This document shows, piece after piece, positions 1 to 64,000 of a stretch of DNA of 64,000 nt. The notes beneath the pieces were generated by a model. It saw only the letters and a program-made list of their open reading frames with translations. It was not told the DNA's origin and did no database searches. Both the position numbers and the translations under genes were made by a program. Positions within the stretch are counted from its first letter, which is position 1. The number at the start of each line of letters is the position of its first letter. The DNA is from an uncultured Acidobacteriota bacterium (GTDB lineage Bacteria > Acidobacteriota > Thermoanaerobaculia > Multivoradales > UBA5704), in NCBI GenBank assembly GCA_963770895.1, contig CAVYRF010000001.1, positions 800,001-864,000 on the forward strand. The letters are read 5' to 3'.

Positions 1-276
1 TACCAGAGCCAGTACGTCGAGCTGCTGCGCAGCCTGGGCGACCTGTCGGTGCGCCTCGATCACGCCGTCGACGCCCTGGACGCCTTCCGTGCCGTACTGT
101 TCGAAGACCCGCTGCAGGAGCGCACCCACCTGGCGGTGATGCGCCTGTACGCCGGCCAGGGGCGGCGCGACCTGGTGCGCCGCCAGTACGAGCGCCTGTG
201 CACCCTGCTGCTCGACGAGCTGGGGGTCGAGCCGCTCCCCGAAACCGTGCAGGAATACCACCGCCTGATGAGTTAG
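1..276 (+). CDS. BTAD (bacterial transcriptional activator domain, SARP/AfsR-like) protein, C-terminal part (5' truncated by window edge)
   Basis: Frame open from base 1; DPLQERTHLAVMRLYAGQGRR...ELGVEPLPETVQEY is the typical BTAD tail. Confidence 0.85.
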   Translation, partial: YQSQYVELLRSLGDLSVRLDHAVDALDAFRAVLFEDPLQERTHLAVMRLYAGQGRRDLVRRQYERLCTLLLDELGVEPLPETVQEYHRLMS

Positions 277-287
277 CGGCCTGTCAT

Positions 288-329
288 CGAGACAGGCGCC
301 AGCTTGCACCGAGACGGGCGCCAGCTTGC
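288..329. repeat. 20-bp direct repeat x2 (CGAGAC[A/G]GGCGCCAGCTTGC, period 22)
   Basis: Copies at 288-307 and 310-329. Confidence 0.7.
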
Positions 330-358
330 CGCCGGCGACGCTGCGCCGGCGGCAAGCT
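323..358. terminator. GC-rich hairpin between convergent genes
   Basis: AGCTTGCCGCCGGCG (323-337) pairs with CGCCGGCGGCAAGCT (344-358); no U-tract. Confidence 0.55.
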
Positions 359-397
359 CAGCTCCCTCCCCGCCGTCCCCGCGCGTTTACGGCCGGA

Positions 398-961
398 TCA
401 CCGGTGCTGCCAGTGGCCGCCCTGGAAGTGCCAGTGGTGGTCGAAGTTGACCCAATGCCCCGGCGCCCAGTATTGGCCCGGCCGGTTCAGCTCCCAGCGT
501 CCGCCGACCCAGACGTGCGTCCTGCCGTCCCAGCGCCAGTAGCCGGGGATCCAGAAATGGTTGGGCGACGGCGCGACCGGCACCACTTCCACCTGCGCGG
601 CCGGCGGCGGCGTGTCGGTCGTCACGTCGACGTAGCCGGCGGGAGGGGCGATCGGCCCCCAATAGCCGGCATGGAACACCCAATCGCCGTTGACCTGCAC
701 CCACTCGGGCCGCACCCAGACCTGGTGAGCGCGGCCGACCTCCCAGTGGCCGCCGTTCCAGGCCCAGGAGTTGTGCTCCCAGCCCCAATGGCCGCCGATC
801 CAGTAATGCCCCGGCCCCGGCGAGGGCGGAATCCGCTCCACCCGCAGCGCCGGCGGCGCCGCGTGCACGCGGATCTCCATCCGCATGGCGCTGGCCGGAG
901 CCGCCGCCGCAAAACACGTCAAGATCAGGCACAACATCAGCAACGCATGGCGTTTCTTCAC
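398..961 (-). CDS. Secreted YXWGXW/WXXGXW-repeat protein
   Basis: Signal peptide; APPALRVE..P.PGPGHYWIGGHW and repeated W..G.W motifs, in two tandem modules. Confidence 0.85.
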   Translation of the reverse strand: MKKRHALLMLCLILTCFAAAAPASAMRMEIRVHAAPPALRVERIPPSPGPGHYWIGGHWGWEHNSWAWNGGHWEVGRAHQVWVRPEWVQVNGDWVFHAGYWGPIAPPAGYVDVTTDTPPPAAQVEVVPVAPSPNHFWIPGYWRWDGRTHVWVGGRWELNRPGQYWAPGHWVNFDHHWHFQGGHWQHR

Positions 962-1146
962 AGTGGTCTCCTCGATCGATCGGTAAGCCCGGCTTGGTAA
1001 ATCCGACGTGCCAATTCTACCAGCCTCGACCCGGCGATGATCGGCGCCTTGCAGCCCATCCAGAGCTCCCGCGTCCGCGCCGCCTGCCCCTGAACCCAGG
1101 CGGTAGGCGCGCAGTTTGCACTAGTGGTATGGCAGGAGGTGCAGGG

Positions 1147-1362
1147 ATGCCAACTGCCAAAAAGTCCACCTCGTCAAGAAAGAAGTCCAGCACCACCGGT
1201 GAGAAGAAGGTCGAGCGTGCCATGCACGAAAAGAAAGAGGGCACGCTGCGTTCCGGCAAGTCCGGCAAAAAGGTGACCAGCCGCAAGCAGGCGATCGCCA
1301 TCGGGCTGTCCGAAGCGCGCAAGGAAGGGGCCAAGATCCCCAAGAAGAAGGCGAAGAGCTGA
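1147..1362 (+). CDS. DUF6496-type small basic protein
   Basis: KVERAMHEKKEGTLRSGKSGKKVTSRKQAIAIGLSEARKEGAK; AGGAGG upstream. Confidence 0.85.
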   Translation: MPTAKKSTSSRKKSSTTGEKKVERAMHEKKEGTLRSGKSGKKVTSRKQAIAIGLSEARKEGAKIPKKKAKS

Positions 1363-1461
1363 ATCACAAGCAGGTCGGGCACGGCGCCCCGGCACGGATC
1401 TGACCTTTCCGCGCCTGGTCTGTCGACGATGACCGTCCACAACTTTGAGAAGGAGACCGAC

Positions 1462-1971
1462 ATGAAGATGGAATCGCTGACCGATCTCTACCTGGAACAG
1501 CTGCGCGACCTGTACGACGCCGAAAACCAGCTGGTCGAAGCCCTGCCCAAGATGGCCGAAGCGGCCCACAGCCCCGACCTGAAGAAAGGTTTCAACGACC
1601 ACTTGCGCCAGACCCACGAGCACGTCACCCGCCTGGAGCGCATCTTCAAGGCCCTGGACGAAAAGCCCGACGGCACCACCTGCAAGGCGATGAAGGGGCT
1701 GGTCAAGGAGGGCGACGAGATGATCAAGGCCAAGGGCGATCCCGACGTCCTGGACGCCGGCCTGATCGCCTGCGCCCAGCGCGTCGAGCACTACGAGATC
1801 GCCGCCTACGGCACCGTGCGCGCCTACTCCAAGGCGCTCAACCGCGCCGACGCGACGGCGCTCATCGAGAAGACCCTGCAGGAAGAGAAGGAAGCCGACC
1901 ACAAGCTCACCCAGCTGGCCGAAAGCCACATCAATTCGGACGCCAGCCGGGCGATGGCGGCCGTGGTCTGA
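1462..1971 (+). CDS. YciE/YciF ferritin-like protein (DUF892)
   Basis: LRDLYDAENQL...CKAMKGLVKEG...AQRVEHYEIAAYG; AAGGAG RBS. Confidence 0.92.
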   Translation: MKMESLTDLYLEQLRDLYDAENQLVEALPKMAEAAHSPDLKKGFNDHLRQTHEHVTRLERIFKALDEKPDGTTCKAMKGLVKEGDEMIKAKGDPDVLDAGLIACAQRVEHYEIAAYGTVRAYSKALNRADATALIEKTLQEEKEADHKLTQLAESHINSDASRAMAAVV

Positions 1972-2117
1972 TCGACCCGGTCCGCTACCGGCAGTGCGAC
2001 GCCCCGGCCGCGGCCGGGGCGTCGCCGTCTCTGGGCTCGGCGGCGCAGAAGTTGCATGGGTGTCAGGCATTTGCCGCCTAGCTTTGCTTTTGCAGCGACA
2101 CGACCGCCACCAAGGAG

Positions 2118-2660
2118 ATGTTCATGGACAATCAGGCGATGCCCGGCGTTTCCGTGCAGGATCTGGAGCTGCCCCTGGAGCGCGACGTCTTTTTGCGCAC
2201 CCTGATCCGCGAGCTGTCGGGCACTCTGCAGGACATCGTGGGCATGGAAGAGGCCTCCGGCTTCATCAGCGTCGTCGGACAGAAGGTGGGCGACCAGATC
2301 AACGAAGATTACAAGCGGGCCCTGTCCGTGTCCCAGCTCGATCGCGGCCAGGTGGCGCAGGTCCTGGTGGACCTCAAGCGGCGGATCCAGGGGAAGTTCT
2401 ACGTCGTCGAGGAAGACGACCAGAAGATCGTGCTCGGCAATACCGCCTGTCCCTTCGCCGAAAAGGTCCAGGGGCGGCCGGCGCTGTGCATGATGACCTC
2501 CAATGTCTTCGGCGTCATCGCGGCGACCAACCTGGGCTACGCCAAGATCGCCATCGACAGGGCGATCGCCAGGGGCGACGCCGATTGCCGCGTGGTGATC
2601 TACCTCAAGCCGACCGAAGAGGCGCAGAGCGCCCAGGGGCGCGAATATTTCCAGGCCTAG
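2118..2660 (+). CDS. Methanogen output domain 1 (MetOD1, V4R-like) protein
   Basis: [16 protein letters not shown]...[21 protein letters not shown]...[11 protein letters not shown]; AAGGAG RBS. Confidence 0.8.
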
Positions 2661-2688
2661 CCGCGGCTGAGCGAGCGAGCCTCCCAGC

Positions 2689-4293
2689 ATGCCCGTACCC
2701 TCGTTCTCGCGCTGGTCCGAGCTTTTACCGGAGCCGATGCTGCTGCTGTCGGCGCCGGACGGCCGCATCGTCGCCGCCAACCGCAGCGTCGACAAGCTGG
2801 ACCTGGACGCGGCGGCCCTGCCCGGCCGCCTGCTCGCCGACCTGGTGGTCGAAGACGCGGACCACGTCGCCGCCTACCTGCGCCAATGCGCGCGCAGCCG
2901 GCAGCTGATGCCGGGCTCCCTGACCATCCGGGGAGCGGACGGCGCGGCGACCCCCTGCCGCGGCGAGGGTGCGGTTTTCGAGCCGCGCACCGCCGCGGCC
3001 CCGGCCCTGCTGCTCTTGCGGCTGCTGCGCAAGCAGGACTCGGTCTACCGGTTCCTGGCCTTGAAGGAGCGCATCGAAGCGCTCAACCGCGAAATTACGC
3101 GGCGCCGGCAAGCCGAAGAAGAGGTCAAGCAACAGCGCGAGTTTCTGCACGTCACCGTGCAGCGCCTGGCCGAAGCGGACCAGCGCAAGGACGAGTTCCT
3201 GGCCATGCTGAGCCACGAGCTGCGCAACCCGCTGGCCCCCATTCGCAACGCCCTCACCATCCTCGGCTCGCCTGACGCGCCGGCCGATGCCCAGCGCGAC
3301 GCACGAGCGATGATGTCGCGCCAGATCCGCCACCTGGTGCGCCTGGTGGACGACCTGCTCGACATCTCGCGCATCACCCAGGGCAAGATCCGCCTGCAGA
3401 AAGAGCGCGTCGACCTCGCCGAGCTGGCGGCGCGCACCGCCGACTCGCTGCGGCCCGCCGCGGATGCCAAGGCGGTGGCGCTCGCCCTGCGCCTGCCCGG
3501 CGAACCGGTGTTCCTGGACGCGGACCCCGTGCGCCTGGAGCAGGTGCTCTTCAACCTGCTGCACAACGGCGTAAAATTCACCCCCGCCGGCGGCCAGCTG
3601 TGGCTGGAGGTCGCGGCCGCCGCCGGAGAAGTTTCGCTACGAGTGCGCGACACCGGGGTGGGGATCGCGGCCGACCTCCTGCCGCAAATCTTCGAGCCCT
3701 TCGTGCAGGCCGACCGGTCGATCGACCGCTCGCAAGGCGGCCTGGGCCTGGGCCTCACCCTGGTGCGCAGCCTGAGCGAGCTGCACGGCGGCTCCGTCGC
3801 CGTGACCAGCGAAGGCGAAGGGCGCGGCAGCGAGTTCACCGTGCGCCTGCCCCTGCCCGGCCAGCCCGCCGCCGCCGCCGCGCCGGCGCCCAGCCCGGAC
3901 CCACAACCGGAGCACCCGCGGCGGGTCCTGGTGGTGGACGACAACGAAGATGCCGCGCAGTCGATCGCCATCCTGCTCGGCCTGTGGGGCTACCAGGCGA
4001 CGACCGCCTACGACGGCAATGCCGCGCTGGCGGCAGCGGCAGACTTCGACCCCGACCTGGTGCTGCTCGACCTGGGGCTGCCAGGCCTCGACGGTTGCGA
4101 AGTGGCGCGCCGCCTGCGCGCCGGCGGCTGGCGCGGGCTCCTCGTCGCGCTCACCGGCTACGGTCGGGACGAAGACCGCGCCCGCGCCCGCGAAGCGGGC
4201 TTCGATCGCCATCTCCTCAAGCCCGTCGACCCCGACGCGCTGCGCCGGCTCCTGCCGGACTGGTCGCCGCCCCAACCGCTCACTCGGCGCTGA
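2689..4293 (+). CDS. Hybrid sensor histidine kinase (PAS-like, HisKA, HATPase, REC)
   Basis: FLAMLSHELRNPL H-box, NLLHNGVKF, DTGVG, GGLGLGL, receiver VVDDNED..LLDLGLP..KP. Confidence 0.93.
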   Translation: MPVPSFSRWSELLPEPMLLLSAPDGRIVAANRSVDKLDLDAAALPGRLLADLVVEDADHVAAYLRQCARSRQLMPGSLTIRGADGAATPCRGEGAVFEPRTAAAPALLLLRLLRKQDSVYRFLALKERIEALNREITRRRQAEEEVKQQREFLHVTVQRLAEADQRKDEFLAMLSHELRNPLAPIRNALTILGSPDAPADAQRDARAMMSRQIRHLVRLVDDLLDISRITQGKIRLQKERVDLAELAARTADSLRPAADAKAVALALRLPGEPVFLDADPVRLEQVLFNLLHNGVKFTPAGGQLWLEVAAAAGEVSLRVRDTGVGIAADLLPQIFEPFVQADRSIDRSQGGLGLGLTLVRSLSELHGGSVAVTSEGEGRGSEFTVRLPLPGQPAAAAAPAPSPDPQPEHPRRVLVVDDNEDAAQSIAILLGLWGYQATTAYDGNAALAAAADFDPDLVLLDLGLPGLDGCEVARRLRAGGWRGLLVALTGYGRDEDRARAREAGFDRHLLKPVDPDALRRLLPDWSPPQPLTRR

Positions 4294-5690
4294 GCGCCTG
4301 CTTGGGGTCCATCTGGATCGCCGCCAGCGCCGGCACCAGGTTGGCCGCCAGGGCCAGCGCGGTCACCAGCGCCGCGGTGAGCAGCAGAATCGCCGGGTCG
4401 ACCGGGTCGACGCCGTACAGCAGGCTGGCGGCCAGCCGATTGACCGCGAGGGCGACGGCAATGCCGATGGCGACGCCCAGGCCCGGCGGCCAGCCCGATC
4501 TGCATGGTCGCGAAGTAGTCCGGCGCGACCGCGTTGACGGAGATCTGCGGCGCGCCCTCTCCCGGGTGCGGCGGCACGTAGCGCTCGGGCGCCGCGCCGA
4601 CGCTCGCGAGCTTGACGCTGAACGGCAGCTGCGTCGCCAGGCTGACCGCGCTCACGCCGGGGAGCCCTCGCAGCCGCGTCTCGATCCGCGCGAGCAGCTG
4701 CGGGCCGGTCCGCGCGTCGTAGCCCGCGTAGCCGAGGTTCAAGGAGGCGACCAGCAGGCCGTCGGAGCGGAACCCCAAGTCCGTGGCCTGGGCGTTGCCG
4801 AGGCTGCGAAAGAAGAGTCCGGCGCCGGCCAGCAGCACGAAGGTGGCGGCGATCTGGGCGATGACCAGCATGCCGCGCAGCTGCAGCGGCGACCGCCGCC
4901 CTGCCGCCCCCACGTCCCCGTCGCGCAGCGCCACGCCCAGCCGCGGGCGGACGATCTGCAGCGCCGGCAGCAGTCCGAACAGCACCCCGGTGCCGAGCGC
5001 CAGGCCGAGAGTGAGCAGCAGGACGCGCGCGTCGAATTCGATCGGAAAGGAGATCGGGATCTGCATCGGCAGGCGCAGCGAGCGGAGCACGAAGGAACAG
5101 CCCGGCGGCATTGGCGCAGGCAACCAGCAGCACCAGGCCGACGACGCCCTGCAGCAGCGCCGACAGCGCGACCACGCCGTCGCGCATCCCCGGATAGATC
5201 CTGGCCTCGGACTCGGGCAGCAAGCGCAAGCTGATGCCGGCGTTGGCGCGCGGATAGAGCTGGCGCAGCTGGGTCGCGATCGCATTCATCGCGTCCGCCG
5301 CCTGGTGCAGGCTGACGCCCGGCCGCAGCCGCCCGGTGATCTGCAGCCAGTTGCCGTCGCGCTGCTGCAACGGGTCGGACCCCGCCGTGAAGGCCTTCTG
5401 GAGCGACGGGGTCATGGACAAGGGGACCCAGATCTCCTCCAAAAGGCCGGTGTTGGGGCCGGTGAAGCCGGCCGGCGCGACGCCCACCACCTTGAAGCCG
5501 GTGCCGTTGAGCACCAGCGCTCCGGCGCCGCCACCGGCAAGGGGCGCAGCAGGATCGCGTCGACCAGGCTGAACACGGCGGCGTTGGCGCCGATCGCCAG
5601 GCCCAGGGTGGCGACGATCACTGCCGAGAAACCGGGTCGCCGCGCCAGCGTGCGCACGGCAAGGCGAAGGTCATCGGCCAGGCCGGTCAT
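4280..5690 (-). pseudogene. ADOP/MacB-FtsX-type ABC permease pseudogene with three internal deletions and frameshifts
   Basis: DLRLAVRTLARRPGF..LGLAIGANAAVFS / VLNG..VVGVAP..VLLVACAN / FGLLPALQ..VIAQIA / LLYGVDPVDP..PALAAIQMDP lie in successive out-of-frame segments; 1.4 kb in total. Confidence 0.85.
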
Positions 5691-6546
5691 GTGCTGTCCT
5701 CCCATCGCCAGGGCTCGCCGCGTGCAGCACGTGGCCGCCCTTGTCGGGAAGCTCGTGCGCCCGGCTGGGAAAGTAGAGCGCGGCGATCTGTGGCGGCCCC
5801 AAGTCTGCGATCTCGGTAAAGCCGAGCGCCGTCAACATCTCGCGCAGCTGGTCGCGGTCGAAGTAGCTCACCCACGCTTCGCCCAATGCGGCCACCCGCG
5901 CGGCGCGCTGCTCGTGAGCCGCACGCCATTCGGCCGGCAGCGTTGCCGGCGGATCGCTGTAGTCGAAGACCACGTGCGCACCGTCGGGCAGGCTGCCGAT
6001 GAAGCCCAGCGTCGACCGCACGGCGTCCGCGGTCAGGTAGGGCACCACGCCGAGCCAGGTGAAGAACGTGCGCTGCGCCGGATCGAAGCCGGCCGCCGCC
6101 AGGCCGCCGGCCAGCGTCTCGCGTTCGAAATCGACCGGCGCAAAGGTCAGCGACGCCGGCAGCGCGATCGCCGCCTCTTCCAGCCGCCGGCGTTTCCATT
6201 GCTGCGTCGCAGGATGGTCGACCTCGAAGATCCGCACCCGGCCGCCAAGCTCGCTGCGGTACGCGAACGTGTCCAGGCCGGCGCCCAGCACCACCACCTG
6301 GCGCACGCCGCCGGCGACCGCGGCGGCCAGCGCATCTTCGGCAAAGCGCGTCCTGGCGGCGATGAAAATCCGCATCCTGCCGCCCCCAGGATGCTCTTCC
6401 GCCCAGCGGGCGATGCCCGCCGCGTCCTCGCCCAGGATGCGCAAAGCCAGCGGATCGGCGAAGATCCGCCCCTGCTCCAGCACCTGGTGGGCGGCGCGAT
6501 GAGCCGCCGCGGCCCACGCCGTCCGGCTCGGCGTTCCCAACTGCAT
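5671..6546 (-). CDS. Class I SAM-dependent methyltransferase (LCM-like family)
   Basis: PSRTAWAAAAHRA, FADPLA, QVVVLGAGLDTFAYR, FEVDHPATQ, WLGVVPYLT. Confidence 0.9.
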   Translation of the reverse strand: MQLGTPSRTAWAAAAHRAAHQVLEQGRIFADPLALRILGEDAAGIARWAEEHPGGGRMRIFIAARTRFAEDALAAAVAGGVRQVVVLGAGLDTFAYRSELGGRVRIFEVDHPATQQWKRRRLEEAAIALPASLTFAPVDFERETLAGGLAAAGFDPAQRTFFTWLGVVPYLTADAVRSTLGFIGSLPDGAHVVFDYSDPPATLPAEWRAAHEQRAARVAALGEAWVSYFDRDQLREMLTALGFTEIADLGPPQIAALYFPSRAHELPDKGGHVLHAASPGDGRTAHDRPGR

Positions 6547-6658
6547 GCGCGGAGCATACAACGCGGCACCGCACCGTCCGGCCGCCGGCTGCCGTGCCGC
6601 GCCGGCGCCGTGCCGAGGCTCGCAGCCCGGCGGCCGATGTCGGCTAAGCTTGGGGGCG

Positions 6659-7714
6659 ATGTTCGGCACGCGCTATCCCATCGTGCAGGCGCCGATGGCC
6701 GGGGGCACCGATACTCCCGAGCTGGTGGCGGCGGTGTCCCAGGCGGGCGGCCTGGGGTCGCTCGGCTGTGGGTACCTGAGCCCGGAAGCCATCGCCGCGG
6801 CCATCGGGCGGGTGCGGTCGCTGACCAGCAAGCCCTTCGCGGTCAACCTGTTCGCTCTCGACTACCCGCCGCTCGGCCGCGACCCGGCGCCGATGCTGGC
6901 GCTGCTCGGCGCCTATCACCGGGAGCTGGGGCTGCCGGCGCCGGCGGCGCCGGAGCTGCCCGGACAGACCTTTGCCGACCAGGCGGCGGTGGTGCTCGCG
7001 GCGCGGGTGCCGGTCTTCAGCTTCACCTTCGGGATTCCGCCGCGCGACATGCTGGCTGCCTTTGCGGCGGCCGGCACCGTGACCGTCGGCACCGCGACGA
7101 CGGTGCGCGAAGCGGCCGTGCTGGCCGCCGCCGGCGTCGACGCGGTGTCGGCGCAGGGCGGCGAAGCGGGAGCGCACCGCGGCACCTTCGACGGCGACTT
7201 TGCGGCATCCATGGTGCCGATGGCCGACCTGGTGCGCGACATCGTGCGCACGGTGGCGGTGCCGGTGATCGCGGCGGGTGGCATCATGGACGGCGCCGAC
7301 ATCCGCGCGGCGCTGGGGCTGGGCGCCGCGGCCGTGCAGCTGGGTACCGCCTTCCTGGCCTGCCCGGAATCGGGAGCCGCCGCGGCATACAAGGCCGCGG
7401 TCCTTGGCGCCGGGGCCGCCGGCGCGTCGACCGAAGCCGGCGGGAACGCCGGCCCCACGGCGGTGACGCGCGCCTTTTCGGGGCGGCCGTCGCGCGGCCT
7501 GCGCAACCGCTTCATGACCGAGGTCGAAGCGCACCCCCAGGCCATCCTGCCGTATCCCTGGCAGAACTCGGCGACGCGCCCCCTGCGTGCCGCCGCGGGG
7601 CGCGCCGGCAGGGCGGAATTCCTGTCGCTGTGGGCCGGCCAGGGGGTCGGCCGCGCGCGGGCGCTTGCCGCGGGCGACCTGGTCGCGACCCTGGCCCGCG
7701 AGGCGGGTCTGTAG
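6659..7714 (+). CDS. Nitronate monooxygenase (2-nitropropane dioxygenase-like)
   Basis: PIVQAPMAGG, QGGEAGAHRGTF, AAGGIMDG, TRAFSGRPSRGLRN, SLWAGQ. Confidence 0.92.
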   Translation: MFGTRYPIVQAPMAGGTDTPELVAAVSQAGGLGSLGCGYLSPEAIAAAIGRVRSLTSKPFAVNLFALDYPPLGRDPAPMLALLGAYHRELGLPAPAAPELPGQTFADQAAVVLAARVPVFSFTFGIPPRDMLAAFAAAGTVTVGTATTVREAAVLAAAGVDAVSAQGGEAGAHRGTFDGDFAASMVPMADLVRDIVRTVAVPVIAAGGIMDGADIRAALGLGAAAVQLGTAFLACPESGAAAAYKAAVLGAGAAGASTEAGGNAGPTAVTRAFSGRPSRGLRNRFMTEVEAHPQAILPYPWQNSATRPLRAAAGRAGRAEFLSLWAGQGVGRARALAAGDLVATLAREAGL

Positions 7715-7751
7715 CGCGCGCACGGCCGCGGTCGTCAGACTTGAGAACCTT

Positions 7752-9098
7752 TTGAACGAGCGGGCGGACCCTTCAGATTCACGGCGGGGGCCTCGCCCCG
7801 GCCGTTCGCTGGCGCACGCGTGGCGGGCGCTGCGATCGCGCAACTTCAAGCTGTTCTTTGCCGGCCAGACCATCTCGGTGATCGGCAACTGGATGACGCG
7901 GCTGGCGACAACGTGGCTGGTCTATCACCTGACCCGTTCGGCGCTGCTGCTGGGCATCGTTACCTTTGCGGGACAGATCGTCACCTTCCTGCTGGCGCCG
8001 TTTGCCGGCGTCCTGGTCGAGCGCTTCGATCGCCGCAAGCTCCTGGTGTGGACGCAGGCGGGCGGCGCCGTGCAGTCGCTGGCGCTGGCCGCCCTGACCC
8101 TGGCGCACGTCATCAACCTGCGCGAGATCGTCGCGCTGACGGCATTGCAAGGATTGATCAACGCGTTCGACATGCCCGGCCGGCAGTCGTTCCTGGTGCA
8201 GATGGTCGACGATCGCGACGACCTGAGCAATGCCATCGCCATCAACTCTTCGATGGCCAACGGTGCGCGGCTGATCGGGCCGGCCATCGCCGGCCTGGTC
8301 ATCGGCGCCGTCGGCGAAGGCTGGTGCTTTCTGATCGACGGCCTCAGCTACTTCGCGGTGATCGCATCGCTGCTGTCGATGCGGATCAAACCTTTGCAAA
8401 GCCACATCCATACGGCCGGCATGCTGGCGCAGGTGCGCGAAGGTTGGAACTACGTCCGCGGCTTCCGTCCCATCCGCTCGATCCTGCTGCTCTTTGCGCT
8501 GCTCAGCCTGATGGGACACCCCTATGCGGTGCTGATGCCGATCTTCGCCGGCCAGGTGCTGCACGGCGACGCCTCCACCCTCGGCTGGCTGATGGGGGCC
8601 ACGGGAGCGGGCGCGCTGGTGTCGGCGCTGTCGCTCGCGGTGCGCAGGTCGGTCGTCGCCCTGCCGCGCATGGTGCAGATCGCGGCGACGATGTTCGGCG
8701 CCGCGCTCATGCTCTTCGGCCTGTCGCACGCGCTGTGGCTGTCGCTCCTGCTGATGCCCTTCGTCGGCTTCGGCATGATGCAGAGCGCCTCCGCCAGCAA
8801 TACCATCATCCAGTCCCTGGTCACCGAAGACAAACGCGCGCGCGTGATGAGCTATTACACCATGGCCTTCTTCGGCGCCGCCCCTTTCGGCAGCCTGCTG
8901 GCCGGCGCCCTGGCCCACCGCATCGGCGCCCCCCACACCGTCATCCTGACCGGCGCCGTGTGCGTCGCGGGATCGCTGTGGTTCTCCCTGGAGCTGCCCA
9001 AAATCCACGCCGCCCTGGGGCCGCTCGATCACCAGCAAGGCCCGCTGCCCGCGCTCATCCCGGACCTGGTCTCCGACCAGCCCGAACCGACGATCTGA
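7752..9098 (+). CDS. MFS transporter (MFS_3/DUF894-like)
   Basis: RNFKLFFAGQTISVIGNWM, ERFDRRKLL, DMPGRQSF, about 12 hydrophobic segments; start uncertain. Confidence 0.88.
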   Translation: MNERADPSDSRRGPRPGRSLAHAWRALRSRNFKLFFAGQTISVIGNWMTRLATTWLVYHLTRSALLLGIVTFAGQIVTFLLAPFAGVLVERFDRRKLLVWTQAGGAVQSLALAALTLAHVINLREIVALTALQGLINAFDMPGRQSFLVQMVDDRDDLSNAIAINSSMANGARLIGPAIAGLVIGAVGEGWCFLIDGLSYFAVIASLLSMRIKPLQSHIHTAGMLAQVREGWNYVRGFRPIRSILLLFALLSLMGHPYAVLMPIFAGQVLHGDASTLGWLMGATGAGALVSALSLAVRRSVVALPRMVQIAATMFGAALMLFGLSHALWLSLLLMPFVGFGMMQSASASNTIIQSLVTEDKRARVMSYYTMAFFGAAPFGSLLAGALAHRIGAPHTVILTGAVCVAGSLWFSLELPKIHAALGPLDHQQGPLPALIPDLVSDQPEPTI

Positions 9099-9136
9099 CC
9101 GGCCGCTCGCGGCCTCATTTCCTGGTGCCCCCGCCT

Positions 9137-9222
9137 GTTGCGCCTCCCTGGCGTTCACGCGCGCCACCGTCCGTGCCGGCAGGTACGCGGCGCTCAGCCC
9201 CAGGGCGAGCAGCAGCAGGTAG
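9137..9222 (-). pseudogene. C-terminal remnant of a second ADOP/FtsX permease
   Basis: Reads YLLLLALGLSAAYLPARTVARVNAREA, the typical A.YLPARRA.RVDP tail, with no upstream gene body. Confidence 0.5.
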
Positions 9223-10413
9223 CCGCTGGTATTCAACTTAGTATATTTAGCGCAGTTGGTGATATGGTTTCCCCACAAAGCGCCACGGGTTCTGGTGCAC
9301 GCGGGCGGGAGTGCCTGCGACGTGGTCGTCCACCTGACGGGGTGCCTGGAAGATGGCGATCCCGACTACCTGATCGAGTACGGCTACGCCACCTACGGCT
9401 GCGGCGACAGCACCTGCTGAGTGGCCGATCCGCCCCGGTGCTCTGTGATTTGAGTGGCCGGTTATGCCCTGGTTGGCGTCCCTGGCCGGCTGCGCCCGGC
9501 CTTGTACAGCCGGCCGGGCGCCGGCCACCCAGCAACGCCACGCTACCCGGTCGGGGTCAGGGACAGGTCGCCAGGGCGCTGGTGTCCTGCACCGGTTGCA
9601 GCGGCGTATTCTGGCGCTGAAGGTCGTTGCTTTCCGCAGTCCGCTCCAGCTGGCCGAGCGCCCGTCGCACCCGATCCAGCGCCGCCACCTCGCGCTGGGC
9701 GGCATGCCAGGCCCGGGAAGGGCTTGCCCGCCCAATCTCCTTCGATTCCTTTGCCTCGCGCGCACCACGGCCCCCGTGCGCTTCTCACTCCGGGCCACAA
9801 CGCCAAAGCCATCCACCTGCCCCACCAGGACCGTTGCCCCCTCGACCGCGCACTCGCCAAACCCTGAGCCCGCGGTGCGCGCTCGGGCAACAACCTAGCC
9901 CTTCGAACAGAAACCGCACCGGCTTGCCCTTCCTCACCCACCCAGCTGGCGCACTCCTTTCCGTCACGCCTCGCCCCCCGCCGCCGCAACGCGCTTTCCG
10001 CCCCCACTCCCACCGCCGCCGGCCTGCCGCCCACACGCCTCCTCGCACAACGCAGGCCCCACGCTCCGAAGGAGTGGAAAGAACGCTCGGGCGAGCGCTC
10101 GCCGTACCTGCGAGCGCCCTTCATTGAGGAGCACTCGCCCGCATGCCCACGTCACCAACCGTGGGTTCCTGCGCAACGTCCGGCCGAAGCCACGGTCGTC
10201 GGCTACGGCGCGATCACCGACCGCGAAACGCGCGAACGCCACCGACCTTGGCGAAGCTCCCGGCATCCTTCCGACTTCCTTCTCCGCCATCTCTTGCCCA
10301 TCGGCCTCATCATGCACAAGGCCGACCTCGGGCGGCTCCGCGCTGATGCGAGCTGCAAACAGCGGGACCTCCGGCTCGAAGGCCGCGGACGCGGGTGCAA
10401 TACACTCCAGTGT

Positions 10414-12558
10414 ATGGGTCGCTCCCGATTGGCTCGCCTGGTGCCGCTCGCGGTGGGTACCGCGCTTCTGGTGCTGCTGGCGATCCTCGGCACCCTGCAG
10501 TACCGCTGGATCGGGCAGGTCAGCATCCTGGAAAGCCAGCGCCTGCGCGCCGCCCTCTTCAGCGCCGGGGCGGCGTTCGCGGAAGACTTCGACCATGAGG
10601 TGACGCGAGCCTTCGTCTTGTTCCGGCCCCCGGCGCCGGCAGCTGAGGCGGCAGCGCCGATGGCGATGTCGGTGCCGGAGGTAGCGGCGGCGCCGGTGGC
10701 TCCAGCAGCGCAAGCGCTGGCGGCCGCCGGGCCGGATGCGCAGCTGGCGGCGCGGGTGGCCCGCCAGTACGCCGCCTGGCGGGCGGAAGCCCCGTTCCCG
10801 GAGCTGATTCGCGACATTTTCTACGTCGACGTCGATCCTGGCGCTGTCGGCGGCGCTGCCGGTGGCGCGGCGAACGCGCCCGCCCTGGCGATCCTCCAGG
10901 GCTCGCCGCCGCGCTTCGTGGCGGCGGCGTGGCCGCCGGAGCTGGCGGACTTGCGGCGCCGGCTGGGGCGGCTGGGGCAGCTGGGCGATCGCGGCGGCGA
11001 CGGCGGCGGGCGCGGCGGTGCCTTCCTGCCGCCGGTCGCGCCCGACGTACCGGGCCTGCTGATCCCGGCCTGGTGGCGCGCTGCCGGCGGCGCGGTCGAT
11101 GCGGGCGGCCGCCGGCCGGCGCCGCTGCCAGGCGGCTACCTCATCGTGCGGTTCGACGCCGCGGCCATCTCGTCGGAGATCCTGCCGGAGCTGACCCGCC
11201 GGCACTTTGGCAGCCTCAAGGGCCTCCACGATGCGGTCGCCGTCGTCGAGAACACCGAGAGCGCCGGGAGCGCCGAGAACGCCGAGCGCGTTGCAGGCGT
11301 TGCAAGCGGCGCGAGCGTCCCGGGCAGCGACGCGAACGTTTCCGGCGCCGCGGGCGCACACCCGCGGCCCCACGTGGTATTTCTGTCCGACGCGACCCTC
11401 CCGGCTGACGACGTCCGCGCCGGCGACCTGGCGCTGCCGATGTTCGCCGTGCGCCACGTTACCGACCATGGCACCGCCGCCGCGGTGGCGGAGTCCGGCG
11501 TGCCTCCGAGGCACCAACCCCCTCCCGCGGCAGCCGATGCGCTCCACGGCACGCCGCCGGTTGCAGCCCACCATGGCGAGCGGCACCGCGACCCGGGAGC
11601 TGGCCACATGCGGGCCGACGGCATGGACCAGCTCTTCGGGGGGCCGCAAGGGCCGCCGGGGCAAGGGCAGGGGCCGCAAGGACAGCGGGGGCCGCGGGGG
11701 GCCTGGACCCTGGTGGTGCGGCGGCGCGGCGGGTCGCTCGACGAAATGGTGGCGGCATTCCGCCGGCGCAACCTGGCGATCGGCGCCGGGATCGTGGCGC
11801 TGGCGGCGGTGACCACGGCGTTGATGACGATCGCCACGCAGCGCGCCCAGCGCCTGGCGCGCCAGCAGATGGAGTTCGTGGCCGCGGTGACGCACGAGCT
11901 GAACACGCCGCTGACGGCGATCCGCTCGGCGGGGCAGAACCTGGCGGACGGGGTGGTGGCCGAGCCGGCGCAGGTGCGGCGCTACGGCGACCTGATCCTG
12001 GGCGAAGGGCGGCGGCTCTCGCGGCTGGTGTCGCAGGTGCTCGACTACGCCGGCATCGAGTCGGGGCGCCAGGCGTACGCCCTGCAACCGACGGCGGTGG
12101 GGGAGGCGGTGGCCGGCGCGCTGGAGGACTGCCGGGCGCTTCTCGCCGAGCGGCGGGCGCGGGTCGAAAGCGATCTTGACCCGCGGCTGCCGGCGGTCGT
12201 GGCGGACCCGGCGGCGTTGCGCCGGGCGCTGCGCAACCTGGTCGAAAACGCCGCCAAGTACGGCGGCCCGGACCCCTGGATCGGCATCCTGGCGCGGCAC
12301 GCGGGCGGCGAGGTGGCGATCACGGTCGAAGACCACGGCCCCGGCATCCGCCGCGAGGACCTGCCGCACCTGTTCGAGCCGTTCTTCCGCAGCCGCCAGG
12401 CGGGCGCCGACACGCCGCCCGGCAGCGGCCTGGGCCTTAGCGTGGTCAGCCGCATCGCGCGGGCGCACCGCGGGCGGGTGACCTGCGCCAGCGGCGGCGG
12501 GCGGCGCGGCAGCGCCTTCACCCTGCACCTGCCGGCGGCGGTGGAGAAGCCGACGTGA
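10414..12558 (+). CDS. Membrane sensor histidine kinase
   Basis: Two TM segments; FVAAVTHELNTPL, NLVENAAKY, DHGPGI, GSGLGL; low-complexity inserts in the sensor region. Confidence 0.92.
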   Translation: MGRSRLARLVPLAVGTALLVLLAILGTLQYRWIGQVSILESQRLRAALFSAGAAFAEDFDHEVTRAFVLFRPPAPAAEAAAPMAMSVPEVAAAPVAPAAQALAAAGPDAQLAARVARQYAAWRAEAPFPELIRDIFYVDVDPGAVGGAAGGAANAPALAILQGSPPRFVAAAWPPELADLRRRLGRLGQLGDRGGDGGGRGGAFLPPVAPDVPGLLIPAWWRAAGGAVDAGGRRPAPLPGGYLIVRFDAAAISSEILPELTRRHFGSLKGLHDAVAVVENTESAGSAENAERVAGVASGASVPGSDANVSGAAGAHPRPHVVFLSDATLPADDVRAGDLALPMFAVRHVTDHGTAAAVAESGVPPRHQPPPAAADALHGTPPVAAHHGERHRDPGAGHMRADGMDQLFGGPQGPPGQGQGPQGQRGPRGAWTLVVRRRGGSLDEMVAAFRRRNLAIGAGIVALAAVTTALMTIATQRAQRLARQQMEFVAAVTHELNTPLTAIRSAGQNLADGVVAEPAQVRRYGDLILGEGRRLSRLVSQVLDYAGIESGRQAYALQPTAVGEAVAGALEDCRALLAERRARVESDLDPRLPAVVADPAALRRALRNLVENAAKYGGPDPWIGILARHAGGEVAITVEDHGPGIRREDLPHLFEPFFRSRQAGADTPPGSGLGLSVVSRIARAHRGRVTCASGGGRRGSAFTLHLPAAVEKPT

Positions 12559-13271
12559 GCGAGCACCCCGCCGCCGCCGCGGCGCCGGTGCGCCGCATCC
12601 TGCTGGTCGAGGACGAAGCGAGCCTGGTGCTCACCCTGGCCGACCGGCTGCTCGCTGAAGGGTACGCGGTCGATACGGCGCGCGACGGTCGAGCGGGCGT
12701 CGCGGCGGCGCTCGCCAACTCCTACGACCTGGTGCTGCTCGACGTGATGCTGCCCGGACAGGACGGCTTCTCGGTCTGCCGCGAGCTGCGCCAGCGCGGC
12801 TTCGAGATCCCCATCGTCATGCTGACCGCGCGCGGCCAGGTGGTCGATCGCGTGGTGGGGCTGCGGCTGGGCGCCGACGACTACGTGACCAAGCCGTTCG
12901 AGATGATGGAGCTGCTGGCGCGCATCGAAGCCCTGCTGCGGCGCTCGCGCACCTTTGGCGCGGCGGCGGCCGGGACCTATGCTTTCGGCGAGGTGCGGGT
13001 GGACTTCCGCCGCGGCGAGGTGTTCCGCGCCGATCGGCCGGTGCCGCTGTCGGCCCTGGAGTTCAAGCTGCTGGCCTATTTTGTCCAGCACCGCGGCGAG
13101 CTGCTGTCGCGCCAGGAGCTGCTGGACAAGGTCTGGGGCTACCAGGCGACGCCCACCACGCGCACCGTGGACGTGCACGTCGGGTCGCTGCGGCAGAAGC
13201 TGGAGCGCAATCCGCGCCGCCCCGAGCTCATCCTGACCGCGCACCGGCGGGGCTACCGCTTCGACGGCTGA
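12555..13271 (+). CDS. OmpR-family response regulator
   Basis: LLVEDE, LLDVMLP, GADDYVTKPF, RTVDVHV..LRQKLE; GTGA overlap with the kinase. Confidence 0.95.
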   Translation: MSEHPAAAAAPVRRILLVEDEASLVLTLADRLLAEGYAVDTARDGRAGVAAALANSYDLVLLDVMLPGQDGFSVCRELRQRGFEIPIVMLTARGQVVDRVVGLRLGADDYVTKPFEMMELLARIEALLRRSRTFGAAAAGTYAFGEVRVDFRRGEVFRADRPVPLSALEFKLLAYFVQHRGELLSRQELLDKVWGYQATPTTRTVDVHVGSLRQKLERNPRRPELILTAHRRGYRFDG

Positions 13272-13417
13272 GGTCCGTCCCGTCCGGCCCCGTCGCCTTT
13301 ACATTTCTTGCAAATAAATTTCGGCGTCTTGCGGACGGCTCGCCGCCGCGTGCCATAGTCTCTGCGTGACGGGTCCGCCAAGGACCCGGTTTGAGCCTGA
13401 AAAAGGAGAAGACCCTC

Positions 13418-13888
13418 ATGCAGAAGAAAACCATCCGCACCTTCACGCTGGGCCTGGCGGCCGCGGCCTTGCTGGTCTCCGTCGCGTTTGCCCAGGGCCC
13501 CGGCCCCGGCGGCCACGGTCCCGGCGGTCACGGCAGCATGCTGGACCACCTGGTCACCGCCCTCAACCTGACCGCCGCGCAGAAGGTGACGGCGACCCAG
13601 CTGCACAGCGACATGGTCACCAAGTCGATGCCCCTCATGCAGCAGAGCCATCAGCAGTGGACCGAGCTCCACACGCTGCTCGAAGGCGCCAACCCGGATG
13701 CCACCGAGCTGGGCCAGAAGCTCATCGCCGCCCATGCCACGGAGACCCAGCTCAAAGCGCTGCACGACAACTTCGTCACCCAGCTGAGCGCCATCCTGAC
13801 CGCCGACCAGAAGGCCACGCTCACCCAGATGGAGCAGAAGCACCAGCAGATGAACGCCGACGGCCCGCACGGCCCCGCCGGAATGTAG
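13418..13888 (+). CDS. Spy/CpxP-family periplasmic protein
   Basis: Signal peptide, His/Gly-rich linker, LNLTAAQK and ILTADQK (LTxxQ) motifs; AAGGAG RBS. Confidence 0.85.
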   Translation: MQKKTIRTFTLGLAAAALLVSVAFAQGPGPGGHGPGGHGSMLDHLVTALNLTAAQKVTATQLHSDMVTKSMPLMQQSHQQWTELHTLLEGANPDATELGQKLIAAHATETQLKALHDNFVTQLSAILTADQKATLTQMEQKHQQMNADGPHGPAGM

Positions 13889-14041
13889 CCCGCCGGCCGG
13901 CACCCCGCCGGCCGCCCGGATGGTCACGCCGCTCCGCCCGGCCGGGTTGCCATGCAGCGCATCCGCATGGCAGCTCACCGGGCGGAACGCTGTCTGCCCT
14001 GAGCCATGTCATGATCGCGGCAGGGCTCCCGCGGTCAAGCG

Positions 14042-14512
14042 ATGACGATGAAGATCTGGATCGATGCGGACGCGGCGCCGCGCGACGTCAAGGACGTGGT
14101 CTTCCGGGCCGCGTTGCGGCTCGGCATCGAGGCGGTGCTGGTGGCCAACCAGCCGCTGTCGCCGCCGCCGGGAAACGGCCGCGTCTCGGTGGTGCGCGTG
14201 GCGGGCGGGCCGGACGTGGCGGACCGCTACATCGCCGAGCATGCGGCGGCGGGCGACCTGGCGGTGACCGCGGACATCCCCCTGGCCGCCCGGCTGGTCG
14301 AAAAGCAGGTCATGGCGATCGATCCGCGCGGCGACGAATATTCGGCGGAGAACGTGGCCGACCGCCTGGCGTCGCGCGATCTGCTGGCAGGGCTGCGTGA
14401 CGCGGGGCTGCCGATCGGCGGGCCGCGCGCCTACGGAACGCGCGACCGGCAGGCGTTTGCCGCGACCCTGGACCGCCTGCTGACCCGCGCCAGGCGCGGC
14501 GGGGTGATATAA
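14042..14512 (+). CDS. YaiI/YqxD (UPF0178) family protein
   Basis: KIWIDADAAP, DVADRYI, VTADIPLA, IDPRG, GGP. Confidence 0.9.
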   Translation: MTMKIWIDADAAPRDVKDVVFRAALRLGIEAVLVANQPLSPPPGNGRVSVVRVAGGPDVADRYIAEHAAAGDLAVTADIPLAARLVEKQVMAIDPRGDEYSAENVADRLASRDLLAGLRDAGLPIGGPRAYGTRDRQAFAATLDRLLTRARRGGVI

Positions 14513-14519
14513 GCGGGCC

Positions 14520-16331
14520 ATGACGGAAACGCAACAGGACGCCGCTCCTGCCAACGCCTTCGCGGCTCTCGGCCTCAACCAGGGACTTGTCCAATCGCTG
14601 GCCGACGTCGGCTACGAAGCGCCCACGCCGATCCAATCGGCGGCGATCCCGCCGCTGCTGGCCGGCCGCGACCTGATCGGCCAGGCGCAGACGGGGACCG
14701 GCAAGACGGCGGCTTTCGGCCTGCCGATGCTGCAGGCCATCGATCCGGAGGCGGCGCACGTGCAGGGCCTGGTGCTGGTGCCGACGCGCGAGCTGGCAAT
14801 CCAGGTGGCCGAAGCGCTGCACACCTACGGCAGGCATCTCAAGGGAGTGGTGGTGCTGCCGGTCTACGGCGGGCAATCGCTCGACGAGCAGCAGCGGCGC
14901 CTGCAGCGCAAGGTGCACATCGTCGTCGGCACGCCGGGGCGCGTCATGGACCATCTGCGGCGCGGCGCCCTGCGCCTGGGCCAGCTGCGCATGGCGGTGC
15001 TCGACGAAGCCGACGAGATGCTGCGCATGGGCTTCCTGGAGGACGTGGAATGGATCCTGGCGCAGACGCCGCCCTCTTCGGCCGGCCGCCAGACGGCGCT
15101 CTTTTCGGCCACCATGCCGCCCGAGGTGCGGCGCATCGCGCAGAGTCACCTGACCGACCCCCTGCAGATCGCGCTCGAATCGAAGGCGCTCACCGTGCCC
15201 GCGGTGGAGCAGAAGTACCTGCTGGTGTCGCAGCAGCAGAAGTTCGACAGCCTGACCCACCTGCTCGAAACCGAATCGATCGAAGCGGTGCTGGTCTTCA
15301 CCCGCACCAAGACCGCGGCGGCGCAGGTGGCCGAACGCCTGGAGGCGCGCGGCTACTCGGTGGCCGCCCTGCACGGCGACATGACCCAGCCGCTGCGCGA
15401 GCGGGTGCTGGAGCGGCTGCACAAGGGCACCGTCGAAATCGTCGTCGCCACCGACGTCGCCGCCCGCGGCCTGGACGTGGAACGGATCACCCACGTCATC
15501 AACTACGACGTTCCCAACGACGTGGACGCCTACGTCCATCGCATCGGCCGCACCGCCCGCGGCGGCCGCAGCGGCACCGCCGTCCTCTTCGTCACCCCGC
15601 GCGAGCGCCGCATGCTGCACGAGATCGAGCGCCACACCGGCATGGTCATCGCGCCGATGCGCATGCCCACCTCGGCCGACATCGCCGCCCGCCGCACCGA
15701 GCTGCTCAAGGAAGACCTCCGCAAGACCCTGGAGCAGGGCGACCTGGATCTCTATCTGGCCGTCGTCGAAGAGCTGGTGGAAGAGGGCTTCGACATCGCC
15801 GAAGTCGCCGCCGCCGCGGCAGCCCTCTCCCGCCGCGACCGGCCCCTGGCGCTGCCGCCGATGCCCGCCACGCCGCGCGACTTCGCGTCGGACGACGGCT
15901 ACCGCGGCGGCTCCGGTTCAGGCACCGGCGCCGGTGGCACCGCCACGGGCACCGGCATGGTGCGCCTGTTCTTCAACTCCGGATCGCAAAACGGCGTCCG
16001 CCCGGCCGACATCGTCGGCGCCATCGCCAACGAGGCCGGCGTCTCGGGCAAGGAGATCGGCGCCATCGACATCCACGAGCGCTTCTCGCTGGTCGAAGTG
16101 CCGCAGCGCCTGCACAAGAAAATCCTGGAGCGCATGGCCGGCGCGTCGCTGCGCGGGCGCACCCTGCAGATCCGCATCGCCGACACCGGTCCCGCCGCCC
16201 GCGCCACCCGTCCCCCGAGCGCCGCCCAAGGCGCCGACCGTTCCCACCGCGCGCAGCGTGCGACGCCGGCCGCCGGCCTGTCCGCTCACCGCCCGAAGAC
16301 GAAGGCGCCCAAACCGCCAAAGCCGCGGTGA
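14520..16331 (+). CDS. deaD: DEAD-box RNA helicase DeaD/CsdA with DbpA RNA-binding domain
   Basis: Q-motif, AQTGTGKT, PTRELA, DEAD, SAT, HRIGRTAR, C-terminal RPADIVGAIANEAG. Confidence 0.9.
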   Translation: MTETQQDAAPANAFAALGLNQGLVQSLADVGYEAPTPIQSAAIPPLLAGRDLIGQAQTGTGKTAAFGLPMLQAIDPEAAHVQGLVLVPTRELAIQVAEALHTYGRHLKGVVVLPVYGGQSLDEQQRRLQRKVHIVVGTPGRVMDHLRRGALRLGQLRMAVLDEADEMLRMGFLEDVEWILAQTPPSSAGRQTALFSATMPPEVRRIAQSHLTDPLQIALESKALTVPAVEQKYLLVSQQQKFDSLTHLLETESIEAVLVFTRTKTAAAQVAERLEARGYSVAALHGDMTQPLRERVLERLHKGTVEIVVATDVAARGLDVERITHVINYDVPNDVDAYVHRIGRTARGGRSGTAVLFVTPRERRMLHEIERHTGMVIAPMRMPTSADIAARRTELLKEDLRKTLEQGDLDLYLAVVEELVEEGFDIAEVAAAAAALSRRDRPLALPPMPATPRDFASDDGYRGGSGSGTGAGGTATGTGMVRLFFNSGSQNGVRPADIVGAIANEAGVSGKEIGAIDIHERFSLVEVPQRLHKKILERMAGASLRGRTLQIRIADTGPAARATRPPSAAQGADRSHRAQRATPAAGLSAHRPKTKAPKPPKPR

Positions 16332-16355
16332 TCGCACCTGGGTTTCATTCCTAAG

Positions 16356-16600
16356 TTGCCACTCTGCCGCGTCACCCTGCGAGGACGTAAATCCAGGGTC
16401 GCCGGCTATCCCGAGAACCCCAAGACCTTGGGTGAGCACCTCCGCCGGGCGCGCCTAGCTGGACCGGGGGCCTCTCGCAGCGGAAGGTGGCAGCGGCGAT
16501 CGGTTGCCACCACGCCTCGCTCCTCAATTGCGGCCGGAGAGAGCCCAAGCCGCGCCACCTCCCTGGCATCCTCCGCTTCCTGGGCTACGACCTGTGGCCC
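16356..16600 (+). pseudogene. Frameshifted XRE-family HTH regulator remnant
   Basis: YPENPKTLGEHLRRARL, then in another frame VAAAIGCHHASLLN..RREP...ILRFLGYD. Confidence 0.65.
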
Positions 16601-16788
16601 GGTCTATCCTTGCTCAGCCGCCCTGAGGAGTGCATGATGGGCTTGCCGTATGGAGGGAGGGTGGGGGGGGGGGAAGCACGAACCCTGCCTGCCTCGACCT
16701 AATCGGAGGTAAACCTGCCCGCCCCAGCAAGTACAATTGGTGGCGCGGTGGCCCAGGACAGCTGGGCGCTGGTCACGGAGGCAAAGCG

Positions 16789-17028
16789 ATGGAGCGTGCC
16801 GCATGGCAGCACAGGGTGGTGGCAGACCCCGCTGTGCACCATGGAGAACCGTGCATCCGCGGGACGCGGATTCCGGTGCGTATCGTTGTAGGCAGCCTTG
16901 CGGACGGCTACTCGGCCGATCAGATCATCGCTGAGTACCCTCAGCTGACGCGCGAAGACATCCAAAGCTCCCTGGCCTACGCAGCCGAGGTGCTGCACCA
17001 GGAGAGCATGGTCCCACTGGTTCAGTAG
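16789..17028 (+). CDS. DUF433 family antitoxin
   Basis: DPAVHHGEPCIRGTRIPV...IIAEYPQLTREDIQSSLAYA; GGAGG RBS. Confidence 0.92.
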   Translation: MERAAWQHRVVADPAVHHGEPCIRGTRIPVRIVVGSLADGYSADQIIAEYPQLTREDIQSSLAYAAEVLHQESMVPLVQ

Positions 17029-17037
17029 GCCCCTGGC

Positions 17038-17418
17038 GTGCGCATCAAGGTAGACGAGGACCTCCCGCGCGCCGTCACGGCGCTGCTCGTAACAGCCGGC
17101 TACGCGGACACGAAGTCGGTGACGGACCAGCGCATGGGTGGCTGGCCTGATACAACCCTGTGGGAAGCGGTGCAGAAGGAAAGCCGCTTTCTCGTCACTG
17201 CCGACAAAGGTTTCGCCGATGTGCGCTCGCACCCGCCCGGCGGGCACGCCGGAGTGCTGCTCCTGCGCCCCGATGCTGACGGCCTTCAGCCGCTGATCGA
17301 CCTTCTGCAGCGAGTTCTGGCTGCCGGAAATATCTCGACCCTCGAGGGCACGGTCAGCGTCGCGACTCCCAGAGGTGTGAGAACTCGTTGGCAAGCGCCA
17401 CCCGAGGGGAAGCGCTGA
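17038..17418 (+). CDS. DUF5615 PIN-like toxin
   Basis: MRIKVDEDLP...D..LW...LVTADKGF...HAGVLLLR. Confidence 0.9.
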   Translation: MRIKVDEDLPRAVTALLVTAGYADTKSVTDQRMGGWPDTTLWEAVQKESRFLVTADKGFADVRSHPPGGHAGVLLLRPDADGLQPLIDLLQRVLAAGNISTLEGTVSVATPRGVRTRWQAPPEGKR

Positions 17419-17583
17419 GCACCTGCGCCGGCCCAAGCGTCAATTACCCTTCATAAGTCATGCGCTTAGGGACCGAATCGCTCGACACGCTGGCCGCCTG
17501 GGAGCAAGGCGAGATGAGCCCGGAATATTCGCGGACCTGGTGGGTCTTCGAACGCTACCTGGCTTCGGTAGAAGGTGGGCCGG

Positions 17584-17803
17584 TCAGCCGTCGAGGAAGA
17601 ACGTGATCGGCTTCCCGTATAGCTTCGCGAACTCCTGAAGCTCGGTGGGGTCGATGCGCCGCTCGCCGGTCTCCACCTTGGAGACGAAGGACTGCGGCTT
17701 CTTGAAGTGCTTCGCGACCGCCTCCTGGGTGAGGCCGGCCGCTTCCCTGGCCTCCCGCAGCCGCTCGCGCATCCGCGTGTACTCGGGGGTGTGGATGCTT
17801 CAT
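17584..17803 (-). CDS. XRE-family HTH regulator; N-terminus appears frameshifted
   Basis: RLREAREAAGLTQEAVA...QSFVSKVETGERRID; upstream SIHTPEYTR is in frame but the ATG at 17803 is not. Confidence 0.75.
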
Positions 17804-17842
17804 GGTAACGGGGGCCTTCCGCTTCTCGCCTCGCACCTCAGT

Positions 17843-18274
17843 TCAGGCTGGTGCCGGCGGCATAAAGGGATTGACGATCTCGATGCCGCATTCAAAGAAG
17901 TCGCGGACGTTGCGGGTGGCGATTGCGAAGCTATGCAAGCGGGCAATCGCCGCGATCTGGCCGTCAGGTACACCGAGAGGCCGGCCGATTTCCTTGCGCC
18001 GTGCCATCACCTCCCCATAGTGTGTAGCTGCGTGCTCGTCAAAGGCCAGAATGCGGCCTGCGAAGGCGTTCGCGATGATCTGATCAAAGCCTCGCTCGAT
18101 CGCGTGGCGCCGTTGCCCCTTGGGCGTGATGCGAAGGCCGTAGCGAATCTCGCCCACTGTGACAGCGGTCAGGAAGAGCGACGCCGAGTCCTGTGCGTTG
18201 AACCATGTGACGACGGCTGGCGCTGGAGACGGTTTCATGACCTCCGCCACGACGTTTGTATCGACGATGATCAT
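17843..18274 (-). CDS. vapC: VapC/FitB PIN-domain toxin
   Basis: MIIVDTNVVAE..., DGQIAAIA, ATRNVRDF. Confidence 0.92.
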   Translation of the reverse strand: MIIVDTNVVAEVMKPSPAPAVVTWFNAQDSASLFLTAVTVGEIRYGLRITPKGQRRHAIERGFDQIIANAFAGRILAFDEHAATHYGEVMARRKEIGRPLGVPDGQIAAIARLHSFAIATRNVRDFFECGIEIVNPFMPPAPA

Positions 18275-18291
18275 CGCCTGGGCGCGCGTGG

Positions 18292-18522
18292 CTACTCGAG
18301 CTCGGGTGGCTCATGCGGCTGGCGTGTAGGCAGGCTCAGCTCGAGGCCTCGAGCGGCGCCGAAGGTCTTCACGAAAAGATCTCCCAGCCGGCCCGGCGGT
18401 GCGACAGCCCTGGCGAGGATGCGTCGGGCTTCCTCTTCCATGGACACTCTGTCACGCGCGGCCCGCTCCTTGAGACGCTCATACGTCTGGTCGTCGAGTC
18501 TCCGAATGGTCAGGTTCGCCAT
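18292..18522 (-). CDS. FitA-like ribbon-helix-helix antitoxin
   Basis: MANLTIRRLDDQTYERLKERAA...SMEEEARRIL. Confidence 0.9.
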   Translation of the reverse strand: MANLTIRRLDDQTYERLKERAARDRVSMEEEARRILARAVAPPGRLGDLFVKTFGAARGLELSLPTRQPHEPPELE

Positions 18523-18544
18523 CTGCGAGCGCCTCCGATCACCA

Positions 18545-18562
18545 TGCTAGCACATGCTAGCA
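18545..18562. promoter_or_regulatory. Putative RHH antitoxin operator (two TGCTAGCA palindromes, 10-bp period)
   Basis: TGCTAGCA at 18545-18552 and 18555-18562, just upstream of the fitA-like start. Confidence 0.6.
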
Positions 18563-18733
18563 CAGTGACTGATCTTGATCCGCGGTGACCGCGGCGCCAC
18601 GACCGCCGGCCGGCCAGCCGGTGCGGCCGCCCCTTGCAACGTCCGCGCGACAATGCTAAATTAGTTCGTGCTGCAACTAAGCGTGCGCAGACTTTGCCTG
18701 CGCGCGTCCATTTCAACTTGGGAGGAGGATCTC

Positions 18734-19279
18734 ATGCGTCAACAGAAATATCGTCGTGGTGTGTCCGGAGCGGTCGTGCTGGCCGCGGTCGTCCTGTTGC
18801 TGGGCGCGGCAGCGCAAGCCAACGCCGGGCCGACCTGTAAGATCAACGCGGAGGGCGTGAGCGTCTGCTTCGGCGCCTATGCGCTGTGCGACAAGGCGGT
18901 CTGCAAGCAGCTGCCCGGCGGCAAGAAGGCGGAATGCACCTGCCCGGTGGACGACGGTCCGTCCTTTGCCAATCTCAGCCAGACCAACGGCACCTGCACG
19001 CCGAGCACCAAGGGCGGCGTCTATTCGTTTTTCTCGCTCAAGGGCTTTGGCTCCAGCGGCACGCTGACCTGCCCGAGCGGCTCGCACTGGGCCCAGTGCT
19101 GGAACGCCCCCTGCGAAATGCTCCCAGGCGGCAAGGAAGCCAAGTGCGTCTGCCCGCTCTGCACCAGCAGCTACGCGACACCGGGAGGCGACTGCAATCC
19201 TGCCAACTGCGGGACGGAAATCCTGATCGGCGCGCCGTTCCCGGTCAAGGGTACCAGCGGCATGTGCAAGGCAAAGTAG
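18734..19279 (+). CDS. Secreted Cys-rich protein (16 Cys) with internal duplication
   Basis: GGAGG RBS, signal peptide; YALCDKAVCKQLPGGKKAECTCP vs WAQCWNAPCEMLPGGKEAKCVCP. Confidence 0.8.
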   Translation: MRQQKYRRGVSGAVVLAAVVLLLGAAAQANAGPTCKINAEGVSVCFGAYALCDKAVCKQLPGGKKAECTCPVDDGPSFANLSQTNGTCTPSTKGGVYSFFSLKGFGSSGTLTCPSGSHWAQCWNAPCEMLPGGKEAKCVCPLCTSSYATPGGDCNPANCGTEILIGAPFPVKGTSGMCKAK

Positions 19280-19927
19280 CGCCAGTCCACGCCGCACCTG
19301 ACCGCCGGCCAGCTCGGCTGGCCGGCGGGCGCCCCCCGGGACGGGAAGATGGGGCGACCGCCATCGCGACCGGCGCTGTCGAGGGTGCTGTCCTGGGACA
19401 GCACGCTGCCGATTGACGGATTGCGAAATCCGCGTGGTTTGCGGTATAGGTTAACAATCCAAAAACGGCAGCGCGCCGGGCGCGATGGCACTGACCAACC
19501 TCTGCGCCAGGAGCACCAGAGCACCGCGATCGCCGGCCCGTTCCAGCCGCCGCCGGCCGCGACCGGTGATGCGCCTTCCCCCAAAGCCTGCCTCCGGACG
19601 ACAACCCCGTCCGTCGCGCCACACCCCCGGCGCCCGCCTCGCTCACCGCGAGCGCCCGCCCGGCCGTGCCGCGCCCCGAGCCGCCCCCCGGCGGCAAGGG
19701 GCTCGTTCTGGAGCCGCCGTAGCACTCGCAGCGTCCCCCGAGCGCCGGTCGAATTCCCCCCAGGCCAGGCCTCCTCCCGGAGTCGCCGCGGCGGCCGCGG
19801 CGGCCGGCGCCCCCGCGGTGCGCCGGAGGGCCAGCTCATCTTTGATATAGGCAATGCTGGTATATAGTATGACGACAGGGCTGATTTCGTAAGTACTGGT
19901 TGCACGCAAGGACCAGGGGAGGGTCGT

Positions 19928-20743
19928 ATGACCACCACCGCCTCGCAGCCTCTTATGAGCACCCTATCCGCTTCGTCGTGCAGGGATTATCGCCGTTCGG
20001 CAACGGGCCGCCGGCGTCTCACGATCGCCATCCTGGGGCTGGCCATCGCGCTTGTCGCGCTGGGGAGCCAGGCCGCATCCGGCCAGCTGCTGCAGGCCGG
20101 CAACAGCTCCGCCTTTGGCGAATCGATCTCGCTGCAGCTGCTGTCGCTGCTCGGACCGCCGCTGGTGACGGTGAGCAGCGGACCGCTGCCGACCGTCGCC
20201 GGTTCCGCGCCGCCCTCCTACTCCGCGACCCAGACGGCCGTCTCGGTCGGGGTTTCGGCGCCGATTCTGGGCAACATCCTCCAGACCGGGCTGCTGCGGG
20301 TGGATGCGGCCTCCCAGACGACGCCGGCCGGCGTCGAAAGCGACTCCACCGTCTCAGGCGTTCAGCTCAGCGTCGGCGCGCTGGGAGCGCTGGTGAACCT
20401 GGCCGCGGACACCATCGGCACCCAGACCATCCTCACCTGTGCCGGCTACCTGCCCGCGACGACGGGCACGCTCACCTTGACCAATCCGCGCCTGAGCGTG
20501 CTGGGCGTCGCCGTGGCCGTCGCCCCCAATCTGCCGCCCAACACCGTGCTGATCAACCTCCTGGGCATCACGGTGACGGCCAACGAACAGATCCTGGTCA
20601 GCACCGGCCCCACCAACGATCTGGTGGTCAACGCCATCCACGTCTCCTTCAACGGGGCCTCCATGGTCGGCCTGGGACTGCTGAACGGCGACATCGTGCT
20701 GGCGCAGTCCCACGTTCAGCTGCGTTGCCTCTCGCCCGAATAG
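19928..20743 (+). CDS. Secreted choice-of-anchor P-like beta-rich protein
   Basis: Signal peptide; SAFGESI, PPNTVLINLLGITVTANEQ, VNAIHV, DIVLAQSH. Confidence 0.7.
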   Translation: MTTTASQPLMSTLSASSCRDYRRSATGRRRLTIAILGLAIALVALGSQAASGQLLQAGNSSAFGESISLQLLSLLGPPLVTVSSGPLPTVAGSAPPSYSATQTAVSVGVSAPILGNILQTGLLRVDAASQTTPAGVESDSTVSGVQLSVGALGALVNLAADTIGTQTILTCAGYLPATTGTLTLTNPRLSVLGVAVAVAPNLPPNTVLINLLGITVTANEQILVSTGPTNDLVVNAIHVSFNGASMVGLGLLNGDIVLAQSHVQLRCLSPE

Positions 20744-20856
20744 CCGCAATGCGGGCGCAGCCGCGCCAGCAGCTCGCGCCCGCCCTGCCTGACACCATCC
20801 CATCCCGCCCCCGGCCGCCATCCTGCCGACCCGCCGGGGGCGGCCTTAGTACGCCT

Positions 20857-23800
20857 CTACTGCCCCTGCGTCCGCACCGGCGGCTCCGGCCGCTTGGGGT
20901 AGGCCTTGGGATCGGCAGCGATCTTCTTCATCACCTCCGCCACCCCGCGCTCCAGCTGGGGATCGCGGCCGTCGAGGACGGACGCGACGTCGTTGGGCAC
21001 CACGATGTCCGGATCGACGCCGTGCCCTTCGATGATCCATTTGCCTTCCAGCGACACCGACCCGGCCTCGGGCACGAAGATCTGGCCGCCGTCGATCATG
21101 GGGCCGTGATAGTTGATGCCCACGACCCCTCCCCAGGTGCGCGTGCCGATCAGCGGACCCAGGCCGAGCTGGCGGAACATGTAGGGGAAGATGTCGCCGT
21201 CCGAGCCGGAGCCCTCGTTGAGCAGGCACGCCATGTGGCCGTAGAACGCCTCCTGCGGATAGGGCATCGGATCGGCGTCGGTGCGCCCGAAGTCCACCGC
21301 CAGCGGGTGACGCGCCAGCCGCTCCAGCAGGATCGGCGAGATGAAGCCGCCGCCGTTGTCGCGCACGTCGACGATCAGTCCTTCCTTGCGGACCTGGCCG
21401 AAGTACCACTTGTCGAATTCCCGCATCCCGTCTTCGCCCATGTCGGGCAGATGGATGTAGCCGAGCCGGCCGCCGCTCAGGCGGGTCACCTCTTCGCGGT
21501 TGTGGTTCACCCAGGCCAGGTAGATCAGGTGCTCCTCGGTCTCGATCGGCCGGAAGGTGATCTCCCTGGCGCCGTCCAGGGTGGGCTTGGCGTTGACCGT
21601 CATGCGCACCGGCCGGTCCGCCTTGTGGCGCAGCAGCCGGTAGGGATTGTCGCTGCCGGCAAGATCCTCGCCGTCGATCGCCAGCACGTAGTCGCCCGCG
21701 TGAACGTGCACGCCCACCTCGGTCAGCGGCGAGCGGTACAGGTCCTCTTCGTTCTGGCCGTCGTAGATCCTGGCGATCCGGTAGCGTCCGGCCTTGGCAT
21801 CCAGCTCGAAGCGCGCGCCCGGCAGCGCCACCTTGGGGCTGGGCGGCGCCTTGTAGTCGCCGCCGGCGATGTAGGAGTGCGAATTGTTCAGCTCGGCGAT
21901 CATCTCGCCGATGATGTAGTTCACGTCCGACCGGTGGCCGGCGTAGGCGAGCAGCGGCTCGTACTGCCGGCGCAGCGCCTCCCAGTCGTAGCCGTTCATG
22001 GTCGGCACGTAGAAATAGTCGCGGTAGCGGCGCCACGCCTCGCGGAACACCTCAGCCCACTCTTCGGCCGGCACGCGATCGACCATCATGCCGCCAGTAT
22101 CGATCGTCTTTTTGGCATCCTTGCCGGCGACCGTGGCGTCGTACACGTTGTAATGCCCGTCCTCGGTCGCCAGCAGCTTGCTGCCGTCCTGCGACAGGGC
22201 ATAATCGCTCACGTTTTCGGCGAACGTCACCATCTTGCGGTCCTTGATGGTAAAGATCAGCAACGCCGGCTTGAACGGCGGTTCGTTCAAGGTGTTGGGC
22301 GGCTGCTTGACAAAGAACAGCCGGCCGTCGGCGGCACGCAACGAACCGTAGTTGTCGAAGGGCACCGGCGCCCGCACCACCCGCGAGCCAAGCCCGTCAA
22401 AGTCGATCCTGGTGCAAGCCGGCGCCGCCGCCGCCTTGCCGTCCTTGTCCTTGCCGTCCTTGCGATCCTTGCCGTCCGTGTCCGCCTGGCCGGCCGCGCC
22501 CTTCTTGCCGCCCTTCGCCGCGTGCCCGCCGCCCTCTTCGCCGGCGTTCTTTTCCTCCGCCAGCGTCACCGAATCCTCCTCGGGAGAGAACAGGTTGGCG
22601 ACGTCCTTGCGCAGCGCCAGAGCGAAGACGCCGACGTTGCGGTCCTGGGCAAAGTTGAAATCCACCGCGTCGAACTGCCCCAGGTACGAGCGCGCCGACA
22701 GGTAGAACAGGTAGTCCCCCTTGGGATCCCACGCCGGGCTGAAGGCCTGGAACAGCGGGTCGGTCACCTGCCGCAGCTTGCCGTCCGCCACGCTCCACAT
22801 CCACAGCGAGCGGAAGGTGTTGGCGTTGGCCATGCTGAACGCCAGGTGGCCGCCGCAAGGCGACCACGCGTAATCGTGGATCTGGCCGCGCACGTCGTGC
22901 GCCACTTCGATCAGCGTCCGATCGGCCACCGACACCACCCACAGCCGGCCGTCCTTGTCGGAAAACGCCAGCCGTTTGCCGTCCGGCGCCCACTCGGGCG
23001 CAAAGCGCTGCACCTTGCCGCCGCTGGTCAGCCGCTCCGGCTTGCCCACTCCCAGGGCGTCGACGACGTAGATCTCCTCTTCGCCGGTGCCGTCCGAGAT
23101 GTAGGCGATCTTGCGGCCGTCCGGCGACCAGCGCGCCCCCTTGTCGTGAGCGTCCGACGAGCGGGTGAGATTGCGCGTCACCCCCTTTTCGATCGGCGTG
23201 TTGAATATGTCGCCGCGCGCCGCGAACACCGCGCGCTCCCCCTTGGGCGACAGCGCGGCGTCCTCGACCTGGTCGGCCGCCGCGACCTGGGACGGCCGCG
23301 TATCCAGCCCGTCGCTGGGAACGTCGATCGCCAGGTGCCGCGCTTGCCCGGAGCGGGTATCGAACACGTTCAGCTCGCCGTTCAGCTCGTAGACGATCTG
23401 CCCCTCCGCGTCGGCGCTCGGCCAGCGCACGTCCCACTGCGTGCTGGAGGTCAGCTGCGCGGTGGCGCCGCTCGCCAGGTCGTAGGAGTAGAGGTTGAGC
23501 GTGCCGGTGCGGTCCGAATCGAAATAGATCTTGTTGCCGATCCACATCGGATCGCGCTCGGTGCGCGGCGTGTTGGTGATCTGCCGGGTCGCATGCGTCG
23601 TCAGGTCGAAGATCCAGAGATCCTGCGCCCAGCCCCCCTGGTAGCGCTTCCAGGTGCGGAAGTCGCGAGCGAACGGGGTGTAGACCACCTTCTTGCCGTC
23701 CGGAGACAGGTTGGCGCCGCCGCTCGCCGGCATGGGCAGCGGCTCGGGCAGCCCCCCGGTCACCGGCACGGAGTAGATGCGGCTCTGGCCGTGCGACCAG

Positions 23801-24276
23801 CCGTCGCGCATGGATCGGAAGTACACCGCCTTGCCGTCCGGCGTCCAGCCGTAGACCTGGTTGTCATACCCCCAGCGCGGCGGCAACGGTCCGCGCGCCG
23901 GGTAGAAGGTCAGCTGCTTGGGCACGCCGCCGGTCGCCGGAATGACGTAGACCTGCTCGTCGCCGTCGTATTGCCCGGTGAACGCGATCCACTTGCCGTC
24001 AGGCGAAAACCTGGCAAACAGCTCCAGCCCAGGATGGGCGGTCAGCCGCGTCGCCGTCCCGCCGCCGACCGGCGCCGTCCACAGGTCGCCGGCATAGGTG
24101 AACGCCACCTTGTCCCGATAGATCGCGGGAAACCGCAGCAGCTTGGTCTGGCCGAACGCCGCGCCGGCAGCCGCTCCAGCCGCCACGACGAAGCACACGA
24201 CGAATCGCGCCACGCGGGCGATGCGCGCGACGCGAGCCCCGCCAGCGGCGGGGGTGCTGCGGAAAACTCGCTGCAT
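20857..24276 (-). CDS. Tricorn protease (S41 peptidase, PD40 propellers, PDZ)
   Basis: LLRFPAI..VAFTYAGDLW, SPDG repeats, GYIHLPDM, DVRDNGGG, GSDGDIF, GTRTWGG, IEGHGVDPD. Confidence 0.93.
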   Translation of the reverse strand: MQRVFRSTPAAGGARVARIARVARFVVCFVVAAGAAAGAAFGQTKLLRFPAIYRDKVAFTYAGDLWTAPVGGGTATRLTAHPGLELFARFSPDGKWIAFTGQYDGDEQVYVIPATGGVPKQLTFYPARGPLPPRWGYDNQVYGWTPDGKAVYFRSMRDGWSHGQSRIYSVPVTGGLPEPLPMPASGGANLSPDGKKVVYTPFARDFRTWKRYQGGWAQDLWIFDLTTHATRQITNTPRTERDPMWIGNKIYFDSDRTGTLNLYSYDLASGATAQLTSSTQWDVRWPSADAEGQIVYELNGELNVFDTRSGQARHLAIDVPSDGLDTRPSQVAAADQVEDAALSPKGERAVFAARGDIFNTPIEKGVTRNLTRSSDAHDKGARWSPDGRKIAYISDGTGEEEIYVVDALGVGKPERLTSGGKVQRFAPEWAPDGKRLAFSDKDGRLWVVSVADRTLIEVAHDVRGQIHDYAWSPCGGHLAFSMANANTFRSLWMWSVADGKLRQVTDPLFQAFSPAWDPKGDYLFYLSARSYLGQFDAVDFNFAQDRNVGVFALALRKDVANLFSPEEDSVTLAEEKNAGEEGGGHAAKGGKKGAAGQADTDGKDRKDGKDKDGKAAAAPACTRIDFDGLGSRVVRAPVPFDNYGSLRAADGRLFFVKQPPNTLNEPPFKPALLIFTIKDRKMVTFAENVSDYALSQDGSKLLATEDGHYNVYDATVAGKDAKKTIDTGGMMVDRVPAEEWAEVFREAWRRYRDYFYVPTMNGYDWEALRRQYEPLLAYAGHRSDVNYIIGEMIAELNNSHSYIAGGDYKAPPSPKVALPGARFELDAKAGRYRIARIYDGQNEEDLYRSPLTEVGVHVHAGDYVLAIDGEDLAGSDNPYRLLRHKADRPVRMTVNAKPTLDGAREITFRPIETEEHLIYLAWVNHNREEVTRLSGGRLGYIHLPDMGEDGMREFDKWYFGQVRKEGLIVDVRDNGGGFISPILLERLARHPLAVDFGRTDADPMPYPQEAFYGHMACLLNEGSGSDGDIFPYMFRQLGLGPLIGTRTWGGVVGINYHGPMIDGGQIFVPEAGSVSLEGKWIIEGHGVDPDIVVPNDVASVLDGRDPQLERGVAEVMKKIAADPKAYPKRPEPPVRTQGQ

Positions 24277-24498
24277 TGGGACCTCCCCTGAGAACCGACC
24301 CGGCCAAGTCTATGCGCGAAGGGCCGGCGTCCGCGAGCCAATACGACGCGACAGCCTTCTTTGTTTCCCACGACCGGCATTGCCTAGCCTGCCGCTCTTG
24401 CTTCGCGGAACCCGTCGAACCGGTTTGCCAGCCGCACCCGGCGGCCGCCGAAACGCCGCGCGCCGCGACCGGAGGCGGGCGCCTGGCGCCGGGGCTAG

Positions 24499-24638
24499 TA
24501 CTACAGTGTCACAAACTCGCACAGGCTGCCGTGCAAGTTGTTCTGTCTCAGTACTTTGCGTATTTCAATTGAATACTTCTGAAAATTTCGTGGAATTCAA
24601 CGCTGGCAGGCTTTTTCTGCTGGCGTGACACAGTAGTA
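24499..24638. mobile_element. 140-bp MITE-like non-autonomous element (IS701-like ends)
   Basis: TIRs TACTACAGTGTCAC / GTGACACAGTAGTA (1 mismatch), flanked by CTAG on both sides (24495-24498, 24639-24642); AT-rich interior. Confidence 0.7.
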
Positions 24639-24723
24639 CTAGCGCCCGGAATCGTGCTTCACGGCAGGGCCATGGCGGGCCACCCAGGAGGGCGGCCCGC
24701 CGCCGGGGGCCTGGCGCTGCCGG

Positions 24724-25548
24724 TCAGCCGGCTTGCCCGAAGCGCTGCGCGGCAAGCCGTGCATCGGCCGGCGCGTCGCCGGCGGTAGACACGCTGGACC
24801 GGCAGACCGAGTCGTCACCCTGTGCCGCGACATCCGGCGATGCCGCCGCGGAGCTTTCCGCCGGCCGGTGGAAGGCGCGGATCAGCTGCCGATGGTCAAT
24901 CAGGCCGCACAGAACCGCGAGCGCGCCATAGACGCTTGCAGTCTTGTAGAAGGCCATCCAGGTATCGGGATCGAGCAGGTGCAGCCCACCGCCGCTGCAG
25001 GCGATTGTCAGCAGGATGGTGCCCGCCAAGGCGACGTGCGCCTGGTCAGGCCGGTGGTCCCGCTCGATCCACCAGTTGCCGAGAAAGGCCGCCGCCGCAA
25101 GCAGGTACAGGCCGCTCGCCATTGCGAGCTTGTGATTGGAGAGCACGGCCGGCGGAAAAATCGCCGCAAGCGCGATGAACAGGCCGAGCACGAGGCCCAC
25201 TCCGATGGGGATGAGTTGTCGCTGCGTGACGGGGGACTGCAACGGCGATCCGACTGGATTGGCGACGGCGAGCTGTTGCGCGGGGCCGGCACGACGATCC
25301 AAGGGATTGACCACGCCGACCCTTGCCGCGTAGTACGGCCTGGCGTACCGGAACTGCCAGTAGAGCACCAGGCCCATGACGCACAAGGACAAGACCTGGA
25401 GAGAAATCGCCAGCTCCGTTCGCCCGGCCAGGTGGGGCACGCCTGTTGCCATCAAGATCAGGCCGACCGGAACGGTGCAGCGCAATCCCTGGAGCTGGTT
25501 GAAATGGCGGGTCAGAAAGCTGATCCTGTCGAGCTCGCTTGCTTGCAT
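24724..25548 (-). CDS. Hypothetical multi-pass membrane protein
   Basis: About 6 hydrophobic segments; GAGGAG RBS. Confidence 0.7.
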   Translation of the reverse strand: MQASELDRISFLTRHFNQLQGLRCTVPVGLILMATGVPHLAGRTELAISLQVLSLCVMGLVLYWQFRYARPYYAARVGVVNPLDRRAGPAQQLAVANPVGSPLQSPVTQRQLIPIGVGLVLGLFIALAAIFPPAVLSNHKLAMASGLYLLAAAAFLGNWWIERDHRPDQAHVALAGTILLTIACSGGGLHLLDPDTWMAFYKTASVYGALAVLCGLIDHRQLIRAFHRPAESSAAASPDVAAQGDDSVCRSSVSTAGDAPADARLAAQRFGQAG

Positions 25549-25569
25549 ACATGTCTCCTCGCTGCAAAC

Positions 25570-25598
25570 AGTCTCGCAGACATCTCAATTCATGTCAA
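25570..25598 (-). promoter_or_regulatory. Putative sigma70 promoter of the membrane-protein gene
   Basis: TTGACA-N17-GAGACT on the minus strand; flanking GTTTGCA boxes. Confidence 0.5.
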
Positions 25599-25720
25599 CA
25601 GGTCTGTCATGCAAACTTTGCTCGCCGGGAGGGCCAGGGCGAGCTCGTCGGCGCAAAGCGCGGCACCAGGTTGTCGCCGCGGCGCCGTGGCGCGGCACTC
25701 CGGCATGCCGCGCCGTGCCG

Positions 25721-25750
25721 GCGGCATCGCGCGACATCGCGCGGCATCGC
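25721..25750. repeat. Three tandem 10-bp repeats GCG[G/A]CATCGC (candidate enhancer/UAS)
   Basis: Copies at 25721, 25731 and 25741, plus a degenerate fourth; 60-90 bp upstream of a -24/-12 site. Confidence 0.6.
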
Positions 25751-25810
25751 GGCGGCATTCGCGCGGGGCTCGCAACCCATGCCGCACCCTATGAAAAGCG
25801 CTTGCGGGCC

Positions 25811-25826
25811 GGGCATGGGCCTTGCG
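25811..25826 (+). promoter_or_regulatory. Putative sigma54 -24/-12 promoter
   Basis: GGGCATGGGCCTTGCG = GG-N10-GC, close to TGGCAC-N5-TTGC. Confidence 0.65.
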
Positions 25827-26011
25827 ATGTAGGAATCGCGAAACGCCACAACGGCCGCTCCTGACACGGCGGCTCCGATCACAGATCTGAAGGAGGTTCG
25901 CGATGAGCTTGCCGTCCGACCGTGGCCGTGCTCCGCCTGTCAGGGCGCGGCGACCGATCAGAAGTTCCGTCAAAACATTGCCAACGTGGGTACCATGAAA
26001 GGAGAAACGGA

Positions 26012-26449
26012 ATGTCATTCACTACCAATCAGGCCAGCGTCTTCGTGCAGATCTGGGTGGACACCAACGCGGCCAAGCAGGGCTCGACCGCCGGCGTCTA
26101 CCTGGTGGACAACCGCTTCAGCAGCGGCAGCGGCAACGAGGGCACGCCGAACCTCTCGACCGCCGCCAGCAAGAACTCGATCGTCTGCTGGCAGGCCTCG
26201 TCGATCGATCCCAACGACACCTCGCTCATCCAGATCCAGGCGTTCGGCAACAGCAACGTCTGGGGCCCGACGGGCATCCCGCAACCCGCCGGCGACATCC
26301 CGACGGCATGGGTCGGCCAGGTGCAGAACGCCGGCCAGGCGGGCTACACGATCACCCTCACCGTGCAGCTCGGCGCCGGTTCGGGCCAGACCATCACCGT
26401 CAGCCCCTCCATGAACGTCCTGGCGTCCGCCGCGGCGGTCGCCGCCTGA
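26012..26449 (+). CDS. AidA/PixA (inclusion body protein)-like protein 1
   Basis: VQIWVDT..VYLVDNR..G.GNEG..L.T...IVCW..SID; AAAGGAG RBS; no signal peptide. Confidence 0.65.
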   Translation: MSFTTNQASVFVQIWVDTNAAKQGSTAGVYLVDNRFSSGSGNEGTPNLSTAASKNSIVCWQASSIDPNDTSLIQIQAFGNSNVWGPTGIPQPAGDIPTAWVGQVQNAGQAGYTITLTVQLGAGSGQTITVSPSMNVLASAAAVAA

Positions 26450-26475
26450 CCCTCAGTTCCCAGGAGAGACAAATC

Positions 26476-26934
26476 ATGTTCCCCAATCGAATGGTCGTCG
26501 CGCAGGCTCCGCTGCTCAAGCCCCAAACCTCGATTCAGATCGCGGTCGACACCGCGTACGTGATCGGCCAGGCCGGCAAGGACATCGGCGCCGGCGTCTA
26601 CATGATGGACAACCGGGTCTCGAACGGCAGCAAGGGCGAGGGCAACCTCGAGTTGCACACCTCGGCGAACGTCGGCGACCTGGTCGGCTTCCGCGTCCAC
26701 CCGATCAATCCCAACGGCAACGACAGCGTCGAGATCACCGGCTTCAACGTGTCGAGCGGCAGCGTCTTCGGCAGCAACGGCACGCCGCGCGAGCAGCAGA
26801 CACCGGACTACTGGATCGGCCAGGCGCTGAATGCCGGAAACCAGACCTACCAGATCCAGATCAAGGTCACCAGCGGCGGCCTCCAGCCGCTGTCGTACTT
26901 CGTCAATTGGGACCCGTTCCTCACCGCTCACTGA
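26476..26934 (+). CDS. AidA/PixA-like protein 2
   Basis: IQIAVDT..VYMMDNR..GEGNLEL...YQIQIKV...WDPFL; paralogue of the previous gene; AGGAG RBS. Confidence 0.7.
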   Translation: MFPNRMVVAQAPLLKPQTSIQIAVDTAYVIGQAGKDIGAGVYMMDNRVSNGSKGEGNLELHTSANVGDLVGFRVHPINPNGNDSVEITGFNVSSGSVFGSNGTPREQQTPDYWIGQALNAGNQTYQIQIKVTSGGLQPLSYFVNWDPFLTAH

Positions 26935-27018
26935 GGCGGGGCGCGATCCACCGGGCGGCGGTGCTTCCTGCGCCGCCGCCCCCCCTTAAACGCGGTTCGC
27001 CACTAGGAGGGAATTCCG

Positions 27019-27402
27019 ATGATCAACCTGACCACGTTCGCAATCTACGCGTCGCCGGCGACACAGGCCGGCGGGATGCCGGTGTTGGGCGGCGACCTGG
27101 CATCCGACGGCACCAACTCCATCATGGCCACCCAACCCGGCCCGGTCTTCATCGACGTCAACGCGGTGGGCGGGCTCCAGTTCAGCCCCGCCGGTCCGCC
27201 GGTCGCGGCGGGCACGGGCAGCAGCTTGCCCAGCTCATCCTGGGGCTGGCACGTCGTCGAACCCGCGGCGCCGTCCATCACCGAGATCGCCATCAGCGAC
27301 GCCAACGGCCTCGCCGGCACGATCCAGCTGCAGCTCAACCTGCTCGATGCATCGGGGGGGCCGCTGCCTCCGGTGCCGTTCACCATCGTCAACGCCGCTT
27401 AA
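27019..27402 (+). CDS. Hypothetical small beta-rich protein lacking Lys, Arg and Cys
   Basis: AGGAGG RBS, strong GC3 bias; ends FTIVNAA. Confidence 0.75.
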   Translation: MINLTTFAIYASPATQAGGMPVLGGDLASDGTNSIMATQPGPVFIDVNAVGGLQFSPAGPPVAAGTGSSLPSSSWGWHVVEPAAPSITEIAISDANGLAGTIQLQLNLLDASGGPLPPVPFTIVNAA

Positions 27403-27447
27403 CCGCGCTCGACCGGCTGTCGCATCGGACGCAGGAAAGGAGACCCC

Positions 27448-27921
27448 ATGCTGCCTATCACCCCATACCAGATCTATCTCTCGGGCTTGCTGACCAACCC
27501 CCAGATGAGCGGAAATATCGACTCGGACAACCATGTCATCACCATGGCCGCCGCGGGCGGCGCGGCGATCGCAATCTCGCTCGCCGGCTTGCACGACGCG
27601 AGCGGCCAGCCGGTGACCTACCAGCCCAGCAAGCCCATCGCCTTCGTCGACAAGCTTGGCGTGGAGATACCGCAACCAAGCTTCATCTCCTGGGTGCTGC
27701 TGTCGTCGCTTGACATCCTGATCACCAATCTCAACTACAACTCGCACCGCACCCACTTCGTGCTGCTCTTCGAAACCAGCGATCACCTGGTCGTTGCCAG
27801 CAACGCCGTCGGCTTCGATCCGACCATCGTCAACACCTACGTGCCGCCGCCGCAGGACGTCGTGCCGGAGGCGGCGCCCGCCCCGGCGCCGGCGCTCAGA
27901 GTGGTGGCGGGCCGGCGGTGA
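27448..27921 (+). CDS. Hypothetical small beta-rich protein (DPTIVN C-terminal motif)
   Basis: AAAGGAG RBS; weak similarity to the previous ORF. Confidence 0.75.
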   Translation: MLPITPYQIYLSGLLTNPQMSGNIDSDNHVITMAAAGGAAIAISLAGLHDASGQPVTYQPSKPIAFVDKLGVEIPQPSFISWVLLSSLDILITNLNYNSHRTHFVLLFETSDHLVVASNAVGFDPTIVNTYVPPPQDVVPEAAPAPAPALRVVAGRR

Positions 27922-30900
27922 GGCGGTCGCGCAGCTCGGGGGCGGAGCGCAGGGCGTCGAACCACGGGAAGCTGAACCACCGCGGATCGACGCCCTGGCG
28001 CAGGGCCTGCTGGGCGTTCCACACCGCGGAGGCGTGGTCGCCCAGCACCGCGAAGACCACCGCCACCTCGCTTTCGGCCTGGGCATTGCCGGGAGCCAGC
28101 GCCAGGACCTGCTGCGCCGCCGCGACCGCCGGCAGGCGCTGGCCCAGGTGGGCGAGCGCCTGGGCGCGCGCCGAAACCACCTGCCACTGCCCGGCGGCGG
28201 GGTCCTCCGCGGTCAGGCGCAGCAGCCGGCGGTACTGCTCGTGCGCTGCCGCCGCGTCGCCCTGGAGCAGCAGCACGTCGGCCAGGTTGAGGGTCACGAA
28301 GGGGTTGTCGGGCTCGCTCGCCAGCGCTTCCCGGAAGCGCGCCGCGGCCTCGGGATAGCGGCGCAGCAGCATGTAGGCGGTGCCCAGGTTGATGACCTCG
28401 GTCTCCTGGGGCGACCGGCGCAGCAGCTCGACGTAGAGGTCCGCGGCGCGCGCCGGGCTGCCGCTCAGCAGCTCGATCTGCGCCAGCAGCGACTGCGCCG
28501 GGTAGATGCCGGGCGCGCGGGCGAGCAGCATGTAGAGGTCGCGGCGCGCCGCGGCGGCTTCGCCCAGGCGGTACTCCATGTCGGCGAGCGCCAGGTAGTG
28601 GCCCCACGACGGGCGGCGCCGGCACGCCTCGCGCTGCAACGCCAGGGCGGCGGCGGTCGCGCCGCGCCGCTCGGCCAGGCGGGCGCGCTGCGCCAGCACC
28701 ACCGGGTCGCCGGGTTGCAGGCGCTCGAGCTCCTGCAGGTCGGCCGCCGCGCGCTCCAGGCGCCCGGCCTCGAGCGACAGCGAAAAGTCGGTGATCAGCG
28801 GCGCCGGGTCGCCGGGAACCAGCCCTCGCGCCGCGGCCAGCAGGTCGAAGGCGCGCGCCAGGTCGGCGGCGTCGCGGTGGTCGCGGAAGCGGTAGCGCAG
28901 GATCTCCGCCTCCAGCAGCGCCGCCTCCAGGAAGCGCGGCGACCCGCGGCGCAGCGCGGCCAGGCGCGCCAGGAGCGCGCTGGTGCGGTCGGTGCCCCCG
29001 CGGCGCGTGAAGTCACGCTGGACGTCGAGGTACTCGCGGTAGGCGGCGGCGGAAGCCACCTCCAGGTGCGCAAAGCCCTCGCGCGCCGGGTGGCGCGGGT
29101 AGCCGAGGTGGATCTGCGACTCGACGGCGTGCTCGATCGCGTAGGGATCGCCGGCCGGCACGTCGAAGGCGTACTCCCAGAGCAGCCGTCCGTCCGCCCC
29201 GCGCAGCCGGGCGAGCGCCACGCGGCACTGGAAGGCGCCGGCGCCGCAGCGGATCGCGGCGGTGAGCAGCTCGTCGGCGCCGGTGGCCCGCGCCACCGCG
29301 ACCGGCGGCCCCGGCACCGGGTCCACCTGCTCGGGCGCGATCGCCGAGATCCCGCGCCGCGACAGCAGGCCGCGCAGCAGTGCCGAGCGGATGATCGATG
29401 CCAGCAGGTCGGCGCTCAAGCTGGCGGCAGGAGGCGCGGCGCTGGTGGCGGCGCTGGGACCCGCGACGGCGGCGGTGCCGGCGGGAGCGGCCGAGCCGCC
29501 GCGCGCGGACGGGTCGGCTCCCGCGACCGCGACCTGCGGCGCCAGCACGGCCACGGCGAGCGGCGGCGCGACGGCGCTCGCGTCGCGGCTCCGCCACAGT
29601 GCGAGCCCCGCCAGAGATGACAGGATCAGCGCCAGGCTGAGCCCCGCGGCGACGGCGACGCGGCGGCGGCCGGCGACCGCGAAGGCGGTGGCGAGGGTGG
29701 AACCGATGCCGGCGCTGGACGGCGGACCGGACGCCACGGTCGGCGGCTCGGCGGCGCTTGCGGACGGGGCGGCCGCGGCGGACGGGGCGGACGCGGCAGC
29801 CAGGGCGGCCCCGGATGCCGCGGCGGCGACCGGCGCCCCGGATGCCGCGGCGGCGACCGATGCCCCGGATGCCGCGGCGGCGACCGATGCCCCGGATGCC
29901 GCGGCGGCGACCGATGCCCCGGATGCCGCGGCGGCGACCGGCGCCCCGGATGCCGCGGCGGCGACCGATGCCCCGGACGCCGCGGCGGGAAGGGTGGGCG
30001 GCGACGTGGCGGCGCCGGGCTGCCGGGAGGCGGGCAGGCCGTCGATCACCGTCGAGGCCTGGGGCGGCGCGGCCGCTCCGGCCGGCGCGCGGCTGGCGGC
30101 GGCGGCAGGGCCTCCCGCCGCCGCCAGCGCGGCGAGCGCCGCCACCACATCCTGGGCGCTCTGCGGCCGGTGCGCGGGCTCCTTTTCGAGCAGGCGATCG
30201 ATCAGGTCGGACAGCGCCGCGGGGATCGCCGCGTTCAGGGCGCGCGCCGGCGGCTGGCGCAAGGTGCAGACGTTGGTGAGCGTGGCGAAGGCGCTGGCGC
30301 CCAGGAAAGGCGAGCGTCCGGCGACCATCTCGTAGAGCAGCGTGCCGAAGGAGAACAGGTCCGAGCGGTGATCGATCGCCACACCGCGCGCCTGCTCGGG
30401 GGACATGGCGCGGTAGGTGCCGACGACCGCGCCGTCCTGCGAGATCAGGCTCTCGCCATGCTCCTCACTCTCCTCGGCGCGCCGCCTGGCCAGCCCGAAG
30501 TCCAGCACCTTGGCGTGTCCCGCCGGCGTCACCATGACGTTTTCGGTCTTGAGGTCGCGATGGACGATGCCCAGCGCGTGGGCCGCGGCAAGGCCGCCGG
30601 CGATCTCAAGACCCAGGCGCACGGCGCGTTCGACGGCGAAGCCGCCCTCGCGCCGCAGCGCGGCGGCCAGCGTCGAGCCCGCGACCAGCTCCATGACGAT
30701 CGCGTCCCCCTGCTCGGTCGCCAGCACCTGATGGACCTTGACCACCGCCGGGTGATCCAGCGCCGCGGCGGCGCGCGCCTCGCGCCGGAAGCGGCGGCGG
30801 GCGTCGTCGCCGGCAGCCGCGGAGCGGCGGATCACCTTGATGGCGACAGGCCGCTCCAGGCGCTCGTCCCAGGCGCGGTAGACCTCGCCCATGCCACCCT

Positions 30901-30997
30901 CTCCCAGCTTGGCATCCAGGCGATAGTGCCCGAGCCGCCGCGGCGCCGGCGGCGACGTCGGCGGCGGTGGTGGCGGGGGGAATGCCGATGCGGCCAT
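27896..30997 (-). CDS. Membrane Hanks-type Ser/Thr kinase with C-terminal TPR region
   Basis: LGEGGMGEVY, VAIK, HRDLKTEN, DFG, MSPEQ, SDLFSFG; one TM; TPR-like helices. Confidence 0.93.
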   Translation of the reverse strand: MAASAFPPPPPPPTSPPAPRRLGHYRLDAKLGEGGMGEVYRAWDERLERPVAIKVIRRSAAAGDDARRRFRREARAAAALDHPAVVKVHQVLATEQGDAIVMELVAGSTLAAALRREGGFAVERAVRLGLEIAGGLAAAHALGIVHRDLKTENVMVTPAGHAKVLDFGLARRRAEESEEHGESLISQDGAVVGTYRAMSPEQARGVAIDHRSDLFSFGTLLYEMVAGRSPFLGASAFATLTNVCTLRQPPARALNAAIPAALSDLIDRLLEKEPAHRPQSAQDVVAALAALAAAGGPAAAASRAPAGAAAPPQASTVIDGLPASRQPGAATSPPTLPAAASGASVAAAASGAPVAAAASGASVAAAASGASVAAAASGASVAAAASGAPVAAAASGAALAAASAPSAAAAPSASAAEPPTVASGPPSSAGIGSTLATAFAVAGRRRVAVAAGLSLALILSSLAGLALWRSRDASAVAPPLAVAVLAPQVAVAGADPSARGGSAAPAGTAAVAGPSAATSAAPPAASLSADLLASIIRSALLRGLLSRRGISAIAPEQVDPVPGPPVAVARATGADELLTAAIRCGAGAFQCRVALARLRGADGRLLWEYAFDVPAGDPYAIEHAVESQIHLGYPRHPAREGFAHLEVASAAAYREYLDVQRDFTRRGGTDRTSALLARLAALRRGSPRFLEAALLEAEILRYRFRDHRDAADLARAFDLLAAARGLVPGDPAPLITDFSLSLEAGRLERAAADLQELERLQPGDPVVLAQRARLAERRGATAAALALQREACRRRPSWGHYLALADMEYRLGEAAAARRDLYMLLARAPGIYPAQSLLAQIELLSGSPARAADLYVELLRRSPQETEVINLGTAYMLLRRYPEAAARFREALASEPDNPFVTLNLADVLLLQGDAAAAHEQYRRLLRLTAEDPAAGQWQVVSARAQALAHLGQRLPAVAAAQQVLALAPGNAQAESEVAVVFAVLGDHASAVWNAQQALRQGVDPRWFSFPWFDALRSAPELRDRLTAGPPPL
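29811..29989. repeat. 27-bp in-frame tandem repeat (6 full copies plus a partial; AAAASGA[S/P]V)
   Basis: CCGGATGCCGCGGCGGCGACCG[GC/AT]GCC units in the kinase linker. Confidence 0.9.
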
Positions 30998-31039
30998 GGG
31001 AACGCGAGCGGTCGCTGGTGTCCCAAGCCGGGCCGGCCG

Positions 31040-32827
31040 CTAGCTGATGAGCCGGCTCATGCGCCGCTTGAGGCCGGGTTTGGAAACCTCCAGCGCTTCG
31101 GCCATGCGGTCGAGGTCGCCGCCGCAGCGCGCGGCGCAGCTTTCGATCTCGGCGCGCGTCAGGTCGGCGGCCTTGCGAAAGCGTGTGCTGCCGTCGATGC
31201 GGTCGTAGAGCGAACCGCGCGGCACGCCCAGGTGGCGAGCGGCCAGCTGCAGCCGCCAGCGATGGGCGCGCAGCGCCTCCAGGATCTCGTCGTCGGCGAT
31301 CTGATCGAGGCGGCGGCGGGGTGGGAGTCTGGGGTCTGCCGCTCGGGCGGCGGCGGCGGTCCCGTCGCCGCCGGCCGCGGCCGGCGCGTCGGCCGGCGCG
31401 GTCGGGTCGTGCGCCCCGGCTCCGGCAGCTCCGGTGGCTCCGGCGGCGTTGGTGGCTCCGGTGGCGTTGATGCCGTTGGTGGCTCCGGTGGCGTTGGTGG
31501 CGTTGGTGGCGGCGTTGGCGTCGGTGGCGTTGATGGCGCCGGTGGCTCCGGTGGCGCCGGGCGGTGGCGCGGTGAGCAAAAGCGCCGATGCGGGGTCGAG
31601 CGACGCCTCCGCGGCGTCGTGGCAGCGGACGGCGAGCTGGCGCGCCAGGTTGCGCAGCTGGCGGACGTTGCCCGGCCAGTCGCCGGCCGCCAGGCGGGCC
31701 ACGAGCGGTGCCGGCAGCCAGGGGCGGCCCTCGCCGGCGGGCGCCGCCAGGCGGTCGGGCGCACCGATCGCCGCCAGCTCGGCGGCCAGGAAGTGGTAGA
31801 GCAGGCGGCCGAAGTCTTCGCGCCGCTCGCGCAGCGGCGGCAGGCGGATCTCGTAGCCGCCAAGGCGGTGGAACAGCGGCGCCTTGAAGCGGCCGTCCCG
31901 CACCGCTTCGTCCAGCCGCGCGTCGGTCGCCGCGATCACCTGCGCGTCCACGGCCTGCGTCTCGCCGCTCCCCACCGGCTGCACCTCGCGGGTTTCGAGC
32001 ACCCGCAGCAGCATCACCTGAACTTCGGCTGGCGTTTCGCCGATCTCGTCCAGGAACAGCGTGCCGCCGTGCGCGCGGCTGAAGTAGCCCTGGCGCTGCC
32101 GGTCGGCGCCGGTAAACGCGCCGCGCGCGGCGCCGAACAGCTCCGCGCCCGCCAGCGCCGCGGGGATCGCCCCCATGTTGACGGCCAGGAAGGGGCGGTT
32201 GCGGCGCGGTCCCGCGGCGTGCAGGGCGCGCGCCACCACCTCCTTGCCGGTACCGGTTTCGCCGCTCAGCAGCACCGACAGATCCAGCGGCGCGACGCGC
32301 AGGATTTCGCGCCGCAGCCGCACGATGCCGGGGCTCGCGCCCACCAGGCCGCAGTCGGCGAGCGGCTCGGCCAGCACTTCGACCGGGGAAAGCAGCAGGA
32401 CCACGCGGCCCGCCAGCAGCAGCACCACGCCGCGCGCGATGTCTGACGCCGGGATCTCGCGTTCGCCGGCGACCGCCTCGCCGCCGGCGACCACGGCGGT
32501 GCGGCTGGCCTGGCAGCGCAGCACGACGGCTCCGGGCGTCCCCCCGGGCGCCAATTCGATCGGCTGGCGGCTCAGATGAATGTCGTCCAGCGGCCGGCGC
32601 AGCCCCTGCCCCGGCTGAGCAAACAGCAGCTCGCCGCGCGCCACGCGCTCGACCTGCCCGGCGGCTAGGCCAAGAAGCGCCGCGCGCTCGCCCACGCGGC
32701 GCGCGTCGGGGTGCGCCAGGATCGTCAGCCCCGGCACCAGCGCCGCCGCCGCCGGTAAACCGGCGCCGCTCTGGGACCGCGTCTCCAGGCCCAACCTGTC
32801 GACCGTCTCCTCGCTGCTATGAGGCAC
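31040..32827 (-). CDS. Sigma54-dependent enhancer-binding protein with FHA-like N-terminus
   Basis: GETGTGKE, GAFTGA, LFLDEIG, WPGNVRQL, C-terminal HTH; N-terminal DIHLSR motif and no REC domain; ATN/ATG tripeptide repeat insert at about 31430-31560. Confidence 0.9.
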   Translation of the reverse strand: MPHSSEETVDRLGLETRSQSGAGLPAAAALVPGLTILAHPDARRVGERAALLGLAAGQVERVARGELLFAQPGQGLRRPLDDIHLSRQPIELAPGGTPGAVVLRCQASRTAVVAGGEAVAGEREIPASDIARGVVLLLAGRVVLLLSPVEVLAEPLADCGLVGASPGIVRLRREILRVAPLDLSVLLSGETGTGKEVVARALHAAGPRRNRPFLAVNMGAIPAALAGAELFGAARGAFTGADRQRQGYFSRAHGGTLFLDEIGETPAEVQVMLLRVLETREVQPVGSGETQAVDAQVIAATDARLDEAVRDGRFKAPLFHRLGGYEIRLPPLRERREDFGRLLYHFLAAELAAIGAPDRLAAPAGEGRPWLPAPLVARLAAGDWPGNVRQLRNLARQLAVRCHDAAEASLDPASALLLTAPPPGATGATGAINATDANAATNATNATGATNGINATGATNAAGATGAAGAGAHDPTAPADAPAAAGGDGTAAAARAADPRLPPRRRLDQIADDEILEALRAHRWRLQLAARHLGVPRGSLYDRIDGSTRFRKAADLTRAEIESCAARCGGDLDRMAEALEVSKPGLKRRMSRLIS

Positions 32828-32892
32828 ATAAGAAATCTACAGGGCGCTCGGCACGCATGCAAGGCGCACCGCTCGCGCCGCTTGCGTCTCCA

Positions 32893-35112
32893 CTAGTCGA
32901 AGGGGAGAGGTGCTGGTGTCCAGGCAGGGGGTGCCCGGCGCAGGGCTGCGCGAAGGCTGGCCTGGCGCTCGGGCGCTCCGGGGTCCTGTGGCCGCAGGCG
33001 GGCGAGCGCGGCATCCGCCGTGCCGGCCAGCTCCCAGCGTCGCGCCTGGAGGGCCAGGGCGAACTCGTCGGCGAGCGGGCGCGGATCGGCCGGTGCCGTT
33101 GCCCGCGCGGCGGCGAGCGCGGCCAGGGCCTGGGCCAGCGCGGCGGCATCGCGGCCCGCCCCCCATCGCCGGCGCAGCAGCTCGGCCAGCAGCAGCGCGC
33201 CGGGGACGAAACGCGGCGAGCCGGCGCACACGGCGCGCGCCGCGGCAAGGTCGGCATCTGTCGGAGCGCCGTCCGGCGCCAGGGCCAAGCGCAGTCCGAG
33301 ATAGCGTTGGAAATCGCCCGGCGCCACGGCGAGCGTCGCGGCGCCGGCACGGTCGGGCAGCGAATGGTTCGCCCACGCGCGCCGCAGGTAGCGCTCCGCC
33401 GCCGCCGCCAGGACGTAGGCATCGCCCGCCGGGGTTTCCCACCTCTGCGTCCAGAGGACGCTGCCGTCGCGTCCCGAGATGCGGCTCACCCAGACCTCGC
33501 ACGTGTCGGGCTGGCAGCGGAGGTGCGAGGTCACCACCTCGCCGGCCCCCGCGGCACGTGCTACCGCAACCGGCGAGCGGTCGGCGGCGCGGTCCACCGC
33601 CGCTTGCGGTGCCACCATGATGCCGTCGAGCGCCGCGATGGCATCGGCGAGCGCCACCCGCAGGGCCGCCGCCAGCGGCGCCGATCCGCCCGTGCCGCTG
33701 CCGGGAGTGACGACCGGCGGCGCCACCGCCACGGTGAGCGTGGGCCCGGCGCGCGGCCACCACCACCAAACCAGGATGCCGCCTGCGACCAAAAAGGCCG
33801 TGGCGAGCGCGGCGGCCAAGCCCCGGCGGCCACGCAAAACGCGCAGGGCTCGCGTCGTCAGACGCGACGCGACGCCTGAGGACAACGGTATCGGCGGCGT
33901 TGGCGCAACCGTGACGGGCACCGCCACGCCCGATGGCGCAACGGTGACCGGCACCGCCAGGGCTGTTGTAGGTACAGCGGAGGCTGGCACCGGCAGGGCC
34001 GGCGGTGCAACGGCGGCTGGCATCGCCAGGGCCATTTGAGCATCTGTGGCCGGCATAGCCAGGGTTGGCGGCGCATCAACGTCCGGCATCGCTATGGCCG
34101 GAGGCGCAGCGGCGGCTGGCACCGCTATGGCCGGAGGCGCAGCGGCGGCTGGCATCGCCAGGGCCATTTGAGCATCTGTGGCCGGCATAGCCAGGGTTGG
34201 CGGCGCATCAACGTCCGGCATCGCTATGGCCGGAGGCGCAGCGGCGGCTGGCACCGCTATGGCCGGAGGCGCAGCGGCGGCTGGCATCGCCAGGGCCGGA
34301 GGCGCAGCGGCGGCTGGCACCGCCAGGACCGGCGGCGCACTGCCGGCCGGCACCGCCGCGGCCGGCGGCGACGGCATGGCGGTTGCGCCGCTCAGCACCG
34401 TCGCGGCTTCGGCGGCGCTGGGTGGGTGTGGCGCGGTCGCGGCCGCGAGCAGCCCAGCGATCAGGTCCGAGATCGCAGGCTCAGGTTTGCTGCCTGGGCT
34501 GCCGGCGGCGCCGTCGAGCAGATCGCGCAGCAGGACGCCGAGCGCCGCCAGGTCTGCGCGCTCGGCGTCCGCCATCTCGCCGGGCGCGCCGGGCACGGCC
34601 GCCGGGAAGAGGCGGCGCGCGAAGCCAAAGTCCAGGATCTTGACTTGCCCGGCGGGTGCGACTTTCACCTTGTCGGCGCGCAGATTGCCGTGCGCCATGC
34701 CCCCGGCGTGCGCCGCCGCCAGGCCGGAAGCCAGCTGGGCCGCGAGCCGCAGGGCCGCCCCCAGGTCGCCGCCCGCGCCGTCCACACGCGCACCGTGAAC
34801 GGGCGATCCGGTGCGCCATGCCGGCAGGCTCTCACCCGCGGCGAGCTCCATCACCAGGACGTCGGTGCCGCCGTCCTCGAGCAAGGCGTGGATGGATACG
34901 ATCGCCGGGTGGTCCAGCGCCGCCGCCGCGCGCGCCGCCTCCCGGAACCGCTCGCGCAATGCAGCATCGCGCGCCAGGGCGGGGTGCAGGCGCTGCAGCG
35001 CGACGGGCCGCCGCAGCACTTCGTCCCAGGCGCGAAAGACCTCGCCGGTGCGTCCGCCGCCCAGCCGTTCCTCGATACGGTACGGCCCGATGCGCGGCGG
35101 TAGGGCAGCCAT
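32893..35112 (-). CDS. Membrane Ser/Thr pseudokinase, paralogous to the 27896-30997 kinase
   Basis: VALQR in place of VAIK, HGNLRADK in place of HRDLKxxN, DFG retained, no APE; TM and TPR-like C-terminus align with the active kinase. Confidence 0.8.
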   Translation of the reverse strand: MAALPPRIGPYRIEERLGGGRTGEVFRAWDEVLRRPVALQRLHPALARDAALRERFREAARAAAALDHPAIVSIHALLEDGGTDVLVMELAAGESLPAWRTGSPVHGARVDGAGGDLGAALRLAAQLASGLAAAHAGGMAHGNLRADKVKVAPAGQVKILDFGFARRLFPAAVPGAPGEMADAERADLAALGVLLRDLLDGAAGSPGSKPEPAISDLIAGLLAAATAPHPPSAAEAATVLSGATAMPSPPAAAVPAGSAPPVLAVPAAAAPPALAMPAAAAPPAIAVPAAAAPPAIAMPDVDAPPTLAMPATDAQMALAMPAAAAPPAIAVPAAAAPPAIAMPDVDAPPTLAMPATDAQMALAMPAAVAPPALPVPASAVPTTALAVPVTVAPSGVAVPVTVAPTPPIPLSSGVASRLTTRALRVLRGRRGLAAALATAFLVAGGILVWWWWPRAGPTLTVAVAPPVVTPGSGTGGSAPLAAALRVALADAIAALDGIMVAPQAAVDRAADRSPVAVARAAGAGEVVTSHLRCQPDTCEVWVSRISGRDGSVLWTQRWETPAGDAYVLAAAAERYLRRAWANHSLPDRAGAATLAVAPGDFQRYLGLRLALAPDGAPTDADLAAARAVCAGSPRFVPGALLLAELLRRRWGAGRDAAALAQALAALAAARATAPADPRPLADEFALALQARRWELAGTADAALARLRPQDPGAPERQASLRAALRRAPPAWTPAPLPFD
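33900..34330. repeat. 33-bp unit repeats with a higher-order 132-bp duplication (34011-34274)
   Basis: Encodes AMPAAAAPPAI/AMPDVDAPPTL/AMPATDAQMAL blocks twice. Confidence 0.85.
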
Positions 35113-35305
35113 GTCGGATCGCGCCGCCGCATGCCGGCCGGCGCCCGATCACCGATCACGATACCACCGCCGAACGTCGCCGAAGGACTGGCAAGCGCCC
35201 TCGCGCGCGGAGCGCCGCCGCCTAGGATCATGCATTCATTGCAATTACGCTGTTGACAGCAGTGAGACACTACCGATGGTCGTTATTCCATCAAAAGGAG
35301 CGCCC

Positions 35306-38300
35306 TTGCGATCATCCTGGTCGAAATCCGTTCGTGTGTTCCTCGGCGGCGAGAGCAATCCTTCGCGGCGCTCGCACCGGGCGTCGCGGCGAGTGCGGGT
35401 CGGTGTCTCTGCGTTCTGCGTGATCGGCGCGTGGGCGGTCGCCGGGCCGGCATCGGCGCAGATCCAGCGCGTCATCGTCAACCCCAGCTTCGAAGATCGC
35501 CTGCTGCCGCCGGCGCCCGTTTCGCTGATGCCGCTGCCGCACAACAACTTTGTCGAGGTCGACGAATCCTGGGTTCCGGGCTGGCTCACGACGGCGCCAG
35601 TGGTCAACGGCGGCTGTCCGGCGCCGATGGCGAACTGCCGGCCGATCGAGATGTGGTCGACGCCGTTTCTGGGCATCACCGCTCCCGACGGCATCGTCAC
35701 CGCGGAACTGAACGCCTACAACTTCGGCATGTTGTACCAGACCGTCTGCATGACGTCGGGAGAGACGCTGGTGTGGAGCTTCGACCACCACGGCCGGGCG
35801 GGCACCGACACGGCGGCGTTTCGCCTGGGCATTCCCACCGGGTTGCCGGCCGGCTCGAAGCCGCCGGATACCTATAGCTTTCCCATCGCCCAGGCGGCGA
35901 CGCCCAACAACGGCACGGTGGGGACGGTGACCAATCTGGACCCGACCCACGGCACGGTCAACGCGCCGGTCGTGGTGACCAACGGCTGGACCAAATATTC
36001 AGGCACCTACACCTTTCCGGGAGCGAGCGGCCTGGCCAATCTCGGCTTCGTGGCCATCGCCGCCGCCGGCGGCAACATCGCGGTCGGCAACGAGCTGGAC
36101 GCGATCGTGATCCAGCTTTCGCCCTACGTGGAATTCAGCGCCTCCAACTTCGCCATCGACAACAACGCCACCAACGTCGCCCCGACGGTGACCATCGCCG
36201 GCAGCGTCCCCGCCGGCGGCGTCGCGATCACCGTCGACGTCACCGGCGGCACCGCCGTGCTGGGCACGGATTACGTGCTCGGCGTCGGCGGCGATCCCCG
36301 CCTGAGCGCGATTTCGAGCACCGCCAACTCGGTGACGTTCACGATTCCCGCCGGCTTCTACAGCAGCGCGGAGGGCGGCAACGTCTTTACCATCCCGCTT
36401 GAAGCCATCGCTTCGCAGGCTCAACTTTCGACGCTCACCTTCGCCGTCGTGCCCGGCGGCGCCCAATACACGGTGGCGAGCACCGTGACCTGCGGCGCGC
36501 CCGCCCTGGGCACGACGGCGCTGACCATCACCGAAACGCCGCAGATCGGCCTGGTCAAGAGCGCCAGCTCCACCGGCTTCGTGGTCGGAGTGCCGGCCAG
36601 CTACACCCTGACGGTGACCAACACCGGCACGGTGACGACGACGCCTGCCGCGGCGACGGTCACCGACACCGTGCCAGCCCTGCTGACCCTCGGCCCCATG
36701 CCGGCGGGCTGCACGTCGGCCGGCCAGACGGTGACGTGCACCGTCCCGGCCGGATTGGCCGCGGGCCAGCTGGTGAGCTTCGTCATCCCGGTGACGCCGC
36801 AGGCGGGCGCCAACGGCACGACGCTGACCAATACCGCGGTGGTCGCCGGCGGCGGCGATCCCAACTGTCCAGCGGGCGCGGAGTGCACCGGCGCCGTATC
36901 GACCCCGGTCGCCGCGCCGCAGCTCACCCTGGTCAAGAGTGCCGGCGCCCCCAGCTTCGTGGTCGGGGTGCCGGCAAGTTACACCCTCCAGGTGACCAAC
37001 ACCGGCACCGCGACCACCACCGCGGCGGCGACGGTGACCGACGTGGTTCCCACCGTGCTCACGCCCGGCACGATGCCGGCGGGCTGCGCCGCCGCCGGCC
37101 AGACGGTCACCTGCACGGTGCCGGCAGGGCTGGCCGCCGGCCAGCTGGTCAGCTTCGTGATCCCGGTGACGCCGCTCGGCGCGGCGGGCGGGACCAATGT
37201 CACCAACAGCGCCACCGTCAACGGCGGCGGCGATCCCTCCTGCCCCGCGGCGGCGCACTGCGCCGGCACGGTGCAGACCGCCGTCGCCGAGCCGCAGCTG
37301 ACGCTGCAGAAGAGCACCGGCGCGCCGGCATTCGTGCTCGGCGTCCCGGCCAGCTATACCCTCGCGATCAGCAATACCGGCACCGCCGCGACGACCGCGC
37401 CGGCGACCATCACCGACAACGTTCCCGCCCAGCTGGCGCTGGGCACGCTCCCCGCAGGCTGCCAGGCCGTCAGCCAGACGGTCACCTGCACCGTGCCGGC
37501 CGGCCTGGCGCCGGGGCAGTTGGTGAGCTTCGTCCTGCCGGTCACGCCGCTGGCGGCCGGGGCCGGCACCACCGCCACCAATACCGCGACCGCCGCCGGC
37601 GGCGGCGACCCGTCCTGCCCGGCCGCGACGCGCTGCGCCGCGACCGTGACGACGCCGATCGAAGCGCCGCAGCTGACCCTGCTCAAGAGCCCGAGCGACG
37701 GCAGCTTCGTGGTCGGCGTGGCGGCCAGCTACACCCTGGTGGTGACCAATACCGGCACCTCGCCGACGACCGCCGCGGCGACGATCACCGACAACGTTCC
37801 CGCCCTGCTGACCGTGGGCGCTCCTCCCGCGGGCTGCGTTGCCAGCGGCCAGACCGTCACCTGCACCGTGGCCGCCGGCCTGGCGGCGGGACGGGCGGTG
37901 AGCTTCGTCATCCCGGTCACGCCGCAGCCGGCCGCCGCCGGCACCACCGCCGCCAACACCGCGACGGCCTCGGGCGGCGGCGACCCGTCCTGTCCGGCGG
38001 CGGACCACTGCACCTCGACCGTCGACACGCCGGTCGACGCGCCGCAGCTGACCGTGGTCAAGAGCCCCAGCTCGTCGAGCTTCGTCGTCGACGTGCCGGC
38101 CAGCTACACCCTGACGGTCACCAACACCGGCACCGCGGCGACGACGGCGGCGGCGACGATCGTCGACAACGTCCCCGCGCTCCTGACGGTGGGGGCCGCT
38201 CCCGCGGGCTGCACCGCCAGCGGTCAGACCGTCACCTGCACCGTGCCAGCCGGCCTGGCGACGGGGCAGGTGGTGAGCTTCGTGATCCCGGTGACGCCGC

Positions 38301-40777
38301 AGGCCGCCGCCGCCGGCACCACCGCCGCCAACACCGCCACGGCTTCCGGCGGCGGTGACCCGTCCTGTCCGGCGGCGGCGCACTGCACGTCCACCAACAA
38401 CACGCCGGTCGGGGCGCCGCAGCTGACGCTGGTCAAGAGCGCGAGCGACACCAGCTTCGTCGTCGGCGTGGCAGCCAGCTACACCCTGACGGTCACCAAC
38501 ACCGGCACCGCGGCGACGACCGCGCCGGCGACCGTCGCCGACAACGTCCCCGGCCTGCTGACCGTGGGGACCTTGCCCGCGGGCTGCACCGGCAGCGGCC
38601 AGGCCGTCTCCTGCACCGTGCCAGCCGGCCTGGCGACGGGACAGGTGGTGAGCTTCGTGATTCCGGTGACGCCGCAGGCCGGCGCCGACGGCACCACCGC
38701 CGCCAACACCGCGACGGCCTCGGGCGGCGGCGACCCGTCCTGTCCTGGCGCGACCCACTGCACCAGCACGGTCGACACGCCGGTCCATGCGCCGCACCTG
38801 AGCCTGGTCAAGACCGCCAGCGACGCCAGCTTCGTCGTCGGCGTGCCGGCCAGCTACACCCTGACCGTCACCAACACCGGCACCGCGGCGACGACCGCGC
38901 CGGTGCTGGTCAGCGACAACGTTCCCGGCCTGTTGACCGTGGGGACCTTGCCGGCGGGCTGCACCGGCAGCGGCCAGGCCGTCGTCTGCACCATACCCGC
39001 CGGCCTGGCGGCGGGGCAGGTGATCAGCTTCGTCATCCCGGTGACGCCGCTGCCGGCAGCCTCGGGCACCAGCGCCGCCAACACCGCGACGGCCTCGGGC
39101 GGCGGCGATCCGGCGTGCCCGGCCGCCGCTCCTTGCACGTCGACCGTCACGACGCCGGTGGAAGCGCCGCAGCTGACGCTGGTCAAGGCTCCCAGCGCGG
39201 CCAGCTTCGTCGTCGGCGTGCCGGCAAGCTACACCTTGACCCTGACCAATACCGGCACCGCGGCGACGACGGCGGCGGCGACGGTCGTCGACAACGTCCC
39301 CGGCGTGCTCGCCGTCGGCACGCCGCCCGCGGGCTGCGTCGCCAGCGGCCAGACCGTCACCTGCACGGTTGCCGCCGGCCTGGCGACGGGGCAGGGGGCG
39401 AGCTTCGTCATCCCGGTGACGCCGCTCGCCGATGCCAGCGGCACCACCGCCAGCAATACGGCGACGGCCTCGGGCGGCGGCGACCCGTCCTGTCCCGCGG
39501 CGGCGCAGTGCAGCAGCACCGTGACGACGCCGGTCGACGCGCCGCAGCTGACGCTGGTCAAGACGGCCAGCGCCGCCAGCTTCGTCATCGGCGTGCCGGC
39601 CAGCTACACCCTGACCGTGACCAATACCGGCACCGCGGCGACGACGGCGGAGGCCACCGTCACCGACGCCGTGCCGGCGGTGTTCGCCCTGGGCTCCTCC
39701 CTGCCCGCCGCTTGCACGGCGACCGGCCAGAACGTCACCTGCGCCATCGCGGGCGGTCTGGCCGCCGGTCAGAGCGTCAGCTTCGTGATTCCGGTGACGC
39801 CCCTGGCGGGCGCCGCCGGCAGCACCATCACCAACACCGCCACGGTCTCGGGCGGCGGCGATCCCAGCTGCCCGGCGGCGGCGCACTGCACCAGCACCGT
39901 CGGCAGCCCTGTCGGCGCGCCGCAGCTCCTGGTGACCAAGACCGCCAGCGCGGCAAGCTTCAGCATGGGTATGCCGGCCACCTACACCATCACGGTCACC
40001 GACACCGGCTCGGCGGCGACGACGGCGGCGGCGACGGTGACCGACAACGTGCCTTCCAACCTGGCGTTGGGCGCCATGCCCACCGGCTGCACGGCTTCAG
40101 GTCAGCTGGTCACCTGCACCGTGGCGGCGGGCCTCGCGGCCGGCCAGTCGCAGAGCTTCGTCCTGCCGGTCACGCCGGCCGCCGCCGCCAGCGGCGCCGT
40201 GGTCACCAACACGGCGACCGTGTCGGGCGGCGGCGACCCCACCTGTCCGGCGGCGGCACACTGCGCCGGCACGATCGCGGTTCCGGTCAACGCGCCGGAG
40301 CTCAGCCTGGCCAAGACCGCCAGCGTCACCAGCTTCACCCTCGGCGTTCCCGCCAGCTACACCCTGACCGTCACCAACAACGGTACTCTGGCGACCACCG
40401 CGGCCGCCACCGTCACCGACAACGTGCCCCAGGGCCTGGCGGTCGGCGCCCTGCCGGCCGGCTGTGTCGCATCCGGCCAGACCGTCACCTGCACCGTCGC
40501 GGCCGGCCTCGGCCTGGGCCAGGCCGTCAGCTTCGTCATTCCGGTGACGCTGCAGATGTCCACCGCCGCCGCGCTCAGCAACACCGCGACGCTCGCCGGC
40601 GGCGGCGACAGCACCTGCCCGATGGCGGCACGCTGCGCCGCGACCGTCGTCGTGCCCGCGGCCGCCGGCATTCCGACCCTCTCCACATGGGGTCTGGCGG
40701 CGCTGGCGCTGCTGCTGGCCGGGGTCGGCGCGGGCATGTTGCGGCTGCGGCGGCACCACCGCGGAGACCCGGCTTGA
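35306..40777 (+). CDS. Large surface adhesin: 11 DUF11/CnaB-like repeats and an IPTL-CTERM sorting signal
   Basis: TTG start after AAGGAG (ATG at 35276 also possible), signal peptide, repeats L.KS..F.VG..SYTL.VTNTG, C-terminal IPTLSTWGL + TM + RR. Confidence 0.88.
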   Translation: MRSSWSKSVRVFLGGESNPSRRSHRASRRVRVGVSAFCVIGAWAVAGPASAQIQRVIVNPSFEDRLLPPAPVSLMPLPHNNFVEVDESWVPGWLTTAPVVNGGCPAPMANCRPIEMWSTPFLGITAPDGIVTAELNAYNFGMLYQTVCMTSGETLVWSFDHHGRAGTDTAAFRLGIPTGLPAGSKPPDTYSFPIAQAATPNNGTVGTVTNLDPTHGTVNAPVVVTNGWTKYSGTYTFPGASGLANLGFVAIAAAGGNIAVGNELDAIVIQLSPYVEFSASNFAIDNNATNVAPTVTIAGSVPAGGVAITVDVTGGTAVLGTDYVLGVGGDPRLSAISSTANSVTFTIPAGFYSSAEGGNVFTIPLEAIASQAQLSTLTFAVVPGGAQYTVASTVTCGAPALGTTALTITETPQIGLVKSASSTGFVVGVPASYTLTVTNTGTVTTTPAAATVTDTVPALLTLGPMPAGCTSAGQTVTCTVPAGLAAGQLVSFVIPVTPQAGANGTTLTNTAVVAGGGDPNCPAGAECTGAVSTPVAAPQLTLVKSAGAPSFVVGVPASYTLQVTNTGTATTTAAATVTDVVPTVLTPGTMPAGCAAAGQTVTCTVPAGLAAGQLVSFVIPVTPLGAAGGTNVTNSATVNGGGDPSCPAAAHCAGTVQTAVAEPQLTLQKSTGAPAFVLGVPASYTLAISNTGTAATTAPATITDNVPAQLALGTLPAGCQAVSQTVTCTVPAGLAPGQLVSFVLPVTPLAAGAGTTATNTATAAGGGDPSCPAATRCAATVTTPIEAPQLTLLKSPSDGSFVVGVAASYTLVVTNTGTSPTTAAATITDNVPALLTVGAPPAGCVASGQTVTCTVAAGLAAGRAVSFVIPVTPQPAAAGTTAANTATASGGGDPSCPAADHCTSTVDTPVDAPQLTVVKSPSSSSFVVDVPASYTLTVTNTGTAATTAAATIVDNVPALLTVGAAPAGCTASGQTVTCTVPAGLATGQVVSFVIPVTPQAAAAGTTAANTATASGGGDPSCPAAAHCTSTNNTPVGAPQLTLVKSASDTSFVVGVAASYTLTVTNTGTAATTAPATVADNVPGLLTVGTLPAGCTGSGQAVSCTVPAGLATGQVVSFVIPVTPQAGADGTTAANTATASGGGDPSCPGATHCTSTVDTPVHAPHLSLVKTASDASFVVGVPASYTLTVTNTGTAATTAPVLVSDNVPGLLTVGTLPAGCTGSGQAVVCTIPAGLAAGQVISFVIPVTPLPAASGTSAANTATASGGGDPACPAAAPCTSTVTTPVEAPQLTLVKAPSAASFVVGVPASYTLTLTNTGTAATTAAATVVDNVPGVLAVGTPPAGCVASGQTVTCTVAAGLATGQGASFVIPVTPLADASGTTASNTATASGGGDPSCPAAAQCSSTVTTPVDAPQLTLVKTASAASFVIGVPASYTLTVTNTGTAATTAEATVTDAVPAVFALGSSLPAACTATGQNVTCAIAGGLAAGQSVSFVIPVTPLAGAAGSTITNTATVSGGGDPSCPAAAHCTSTVGSPVGAPQLLVTKTASAASFSMGMPATYTITVTDTGSAATTAAATVTDNVPSNLALGAMPTGCTASGQLVTCTVAAGLAAGQSQSFVLPVTPAAAASGAVVTNTATVSGGGDPTCPAAAHCAGTIAVPVNAPELSLAKTASVTSFTLGVPASYTLTVTNNGTLATTAAATVTDNVPQGLAVGALPAGCVASGQTVTCTVAAGLGLGQAVSFVIPVTLQMSTAAALSNTATLAGGGDSTCPMAARCAATVVVPAAAGIPTLSTWGLAALALLLAGVGAGMLRLRRHHRGDPA
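36540..40660 (+). repeat. 11 tandem ~375-bp (125-aa) coding repeats
   Basis: Unit starts PQ/PH/PE-L.LVK[S/T] recur every ~375 bp. Confidence 0.9.
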
Positions 40778-40877
40778 CAGCACCGCGGTAGCGGCCCGGC
40801 CTGTGCGCATCACGCCAGGGAACCGGCCTGCGCGCGGCCCGCGGCTGGCGGCGCGCAGGCCGGGCGTGTCGCGCCGG

Positions 40878-42965
40878 CTATCGTTTGGGCGGCCCGGAGA
40901 TGCCGAGCGAGGCGCGCAGCGCCTGGACGTCCATGATCTTGCCGTCGCGCATCACCAGTTGGACCTGCCGCAGGTCGCCGATGTTGCGCGACGGATCGCC
41001 GTCGATCAGCGCCAGCTCCGCCAGCTTCCCCTTGGCCAGCGAACCCGTCCGATCGGCCAGGTGATACGCGATCGCCGGATTGATCGTCACCGTCGCCAGC
41101 GCGTCGGCCGGCGACAGCCCCGCCTGGACGTACAGCTCCAGCTCGCGGATCAGGTCGAAGCCCACTCCGTCCGTGCCGCCCAGGATGGCGATATGTCGCT
41201 TGTTGAGCTCGGCGACCAGCGCCTTCAGCTGGTCGAAGCTGGCGCGCATCTGGGTGCGGGACAGCTCGGGCGTCGGCGCCAGCGCACCCGACAGGAAGCC
41301 GCGCGCGAACTGCGCCGGCAGCGTTTCGACGTAGGGCAGCTCGGCCGGTGGATAGGTGCCGGGCTCGGGCACGTAGAGCGCCTCGAAGACGACCAGCGTC
41401 GGATCCACCGCGACGTGGCGGCGCGCCAGCTCGTCCAGGTAGGCCGTCATCGCCGTGGAGTGCAGGTCGACGCCGGCGGCGAATTTGCCGGTGCCGACAA
41501 AGCGGTTCATGCCGTTCGAGCTGGCCACCACGTCGTCCGGCATCCCCTGCATCATCACGAAGTTGATGTGGGTGATCTCGTCGTAGCCCGCGCGCACCGC
41601 GTCCAGCGGCCGCATGCCGTGGGGGATATGGCCGTGCACGCGCAGGCCCAGCTGGTGCGCCAGGTCGGCCATCGGCTTCACCCAGGAGGGATCGAGCGAG
41701 CCGTACAGCTTGATCGCAAAATAGCCTTCCTGCTTGGCGCGACGCACGTCGGCAAGCGCTTCATCCAGCGAGTGCGCCACGACCCCCACCTGCGCCGCCA
41801 GCGGCCCCGGTCCGTCGATCAGCAAGGACGGCACGATGCGCGGACCCAAGAGCTCGCCGGCCTCGATGCGCTTCCGGCGCGCCGTCGACTCGGCGAGCTG
41901 GTTGCCGGGATCGCGCACGCTGGTGATGCCGGTCGCCAGCAGCAGCGGCCCGGTGGAATCGTCGCCGTAATGCTGATGGTTGTCCCACATCCCGGGGACC
42001 AGCGTCTTGCCCGTCCCGTCGATCACCTGCGCGTTCGCCGGCGCCTTCACCGTCGCCGCCGGGCCCACCTGGGCGATGCGGCCGTGTTCCACCACCACCG
42101 TCATGGCGTCGGCGAAGGCCCGCGCATCGGCGTCGTACAGCTTGACGTTGCGGAACACCACGGCTCCGGCGGGAGCCTTGGCGGCCCTGGCGGCCAGCGC
42201 CGGCGCCAGCTTGGCCAGCGCCTCGTCCTGGGCGTTGCTCAGCGCCAGCGCGGTCTTCTCCCAGCCCGCGGGCAGGACGGTGGGCGCCGTGCCGAAGAAC
42301 TGGTCGCCGTCCATCCACACCGCGAACGGCGACAGCCCGAAGCCGTTGATGGCGTAGGCGGTCAGCGACTTTTTCTCGCTGCCGTTGGACACCGTGAGGG
42401 TGGTCAGCGGCGCGATCGTTCCCTGGCCGGAAGGGAGCAGGTCGACGGCATGGGTCGGCGACTTGAGCAGCGCGTCGATGATAAAGATAAACGAGTCAAA
42501 CGTGCCGCCAAAGGCAACGTATTCGAGATTGGGCCTGCTCTTGCCGGAGCCGTGATCGACCTGGCTGGTCCAGGTATAGGTGCCGTCCTTGACCTGGTAG
42601 CTTTCGGCCGCATCGCCCTGCGGCGTCGTGCCGCGAACGACCATCGATTCGAGCGACCCGTCGGCCGCGAAGCGGTTCTGCTCATCGACCTCGCTGACAA
42701 AGCCCCGCAGGTTCAGGCTGAAGCGCGACCAATGGGTGCCGCCCGCATCCGTCCACAGCGAGATCTGGCCATGGCGCTCGGTGCCGCCGTTGGTGGTGAT
42801 CGTCCACACCTTGGCATCGGCGGGCGGCTGTGCCAGCTGGTCGACCGGTGTCTGTGCCAAAGCGGGCGTGGCGATGAGCGCGGCGATTGGAGCCAGCGAA
42901 GCCAGCGGAGCCAGCGCGGCGATCGCCGCGATCGCCGCCAGGAAAGCGCGAAGTCTGCGGAGCAT
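40878..42965 (-). CDS. Secreted amidohydrolase family protein
   Basis: Signal peptide; IDGTGKTLVPGMWDNHQH, GITSVRDPG, GGTD, TINPA, GSLAKGKLAELALIDGDP. Confidence 0.88.
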   Translation of the reverse strand: MLRRLRAFLAAIAAIAALAPLASLAPIAALIATPALAQTPVDQLAQPPADAKVWTITTNGGTERHGQISLWTDAGGTHWSRFSLNLRGFVSEVDEQNRFAADGSLESMVVRGTTPQGDAAESYQVKDGTYTWTSQVDHGSGKSRPNLEYVAFGGTFDSFIFIIDALLKSPTHAVDLLPSGQGTIAPLTTLTVSNGSEKKSLTAYAINGFGLSPFAVWMDGDQFFGTAPTVLPAGWEKTALALSNAQDEALAKLAPALAARAAKAPAGAVVFRNVKLYDADARAFADAMTVVVEHGRIAQVGPAATVKAPANAQVIDGTGKTLVPGMWDNHQHYGDDSTGPLLLATGITSVRDPGNQLAESTARRKRIEAGELLGPRIVPSLLIDGPGPLAAQVGVVAHSLDEALADVRRAKQEGYFAIKLYGSLDPSWVKPMADLAHQLGLRVHGHIPHGMRPLDAVRAGYDEITHINFVMMQGMPDDVVASSNGMNRFVGTGKFAAGVDLHSTAMTAYLDELARRHVAVDPTLVVFEALYVPEPGTYPPAELPYVETLPAQFARGFLSGALAPTPELSRTQMRASFDQLKALVAELNKRHIAILGGTDGVGFDLIRELELYVQAGLSPADALATVTINPAIAYHLADRTGSLAKGKLAELALIDGDPSRNIGDLRQVQLVMRDGKIMDVQALRASLGISGPPKR

Positions 42966-43146
42966 GGTCTGTTCCCTCTCGGTAAGCCGCCTGGAGCGGA
43001 CCGTCGGTCAAGGCGGCGGGTGGCCCGCCGCCTCTGCTCTGTGCCATACGCAGCCGAGGTGCGCACTGTTTCAGGGCCACGTCCTTACCGACAGGGCCAG
43101 GCCGGGCGTGCCGGCGTGGGGCGCTCGGCCGTGCGGCGACCGGCGG

Positions 43147-44169
43147 CTACCGGGGACACTCCTGGACCCAGAACCGATCTTCCAGGTCCAGCAGCTCGAA
43201 ATAGGCCCGCACGTGTTGATAGCCCAGTTGGGCGAAGAACCTGTCCAGCGTCGTGGCATTCGGCGGCAGGTCCAGGTCGGGCTTTGGCGGTCGCCGGGGA
43301 AGCGCCTGGCCGGTTTCGATCTGGGAATAGGGTCCGCCTGTTTGCGACAAAACCTTACGGATATTTACATACGTGTCCACGGCGCCGTCCGCTGTGATCA
43401 GCGGCTCATAAAGCTTCCGAATCGACTCCAGGTCGGCAAGGTTCCAATGCAGCGGCACGACGTCCAAGGGGTTGTACAGGCGCGTGATCTGCGATCCGAT
43501 CTGACTGTTGGAGTAGGCGGCAAAGTCCGGGTTGCCGACCGTGGGGCCGGCGATCGCCAGCACGGACAGGGAGGCCTGGCGTCGCGGATCCCACTCCGCT
43601 CGAGTATCCTCCAGCCAAAGGGCCAGCGTGGCCGCCAGAGCCCCACCCAGGCTGTGGCCGCACACATGGACGGTGATCGACCTGATGGCCGCCTCCGCTT
43701 GCAGTTTGGCTCGCAGCGTCCCCTCGACAAGTCCAGTCACACCGGCCGGCACCAAGGTCTGCAGCGCCGTGAGCGCGTGCCGCGTTCCCTTCGCGATCTT
43801 GCGGCTGTCCGAGGGGGAGTCGCTCCAGGGAACCTGCGTGCCGACGTCCGCATCCTCCAGGATATTCTCGCCGGACCCGAAGTTCGTGCCGGCGATCGCG
43901 ATCACGAACTGGCTGCCGCGCTGGGCCACGAACATCACGTGGTCGGGAACGTGTACAAACGGCTTCTGGTCGATGGCCGGACCCCAGGTTATGGACCACC
44001 GTCCGAACTCGCCGTCCTCCGCGCTCAGCCGCGCCAACCGCGCCTCGATCTCATCCTTCAATTTCTTTTCGGCGAAGAGTCCGATCTGGCCCGCGAAGCA
44101 GGCGCCAAGATTGGGCAGCATGGCCAACGTAAAGAGAGTCTGCAGCTCTTTGTCCGTCGGGTCTGGCAC
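43147..44169 (-). CDS. Lipase class 3 family protein
   Basis: VIAIAGTN, VCGHSLGGALA, AGPTVGN, NPLDVVP; GTG start after AAGGAG. Confidence 0.85.
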   Translation of the reverse strand: MPDPTDKELQTLFTLAMLPNLGACFAGQIGLFAEKKLKDEIEARLARLSAEDGEFGRWSITWGPAIDQKPFVHVPDHVMFVAQRGSQFVIAIAGTNFGSGENILEDADVGTQVPWSDSPSDSRKIAKGTRHALTALQTLVPAGVTGLVEGTLRAKLQAEAAIRSITVHVCGHSLGGALAATLALWLEDTRAEWDPRRQASLSVLAIAGPTVGNPDFAAYSNSQIGSQITRLYNPLDVVPLHWNLADLESIRKLYEPLITADGAVDTYVNIRKVLSQTGGPYSQIETGQALPRRPPKPDLDLPPNATTLDRFFAQLGYQHVRAYFELLDLEDRFWVQECPR

Positions 44170-44329
44170 GATTCGATCTCCTTGCTCGGTCGGCGTCGTC
44201 CACAAAGTTAGTTGAAAAACATTTAATATCGCTGATGCTAACCATCGGTGCCGACGCACGCAAGCCTATGCATCCATTGACATATCGCCGTGCCGGGACA
44301 ATGACCGCCGCGGTCACCGCGCCCGGCGC

Positions 44330-44358
44330 TTGACAGCAGCTCCGAGCGCGCTCATTCT
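44330..44358 (+). promoter_or_regulatory. Putative sigma70 promoter
   Basis: TTGACA-N17-CATTCT upstream of AAGGAGG and ATG 44381. Confidence 0.55.
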
Positions 44359-44380
44359 TGCTCAACTCAAGGAGGACGCG

Positions 44381-44725
44381 ATGACTTTCAGAGTGCAAGT
44401 CCTGCTGGCCCTGACGATCCTTCTGCTCTCCGCCTGCCTGGCCCTTGCCGCCGCCGACGCTCCGGCCGGCCGGCAAGCCCCTGCCGCCGCCGTCGTGCAA
44501 CCGTTTGCGGCGCCTGCGACCGCGGCTCCGGTCTGCCCGCTGGCGGCCCTCCCGACGTTCCTGTCCCAGCGGCAGCCCGCTGCGGTCGGAGTGTGCGGGG
44601 GGTGCAGCGACAGCGCGTGCGCCGGCAAGGAGGAGCACTCCGTATGCGGCTCGGGTCTGCGCTGCATCCCGCAGGGCACGTGCGGCGCCTCCACCGTGGC
44701 GCTCTGCAACTGCCTGATCATCTAG
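44381..44725 (+). CDS. Secreted prepro-type Cys-rich small protein
   Basis: Signal peptide, Ala/Pro pro-region, C-terminal domain with 8 Cys. Confidence 0.75.
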   Translation: MTFRVQVLLALTILLLSACLALAAADAPAGRQAPAAAVVQPFAAPATAAPVCPLAALPTFLSQRQPAAVGVCGGCSDSACAGKEEHSVCGSGLRCIPQGTCGASTVALCNCLII

Positions 44726-44769
44726 TGGCCACAGCATCAAAAAGGTTTCCGTAGGTCGTACGCAAGGCT

Positions 44770-44809
44770 GCCGGATTGGAGTGGCGCGGCGCGGCCACTC
44801 CAATCCGGC
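44770..44809. terminator. Perfect 15-bp inverted repeat hairpin
   Basis: GCCGGATTGGAGTGG / CCACTCCAATCCGGC with a 10-nt loop. Confidence 0.6.
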
Positions 44810-45026
44810 CCGGGCGGCAAGCGCGGGTACGCCGGCGGTGCCTGATCCGGACAGCCGGCCGGCCGGATCGCCAGACCGGGCGGGCGCCGCTTCAGCTGCT
44901 GCGGAACCACCGTTGTCCACGGTTTGCTCACCGAAGGCACCTCGCAATGCAGAGTCGAATTGTAACTTGCGTCCGCGGCCGAGCCTCATGTCGAGGCTGC
45001 CAGCCCGACGCCTGAAAGGAGCTGCC

Positions 45027-45236
45027 ATGAAGCGCCACAAGGTCACGAAGCTGCAGCTGAACCGTGAGACCCTGCACCACCTGGGCGATGCCCTCGCGGT
45101 CGTGGCGGGTGGGGCCGTCGTGCCGATCAGCGCCAACGGCACCTGCAGCAACGCGATCTCCATCTGTCTGTCCTGCACCACGCCGCTCGACACCTGTCCG
45201 CCGCAGCCCACGACCCCGGCCACCACCTGCGCGTAG
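45027..45236 (+). CDS. Lanthipeptide-like RiPP precursor (orphan)
   Basis: AAAGGAG RBS; leader MKRHKVTKLQLNRETLHHL...VAGG; Ser/Thr-rich core with 5 Cys. Confidence 0.78.
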   Translation: MKRHKVTKLQLNRETLHHLGDALAVVAGGAVVPISANGTCSNAISICLSCTTPLDTCPPQPTTPATTCA

Positions 45237-45398
45237 CGCAGGTCGACAGGTCAGGCCGGCTGCCGCCCAGCATGAGCGCCTTGGGACAGCCGGCTCCTCG
45301 CTCTGGCCGCACGTGGGTTCACGACCGATGACGGCGCTGCCCCCGCCCAGGCAGGAGTAGCCCTGCTCCCGATCGCCATGCTGCGGCCGGCGCCGGCT

Positions 45399-48131
45399 TC
45401 AGCGCCGCCGGTGCCGCGGGTGGCGCCGCAGACGGACCAGCGCGAGCGACGACAGCAGGATGGCCAGCAGCGCCAGCGCGGCGGCGGAGAGGGCCGGCAC
45501 CTCGGGATAAAACGATGCATGGAAGGTGGCGCACGCCGTGGCGGAATTGTTGAACGGATCGGGATCCACGCCCGGTGCAGGCGAAACCTGCGCGGTGTTG
45601 CAGACGCTGCCGCTGAAGGCGGCGGAAACCGTGGCGGTCGCCAGGTAGGTCGCGCTCGTCTGGGGCGCCAGGCTGACCAGATCGGCAAGGTCTCCGGTCG
45701 TCGCGGGTGTGCAGCCCGCGCCGCGGCACCATAGCCATGCGATGCCGGCAGGGAAGGTGTCGGAGACCGGGACATTGGCGGGGCAGCTGGGGCCCAGGTT
45801 GGTGGCGAGCACGGTATAGACCAGGGTGTGGGGGTCGGCCTTGTGCTGGGCGGCCGGCGTCACGACGACGGTCTTGGTGATCCGGTAGTCGGCCTGCACC
45901 TCGATCTGGGTTGCGCGGCCCGAGCTGTTGTTGCCGGCCACGGGATCGCAGGTCGGGCTCTGGACGCTGCCGGCGCTCGCCGTCGGGCCTGCGGCGAAGC
46001 CGCAGGGCACCGCGGCTGAAAGTGCCACCAGGGAGCTTGCGCCGGCGGCGAGCCGGCCCAGGTGGCAGCGCAACGTCGTGCCGGTCGTGGTGCAGGAAGT
46101 GGGAACGGCGACCGCGGACAATCCCGGCGGCAACGCCGCGGACAGTTCGACGTCCGCGGCGGCGCAGGGGCCGCGATTGATCACCCGCATTGGATAGAGG
46201 ATCGTCGTGCCCGCCGCCGCGGCAGCGGGCGCCAGATCGCGCGTCTCCAGATCAGCGCAGCTGGGAGCCACCGGCACACTGCTGCCGGCACAGCGGGAGA
46301 CGCCGTCGGGGCCGGCGGCGCAAGCGGTGTTGGAGATCGCCTGGGCGCCGCACGGGACGGTCCCGCTCACCTGATAGGTCGCCGCGCCCCCTGGGGGGAC
46401 GCTCGTCACGTCGTCGATCTGTGCCGCAGCCAGGAGACCTGTGCAGCCCGCGCCGCGGCACCAGGCGGTGGCGGTCAGGCCGCCCGCCGTCAGAGCGTCC
46501 GTGAGCTTGACCGAGACGCCGGTCAGGGCATGGTTGGTGACCACGATGGTGAAGCCGAGAGAGCCGGCGGGTTGGGCGATCGCCGTGTCGGCCGTCTTCG
46601 CGACCTCAACCGCACAGCTCGCGATCGGTGCGTCGGCCGCGGCCTGATTGTTCGCCAGCTGCGGATCGGTGACGCCTGCCGGGGGAGCAACGGAGACGCT
46701 GTCGTGAAGCACCCCGGTCGCCGCCGGGTCGAGCCGTGCGCTCACCCGGTAGGTGACGCTGCCGCCGACGGGGAGATCCACCTGGTCCGTGATGTGATCG
46801 GTGACGCCGGCGCTCGCCGGCGTGCAGCGAGCGCCGTGGGAAGGCGTGCAGGTCCAGGTCAGGTCCTGGAGAGACGGCGCGAAGGCGTCCGTGACCACCG
46901 CGCCGCTGGCCGGCCCCGGGCCGCTGTTGGTCACGGTAATGCTGTAGCGCACCAACGCGCAGGCGCTGGCTTCCGGCGAGGCCTGGACGATCCGCGCCGC
47001 CAGGTTCGCGGTCTGCGGCGGGGCAGGCGTGTAGCGCTGGTTGACCGCCAGCGCCTGGCAGTGGCATTGGATCGCGCCGCCGAGCACGTACACGGTCGGA
47101 TCCTGCGTACTGATCGTGTCCACCAACGCGGCCGGCGCCTGGTCGCGCGGCGTCGGCATCGGTGCGAGCGAGGTCCAGGTGTTCAGGCTGGGCGTATAGG
47201 CGAACGTCGGGCCTTGCGCACCGGCTCCCGGAATGAATCCGCCAAAGGCGTAGACCTGGCCGTTGGCGCTGCCGGCGGCGGCGGACAGCTGCAGTGCGAT
47301 CGGCAGCGGCGCCACGGCGGCCCAGGTGTCGGCCACGGGGTCGTAGACTTCGACGACGGCGGTCTGCGAGTTGCCGCAGCAGTCCGGCGAACCTCCCATG
47401 GCGTAGATCTTCCCGCCCACCGCGGCGGCGGCAAGGTAGACCCGCGCGGTCGGCATCGGCGCCCGCGGCGTCCAGGTATCCGTGGCGGGGTCGTACATCT
47501 CGACGGCGTTGCTGGGTCCGCTGCCGCCGATGGCGTAGATCTTCTGGTTCAGGGCGACCGCCGCCAGGCCGTAGCGCGGTGTCGGCATGGGCTGGCGCAA
47601 GCTCCAGACGTCGGTCAGCGGGTCGTACTGCTGCACGACGTTGCCGCTCAAGACGCCGCCCAGGGTGTAGATCATGCCGTTGCCCGGCGCCACCGCGGCG
47701 GCGCCGAACAGGATGACGGGCATCGGCTGCCGCGCGCTCCAGCTGTTCGCCACCGGGTCGTAGACCTCGACGCGCGTCGGTTCGAAGGTGGACGTCTGCA
47801 AGGGCGGCTCGAAACAGGCGGAGCCGCAGCCTCCCAGGGTGTAGATCTTGCCCCCTTCGGCGGCGGCGGCAAGCAGGCGGCGCGGCGTCGGCATCGGGCA
47901 CTCCGCCTGCCAGGCGCCCGGCACCGGAGTCGCCGGCGCGCCGCAGAGCGCGGCCGAGCCGGTCGCCGCCGCGGCAGCGTGGGCTGGAGCGGCAGATGCA
48001 GCGTCCAACGCCGCCGGAGCGCCGCCGAACGCCGCCAGCTGGAACAGCACGACCAGCGGCGCCGCGAGCCGCGCGGTGGCGCTCTTCGCCGCGCATCGTG
48101 CTCTGGCGTGGCTCCGCAACGGCACTCTCAT
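45399..48131 (-). CDS. Kelch-repeat plus DUF11 surface protein with IPTL-CTERM-like (VPALS) tail
   Basis: Six MPTPR..KIY..GG..YDP..W Kelch units; DUF11 repeats; EVPALSAAALALLAILL..RLRR. Confidence 0.85.
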   Translation of the reverse strand: MRVPLRSHARARCAAKSATARLAAPLVVLFQLAAFGGAPAALDAASAAPAHAAAAATGSAALCGAPATPVPGAWQAECPMPTPRRLLAAAAEGGKIYTLGGCGSACFEPPLQTSTFEPTRVEVYDPVANSWSARQPMPVILFGAAAVAPGNGMIYTLGGVLSGNVVQQYDPLTDVWSLRQPMPTPRYGLAAVALNQKIYAIGGSGPSNAVEMYDPATDTWTPRAPMPTARVYLAAAAVGGKIYAMGGSPDCCGNSQTAVVEVYDPVADTWAAVAPLPIALQLSAAAGSANGQVYAFGGFIPGAGAQGPTFAYTPSLNTWTSLAPMPTPRDQAPAALVDTISTQDPTVYVLGGAIQCHCQALAVNQRYTPAPPQTANLAARIVQASPEASACALVRYSITVTNSGPGPASGAVVTDAFAPSLQDLTWTCTPSHGARCTPASAGVTDHITDQVDLPVGGSVTYRVSARLDPAATGVLHDSVSVAPPAGVTDPQLANNQAAADAPIASCAVEVAKTADTAIAQPAGSLGFTIVVTNHALTGVSVKLTDALTAGGLTATAWCRGAGCTGLLAAAQIDDVTSVPPGGAATYQVSGTVPCGAQAISNTACAAGPDGVSRCAGSSVPVAPSCADLETRDLAPAAAAAGTTILYPMRVINRGPCAAADVELSAALPPGLSAVAVPTSCTTTGTTLRCHLGRLAAGASSLVALSAAVPCGFAAGPTASAGSVQSPTCDPVAGNNSSGRATQIEVQADYRITKTVVVTPAAQHKADPHTLVYTVLATNLGPSCPANVPVSDTFPAGIAWLWCRGAGCTPATTGDLADLVSLAPQTSATYLATATVSAAFSGSVCNTAQVSPAPGVDPDPFNNSATACATFHASFYPEVPALSAAALALLAILLSSLALVRLRRHPRHRRR

Positions 48132-48291
48132 GAGCTGACCGCAGGCGTTTGCGTGGGCGTGTTCGCCTCCCAGGGGGCCGCGCCAAGACGGCGCCCGATG
48201 TCGCAATTGTGCTTGAGCTATTGTTTTATTATACCATCAAGGCTCTACCAGCGACGATCGATCTTCTCGGGATCACCAGGGACGGGCTTCA

Positions 48292-50046
48292 ATGAAGTTC
48301 GCCAAGACGACACAGCTTTTCGCGCTGGGCCTGCTGGTGGCGTGGGCGCCGTCGCGCGCCCAGGCTCTGGCTGACGCTGGCGCCGTCCCCCCCTGGGCTG
48401 TGGAGAGCCCGGGCGCGGCGGGCGCCCCGCTTGCCGTCGGCCTCGACTTCGCCACCGCTCGGGACGCCGGCCTGCACATCTCCGCACAGTCGAGCGTCGT
48501 CACGTTGCAGGACCTGGCCACCGGGACCACCCAGACGTACACCGTCCCCGGCGACCCCGCTCTGCTCAATCGCAAGTTTTCGATCCGCATCAGCTCGACG
48601 GGGGAGGGCGCCCAGCTGCCCATCGCCCTGCCCAAAATCCCCCTGGCAGGTGTGGGGATCTACCCCAGCCTGATTCTCCAAGGGGCGTCGAACGATCTGT
48701 CGCTCGGCTTCACCGACCGGCCGGAGCCGGCGGACAGCACCGCGCTCGCTGGACGCGCGGCGGTCTACGGAATCGGCGTGGCGCTGGCGGCGCCGCTATG
48801 CCGCGGTTGCCCCTGGTTCGCCACGGTCGGCTACCGCGTCAGTCTGCTGCCGGGTCTCACCGGCCAGCGCTCTCCCGGCTTCGACGCACCCGGTTTCGCG
48901 GTGCTGCAAAACCGCTCCGAGTTCCGCCTGCGCGCCGACCAGGGGCTGCTGCGCATCGGGCGCGGCCTGCCGGGAGGCCGCGCCGCGGTGTATCTCGGGC
49001 TGCTGCGCGGCCGCGAGCTGGTGACGGACGATGACGTGCTGCAGCTCGGCAGCTCACAGGTCGGCCAGCAGATGCTGATCAGCTCGCGCACGCGCTTCGC
49101 GGCGGAGACGACCGCGGGTCTTGCCGGTGTCGAATCCCGCCTGGTGGGCCCCCTGATGCTGCGCCTCGAAACGGTTTTCGGCAGTGGGCAATCTGGCGCC
49201 GCGCTCAAGCTTGCATGGCTCGACCTGCCGAAACCAGGACACCAGGCGGGCGCGCCGCCGGGCGGCCCGGCAGGTGGCGGCGTGGGTGGTGGTCCGCTGC
49301 CGGGCCGCCAGGACGCGGTGCAGGACAGGATCGCGGTCCGTATCCTGCCGCGGTTGCAGGAGATCCGCGGCGAGCTGGCGCGGCGCCTGGCCCGCCTGCC
49401 GCCCGGCCCGGCCGGGCCCGCGCTCGTAGCGGCCGCGGCGGTGGCTCAGCTGCTTGACGACATCGAGCAGGAACTGCTCCAGACGCTGGCGGCACCGGAG
49501 CTGCTGGCGCTCCGCGGCTCCGTGCAGGATCTGTTCCGGCGCGCCCGCCTGGACCTCAGCCTGGCGTCGTCGGCAAAGATCGGCCCGGCGCCGTCGACTC
49601 CCGTTCCGGCCTCCTACCGCCGGGCGCCGCCGCCGGCCGGCAGAGGCCTGGACGCGCAAAAGACAGCCTTCTGGTTTTGCAAGATCGATGCGCTCGTCGC
49701 GACGATCGAAACCTGGGCGCGGAAGCGCGAGCTCCAGTTCGACCTGGCCGTCGAAAGCGAACCCGATCACGCCCGCTTCTCCATGGTTCCCTACAGCTAC
49801 CGCGGGCACCCTGCCGAGACCTATCGCACGGACGGCGCCCAGACGGTCATCGAAGGTGTCTGGCGGGGCCGCTACGAATACACGGTGGCTCTCGGCAAGG
49901 ATTTCAGTCCAGGCCAAGGCGAGCTGGACCTGGTGCAAGGCTCGCCGCGCCGCCTCCTCTGTCACCTGGCGCCCAGCGCCGCCGCTGACGACACGTCGTC
50001 GTGCGATCCGCGAGGGCGGGAGACGGAAGAGGAGTGCAAGCGATGA
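48292..50046 (+). CDS. Secreted hypothetical protein: beta-barrel-like N-half, helical linker, PEGA-like C-terminal domain
   Basis: Signal peptide; alternating hydrophobic strands up to ..LKLAW; LAVESEPDHA..GRYEYTV. Confidence 0.6.
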   Translation: MKFAKTTQLFALGLLVAWAPSRAQALADAGAVPPWAVESPGAAGAPLAVGLDFATARDAGLHISAQSSVVTLQDLATGTTQTYTVPGDPALLNRKFSIRISSTGEGAQLPIALPKIPLAGVGIYPSLILQGASNDLSLGFTDRPEPADSTALAGRAAVYGIGVALAAPLCRGCPWFATVGYRVSLLPGLTGQRSPGFDAPGFAVLQNRSEFRLRADQGLLRIGRGLPGGRAAVYLGLLRGRELVTDDDVLQLGSSQVGQQMLISSRTRFAAETTAGLAGVESRLVGPLMLRLETVFGSGQSGAALKLAWLDLPKPGHQAGAPPGGPAGGGVGGGPLPGRQDAVQDRIAVRILPRLQEIRGELARRLARLPPGPAGPALVAAAAVAQLLDDIEQELLQTLAAPELLALRGSVQDLFRRARLDLSLASSAKIGPAPSTPVPASYRRAPPPAGRGLDAQKTAFWFCKIDALVATIETWARKRELQFDLAVESEPDHARFSMVPYSYRGHPAETYRTDGAQTVIEGVWRGRYEYTVALGKDFSPGQGELDLVQGSPRRLLCHLAPSAAADDTSSCDPRGRETEEECKR

Positions 50047-51257
50047 GCGCGGTCAGCTTTCCCGGCGCTCCCTTCGCTCTGGCGGGCCGCTACGTTCGCT
50101 TCGTCACCGGATTCAGCGTCGGCGTCGGCATTGGGCTGGCCTTCTACCTGGGCAAGATCCACGTGCCGGGCTTCGCCGCCCTGCTGGAGGTCATTCCTTT
50201 CCAGCTGCGAGACGCCCTGATCCCGCTCTCCACCTTCCTGGTGGGTTTGATCGCCGTGTTCGTGCAGTTCTACGCCGGCGAGGCCATGAAGGCGGGCCGC
50301 ATCCGATCGCTTTTCGCTGCCGGCATGGCCACCGTGGTGACGGGATTCATCCTGTTTACGCTGCTCGGCGCCCTGTTCGTCACCAGGCAGAGGTTCGGCG
50401 CGCAGACCGTCGGCGTGGTCACCGCCGCCACGCGCCTGCCAGGCTGTGAGTGCGGCCCGGAAAGCAAGGTCAACGACAAGGCCTGCATCCAGCAGCTATC
50501 CCTGGCCGAGGATGCCCTGGCCAGCTGCTGGGGAGGCCGCTCGCTGCAGCTCAGGGAGCTGTCGCTGTCCCTGACCTACCTGCTCCTCATCGGCGGCTTC
50601 GCCTGGCTGGTGGGGCTGCTCCTGCTCCGCGACGAGGCCCGGCGGCGGCGGCCACGACTCGCGGCCGGCGCGGCGCACGCCGGGCAGATGGATCACTTTC
50701 CAGAGGTTGCCCTGGATCCATCTCCGAGCGTTGCCAGCAAGATCATCGCTGCAATGCGGCCAAAGGTGTTTGTGAGCTATAGCCACGTGGATGAAGAGTG
50801 GAAACAGCGCCTCGCCGGTCACCTCCGGGTCCTGGATCTGGAGGGTTTGCTCGAGGTCTGGGACGACGGGCGGATCGGCGCCGGAAGCTCTTGGGAAGCC
50901 GACATCCGAACGGCCATGAGCCAGGCGCGAGTGGCCGTCCTGCTGGTGTCCAAGGACTTCCTGACCTCCGCCTTCGTGAGGTCTGTCGAAGCGCCGTTCC
51001 TCCTTGAGCAGCGTGGCAGAGGCGCGCTCACGATCGTGCCGGTCATCGTCCATTCCTGCCCGTGGCAGAGCGTCGCATGGCTCGCGTCCTTGGAGGTGCG
51101 GCCTCGCGGTGGCGAGCCCCTCTCTTCCTATCGCGGCGACCGCGTCGACCGAGAGCTGACGACGATCGCGGAGGAGATTCGCGACCTTCTCCGGCCGGGC
51201 GAGCTGCCGCTCTCCGCCAACGGGCATCAGGGACCTTCGGCGGCTTCGCACGCTTGA
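50043..51257 (+). CDS. 4TM membrane protein with C-terminal TIR domain
   Basis: VFVSYSHVD..W..L, VWDD.RI.AG..W, VLLVSKDFLTS.F...E, IVPVI; ATGA overlap with the upstream gene. Confidence 0.85.
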   Translation: MSAVSFPGAPFALAGRYVRFVTGFSVGVGIGLAFYLGKIHVPGFAALLEVIPFQLRDALIPLSTFLVGLIAVFVQFYAGEAMKAGRIRSLFAAGMATVVTGFILFTLLGALFVTRQRFGAQTVGVVTAATRLPGCECGPESKVNDKACIQQLSLAEDALASCWGGRSLQLRELSLSLTYLLLIGGFAWLVGLLLLRDEARRRRPRLAAGAAHAGQMDHFPEVALDPSPSVASKIIAAMRPKVFVSYSHVDEEWKQRLAGHLRVLDLEGLLEVWDDGRIGAGSSWEADIRTAMSQARVAVLLVSKDFLTSAFVRSVEAPFLLEQRGRGALTIVPVIVHSCPWQSVAWLASLEVRPRGGEPLSSYRGDRVDRELTTIAEEIRDLLRPGELPLSANGHQGPSAASHA

Positions 51258-51384
51258 TCCCGGCAGCGCCACCGGCGCGCGGCCTTGGCGCCGCGGCCGG
51301 TCACGCTCTGCGCGCCAGGCGCACCCTGTTTTATGAAGCGCCGATCGAGCCGCCGGGCGGCCGGCGCCGTCAGTGGGTGGGCGC

Positions 51385-52413
51385 ATGATCCTGATCCTCA
51401 GCCAGGCGACACAGGAAGCGACGACCGATTTCGTCATGGACTGGCTGGAGTGCCTGGGGGCGCCCTGCACGCGGCTCAACGCGGAAGACCTGGACCCGCA
51501 ATCCGCGTTCTCGTACCGGCTCACGCGGGCGGGTGCCCAGGTCGCCTTGACCAGCCGCGCCGGGGAGAGCTGGTCCCTGCCGCTCGACCAGGTGCGCGCC
51601 GTCTGGCACCGGCGTTGGCCGCGCCAGCGCTATCAGGGCGAAGGCGCGATGATCGACGCGCGCCTCGGGATCGCCGAGCAGGCGCGCCTGCGGTTGGTGC
51701 AGCACCTCAACCTGGAGCTGCGCAAGCTCGGCGAGGCCGTCCTGGAACGCCTTCGCGGCCGGCCGTGGCTGAGCGACCCCGGCACGGCGAGCCCCAACAA
51801 GCTGCTGGTGCTCGAGCGCGCCGCGGCCGCCGGCCTGGACATCCCGGCCACCCTGGTGACCACGCGCCGCGACGATCTGGCGCGCTTCGCCGCCGACTGT
51901 GGGCCGCTCATCACCAAGCCGATCGGCGAGGCGGCCGGGATCTTTCTCGACCAGCGGATCCACTCCCTGCACACGCTGGCCGTCGAACCCGAGCAGATCG
52001 CGGCGCTGCCCCAGGTCTTTCCCGCCTCGCTCTTCCAGGAGCTCCTGGCGAAGCGCTACGAGCTGCGGGTCTTCTACCTGGCGGGCGAGTGCCATGCCAT
52101 GGCCATCTTCTCGCAGCGCGACGAGCAGACGCGGATCGACTTCCGGCGTTACAACCACGCGCGCCCGAACCGCACCGTGCCCTACCGCCTGCCGGCAGCG
52201 GTCGCGGCCAGGATCGACGCTTTGATGCGCGACCTCGGCCTCGAAACCGGCTCGCTCGACCTGGTGAAGACCCTCGACGGGCGCACGGTCTTCCTGGAGG
52301 TGAACCCGGTCGGCCAGTTCACCATGGTGTCCCGGCCCTGCAACTACCAGCTGGAGCGCCGGGTGGCCCAGGTCCTGATCCAGAAAGCGGCGGGTGGTGA
52401 TGGAGCCGCCTGA
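51385..52413 (+). CDS. gwsG: Grasp-with-SPASM system ATP-grasp peptide maturase
   Basis: MILILSQ..E.TTD.V.DWL, NKLLVL, ITKPI, FQE..K.YELRVFY, AIFSQ...IDFR.Y, FLEVNPVGQF. Confidence 0.88.
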   Translation: MILILSQATQEATTDFVMDWLECLGAPCTRLNAEDLDPQSAFSYRLTRAGAQVALTSRAGESWSLPLDQVRAVWHRRWPRQRYQGEGAMIDARLGIAEQARLRLVQHLNLELRKLGEAVLERLRGRPWLSDPGTASPNKLLVLERAAAAGLDIPATLVTTRRDDLARFAADCGPLITKPIGEAAGIFLDQRIHSLHTLAVEPEQIAALPQVFPASLFQELLAKRYELRVFYLAGECHAMAIFSQRDEQTRIDFRRYNHARPNRTVPYRLPAAVAARIDALMRDLGLETGSLDLVKTLDGRTVFLEVNPVGQFTMVSRPCNYQLERRVAQVLIQKAAGGDGAA

Positions 52414-52606
52414 GTCGCTCTTCGCAAGCCTCACCGAGGAGGGCAAGGAGCGGGTGCCGGTCGATATCCGCTGGCTGCCGCCCGGCGAGCCGGCGGGGGA
52501 CGTCCCTGCGCGTACCGCCCACAGCACCTTCCACCGCTCGCGCGGCTACCTGTGCCATGACTACCACAAGCCCATCTCCCGGTGCTTCCCTGAGCGCCGG
52601 CGCTGA
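52400..52606 (+). CDS. Small ORF embedded in the grasp-with-SPASM operon
   Basis: Overlaps both neighbours; GC3-biased codons; ends DYHKPISRCF. Confidence 0.55.
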   Translation: MEPPESLFASLTEEGKERVPVDIRWLPPGEPAGDVPARTAHSTFHRSRGYLCHDYHKPISRCFPERRR

Positions 52607-53648
52607 GCCGGTGTTCCGGCTGTACGCCTGCTGCGTGCCGGTGCGCGGGGCGCGGCGCAGCGTCGTCTGCGATCTCGGCCGCCAGACCTATCGCTTTATT
52701 CCCAACGGGCTGTTCGACATCCTGACCGAGCATCGCGACAAGACCCTGGCGGCGATCAAGCTGCATTTCGATCACCAGGACGACCGACAGATCGACAGTT
52801 ACTTCGCCATGCTGCTCGACGAAGAGCTGGGCTTCTGGTGCGACGAACCCGAAGCGTTTCCGCCGCTCGACCTCACCTGGCAAGCCCCCGAACGCATCAC
52901 CAACGCCATCCTGGACATCGACCAGCGGTCGGCGCACGACTACGCGGCGATCCTCGCGCAGCTCGACGACCTCGGGTGCAAGGCGCTCCAGGTGCGCTGC
53001 TTCACCGTCCTGGACGAGGCGGCGGTCGAGCGCCTGCTGGCGCCGACGACGCACGGCCGCCTGCGCTCGATCGAGCTGCTGCTGCCGCACGCTCCGGGCC
53101 TCACCGGCCAGGCGCTGGCGGAGATCTGCGGGCGCCACCCGCGCATCTGCCGGATCACCGTCCATTCGGCGCCGGGCGACGACAGCCGGCAGCTGCCGGG
53201 CACCACCGTCACCATCGAGCACCGCCGCGAGGTGATCGATTCGCCGGCCTGCTGCGGCTGCGTGCACGCCAGCTGGTTTGCATCCAATATCGACACCTTC
53301 GTCGAGGCCCAGCAGCACAACAGCTGTCTCAACCGCAAGCTCGCCGTGGACGCGCGCGGCGAGATCAGGAACTGCCCCTCGCTCGGCCGCTCCTTCGGCA
53401 ACGTGCGCGAGGTGTCGCTGCACGCCGCCGTCGCGCACCGCGATTTCGCGGCGCTATGGAAGATCAACAAAGACCAGATCGAAGTCTGCCGCGACTGTGA
53501 GTTCCGCTACATGTGCGTCGACTGCCGCGCCTACCTGAGCCGCCCCGACGACCGGTACTCCAAGCCGGCGAAGTGCGGCTACGACCCCTACACCGCCCGC
53601 TGGCAGGGCATCACCGGGCAGGAGAGTGGCGTTCCTGCCTCATCCTGA
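52557..53648 (+). CDS. gwsS: Grasp-with-SPASM system SPASM-domain maturase
   Basis: FRLYACC.PV.G..RS..CDL.R; SCLNRK..D..G.I.NCPS; CRDCEFRYMCVDCR; KCGYDPY; no CxxxCxxC; start may be GTG 52611. Confidence 0.88.
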   Translation: MTTTSPSPGASLSAGAEPVFRLYACCVPVRGARRSVVCDLGRQTYRFIPNGLFDILTEHRDKTLAAIKLHFDHQDDRQIDSYFAMLLDEELGFWCDEPEAFPPLDLTWQAPERITNAILDIDQRSAHDYAAILAQLDDLGCKALQVRCFTVLDEAAVERLLAPTTHGRLRSIELLLPHAPGLTGQALAEICGRHPRICRITVHSAPGDDSRQLPGTTVTIEHRREVIDSPACCGCVHASWFASNIDTFVEAQQHNSCLNRKLAVDARGEIRNCPSLGRSFGNVREVSLHAAVAHRDFAALWKINKDQIEVCRDCEFRYMCVDCRAYLSRPDDRYSKPAKCGYDPYTARWQGITGQESGVPASS

Positions 53649-53676
53649 GAACCGTACACCAACCGGAGAAACGATC

Positions 53677-53835
53677 ATGGAAAAGAAGCCCCTGGAAAGC
53701 CTCGACAACGACCTCTTCAAGACCGTCCCCGAGCACGAGCTGGGACGTGTGGCGGCCGGCTACATCGTCAGTTCCGGCGGCAGCTACGAACACACCGTCA
53801 TCCACGGTGTCGTCGACGTCGAATACGAAGATTAA
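53677..53835 (+). CDS. Putative graspetide-type RiPP precursor
   Basis: GGAG RBS; MEKKPLESLDNDLFK..ELGRVAAG followed by core YIVSSGGSYEHTVIHGVVDVEYED. Confidence 0.75.
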   Translation: MEKKPLESLDNDLFKTVPEHELGRVAAGYIVSSGGSYEHTVIHGVVDVEYED

Positions 53836-53883
53836 CCGGCCGCAGGCAACCTGACCGGCGCCGCTCGCGCCGGCTCTTCTCCA

Positions 53884-53917
53884 GCGCGGGAGCGGTCCGC
53901 CACGGCCGCTCCCGCGC
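53884..53917. terminator. Hairpin between the convergent precursor and amtB genes
   Basis: GCGCGGGAGCGG / CCGCTCCCGCGC. Confidence 0.55.
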
Positions 53918-53926
53918 CGTTCCGGC

Positions 53927-55174
53927 TCAAATCGGCTCCGGGTAGGCGATCTCGCCGTGGAGGGCGCTGTCGAGGCCGACGACCTCGTCCTGGGCGCCGA
54001 CCCTGACCGGCGTGATCTTGTCGATCAGCCAGAGCATCCCCAGGGTGAAGCCGAAGGCCCAGACCGACGAGATCGCCACGGCGCCCAGCTCGACCAGGAA
54101 GAAGTGCGAGTTGCCGCGCAGCAGACCGTCGACGCCGGCCGGGTTGAACGCCGTCGTCGCGAAGACGCCGCACAGGACGATGCCCAGGAAGCCGCCGACT
54201 CCGTGGACGCCCCAGACGTCCAGCGCGTCGTCCCACCCCAGCCGGTTCTTGAGCGCCACGGCGTAGAAGCAGACGCCGCCCGCGATCAGCCCGATCAGGC
54301 AGGCTGCCGCCGGCGAGACGTAGCCGGCGGCCGGGGTGATGGTGGCCAGTCCCGCCACGGCGCCGGTCAGCAGGCCGAGGAAGCGGGGCCGCTTGCCGGT
54401 CAGCCAGTCGATGCCGAGCCAGGCGACCGCCGCGAAGCTGGCGGCAAGGTCGGTGTTGAGAAACGCCACCGCGGTCACCGAGTCGACGCGGAACTCGCTG
54501 CCGGCGTTGAAGCCGTACCAGCCGAACCACAGCAGGCCCGTGCCGAGCGCGACCAATGGAATCGAGTGCGGCTCGCGATCCTCCACGTGGCGTTTGCCGA
54601 CGAAGAGCACCGACGCCAGCGCCGCGATCCCCGCGATGTTGTGGACCACGATGCCGCCGGCGAAGTCGAGCACTCCCCAGCGCGCCAGCAGTCCGCCGCC
54701 CCAGATCATGTGGACAAACGGGAAATAGACGAACAGCAGCCAGCAGGTCAGAAACAGCGTGTAGGCCTTGAACGTCACCCGGTTGGTGAACGCGCCGGTG
54801 ATCAGCGCCGGCGTGATGATCGCGAACATCATCTGGTAGGCGCAGAACACGAACATCGGGATCGTCGGATTGATCGGCGACGGAGTATCGAGAGTGATGC
54901 CGCGCAGGAACATCCAGTGGAAGTTACCGATCACGCCGCCCAGGTCGGTGCCGCTCTTGAGATCGCCGCTGAAGCACATCGAGAAGCCGCACAGCCACCA
55001 CAGCATCGTCGTCCACCCCATCGAGACGAAGCTTTGGATCATGATGGCCAGGACGTTCTTGCGGCCGACCAGGCCGCCGTAGAAGAACGCGAGGCCCGGC
55101 GTCATCAGCATGACCAGGCTGCTGCACAGCAGCATGAAGGCGGTATTTCCGGTGTCGAGCGCCAGGTGGGGCAT
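53927..55174 (-). CDS. amtB: Ammonium transporter
   Basis: MTPGLAFFYGGLV, DFAGGIVVH, LLWFGWYGFNAGS, DDALDVWGVHGVGG. Confidence 0.95.
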   Translation of the reverse strand: MPHLALDTGNTAFMLLCSSLVMLMTPGLAFFYGGLVGRKNVLAIMIQSFVSMGWTTMLWWLCGFSMCFSGDLKSGTDLGGVIGNFHWMFLRGITLDTPSPINPTIPMFVFCAYQMMFAIITPALITGAFTNRVTFKAYTLFLTCWLLFVYFPFVHMIWGGGLLARWGVLDFAGGIVVHNIAGIAALASVLFVGKRHVEDREPHSIPLVALGTGLLWFGWYGFNAGSEFRVDSVTAVAFLNTDLAASFAAVAWLGIDWLTGKRPRFLGLLTGAVAGLATITPAAGYVSPAAACLIGLIAGGVCFYAVALKNRLGWDDALDVWGVHGVGGFLGIVLCGVFATTAFNPAGVDGLLRGNSHFFLVELGAVAISSVWAFGFTLGMLWLIDKITPVRVGAQDEVVGLDSALHGEIAYPEPI

Positions 55175-55317
55175 CGGACTCCTCCGCAGATTGTTGGTTG
55201 GGACCCGCGATCTGGCTGCAACCTATCCCACTTCCGATGCGCCGCCAAGCGAACGGGCGCCGCCCGCTATTGCCCGCCGCGGCTTTGACCGGGCAGGCGC
55301 TCGCCAGCCCGGCCCGC

Positions 55318-56679
55318 TCAGGCCAGGGGCGGCGGCTTGTGCTTCGGCGCATCCGGCGTGCTCGGCGGCGGCGTGCTCTTCGGCGCGGCGGTCGGCTTCG
55401 GTGGCGACTTGGCCGGCGATCCGTTTTGGGATGCCTTGCCCGAGCCGGAGCTGCCCTCGGATGCCGGCGGCTTGCTGGATGCGGAGCTCTCCTGCGGCGG
55501 CTTGCTGGCAGCTGCCTTTTCCTGGGCCGGTTTGCCGGCGCCGGTGTTGCCCTGGGACGGCTTGGTCGAGCGAGCAGTGGCCTGGGGCTGGGGCTGCCTG
55601 GTCGTAGCCGCATTGCCTTGCGGCAGCTTGCCGGATCGGGCGTTGCCGCTGGAACCGTTCGTGCGGCTGGCATTGAAGTCGCCTCTGGACGTGGTATCGC
55701 TACGGCCGGAGGCGCCGCCGCTCGCACCACCCAGGTGACTGGGCGCCGGGACGACGGGGGGGTAGAACTTGCTTTGCGACACGGTCGCAAAGGAGCGGCT
55801 GCCATGTTGCACGGCCACCTGGTCGTGAAGGGCTCTGCCAAACTCGCCGGGCAGGGCCTGCGAAGCGCGGGCGATCACCGCCGGCTGGTAGAAGGCGCCG
55901 TGCCCACCCAGCGGGCCGGCCCCTGCAAGAGAAGCGACGGGCACCGGGGTGACCGGCCGCCCGGTGACCTGCGCGACGGTCTGCGCGCTGACGCCGACGT
56001 TGACGATGTGGTGGTTGACCACCGTGTAGCCGGTGACGTTGCCAGCACGACGGTAGATCGCCTCGTTCTGCCCCGGTGCCAGGATCAAGCCGCCGAGGCG
56101 GGGAGCCAGAATGTCGCGCTCGCCGACGAACATGAAAGAGTCCGGACTGATGACCACACCGCCGAAGGCCAATCCGCCGTCGAACGAAAATCCGACGGTC
56201 GGCGGCAGAGGCGCCCATCCCATGTACCCCCCGCCGGCCCTCCAGGCGACCCACGCCGGCGCCCAGGTGTAACCCGGCACCCACGCCCACCCCGCCTGGC
56301 TGTCATGGAACCAGCGGCCGTAGTGAAAGGCCGCCCAACCCCAGGGCTCGTGGGCCACCCACGCCCAACCCTGATCGGTGTACACCCAGTGGCCGGTGCT
56401 GTAGGGGCGCCAGTCGGACTCGACGCGCGGCACCCAGATCATGCCGTACCCCTCGCGCACCACCCACTGGCCGTAGGGGAATAGCTCCTGGTGGAAATAG
56501 TCGATGCCGGCGGCGACCGGATCGCCCGGCGCGGCGCCATCGGCGCTCTGCGGCTGGTCGTAACCAGGCTGGGCGGCACCACCCTCCCCATTTGCGGGAT
56601 ACGACGGCCCCTGAGCAAAGCCCACGGCCGCGGCGACAAGGCTGCCTGCCACGAGCAGCAGCAAAACCCCTCTGGTCAT
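55318..56679 (-). CDS. Secreted DUF6600-like Trp-rich protein with low-complexity tail
   Basis: PYGQWV..YG..WVP..WRPY..GHW..WGW..FHYGRW..WAPAWV.W..GWAPLPP. Confidence 0.82.
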   Translation of the reverse strand: MTRGVLLLLVAGSLVAAAVGFAQGPSYPANGEGGAAQPGYDQPQSADGAAPGDPVAAGIDYFHQELFPYGQWVVREGYGMIWVPRVESDWRPYSTGHWVYTDQGWAWVAHEPWGWAAFHYGRWFHDSQAGWAWVPGYTWAPAWVAWRAGGGYMGWAPLPPTVGFSFDGGLAFGGVVISPDSFMFVGERDILAPRLGGLILAPGQNEAIYRRAGNVTGYTVVNHHIVNVGVSAQTVAQVTGRPVTPVPVASLAGAGPLGGHGAFYQPAVIARASQALPGEFGRALHDQVAVQHGSRSFATVSQSKFYPPVVPAPSHLGGASGGASGRSDTTSRGDFNASRTNGSSGNARSGKLPQGNAATTRQPQPQATARSTKPSQGNTGAGKPAQEKAAASKPPQESSASSKPPASEGSSGSGKASQNGSPAKSPPKPTAAPKSTPPPSTPDAPKHKPPPLA

Positions 56680-56739
56680 GGTTCACGTCCTCCACAGAGC
56701 CGCGCACACGAAGAGCTTCCGACGGACCGCATGGTCCGC

Positions 56740-56754
56740 GCACGGAGCGTGCCA
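56740..56754 (-). promoter_or_regulatory. Putative sigma54 -24/-12 promoter of the DUF6600-like gene
   Basis: Minus strand TGGCACGCTCCGTGC. Confidence 0.6.
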
Positions 56755-56890
56755 GGAATCGATGATCCCTTTATAAGCGAAACAGGGGCGACGGTCAATC
56801 GGCTGGCAGCCGCTAATTTATGAATTTAACGTATATTATTGTATGCCTTGTCGGAGAATGATCTCCGCCGAGCTCTCGGAGGAACGCATC

Positions 56891-57088
56891 ATGCGCAACC
56901 TATTCCGCGGTGTGGCGCTGGTCGCCATTCTCTTATCGGCCCTCGCGGGTGGATCGGTGGCCGCCAGCAGCCCATCCGCACCGGCGAGAGCGTGCGTTGG
57001 GGGAGGACACTGTTCTCTTAGCGGCCAGTCATGCATCACCACCTGCCCTGCCTATATGGGCAAATCGCAGCACTGCGTCTGTTCCTGA
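56891..57088 (+). CDS. Secreted 6-Cys miniprotein (defensin/knottin-like spacing)
   Basis: GGAGGA RBS, signal peptide, CVGGGHCSLSGQSCITTCPAYMGKSQHCVCS. Confidence 0.7.
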   Translation: MRNLFRGVALVAILLSALAGGSVAASSPSAPARACVGGGHCSLSGQSCITTCPAYMGKSQHCVCS

Positions 57089-57100
57089 TGCAAGGACACC

Positions 57101-57135
57101 GGCGGGGAGCTGCGGCTCCTCCTGCAGCTCCCGCC
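57101..57135. terminator. Hairpin downstream of the miniprotein gene
   Basis: GGCGGGGAGCTGC / GCAGCTCCCGCC. Confidence 0.45.
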
Positions 57136-57356
57136 AACATCTGCGCGGAATCGGCGTTCGGTATCAACGACGATCCGCGGCCCGATTCCCCCTCACTCTC
57201 GAGCTAACGGCCGGCGATGTGGATGAGGCGCGGCGCGGCCCTCCACATCGCAACCCACCACCGACCCGCGCCGCGGCCGCGGGGCACCTGCGCGGTGGCC
57301 GTGCGCGCCGCCGCGGTACAATGTGGCCCTCGCAACGACCTGGGAGAGGCGCCGTC

Positions 57357-57878
57357 ATGTGGTGCATCGGCGAAGAGGAGTCGCGTCAGTGGTGTCTGGG
57401 GCGCGGGATCAAGCTCAATGGCAAAGGCGTACCGATCGCTGATGAGGACTGGCAGGGCGACACCTTTTCCTTGCGGGAGGCATGGCCGAGCCTGACGGGG
57501 TTCAGCCGGATGCTGGCCACGCAGCTGGAGCCCTTTGACGAATGCCTGCTCTGGGTGACGCAATGGGGTGTTTTCCCCTCGAGCGAGAACCTGCATCTTT
57601 TCTATCGCATGCGCAATGGCTATGGCGAAAACCGTCAGCTGTTTCATGCGCCCGGGCACCTGTTCTTGAAACACGAGCGTGCTGATCTCGCAACATTCAT
57701 TCAGCTGAGCGTCATCAACTGTTGGGACTTCTACCTGGCGCCGGCACCGTCGTGGAAGGGAGCCTTCGTGAGCCACGACGAAGCCGTGGACTTCTATGCA
57801 GACGACGTCGATGCGGATGCGCTCAAGACGGTGAGGGCCTGGTTCGCGAAGGATTCCGCGCCGGCGCCGGCGCCTTGA
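57357..57878 (+). CDS. Hypothetical protein
   Basis: Globular composition (CLLWVTQWGVFPSSEN..PGHLF..WDFY..SHDE); GGAGAGG RBS. Confidence 0.7.
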   Translation: MWCIGEEESRQWCLGRGIKLNGKGVPIADEDWQGDTFSLREAWPSLTGFSRMLATQLEPFDECLLWVTQWGVFPSSENLHLFYRMRNGYGENRQLFHAPGHLFLKHERADLATFIQLSVINCWDFYLAPAPSWKGAFVSHDEAVDFYADDVDADALKTVRAWFAKDSAPAPAP

Positions 57879-57893
57879 CGTTCGAGGAGATCC

Positions 57894-59381
57894 ATGCGGG
57901 TTAGCGGATTGATGGTGGCGGGTCTGGGCGTCCTTGGGGCGGCGATGTCTCCCGCGGTGTCGGTGGGTGCGGCGGCGAGGGCCGCCGTGGCTGCTGGCGC
58001 CATCGTGGCTGCGGGCGACGGCGTGCCGATTCTCCAGCTCCAGCAAAGCCCGCCGGTGCACCCTCCGCCCGCCGCGGCACCGCGCGCGCCGGGTACTTTC
58101 GTCTCCTTCTCGGACCTGCACTTCAATCCGTTCTTCGATCCGTCGCTGGTCGCTCAGCTGGTGCGGGCTGACGCGGGCCGTTGGCCGGGGATCTTCGAGC
58201 GCTCGACGGTCACAGGTGTCGGCGGCTATGGCAACGATTCCAACTATGCGCTGCTGAAATCGGCGTTGGCAGCCGCGCGGGAGGCGGCGCCGGCGCCCGA
58301 CTTCGTCTTCATCTCGGGCGACTTTCTGGGTCATCACTTCCCGGCGCTGTTCGCCAGGAACGTGCCGGGATCCAGCAACGCAGCGTACCGGCGATTCGTG
58401 CACCGGACGATGCAGTTCGTCACCACGACGATCCGTCAGACCTACCCGCGAGCGCGGATCATCGCGGCGCTCGGCAACAACGACTCGGACTGCGGCGACT
58501 ACCAGCTGCGCGGCGCCAGCCCCTTCCTGGCCAGGCTCGCGCGGCTGTGGCGGCCTCTTGTGGGCCCCGTCCCCGCGTCCTTCGGCCGCACGTTCGCTAT
58601 CGGCGGGTTCTTCAGCGTGCCCCATCCCACCGTGCCGCACATACGGGTGGTGGTGCTGAACACCGTCCTGTTTTCGCCGAAGTACCAGGTCTGCGGCCAG
58701 GGGCGCGACATGAGCGAACCGGAGCTGCAGTGGCTCGACAGCACCCTGCGCGATGCGTCGCGCAGAGGCGACAAGGTCTGGCTGGTCGAGCACATCCCGC
58801 CGGGGATCGACGCCTTCGCCACCCTGGGCGCCAAGGGGCCGTGCCGCGGCGCTGCCGTATCGCTGTGGTGGGCCGACGACCTGTCCAGGTTCTGGCGCAT
58901 CCTGGCCCGGTATCCCGGCGTCGTCACCGCGACCTTCGCCGGGCACACCCACATGGATGAGCTGCGGCTGCCGGAGGGCGGCGGCTTCATCCACGTCACG
59001 CCGGCGGTGAGCCCGCTGTTCGGCAACAATCCCGGTTTCAAGGTCTTCTCCTACAGCAGGGCAGACGGCCAGATCGCCGACGCCCGCACCTACTATCTGA
59101 ATCTGGCGGCGACCGGCGACGCGGCGGGGAAGTGGGCTTTGGAATACGACTTCGCGGACGCCTATGCGCAGCCCGCGATCGACGGCCAGACCGTCCAGGC
59201 AGTGGAGCAGGCGATCGGCGACGACCCGGCGGTCCGCACCCGATACATGACCTGGTACCCGGTCGGCAGCGCCAGCGGCAGCGCCGCCCTGGCACACTGG
59301 CGGGCTTACTGGTGCGCCGCCAAGGCGTTCACGCCCGCTACCTTTGCCGACTGCTACTGCCCGGCCCAGCCGGCCCCATGA
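57894..59381 (+). CDS. Secreted metallophosphoesterase, acid sphingomyelinase-like
   Basis: SDLH, SGDFLGH, GNND, HIPPG, GHTH.D, PAVSP..GNNP.F. Confidence 0.85.
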   Translation: MRVSGLMVAGLGVLGAAMSPAVSVGAAARAAVAAGAIVAAGDGVPILQLQQSPPVHPPPAAAPRAPGTFVSFSDLHFNPFFDPSLVAQLVRADAGRWPGIFERSTVTGVGGYGNDSNYALLKSALAAAREAAPAPDFVFISGDFLGHHFPALFARNVPGSSNAAYRRFVHRTMQFVTTTIRQTYPRARIIAALGNNDSDCGDYQLRGASPFLARLARLWRPLVGPVPASFGRTFAIGGFFSVPHPTVPHIRVVVLNTVLFSPKYQVCGQGRDMSEPELQWLDSTLRDASRRGDKVWLVEHIPPGIDAFATLGAKGPCRGAAVSLWWADDLSRFWRILARYPGVVTATFAGHTHMDELRLPEGGGFIHVTPAVSPLFGNNPGFKVFSYSRADGQIADARTYYLNLAATGDAAGKWALEYDFADAYAQPAIDGQTVQAVEQAIGDDPAVRTRYMTWYPVGSASGSAALAHWRAYWCAAKAFTPATFADCYCPAQPAP

Positions 59382-61279
59382 TCGACTTGCCGGCCGCGTC
59401 CGCGTCCGCGCCCGCCGCCTGGGCGGCGCGCAGGATTCTTCTGGCCGGCGCCGGCACGCTGCTCGTGGGGCTCATGTGGACGGGCTCGGCCCCTGCCCTG
59501 AGCCCACCGGAGAGCGTCCAGGTCGTATTCGGCGTCAAGATCCCGCTGCGTGACGGCGTGCGGCTGGGCGCCACGCTCTACCTCCCGGCGGGCGTCCCGG
59601 CGGGCGCCGGCGCGGTGCCGGTGATCTTCCGCATGACCCCGTACGTTTCGGACGGCTTTCATCCCGAGGCCCTCTACCTGGCGCGCCGGGGCTTTGCCTT
59701 CGCGGCGGTGGACGTGCGGGGGCGCGGCAACTCGGAGGGGTCCTTCGAGCCCTGGGTCGACGACGGCCGCGACGGCTACGACGTCGCCGAATGGCTGGCG
59801 GGCCAGCGGTGGGCCAACGGCAGGGTGGGCATGGTGGGGGAGTCGTACTGCGGGCGGGCGGTCTGGAGCACCCTCAAGGAGGCGCCGCCGCACCTGGCGA
59901 GCGCCGTGCCCATCGCCGCCGGGTCCGGCATGCGCTTCTGGAACGACATCCTGGGACCGGACACCTTGCAGTCGATCGCCCAGACCGCGGGAGTCACCAA
60001 CAACGAACACCTGGCCTTCGATCCGGCGTTCTGGGCCGGCAAGTACCGCGAGCTGTACCTGCGGCACCTGCCGCTGCGCCGGCTGGACAGCCTGGCCGGC
60101 TTCCCCTCGGAGATCTTCCAGCGCTTCCTCGACCACCCCACGCCGGATGCCTTCTGGGAGTCCATGGTGCCCGGACCGGCGGACTTCCGCCGCCTGCGCC
60201 TGCCGATCCTGACCATCACCGGCGCCTACGACATCAACCAGGCCAGCGCTCTGCACGCCTACCGCGAATACCGCGATGCCGCGGCGGCGCGCGGGGACGC
60301 CGCGGGGCGGTCGTTTCTCCTGCTCGGGCCGTGGGATCACGCCGGCACGCTGCGCCCGCGGCGCCAGGTCGGCGGCATCGACTTCAGTGCGGCGAGCGCC
60401 ATCGACATGCCCCGCCTGCTGGCGGACTGGTTCAGCTATTCGCTGCGCGACGGCCCGCCGCCCCCCCTGCTGGCCCAGGGCGTGGCTTATTACGTCATCG
60501 GCACGGAGCAGTGGCGCCAGGACCACGACCTGGATGCGATCTCCGGCGCGCCGCTGGACCTCTACCTGGCCTCCGACGGCGACGCCGGCTCGCTGTTTCA
60601 CTCCGGCCGGCTCGCCCTGGAGCCGCCCGGCAGCGTGCCGGCGCCGCCGGCGCCCGCGGCCGATCCCGCCCTGGCGCCGTCTCCGGGCGCCGCGCTGGAT
60701 CGCTATGTCTACGACCCCCTGGACGTTCGCCCGGCCGCGACGGAGCTGGACGAAGTCGACGCCTGGGTGACCGACCAGCGGCAGGCGGTCGCCCTGCACG
60801 GCGACGGCATCGTCTTCCACTCCGAACCGCTGCCGCGCGACACGGACATCGCCGGCGCACCGCGGCTCGACGCGTGGCTGTCGATGGACGTGCCGGACGC
60901 CGACATCGAAGCAACCCTTTCGCTGATCGACCCGCACGGTGGCAGCGTCCTGCTGGGCGCCCAGACGCTGCGCGCCCGATACCGCCAATCCCTGGAGCGC
61001 CAACAGCTGGTGCACCCCGGTGCCGTCGAGCTCTACCAGTTCACCTTTCCATTCCTCACCCGGCGCCTGCCCGCCGGCAGCCGCCTGCGCCTGGTCGTGC
61101 GATCGCCCAACTCGATCTACGCCGTCAAGAACTACTGCGCCGGCGGGGTGGTCGCCGACGAGTCGGGCCGCGACGCCCGCACTGCCCACATCGCGCTCCA
61201 CCACGACGCCCGCTACAGGAGCCGCCTGCGGCTGCCGCTGGCGCGCCCGGAGGGTGGAGAGCAGCATGTGCGCCACTGA
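59378..61279 (+). CDS. CocE/NonD family hydrolase (S15-like)
   Basis: RDGVRL, TPY, DVRGRGNSEG, GESY, GPWDH, YVYDP; ATGA overlap. Confidence 0.9.
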   Translation: MIDLPAASASAPAAWAARRILLAGAGTLLVGLMWTGSAPALSPPESVQVVFGVKIPLRDGVRLGATLYLPAGVPAGAGAVPVIFRMTPYVSDGFHPEALYLARRGFAFAAVDVRGRGNSEGSFEPWVDDGRDGYDVAEWLAGQRWANGRVGMVGESYCGRAVWSTLKEAPPHLASAVPIAAGSGMRFWNDILGPDTLQSIAQTAGVTNNEHLAFDPAFWAGKYRELYLRHLPLRRLDSLAGFPSEIFQRFLDHPTPDAFWESMVPGPADFRRLRLPILTITGAYDINQASALHAYREYRDAAAARGDAAGRSFLLLGPWDHAGTLRPRRQVGGIDFSAASAIDMPRLLADWFSYSLRDGPPPPLLAQGVAYYVIGTEQWRQDHDLDAISGAPLDLYLASDGDAGSLFHSGRLALEPPGSVPAPPAPAADPALAPSPGAALDRYVYDPLDVRPAATELDEVDAWVTDQRQAVALHGDGIVFHSEPLPRDTDIAGAPRLDAWLSMDVPDADIEATLSLIDPHGGSVLLGAQTLRARYRQSLERQQLVHPGAVELYQFTFPFLTRRLPAGSRLRLVVRSPNSIYAVKNYCAGGVVADESGRDARTAHIALHHDARYRSRLRLPLARPEGGEQHVRH

Positions 61280-61445
61280 TGCCGGCCCAGACCCGGCTGC
61301 CCCCCACTCAGCAACTACGCGACAGAGTAGATGTATCTGCACGGCGTAAAGAAGATTTTGCTTGACATAGGCTGCCGCAGGCTGCGAACCTCACCCCGAT
61401 CGTCGGCCTCCTGCTGACGCCCTCCGAATCAAGGAGTCATACCTT

Positions 61446-61583
61446 ATGAAGAAGACCTCCGTTCGTATCTCGGTTTGCCGCGAGACGCTGGTGTCCCTCG
61501 TCCCGAAAGACGTTGCGAGCGTCGTGGCCGGTATCTCCGCGGTATGTACCCATGGCGTCATCTGCGACACCCACGCCTGCTGA
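61446..61583 (+). CDS. 45-aa lanthipeptide-like RiPP precursor (not in the ORF track)
   Basis: AAGGAG RBS; MKKTSVRISVCRETLVSLVPKDVASVVAG-ISAVCTHGVICDTHAC. Confidence 0.7.
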   Translation: MKKTSVRISVCRETLVSLVPKDVASVVAGISAVCTHGVICDTHAC

Positions 61584-61637
61584 CGATCGAATTTTCCTTT
61601 TGTGGTTCCCCGGCTGGGCGGGGAAGCCCATGGGGCA

Positions 61638-62495
61638 CTAGGGCTGCGCCACCTGGAACGGATAGACCGCGACGGCGAAGCGGCGGCCGCCTTCGCGCAC
61701 GCCCTCCAGGGTCAAGCGATAGACGCCTGGCGGCAGCATGCGGGTGGGGAGGAGGACGGCCAGCGAGTCCCGGCTGTCCGGGCGGAGGCCATCGGCTTTC
61801 CAGACCTCCAGGCCCGCGGCGGTCCGCAAGGCGGCGTGGTAGGACGGATAGTCGACGCTCGCCAGCTCCATGGCGAGGACGATGGATTCGGTGGCGGGGG
61901 AAAGCGTCAGGCGGTTCACCGGCGCCCTGCCGGCCTCTTCGCCGCCGCGCACCGCCGCCAGCACCGCGATCGGCAGGTTGACCTGGGGGCGCAGGGCGTC
62001 GCGTTCGGCGGCGGCACGCGCCTGGCGCTCGCGCGCCAGGTCCTGCGTGAAGCGCTGGCGATCGCCGGCGGCGCTCTGCCGCAGGGCCTGTACCTGTGTC
62101 GCAAGGCTCGCGAGCCGCGCCGCTGCCGTCTGGGCAGTCGGCGCCGCGGCAAGCCACCGCTCGCGGCCCAAGGCGCGTGCCACCAGCCAGCCGCACGGCA
62201 GGGCGACCAGCAGCAGTAGCAGGCCGCCCAGCGCCAGGCGGTGCCGGGAGGAGAGGAGGGCGAGGGCGGCGAGCAGGCCGACGCGACTCTTCGCGGTGTC
62301 CTCGGCGGCCACCTGCCGCATGCCGGCGCCGAATTCGCTGGCCGCTTCCAGCTGCTCCAGGCAGGCCGCGCAGTCGAAGTAGTGCGCTTCGAACGCGGTG
62401 CGCTCGCCCTCGCTCAGCCGGTCGGCCAGGTAGAGCTCGACGAAGCCATGCTCCTCGGCGTAGGCGTGATCGACAGTGATGCTCACCAGGTTCAT
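61638..62495 (-). CDS. zf-HC2 membrane anti-sigma factor
   Basis: FEAHYFDCAAC (HxxxCxxC), one TM, coiled coil and beta C-terminal domain. Confidence 0.85.
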   Translation of the reverse strand: MNLVSITVDHAYAEEHGFVELYLADRLSEGERTAFEAHYFDCAACLEQLEAASEFGAGMRQVAAEDTAKSRVGLLAALALLSSRHRLALGGLLLLLVALPCGWLVARALGRERWLAAAPTAQTAAARLASLATQVQALRQSAAGDRQRFTQDLARERQARAAAERDALRPQVNLPIAVLAAVRGGEEAGRAPVNRLTLSPATESIVLAMELASVDYPSYHAALRTAAGLEVWKADGLRPDSRDSLAVLLPTRMLPPGVYRLTLEGVREGGRRFAVAVYPFQVAQP

Positions 62496-63106
62496 CCGTC
62501 CTCCTGCGGCCTGCGCTCGGCGCGCCGCGGCGCGGGCGGTGGCGGCGCGGCTCCTTGCCGCAGCTCGAAGAGCTGGCGGTAGCGCTGGCGGGCGCGGAAC
62601 AGCACCCGATTGAAGTGCAGATCGGAGAGGTCCAGGTCGCGGCAGATCTCTTCCTTGTCCTGGTCGCCGATGTAGTAGCGGGCGAGGATGTTGCGATCGC
62701 GGTCGTTCTTGAGCTCGGCCAGCACCTGGCGGACGGCGGCCGCCCGCTCCCGCGCCAGGAGTGCCGCCAGCTGGCCGGGAGCCGGATCGGGCGCGGCCTC
62801 GGCGGCCTCACTGCCGCCTTGCCAACGCTCGCGCCGGCTGCCTCGGCGGACCGCACCCAGGAAGAGGTTCCTGGCCATGCTGCTGACGAAGCCCGGGAGG
62901 CCCTCCGCGTCGCGCAGCTCACCGGCCCTGACCTTTTGGATCACCAGGCGGAAGGTCTCCTGGTAGAGATCTTCCGCCGCGGCCTCGTCCCGCGCCAGCC
63001 GGCGCAACAGGAAGGTGACCGCGCGGCTGAACCGCTCCACCAACTCGGCCTCGGCGGCCGGATCGCCGGCGACGATCCGGCGGACCAGGTCGGCCGTCTG
63101 GGTCAT
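62492..63106 (-). CDS. ECF RNA polymerase sigma factor
   Basis: GDPAAEAELV, AEDLYQETF, ARN, region 4 EEIC..L...FRARQR. Confidence 0.9.
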   Translation of the reverse strand: MTQTADLVRRIVAGDPAAEAELVERFSRAVTFLLRRLARDEAAAEDLYQETFRLVIQKVRAGELRDAEGLPGFVSSMARNLFLGAVRRGSRRERWQGGSEAAEAAPDPAPGQLAALLARERAAAVRQVLAELKNDRDRNILARYYIGDQDKEEICRDLDLSDLHFNRVLFRARQRYRQLFELRQGAAPPPPAPRRAERRPQEDG

Positions 63107-63136
63107 GATCCCCCCTTGGGCGCAGGGGGGGATCAT
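63105..63136 (-). promoter_or_regulatory. 11-bp hairpin sequestering the RBS and start codon of the ECF sigma gene
   Basis: mRNA AUGAUCCCCCC...GGGGGGAUCAU(G). Confidence 0.6.
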
Positions 63137-63161
63137 AGCTCAACCTGCAAGCAGCCTCAGC

Positions 63162-63542
63162 CTATCCGCGGTGGCCGGCCGGCGGCAGCGTCGCCTGTGC
63201 CGCAAAGGTGCCGGGATCGCCGGTGACCTCGGTGCCGCGCAGCACTCCCGTGAGCTGACGCTCTCCGGCCACCAGGCCGACGCCCGCTTCCGCCAGCAGG
63301 TAGGCGGCGCCCTTCACCTCGACGAAGGACTGGTACAGGGCGCCGCCGAAAAGCGGCGTCCAGCGCAGCCTCAGGGAGCGCGGCTCGCCCGCGGCGTCGT
63401 TCCAAACCAGCTGGCAACCGAAGTCGCCGTCGCCGCTGACCGAGAGCGGCTGGTCGACCGCCAGGAGGTCGCCGGGCATCCCGTCCCCCGGTTCCCAGGC
63501 CAGAACCGTATAGGTGCCGATGAAGTCGTCTCGCGTGTTCAA
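63162..63542 (-). CDS. Hypothetical protein between CHAT and ECF sigma genes
   Basis: TTG start after AAGGAGAG; C-terminal GDPGTFAAQA. Confidence 0.7.
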   Translation of the reverse strand: MNTRDDFIGTYTVLAWEPGDGMPGDLLAVDQPLSVSGDGDFGCQLVWNDAAGEPRSLRLRWTPLFGGALYQSFVEVKGAAYLLAEAGVGLVAGERQLTGVLRGTEVTGDPGTFAAQATLPPAGHRG

Positions 63543-63635
63543 ATCGCTCTCCTTGATTGCGCGCCTGCGGCTGGATCGCCGCTCTTACAGCCTCAGGTGA
63601 CGCGAGGCCAGGGTTTATCTCAGGCCGCCAGGCCG

Positions 63636-64000
63636 TCAGCGCCAGTCGCCCTGTGCCACGAAACCGCTCCAGTAGTAGGGCGACCGCCAGCGCCGGTCGT
63701 GGCGGACGGCGAGCTGGGCCAGGCGCAGCGCCGCGGGCGCCGACCGCCGTTCGATCAACAGACCCTTGTAGAAGCGCGACATCAGCGCCGCCGTCGCGCG
63801 ATCCTCAACCCGCCAGAGGCTGGCGACCACCTGCCGGGCGCCGGCATAGAGAAAACCTTGCGTCAGCCCCACCAACCCCTCGCCCCGCACCTGCTTGCCA
63901 AGCGCGGTCTCACAACCCGAGAGGACCACCAGATCGGCCCCGAGCTGCAGGTTGTAGATGTCGCCCAGCCCGAGAAACCCTTCGCGCGGCGCTCCGCTCT
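63636..64000 (-). CDS. CHAT (caspase-like) domain protein, C-terminal part (runs off the window)
   Basis: DIYNLQLGADLVVLSGCETALG..GEGLVGL..FLYAGA..VASLW.V.D..SPYYWSGF. Confidence 0.92.
   Translation of the reverse strand, partial: SGAPREGFLGLGDIYNLQLGADLVVLSGCETALGKQVRGEGLVGLTQGFLYAGARQVVASLWRVEDRATAALMSRFYKGLLIERRSAPAALRLAQLAVRHDRRWRSPYYWSGFVAQGDWR

Follow-up and report, generated by a model that had tools for sequence, protein, structure and literature searches.

Can a bacterium retain a receptor kinase that has lost its catalytic residues, and if so, what does such a protein do? This question is raised by the gene P0001 (32893..35112, minus strand), which lies in a window of 64,000 nucleotides from an uncultured Acidobacteriota bacterium. 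An earlier note on this DNA described P0001 as a receptor-like pseudokinase paired with an active paralogue, P0003. Catalogues of bacterial Hanks-type pseudokinases are recent, and hardly any of these proteins has been studied experimentally (PMC12599244). The described families, ActPs1-3, CP1, DYD, DLHK and GLW (bioRxiv 10.1101/2025.01.12.632604), seven in all, are treated in these sources chiefly in connection with Actinobacteria, Cyanobacteria and Proteobacteria, and Acidobacteria are not mentioned in the main text of either (PMC12599244; bioRxiv 10.1101/2025.01.12.632604). Further, the word heterodimer does not occur in the review (PMC12599244). A literature search combining pseudokinase with Acidobacteria returned no title on the topic.

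P0001 has lost its catalytic residues and keeps the kinase fold

The frame of P0001 is open for 739 codons, as had been noted, from an ATG to a stop codon that is included in the coordinates, and its N-terminus agrees with those of the orthologues P0005, P0006 and G001 in the alignment. The 739-aa product consists of a cytoplasmic pseudokinase domain (residues 1-245; 34378..35112), a Pro/Ala-rich, presumably disordered linker (residues 246-430; 33823..34377), a single transmembrane (TM) helix detected by a hydropathy scan (residues 431-452; 33757..33822) and an extracytoplasmic sensor domain (residues 453-739; 32896..33756), all on the minus strand. The basic stretch RVLRGRRG precedes the TM helix. 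The linker, which is shorter in P0005, G001, P0006 and P0010, contains 12 Thr and 7 Ser as well as an in-frame tandem repeat (33975-34370; 33 nt x 12, with a higher order of 132 nt x 2.4 at 96%).

The losses that the earlier note had read in the kinase domain were all found. Gln40 occupies the place of the beta3 Lys within VALQR (residues 37-41; 34990-35004), and the catalytic loop reads HGNLRADK (residues 141-148; 34669-34692), in which HRD has become HGN and Lys148 replaces the catalytic-loop Asn. BLASTP aligned residues 7-201 with P0003 at 41% identity (1e-25) and left some 21 residues, at the activation loop and SPE motif of P0003, without a counterpart in P0001, in agreement with the claim that the APE segment is missing. 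Beyond these points, the alphaC Glu is also lost (Ala59), and alphaG is absent together with the activation segment and APE. DFG is retained (residues 161-163), and Asp161 is the sole residue kept of those expected in a catalytically competent Ser/Thr kinase, a class to which P0001, by its sequence, does not belong. Judged by these residues, P0001 has lost the chemistry of phosphotransfer, being without the beta3 Lys, the alphaC Glu, the catalytic Asp and the activation/P+1 segment.

P0001 nevertheless belongs to the Hanks-type kinase superfamily, as indicated by its Pfam score and its predicted bilobal fold. PF00069 (Pkinase) matched at 47.2 bits (cut-off 31.7) over profile positions 1-148 of 263 only. 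The AF2 model of the kinase domain was confident (pLDDT 89.9, pTM 0.87) and without an activation loop, alphaEF or alphaG. Foldseek placed PknA (4ow8) first (E 4.1e-14, TMq 0.75), and its matches to PknA, PknB, PknI and PknE ranged from E 4e-14 to 7e-11 (TMq 0.62-0.75). In the model the retained kinase fold of P0001 is well packed, most of all in the N-lobe. With two of the three triad residues lost and the fold retained (AF2, Foldseek), P0001 is a pseudokinase by the sequence definition, namely a protein that lacks at least one of the VAIK Lys, HRD Asp and DFG Asp and retains the fold.

Relatives of P0001 form one clade with shared losses

Seven pseudokinase sequences (P0001, P0005, P0006, P0010, G001, P0124 and P0165), 38-90% identical, formed one clade, the monophyly of which was supported at 100/99 for five members and by an SH-aLRT of 99 for all seven. 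A survey of 146 library representatives, which comprised 140 canonical kinases, four non-canonical ones and two fragments devoid of a kinase domain, had added P0124 and P0165. All seven members have lost the alphaC Glu, the HRD Arg and the APE/activation segment, and the other catalytic residues varied. In the alignment, all five rows of the clade were non-canonical and all 25 other rows were canonical. An orthologue of P0001 was present in only 2 of the 10 genomes of the genus; the gene is therefore dispensable for the lineage.

In a free tree without an outgroup, the pseudokinases branched outside all 32 active rows, and a tree joining them with the neighbour kinases was not rejected by the AU test (p 0.257). 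The active neighbours in the pseudokinase-bearing genomes (P0003, the kinase of G001 and P0007) formed a clade of their own (100/100). The pseudokinase clade may have arisen by tandem duplication or may be older; a tree without an outgroup is compatible with both. A metagenome scan for close relatives, whose back-translated patterns were generic kinase motifs, kept 76 loci, all of the active type and at most 43% identical, and recovered the contigs of neither P0005 nor P0010. A scan of genome contigs with P0006 kept 80 loci, at most 45% identical, from Thermoanaerobaculia and other Acidobacteriota MAGs.

Conservation and dN/dS indicate retention by selection

An open frame is weak evidence for a gene here, because the local DNA has a G+C content of 71-79% and a shadow frame of 1295 codons is open next door (35999-39886, minus strand). 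That P0001 is a real gene rests instead on its orthologues, its conservation pattern, its dN/dS and its fold. Thirty-one positions with a conservation of at least 95% among active kinases were kept in all five aligned pseudokinases, among which K40, E59, R142, D143, K145, N148 and D161 vary. Conservation of the N-lobe was 0.80 in the pseudokinases vs 0.78 in the actives, whereas it was 0.63 vs 0.80 in the catalytic loop and 0.53 vs 0.86 in the remnant of the activation segment.

All dN/dS figures are NG86 estimates with bootstrap only. Compared with its same-genus orthologue G001, P0001 had a dN/dS of 0.53 (bootstrap 0.45-0.63), which is rough because dS is saturating (ML dS 2.3-19.6). The value was 0.42 (0.29-0.58) for the N-lobe and 0.54 for the sensor domain; that for residues 171-245, 0.85 (0.53-1.39), was not distinguishable from neutral. 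The neighbours had lower values (0.35 for the sigma-54 activator and 0.40 for the active kinase).

Retention by selection, rather than decay of a gene copy, is thus well supported by the shared losses, the monophyly, the preserved core fold positions and a dN/dS below 1. The earlier note had asked for an alignment of orthologues with consistent catalytic losses, and the three losses common to all seven members answer it. Further, the close relatives carried no intact kinase motifs, and the neutral decay that the note had set against its own proposal was not borne out.

P0001 lies in a putative operon with a sigma-54 activator and the active kinase

A gene that the earlier note did not include, P0002, lies between P0001 and P0003. 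P0002 (31040..32827, minus strand) encodes a sigma-54 enhancer-binding protein of 595 aa with a conserved FHA-like N-terminal domain, an AAA+ Sigma54_activat domain carrying GAFTGA, and HTH_8; the Sigma54_activat match scored 196.3 bits, and both the AAA+ and the HTH assignments held. The N-terminal domain matched neither FHA nor any other Pfam family, even at E 10. Its profile aligned weakly (E 0.047) with the PDB chain 3gqs_A, an FHA domain, on an invariant Ser-Arg pair, and the FHA clusters of the Atlas scored 0.89, 0.86 and 0.86, below the 0.9 mark. P0003 (27896..30997, minus strand; 1033 aa) is a canonical Ser/Thr kinase (Pkinase, 155.2 bits, all kinase motifs canonical) with a TM helix, a sensor domain like that of P0001 and, at its C-terminus, a TPR array.

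The intergenic gaps are 65 nt (P0001/P0002) and 42 nt (P0002/P0003), and no terminator-like site was found on the minus strand of this stretch. We infer that the three genes are co-transcribed, and P0002 is probably the output of the module. The order pseudokinase, activator, kinase recurs in G001, synteny being seen in these two genomes only; P0006 and P0007 share one 1.24-Mb contig, on which adjacency of the two was not seen. Across the family, a two-gene cassette in which the kinase follows the activator is common and lacks the pseudokinase. The divergent intergenic region upstream of P0001 (35113..35392), of lower G+C by eye, presumably holds the operon promoter. A sigma-70 scan gave no site, and neither a sigma-70-like nor a sigma-54-like consensus was found in this region. 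A scan with a sigma-54 consensus (up to two mismatches) gave 68 matches where 77 were expected, and no convincing one lay near the operon. rpoN was found in the host genome.

P0001 and P0003 share a membrane-proximal sensor domain

The earlier note had stated that the TM helix and C-terminal domain of P0001 match those of the active kinase. This held for the sensor domain, which was 36% identical over residues 514-687 (BLASTP, 2e-20), a region that includes the stretch VAVARA..C..C..R..G.DG..LW. The TPR tail of about 240 aa in P0003 is absent from P0001, so the match covers the membrane-proximal sensor domain only. The domain has two lobes, a helical one that is TPR-like and an alpha/beta one in which the Cys pair C533 and C538 is invariant; this pair and the motifs SPRF and DPRP are common to the P0001 clade and the active kinases. 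No Pfam family matched the sensor domains of P0001 and P0003, even at E 10.

The AF2 model of the P0001 sensor domain had a pLDDT of 89.7. Its best Foldseek match, a weak one, was the periplasmic domain of CadC (3ly8; E 5.1e-4, TMq 0.50). VIA-align matched TPR proteins at Z 14.8 over domain residues 126-269, that is, the helical lobe; the best 50 matches were all TPR proteins covering this lobe only, and CadC was not among them. Among whole-domain fold matches, that to E. coli CadC (3ly7, 3ly8, 3ly9, 3lya) was the best: CadC is a signal protein that crosses the membrane once, and its sensor, like that of P0001, has an alpha/beta and a helical lobe. The match is weak (12% identity), however, and CadC bears a DNA-binding domain where P0001 bears a kinase domain.

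A complex of P0001 with P0003 is predicted

In the complex model, the pseudokinase was placed against the active kinase with the N-lobes back-to-back. The ipSAE was 0.74, 0.74 and 0.73, and the best of three controls, all from outside the kinase family, gave 0.00. Of solved complexes, 116 of 157 reach the mark for this score, as do 2 of 215 mismatched pairs, a calibration that is rough here, where our own alignments were used. The runs shared at least 91% of their contacts, with a partner pLDDT of at least 80. The predicted interface comprises the beta2-beta3 turn, alphaC and beta4, with Leu33 (P0001) and Leu47 (P0003) at its centre. Conservation at its positions did not significantly exceed that elsewhere in the N-lobe (0.83 vs 0.78, permutation p 0.15). 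The pseudokinase clade has other residues in place of Arg32 and Asp76, which are conserved in the active relatives at 97% and 94%.

The score may recall solved dimers of PknB, PknD or PknE, which were among the best sequence and fold matches of P0001 after PknA (PknA 1.8e-19; PknE and PknB about 2e-14). PDB entry titles include the PknB kinase-domain mutants L33D and D76A, which Lombana et al. reportedly described in 2010 as dimer-interface mutants. The Arg10-Asp76 salt bridge of PknB was dropped as an interface marker, its equivalence to positions here being uncertain.

What P0001 may do

We propose, with a probability of about 0.6, that P0001 is a retained receptor-like pseudokinase that serves P0003 as a non-catalytic partner and tunes the sigma-54 output of the FHA-like activator. 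The three proteins would be produced together. P0001 and P0003 would form a heterodimer, most likely through a back-to-back N-lobe interface of the PknB type (Leu33/Leu47), to which their paired sensor domains may add. In this heterodimer P0001 would tune the autophosphorylation of P0003 upward or downward, as an allosteric activator or as a decoy or inhibitor, and the state of P0003 would set phospho-Thr-dependent control of P0002 and, through it, sigma-54 transcription. Of the earlier proposal of a pseudokinase co-receptor or partner, retention has stood; the partner role draws on the operon order in two genomes, the shared sensor fold and one model that may echo PknB-type dimers. Only tentatively do we go further, to an independently evolved bacterial kinase/pseudokinase heterodimer, a HER2/HER3-like module in which an allosteric co-receptor acts through sensor and N-lobe contacts to drive the FHA-like activator. 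If so, the dead receptor would add a second ligand input or set the gain, and P0001 would have been added onto a two-gene cassette of Hanks kinase and FHA-activator that plays the part of a two-component system in Thermoanaerobaculia.

Alternatively, P0003 might phosphorylate Thr residues in the linker or domain of P0001, on which the FHA-like domain of P0002 would dock, so that the activator is sequestered or recruited at the membrane. Such a scaffold would fit the operon structure, the invariant Ser-Arg pair of P0002 and the Thr and Ser content of the linker, and the MviN pseudokinase is a precedent as described in the review (PMC12599244). On the other hand, the linker differs between clade members in length and in sequence and so offers no conserved phospho-site to point to; the evidence for an FHA domain is weak, and in most relatives the two-gene cassette operates with no pseudokinase. 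We regard phospho-docking as unlikely.

Two further readings would make P0001 either more of a kinase or less of a gene. An atypical active kinase or nucleotide-dependent switch that uses non-canonical residues, as WNK-type kinases do, is conceivable at least in the members that keep HGD and DFG: the HRD Asp is kept in four of the seven (P0005, P0006, P0124, P0165), the DFG Asp also in four (P0001, P0005, P0006, P0124) and the beta3 Lys in P0010 and P0165, and the Gly-rich loop is mostly intact in the clade. However, no member has the full catalytic set, the three losses described above are common to all, and the catalytic-base position holds Asn in P0001, Gly in G001 and His in P0010. P0005 is about 90% identical to P0001 in the aligned domains and yet has Asp where P0001 has Asn, which argues that this position is unconstrained; we consider residual catalysis improbable. 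A duplicated kinase in slow neutral decay, its frame open only through the rarity of stop codons in high-G+C DNA, would fit the long shadow ORFs, the near-neutral residues 171-245, the absence of the gene from 8 of the 10 genus genomes, a dN about twice that of the neighbour genes and a GC3 of 0.82, below their 0.90-0.93. Against this, a single frame through the kinase domain, TM helix and sensor domain persists, with in-frame indels only, in seven lineages as distant as 38% identity, the core positions stay fixed where the catalytic ones vary, the N-lobe is constrained, both domains are modelled with confidence, and the Cys pair, SPRF and DPRP are common to the clade and the active kinases. 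Decay is, in our judgement, very improbable.

Comparison with known systems

The proposed non-catalytic partner role has parallels elsewhere. In eukaryotes, HER2-HER3, STRAD-LKB1 and plant receptor-kinase/pseudokinase co-receptors pair an inactive protein with an active kinase. As in these pairs, P0001 would be an inactive paralogous receptor, with an intact fold and a ligand-binding ectodomain, paired with an active one; unlike them, P0001 and P0003 would be of independent bacterial origin, lie in one operon and feed a sigma-54 activator instead of a phosphorylation cascade. PknB-type receptors of M. tuberculosis share the layout of kinase, linker, single TM helix and extracytoplasmic sensor, but they are active homodimers, whereas P0001 and P0003 would form an active/inactive heterodimer.

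In the case of M. tuberculosis MviN, PknB is the kinase that phosphorylates the pseudokinase and FhaA the FHA protein that then binds. The MviN pseudokinase domain represents the ActPs3 family, of which deletion of the activation loop is described as the hallmark (PMC12599244; bioRxiv 10.1101/2025.01.12.632604). P0001 is likewise a membrane-associated Hanks-type pseudokinase with the activation loop deleted, and the role described for MviN/ActPs3, like the one proposed here, is non-catalytic and connected with an active receptor kinase and an FHA or FHA-like protein. ActPs3 is, according to them, mainly actinobacterial and has lost all three catalytic motifs, whereas P0001 keeps DFG and has a Thermoanaerobaculia-like Acidobacteriota host. 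Further, unlike MviN/ActPs3, the P0001 clade branches beside local active kinases, and the gene P0001 lies in a putative operon with its active paralogue and a sigma-54 activator. The retained DFG, the host phylum and the branching suggest an independent origin.

The locus unites a receptor pseudokinase, its active paralogue and a probable output regulator in one operon, relatives with the cassette minus the pseudokinase are natural controls, and the predicted interface is concrete and mutable; the effect of a bacterial pseudokinase on its kinase is thus directly testable. It also brings into view gene pairs of kinase and sigma-54 activator that make up a large family, as yet without a name, in Thermoanaerobaculia. 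The host of the operon is a soil bacterium. Among the sequencing runs listed, none was of RNA type; five of DNA type contained 0.07-0.20 of the sequence words and gave contigs of at most about 300 nt at low depth, too sparse for pN/pS, with three single-contig differences inside P0001, all in the repeat linker.

Organization of the pseudokinase gene and its locus

The pseudokinase gene P0001 (32893-35112, minus strand; 739 aa) lies in the window C1:800001-864000 of a genome (G000) of 8.16 Mb with a G+C content of about 70%; the names under which homologues are deposited point to Thermoanaerobaculia (Acidobacteriota). It forms a head-to-tail series of minus-strand genes with P0002 (31040-32827; 595 aa), which encodes a sigma-54 enhancer-binding protein (Sigma54_activat, 196.3 bits, and HTH_8), and P0003 (27896-30997; 1033 aa), whose product is a Ser/Thr kinase of canonical type (Pkinase, 155.2 bits) ending in TPR repeats. 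Gaps of 65 and 42 nt separate the three genes, with no terminator-like site on this strand. The genome also encodes rpoN.

P0001 matched the Pkinase profile with 47.2 bits and only at positions 1-148 of 263. The motifs described in the earlier note were confirmed. VALQR places Gln40 at the position of the beta3 Lys, and the catalytic loop reads HGNLRADK, in which HRD is replaced with HGN and the Mg-binding Asn with Lys148. The APE segment is missing as claimed; the stretch containing the activation loop and SPE motif of P0003 is deleted. Beyond these losses, the alphaC Glu is replaced with Ala59, and DFG is intact. The proposed transmembrane segment is a single helix (residues 431-452) preceded by a basic stretch, and the C-terminal resemblance to the active kinase also held (36% identity with P0003, 2e-20). 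P0001 ends shortly past the shared sensor domain, and the TPR array of P0003 (roughly 240 aa) is absent.

Between the kinase domain and the transmembrane helix lies a Pro/Ala-rich linker made of tandem repeats in frame (33 nt x 12); the repeat is shorter in every relative and has fewer copies in the closest one, P0005. In this juxtamembrane Pro/Ala/Thr linker (33975-34370, minus strand), the repeat forms a higher-order 132-nt unit (2.4 copies, 96% identity), and the in-frame expansion of this unit is recent. The GC3 of the linker is 0.71, compared with 0.86 in the flanking domains.

The divergently transcribed gene at 35393-40777 (plus strand), which is not conserved in G001, a second genome of the same genus, encodes 1794 aa. 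Its product has a signal peptide, DUF11 in 11 repeats (256 bits), DUF7507 and the sorting motif IPTL-CTERM (28.2 bits). Long shadow ORFs lie on the strand opposite this gene, one of 1295 aa and a further six of between 110 and 119 aa (GC3 0.93-0.96). A tricorn-like protease (20857-24276, minus strand; 1139 aa) contains PD40 beta-propeller repeats, Tricorn_C1, PDZ_Tricorn and Peptidase_S41.

P0001 belongs to a pseudokinase clade and shows signs of purifying selection

The earlier note had pointed to the open frame of P0001. However, a shadow frame of 1295 codons is open in the same DNA opposite a real gene (35999-39886, minus strand), so the open frame alone is no evidence. In a search of 5.8 billion proteins, P0005 was 85% identical to P0001 in its best local alignment and 90% identical across the alignment columns used in the tree; P0006 and P0010 were 48% and 38% identical, respectively. 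The G001 orthologue was 50-54% identical. When 1.84 billion representatives were searched with a profile, P0006, P0005 and P0010 scored 843-943 bits, followed by a fall to 499 bits. Among 146 further representatives, 140 were canonical, four were non-canonical and two were fragments without a kinase domain. Two of the four non-canonical proteins, P0124 and P0165, fell inside the P0001 clade. The five members found first formed one clade against 32 active kinases (support 100/99; careful tree, 37 rows), as did all seven in a quick tree of 44 rows (SH-aLRT 99). The library representatives P0133 (VAIQ with LGFG) and P0248 (HLD), from the same receptor family, lack single catalytic residues and were placed among active clades, a pattern that suggests separate and later inactivation events in this family.

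The alphaC Glu, the HRD Arg and the APE segment are gone in all seven clade members, whereas other losses are partial (beta3 Lys, 5/7; HRD Asp, 3/7; Asn, 5/7; DFG Asp, 3/7). The catalytic base differs between P0001 (Asn) and P0005 (Asp). Inactivation in a common ancestor, after which the other catalytic residues drifted freely, is expected of a pseudokinase, not of a pseudogene. Further, among the positions with at least 95% conservation across 31 active relatives, 31 remain the same in each of the five aligned pseudokinases, in which catalytic positions vary. Mean conservation in pseudokinases and actives was similar in the N-lobe strands (0.80 vs 0.78) and alphaC (0.83 vs 0.82), and was relaxed in pseudokinases in the catalytic loop (0.63 vs 0.80) and the activation-segment remnant (0.53 vs 0.86).

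Between P0001 and its G001 orthologue, the NG86 dN/dS was 0.53 (bootstrap 0.45-0.63), with regional values of 0.42 for residues 1-170, 0.85 (0.53-1.39) for residues 171-245 and 0.54 for the sensor domain, compared with 0.35 for the activator and 0.40 for the active kinase at the same divergence; these values are rough because dS is saturating. The dN of P0001 was approximately twice that of its neighbors, and path lengths separating the two species on the tree were 1.2 vs 0.58.

AlphaFold2 predicted a confident kinase fold for the kinase domain of P0001 (pLDDT 89.9, pTM 0.87) from which the activation loop, alphaEF and alphaG are missing; the best structural matches were PknA, PknB, PknI and PknE of M. 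tuberculosis. The sensor domain, also predicted with confidence (pLDDT 89.7), comprised two lobes, one alpha/beta and holding an invariant Cys pair, the other helical and TPR-like, and its best whole-domain match, a weak one, was the CadC periplasmic domain (E 5.1e-4, TMq 0.50). The catalytic losses, retained fold, membrane topology and paralogous sensor domain of P0001 are established by these results. Neutral decay is very unlikely given the orthologues, monophyly, loss pattern, conserved core, dN/dS and fold. The data support purifying selection on P0001, as on the retained pseudokinase that the earlier note had proposed.

The pseudokinase gene was found upstream of an activator-kinase cassette

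The N-terminal 160 residues of the activator form a conserved domain present in 28 of 41 related genomes. At 20 of 26 loci, the activator gene lies directly upstream, on the same strand, of a kinase with the sensor domain, and the kinases of all 20 cassettes have canonical motifs. Four of the other six loci had no kinase in the stretch fetched (two on short contigs), one had a convergent kinase and one a different arrangement. The pairing was also present at all 11 loci reached via kinase hits. This makes a two-gene cassette, with the activator first and the receptor kinase second, the ancestral unit.

Of these 20 cassettes, only the two in G000 and G001 are preceded by a pseudokinase gene, and their operon order is conserved; P0001 orthologues occur in only two of 10 genomes of the genus. 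A second cassette in G000 (C2:3432581-3436798) has no pseudokinase. The kinases that accompany pseudokinases, namely P0003, the G001 kinase and P0007 (whose gene shares a contig with that of P0006), group in a separate clade (100/100).

No Pfam match was obtained for the N-terminal 160 residues of the activator. Its profile matched best, among solved structures, 3gqs_A (E 0.047), deposited as an adenylate cyclase-like protein and presumably an FHA domain, with an invariant Ser-Arg pair anchoring the alignment. Among named Atlas clusters, the closest were FHA domains (0.89, 0.86 and 0.86, all below the 0.9 mark). These leads, which are not proof, indicate that it is probably a divergent FHA domain. 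The cassette, a sigma-54 activator with an FHA-like N-terminus and a receptor Ser/Thr kinase (transmembrane helix, CadC-like/TPR sensor), is widespread and strongly expanded in the family and order (27896-32827, minus strand; L028-L051; L129-L139; the second G000 cassette), and a single genome (G030) can hold as many as 21 copies of the N-terminal domain. The cassette resembles a two-component system built on a Hanks kinase and may merit a separate study.

Possible partnership between P0001 and P0003

A complex model of the kinase domains of P0001 and P0003 gave ipSAE values of 0.74, 0.74 and 0.73, whereas the best of three controls, all from outside the kinase family, gave 0.00. Runs shared at least 91% of contacts, with a partner pLDDT of at least 80. 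Of 157 solved complexes, 116 score at or above the pass mark, as do 2 of 215 mismatched pairs; with the self-made alignments used here, these counts apply only roughly. The modelled interface is nearly symmetric (beta2-beta3 turn, alphaC and beta4), with turn contacts at residues 30 and 32-35 of P0001 and 44 and 46-49 of P0003, and is centered on Leu33 and Leu47, respectively. It resembles the back-to-back N-lobe dimer of PknB-type receptor kinases, through which these kinases are allosterically activated; because such dimers are solved, the pass indicates likeness to them, not proof of binding. According to PDB entry titles, L33D and D76A mutants of PknB exist, and their correspondence to P0001 residues is putative.

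Conservation at interface positions was 0.83 vs 0.78 in the rest of the N-lobe, a difference that was not significant (p 0.15). Two charged positions at the predicted interface, Arg32 and Asp76, are conserved in 97% and 94% of active kinases (alignment A2, P0001 numbering), whereas they are replaced throughout the pseudokinase clade with V/L/Q and A/T, respectively. Position 76 is Gln in P0003 and Glu in its two closest relatives, the G001 kinase and P0007. These replacements may represent co-variation and, speculatively, hint at a remodelled, possibly asymmetric interface.

P0001 would work with P0003, and such a partnership is plausible; its effect may be that of an activator or of a decoy. 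Real weight must also be given to P0001 acting instead as a phospho-docking scaffold for the FHA-like activator, by analogy with the case of MviN and FhaA. A docking precedent of this kind is described in a 2025 review (PMC12599244).

Comparison with known bacterial pseudokinases

Bacterial Hanks-type pseudokinases are already known as a kind: a 2025 preprint divides some 300,000 kinases of bacteria among 35 canonical families and seven pseudokinase families (bioRxiv 10.1101/2025.01.12.632604), and the review treats them (PMC12599244). The mere existence of one would not astonish a specialist. Acidobacteria are unmentioned in both main texts, although the supplements may list such sequences, and "heterodimer" is absent from that of the review. 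A literature search pairing pseudokinase with Acidobacteria returned nothing on topic, judged by title. The P0001 clade shares an activation-loop deletion with ActPs3/MviN, but differs in that DFG is kept, the host phylum is another, the clade branches beside local active kinases, and P0001 is encoded with an active paralogue and a sigma-54 activator. A receptor kinase/pseudokinase pair encoded in one operon, for which pseudokinase-free cassettes serve as natural controls and whose predicted interface can be tested, offers a good starting point for experiments.

Three of 28 kinase-domain ORFs in G000 lack a catalytic-triad residue, and in two others the Lys is unreadable (beta3 unaligned); of all 28, P0001 alone has lost the activation segment as well. 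Two further ORFs of this genome that lack triad residues, at C2:4798279-4800627 (minus strand; HGH for HRD, with DFGPG) and C2:1172840-1174906 (plus strand; VLLR, HGF and LGFE), are possible additional pseudokinases, judged from their motifs.
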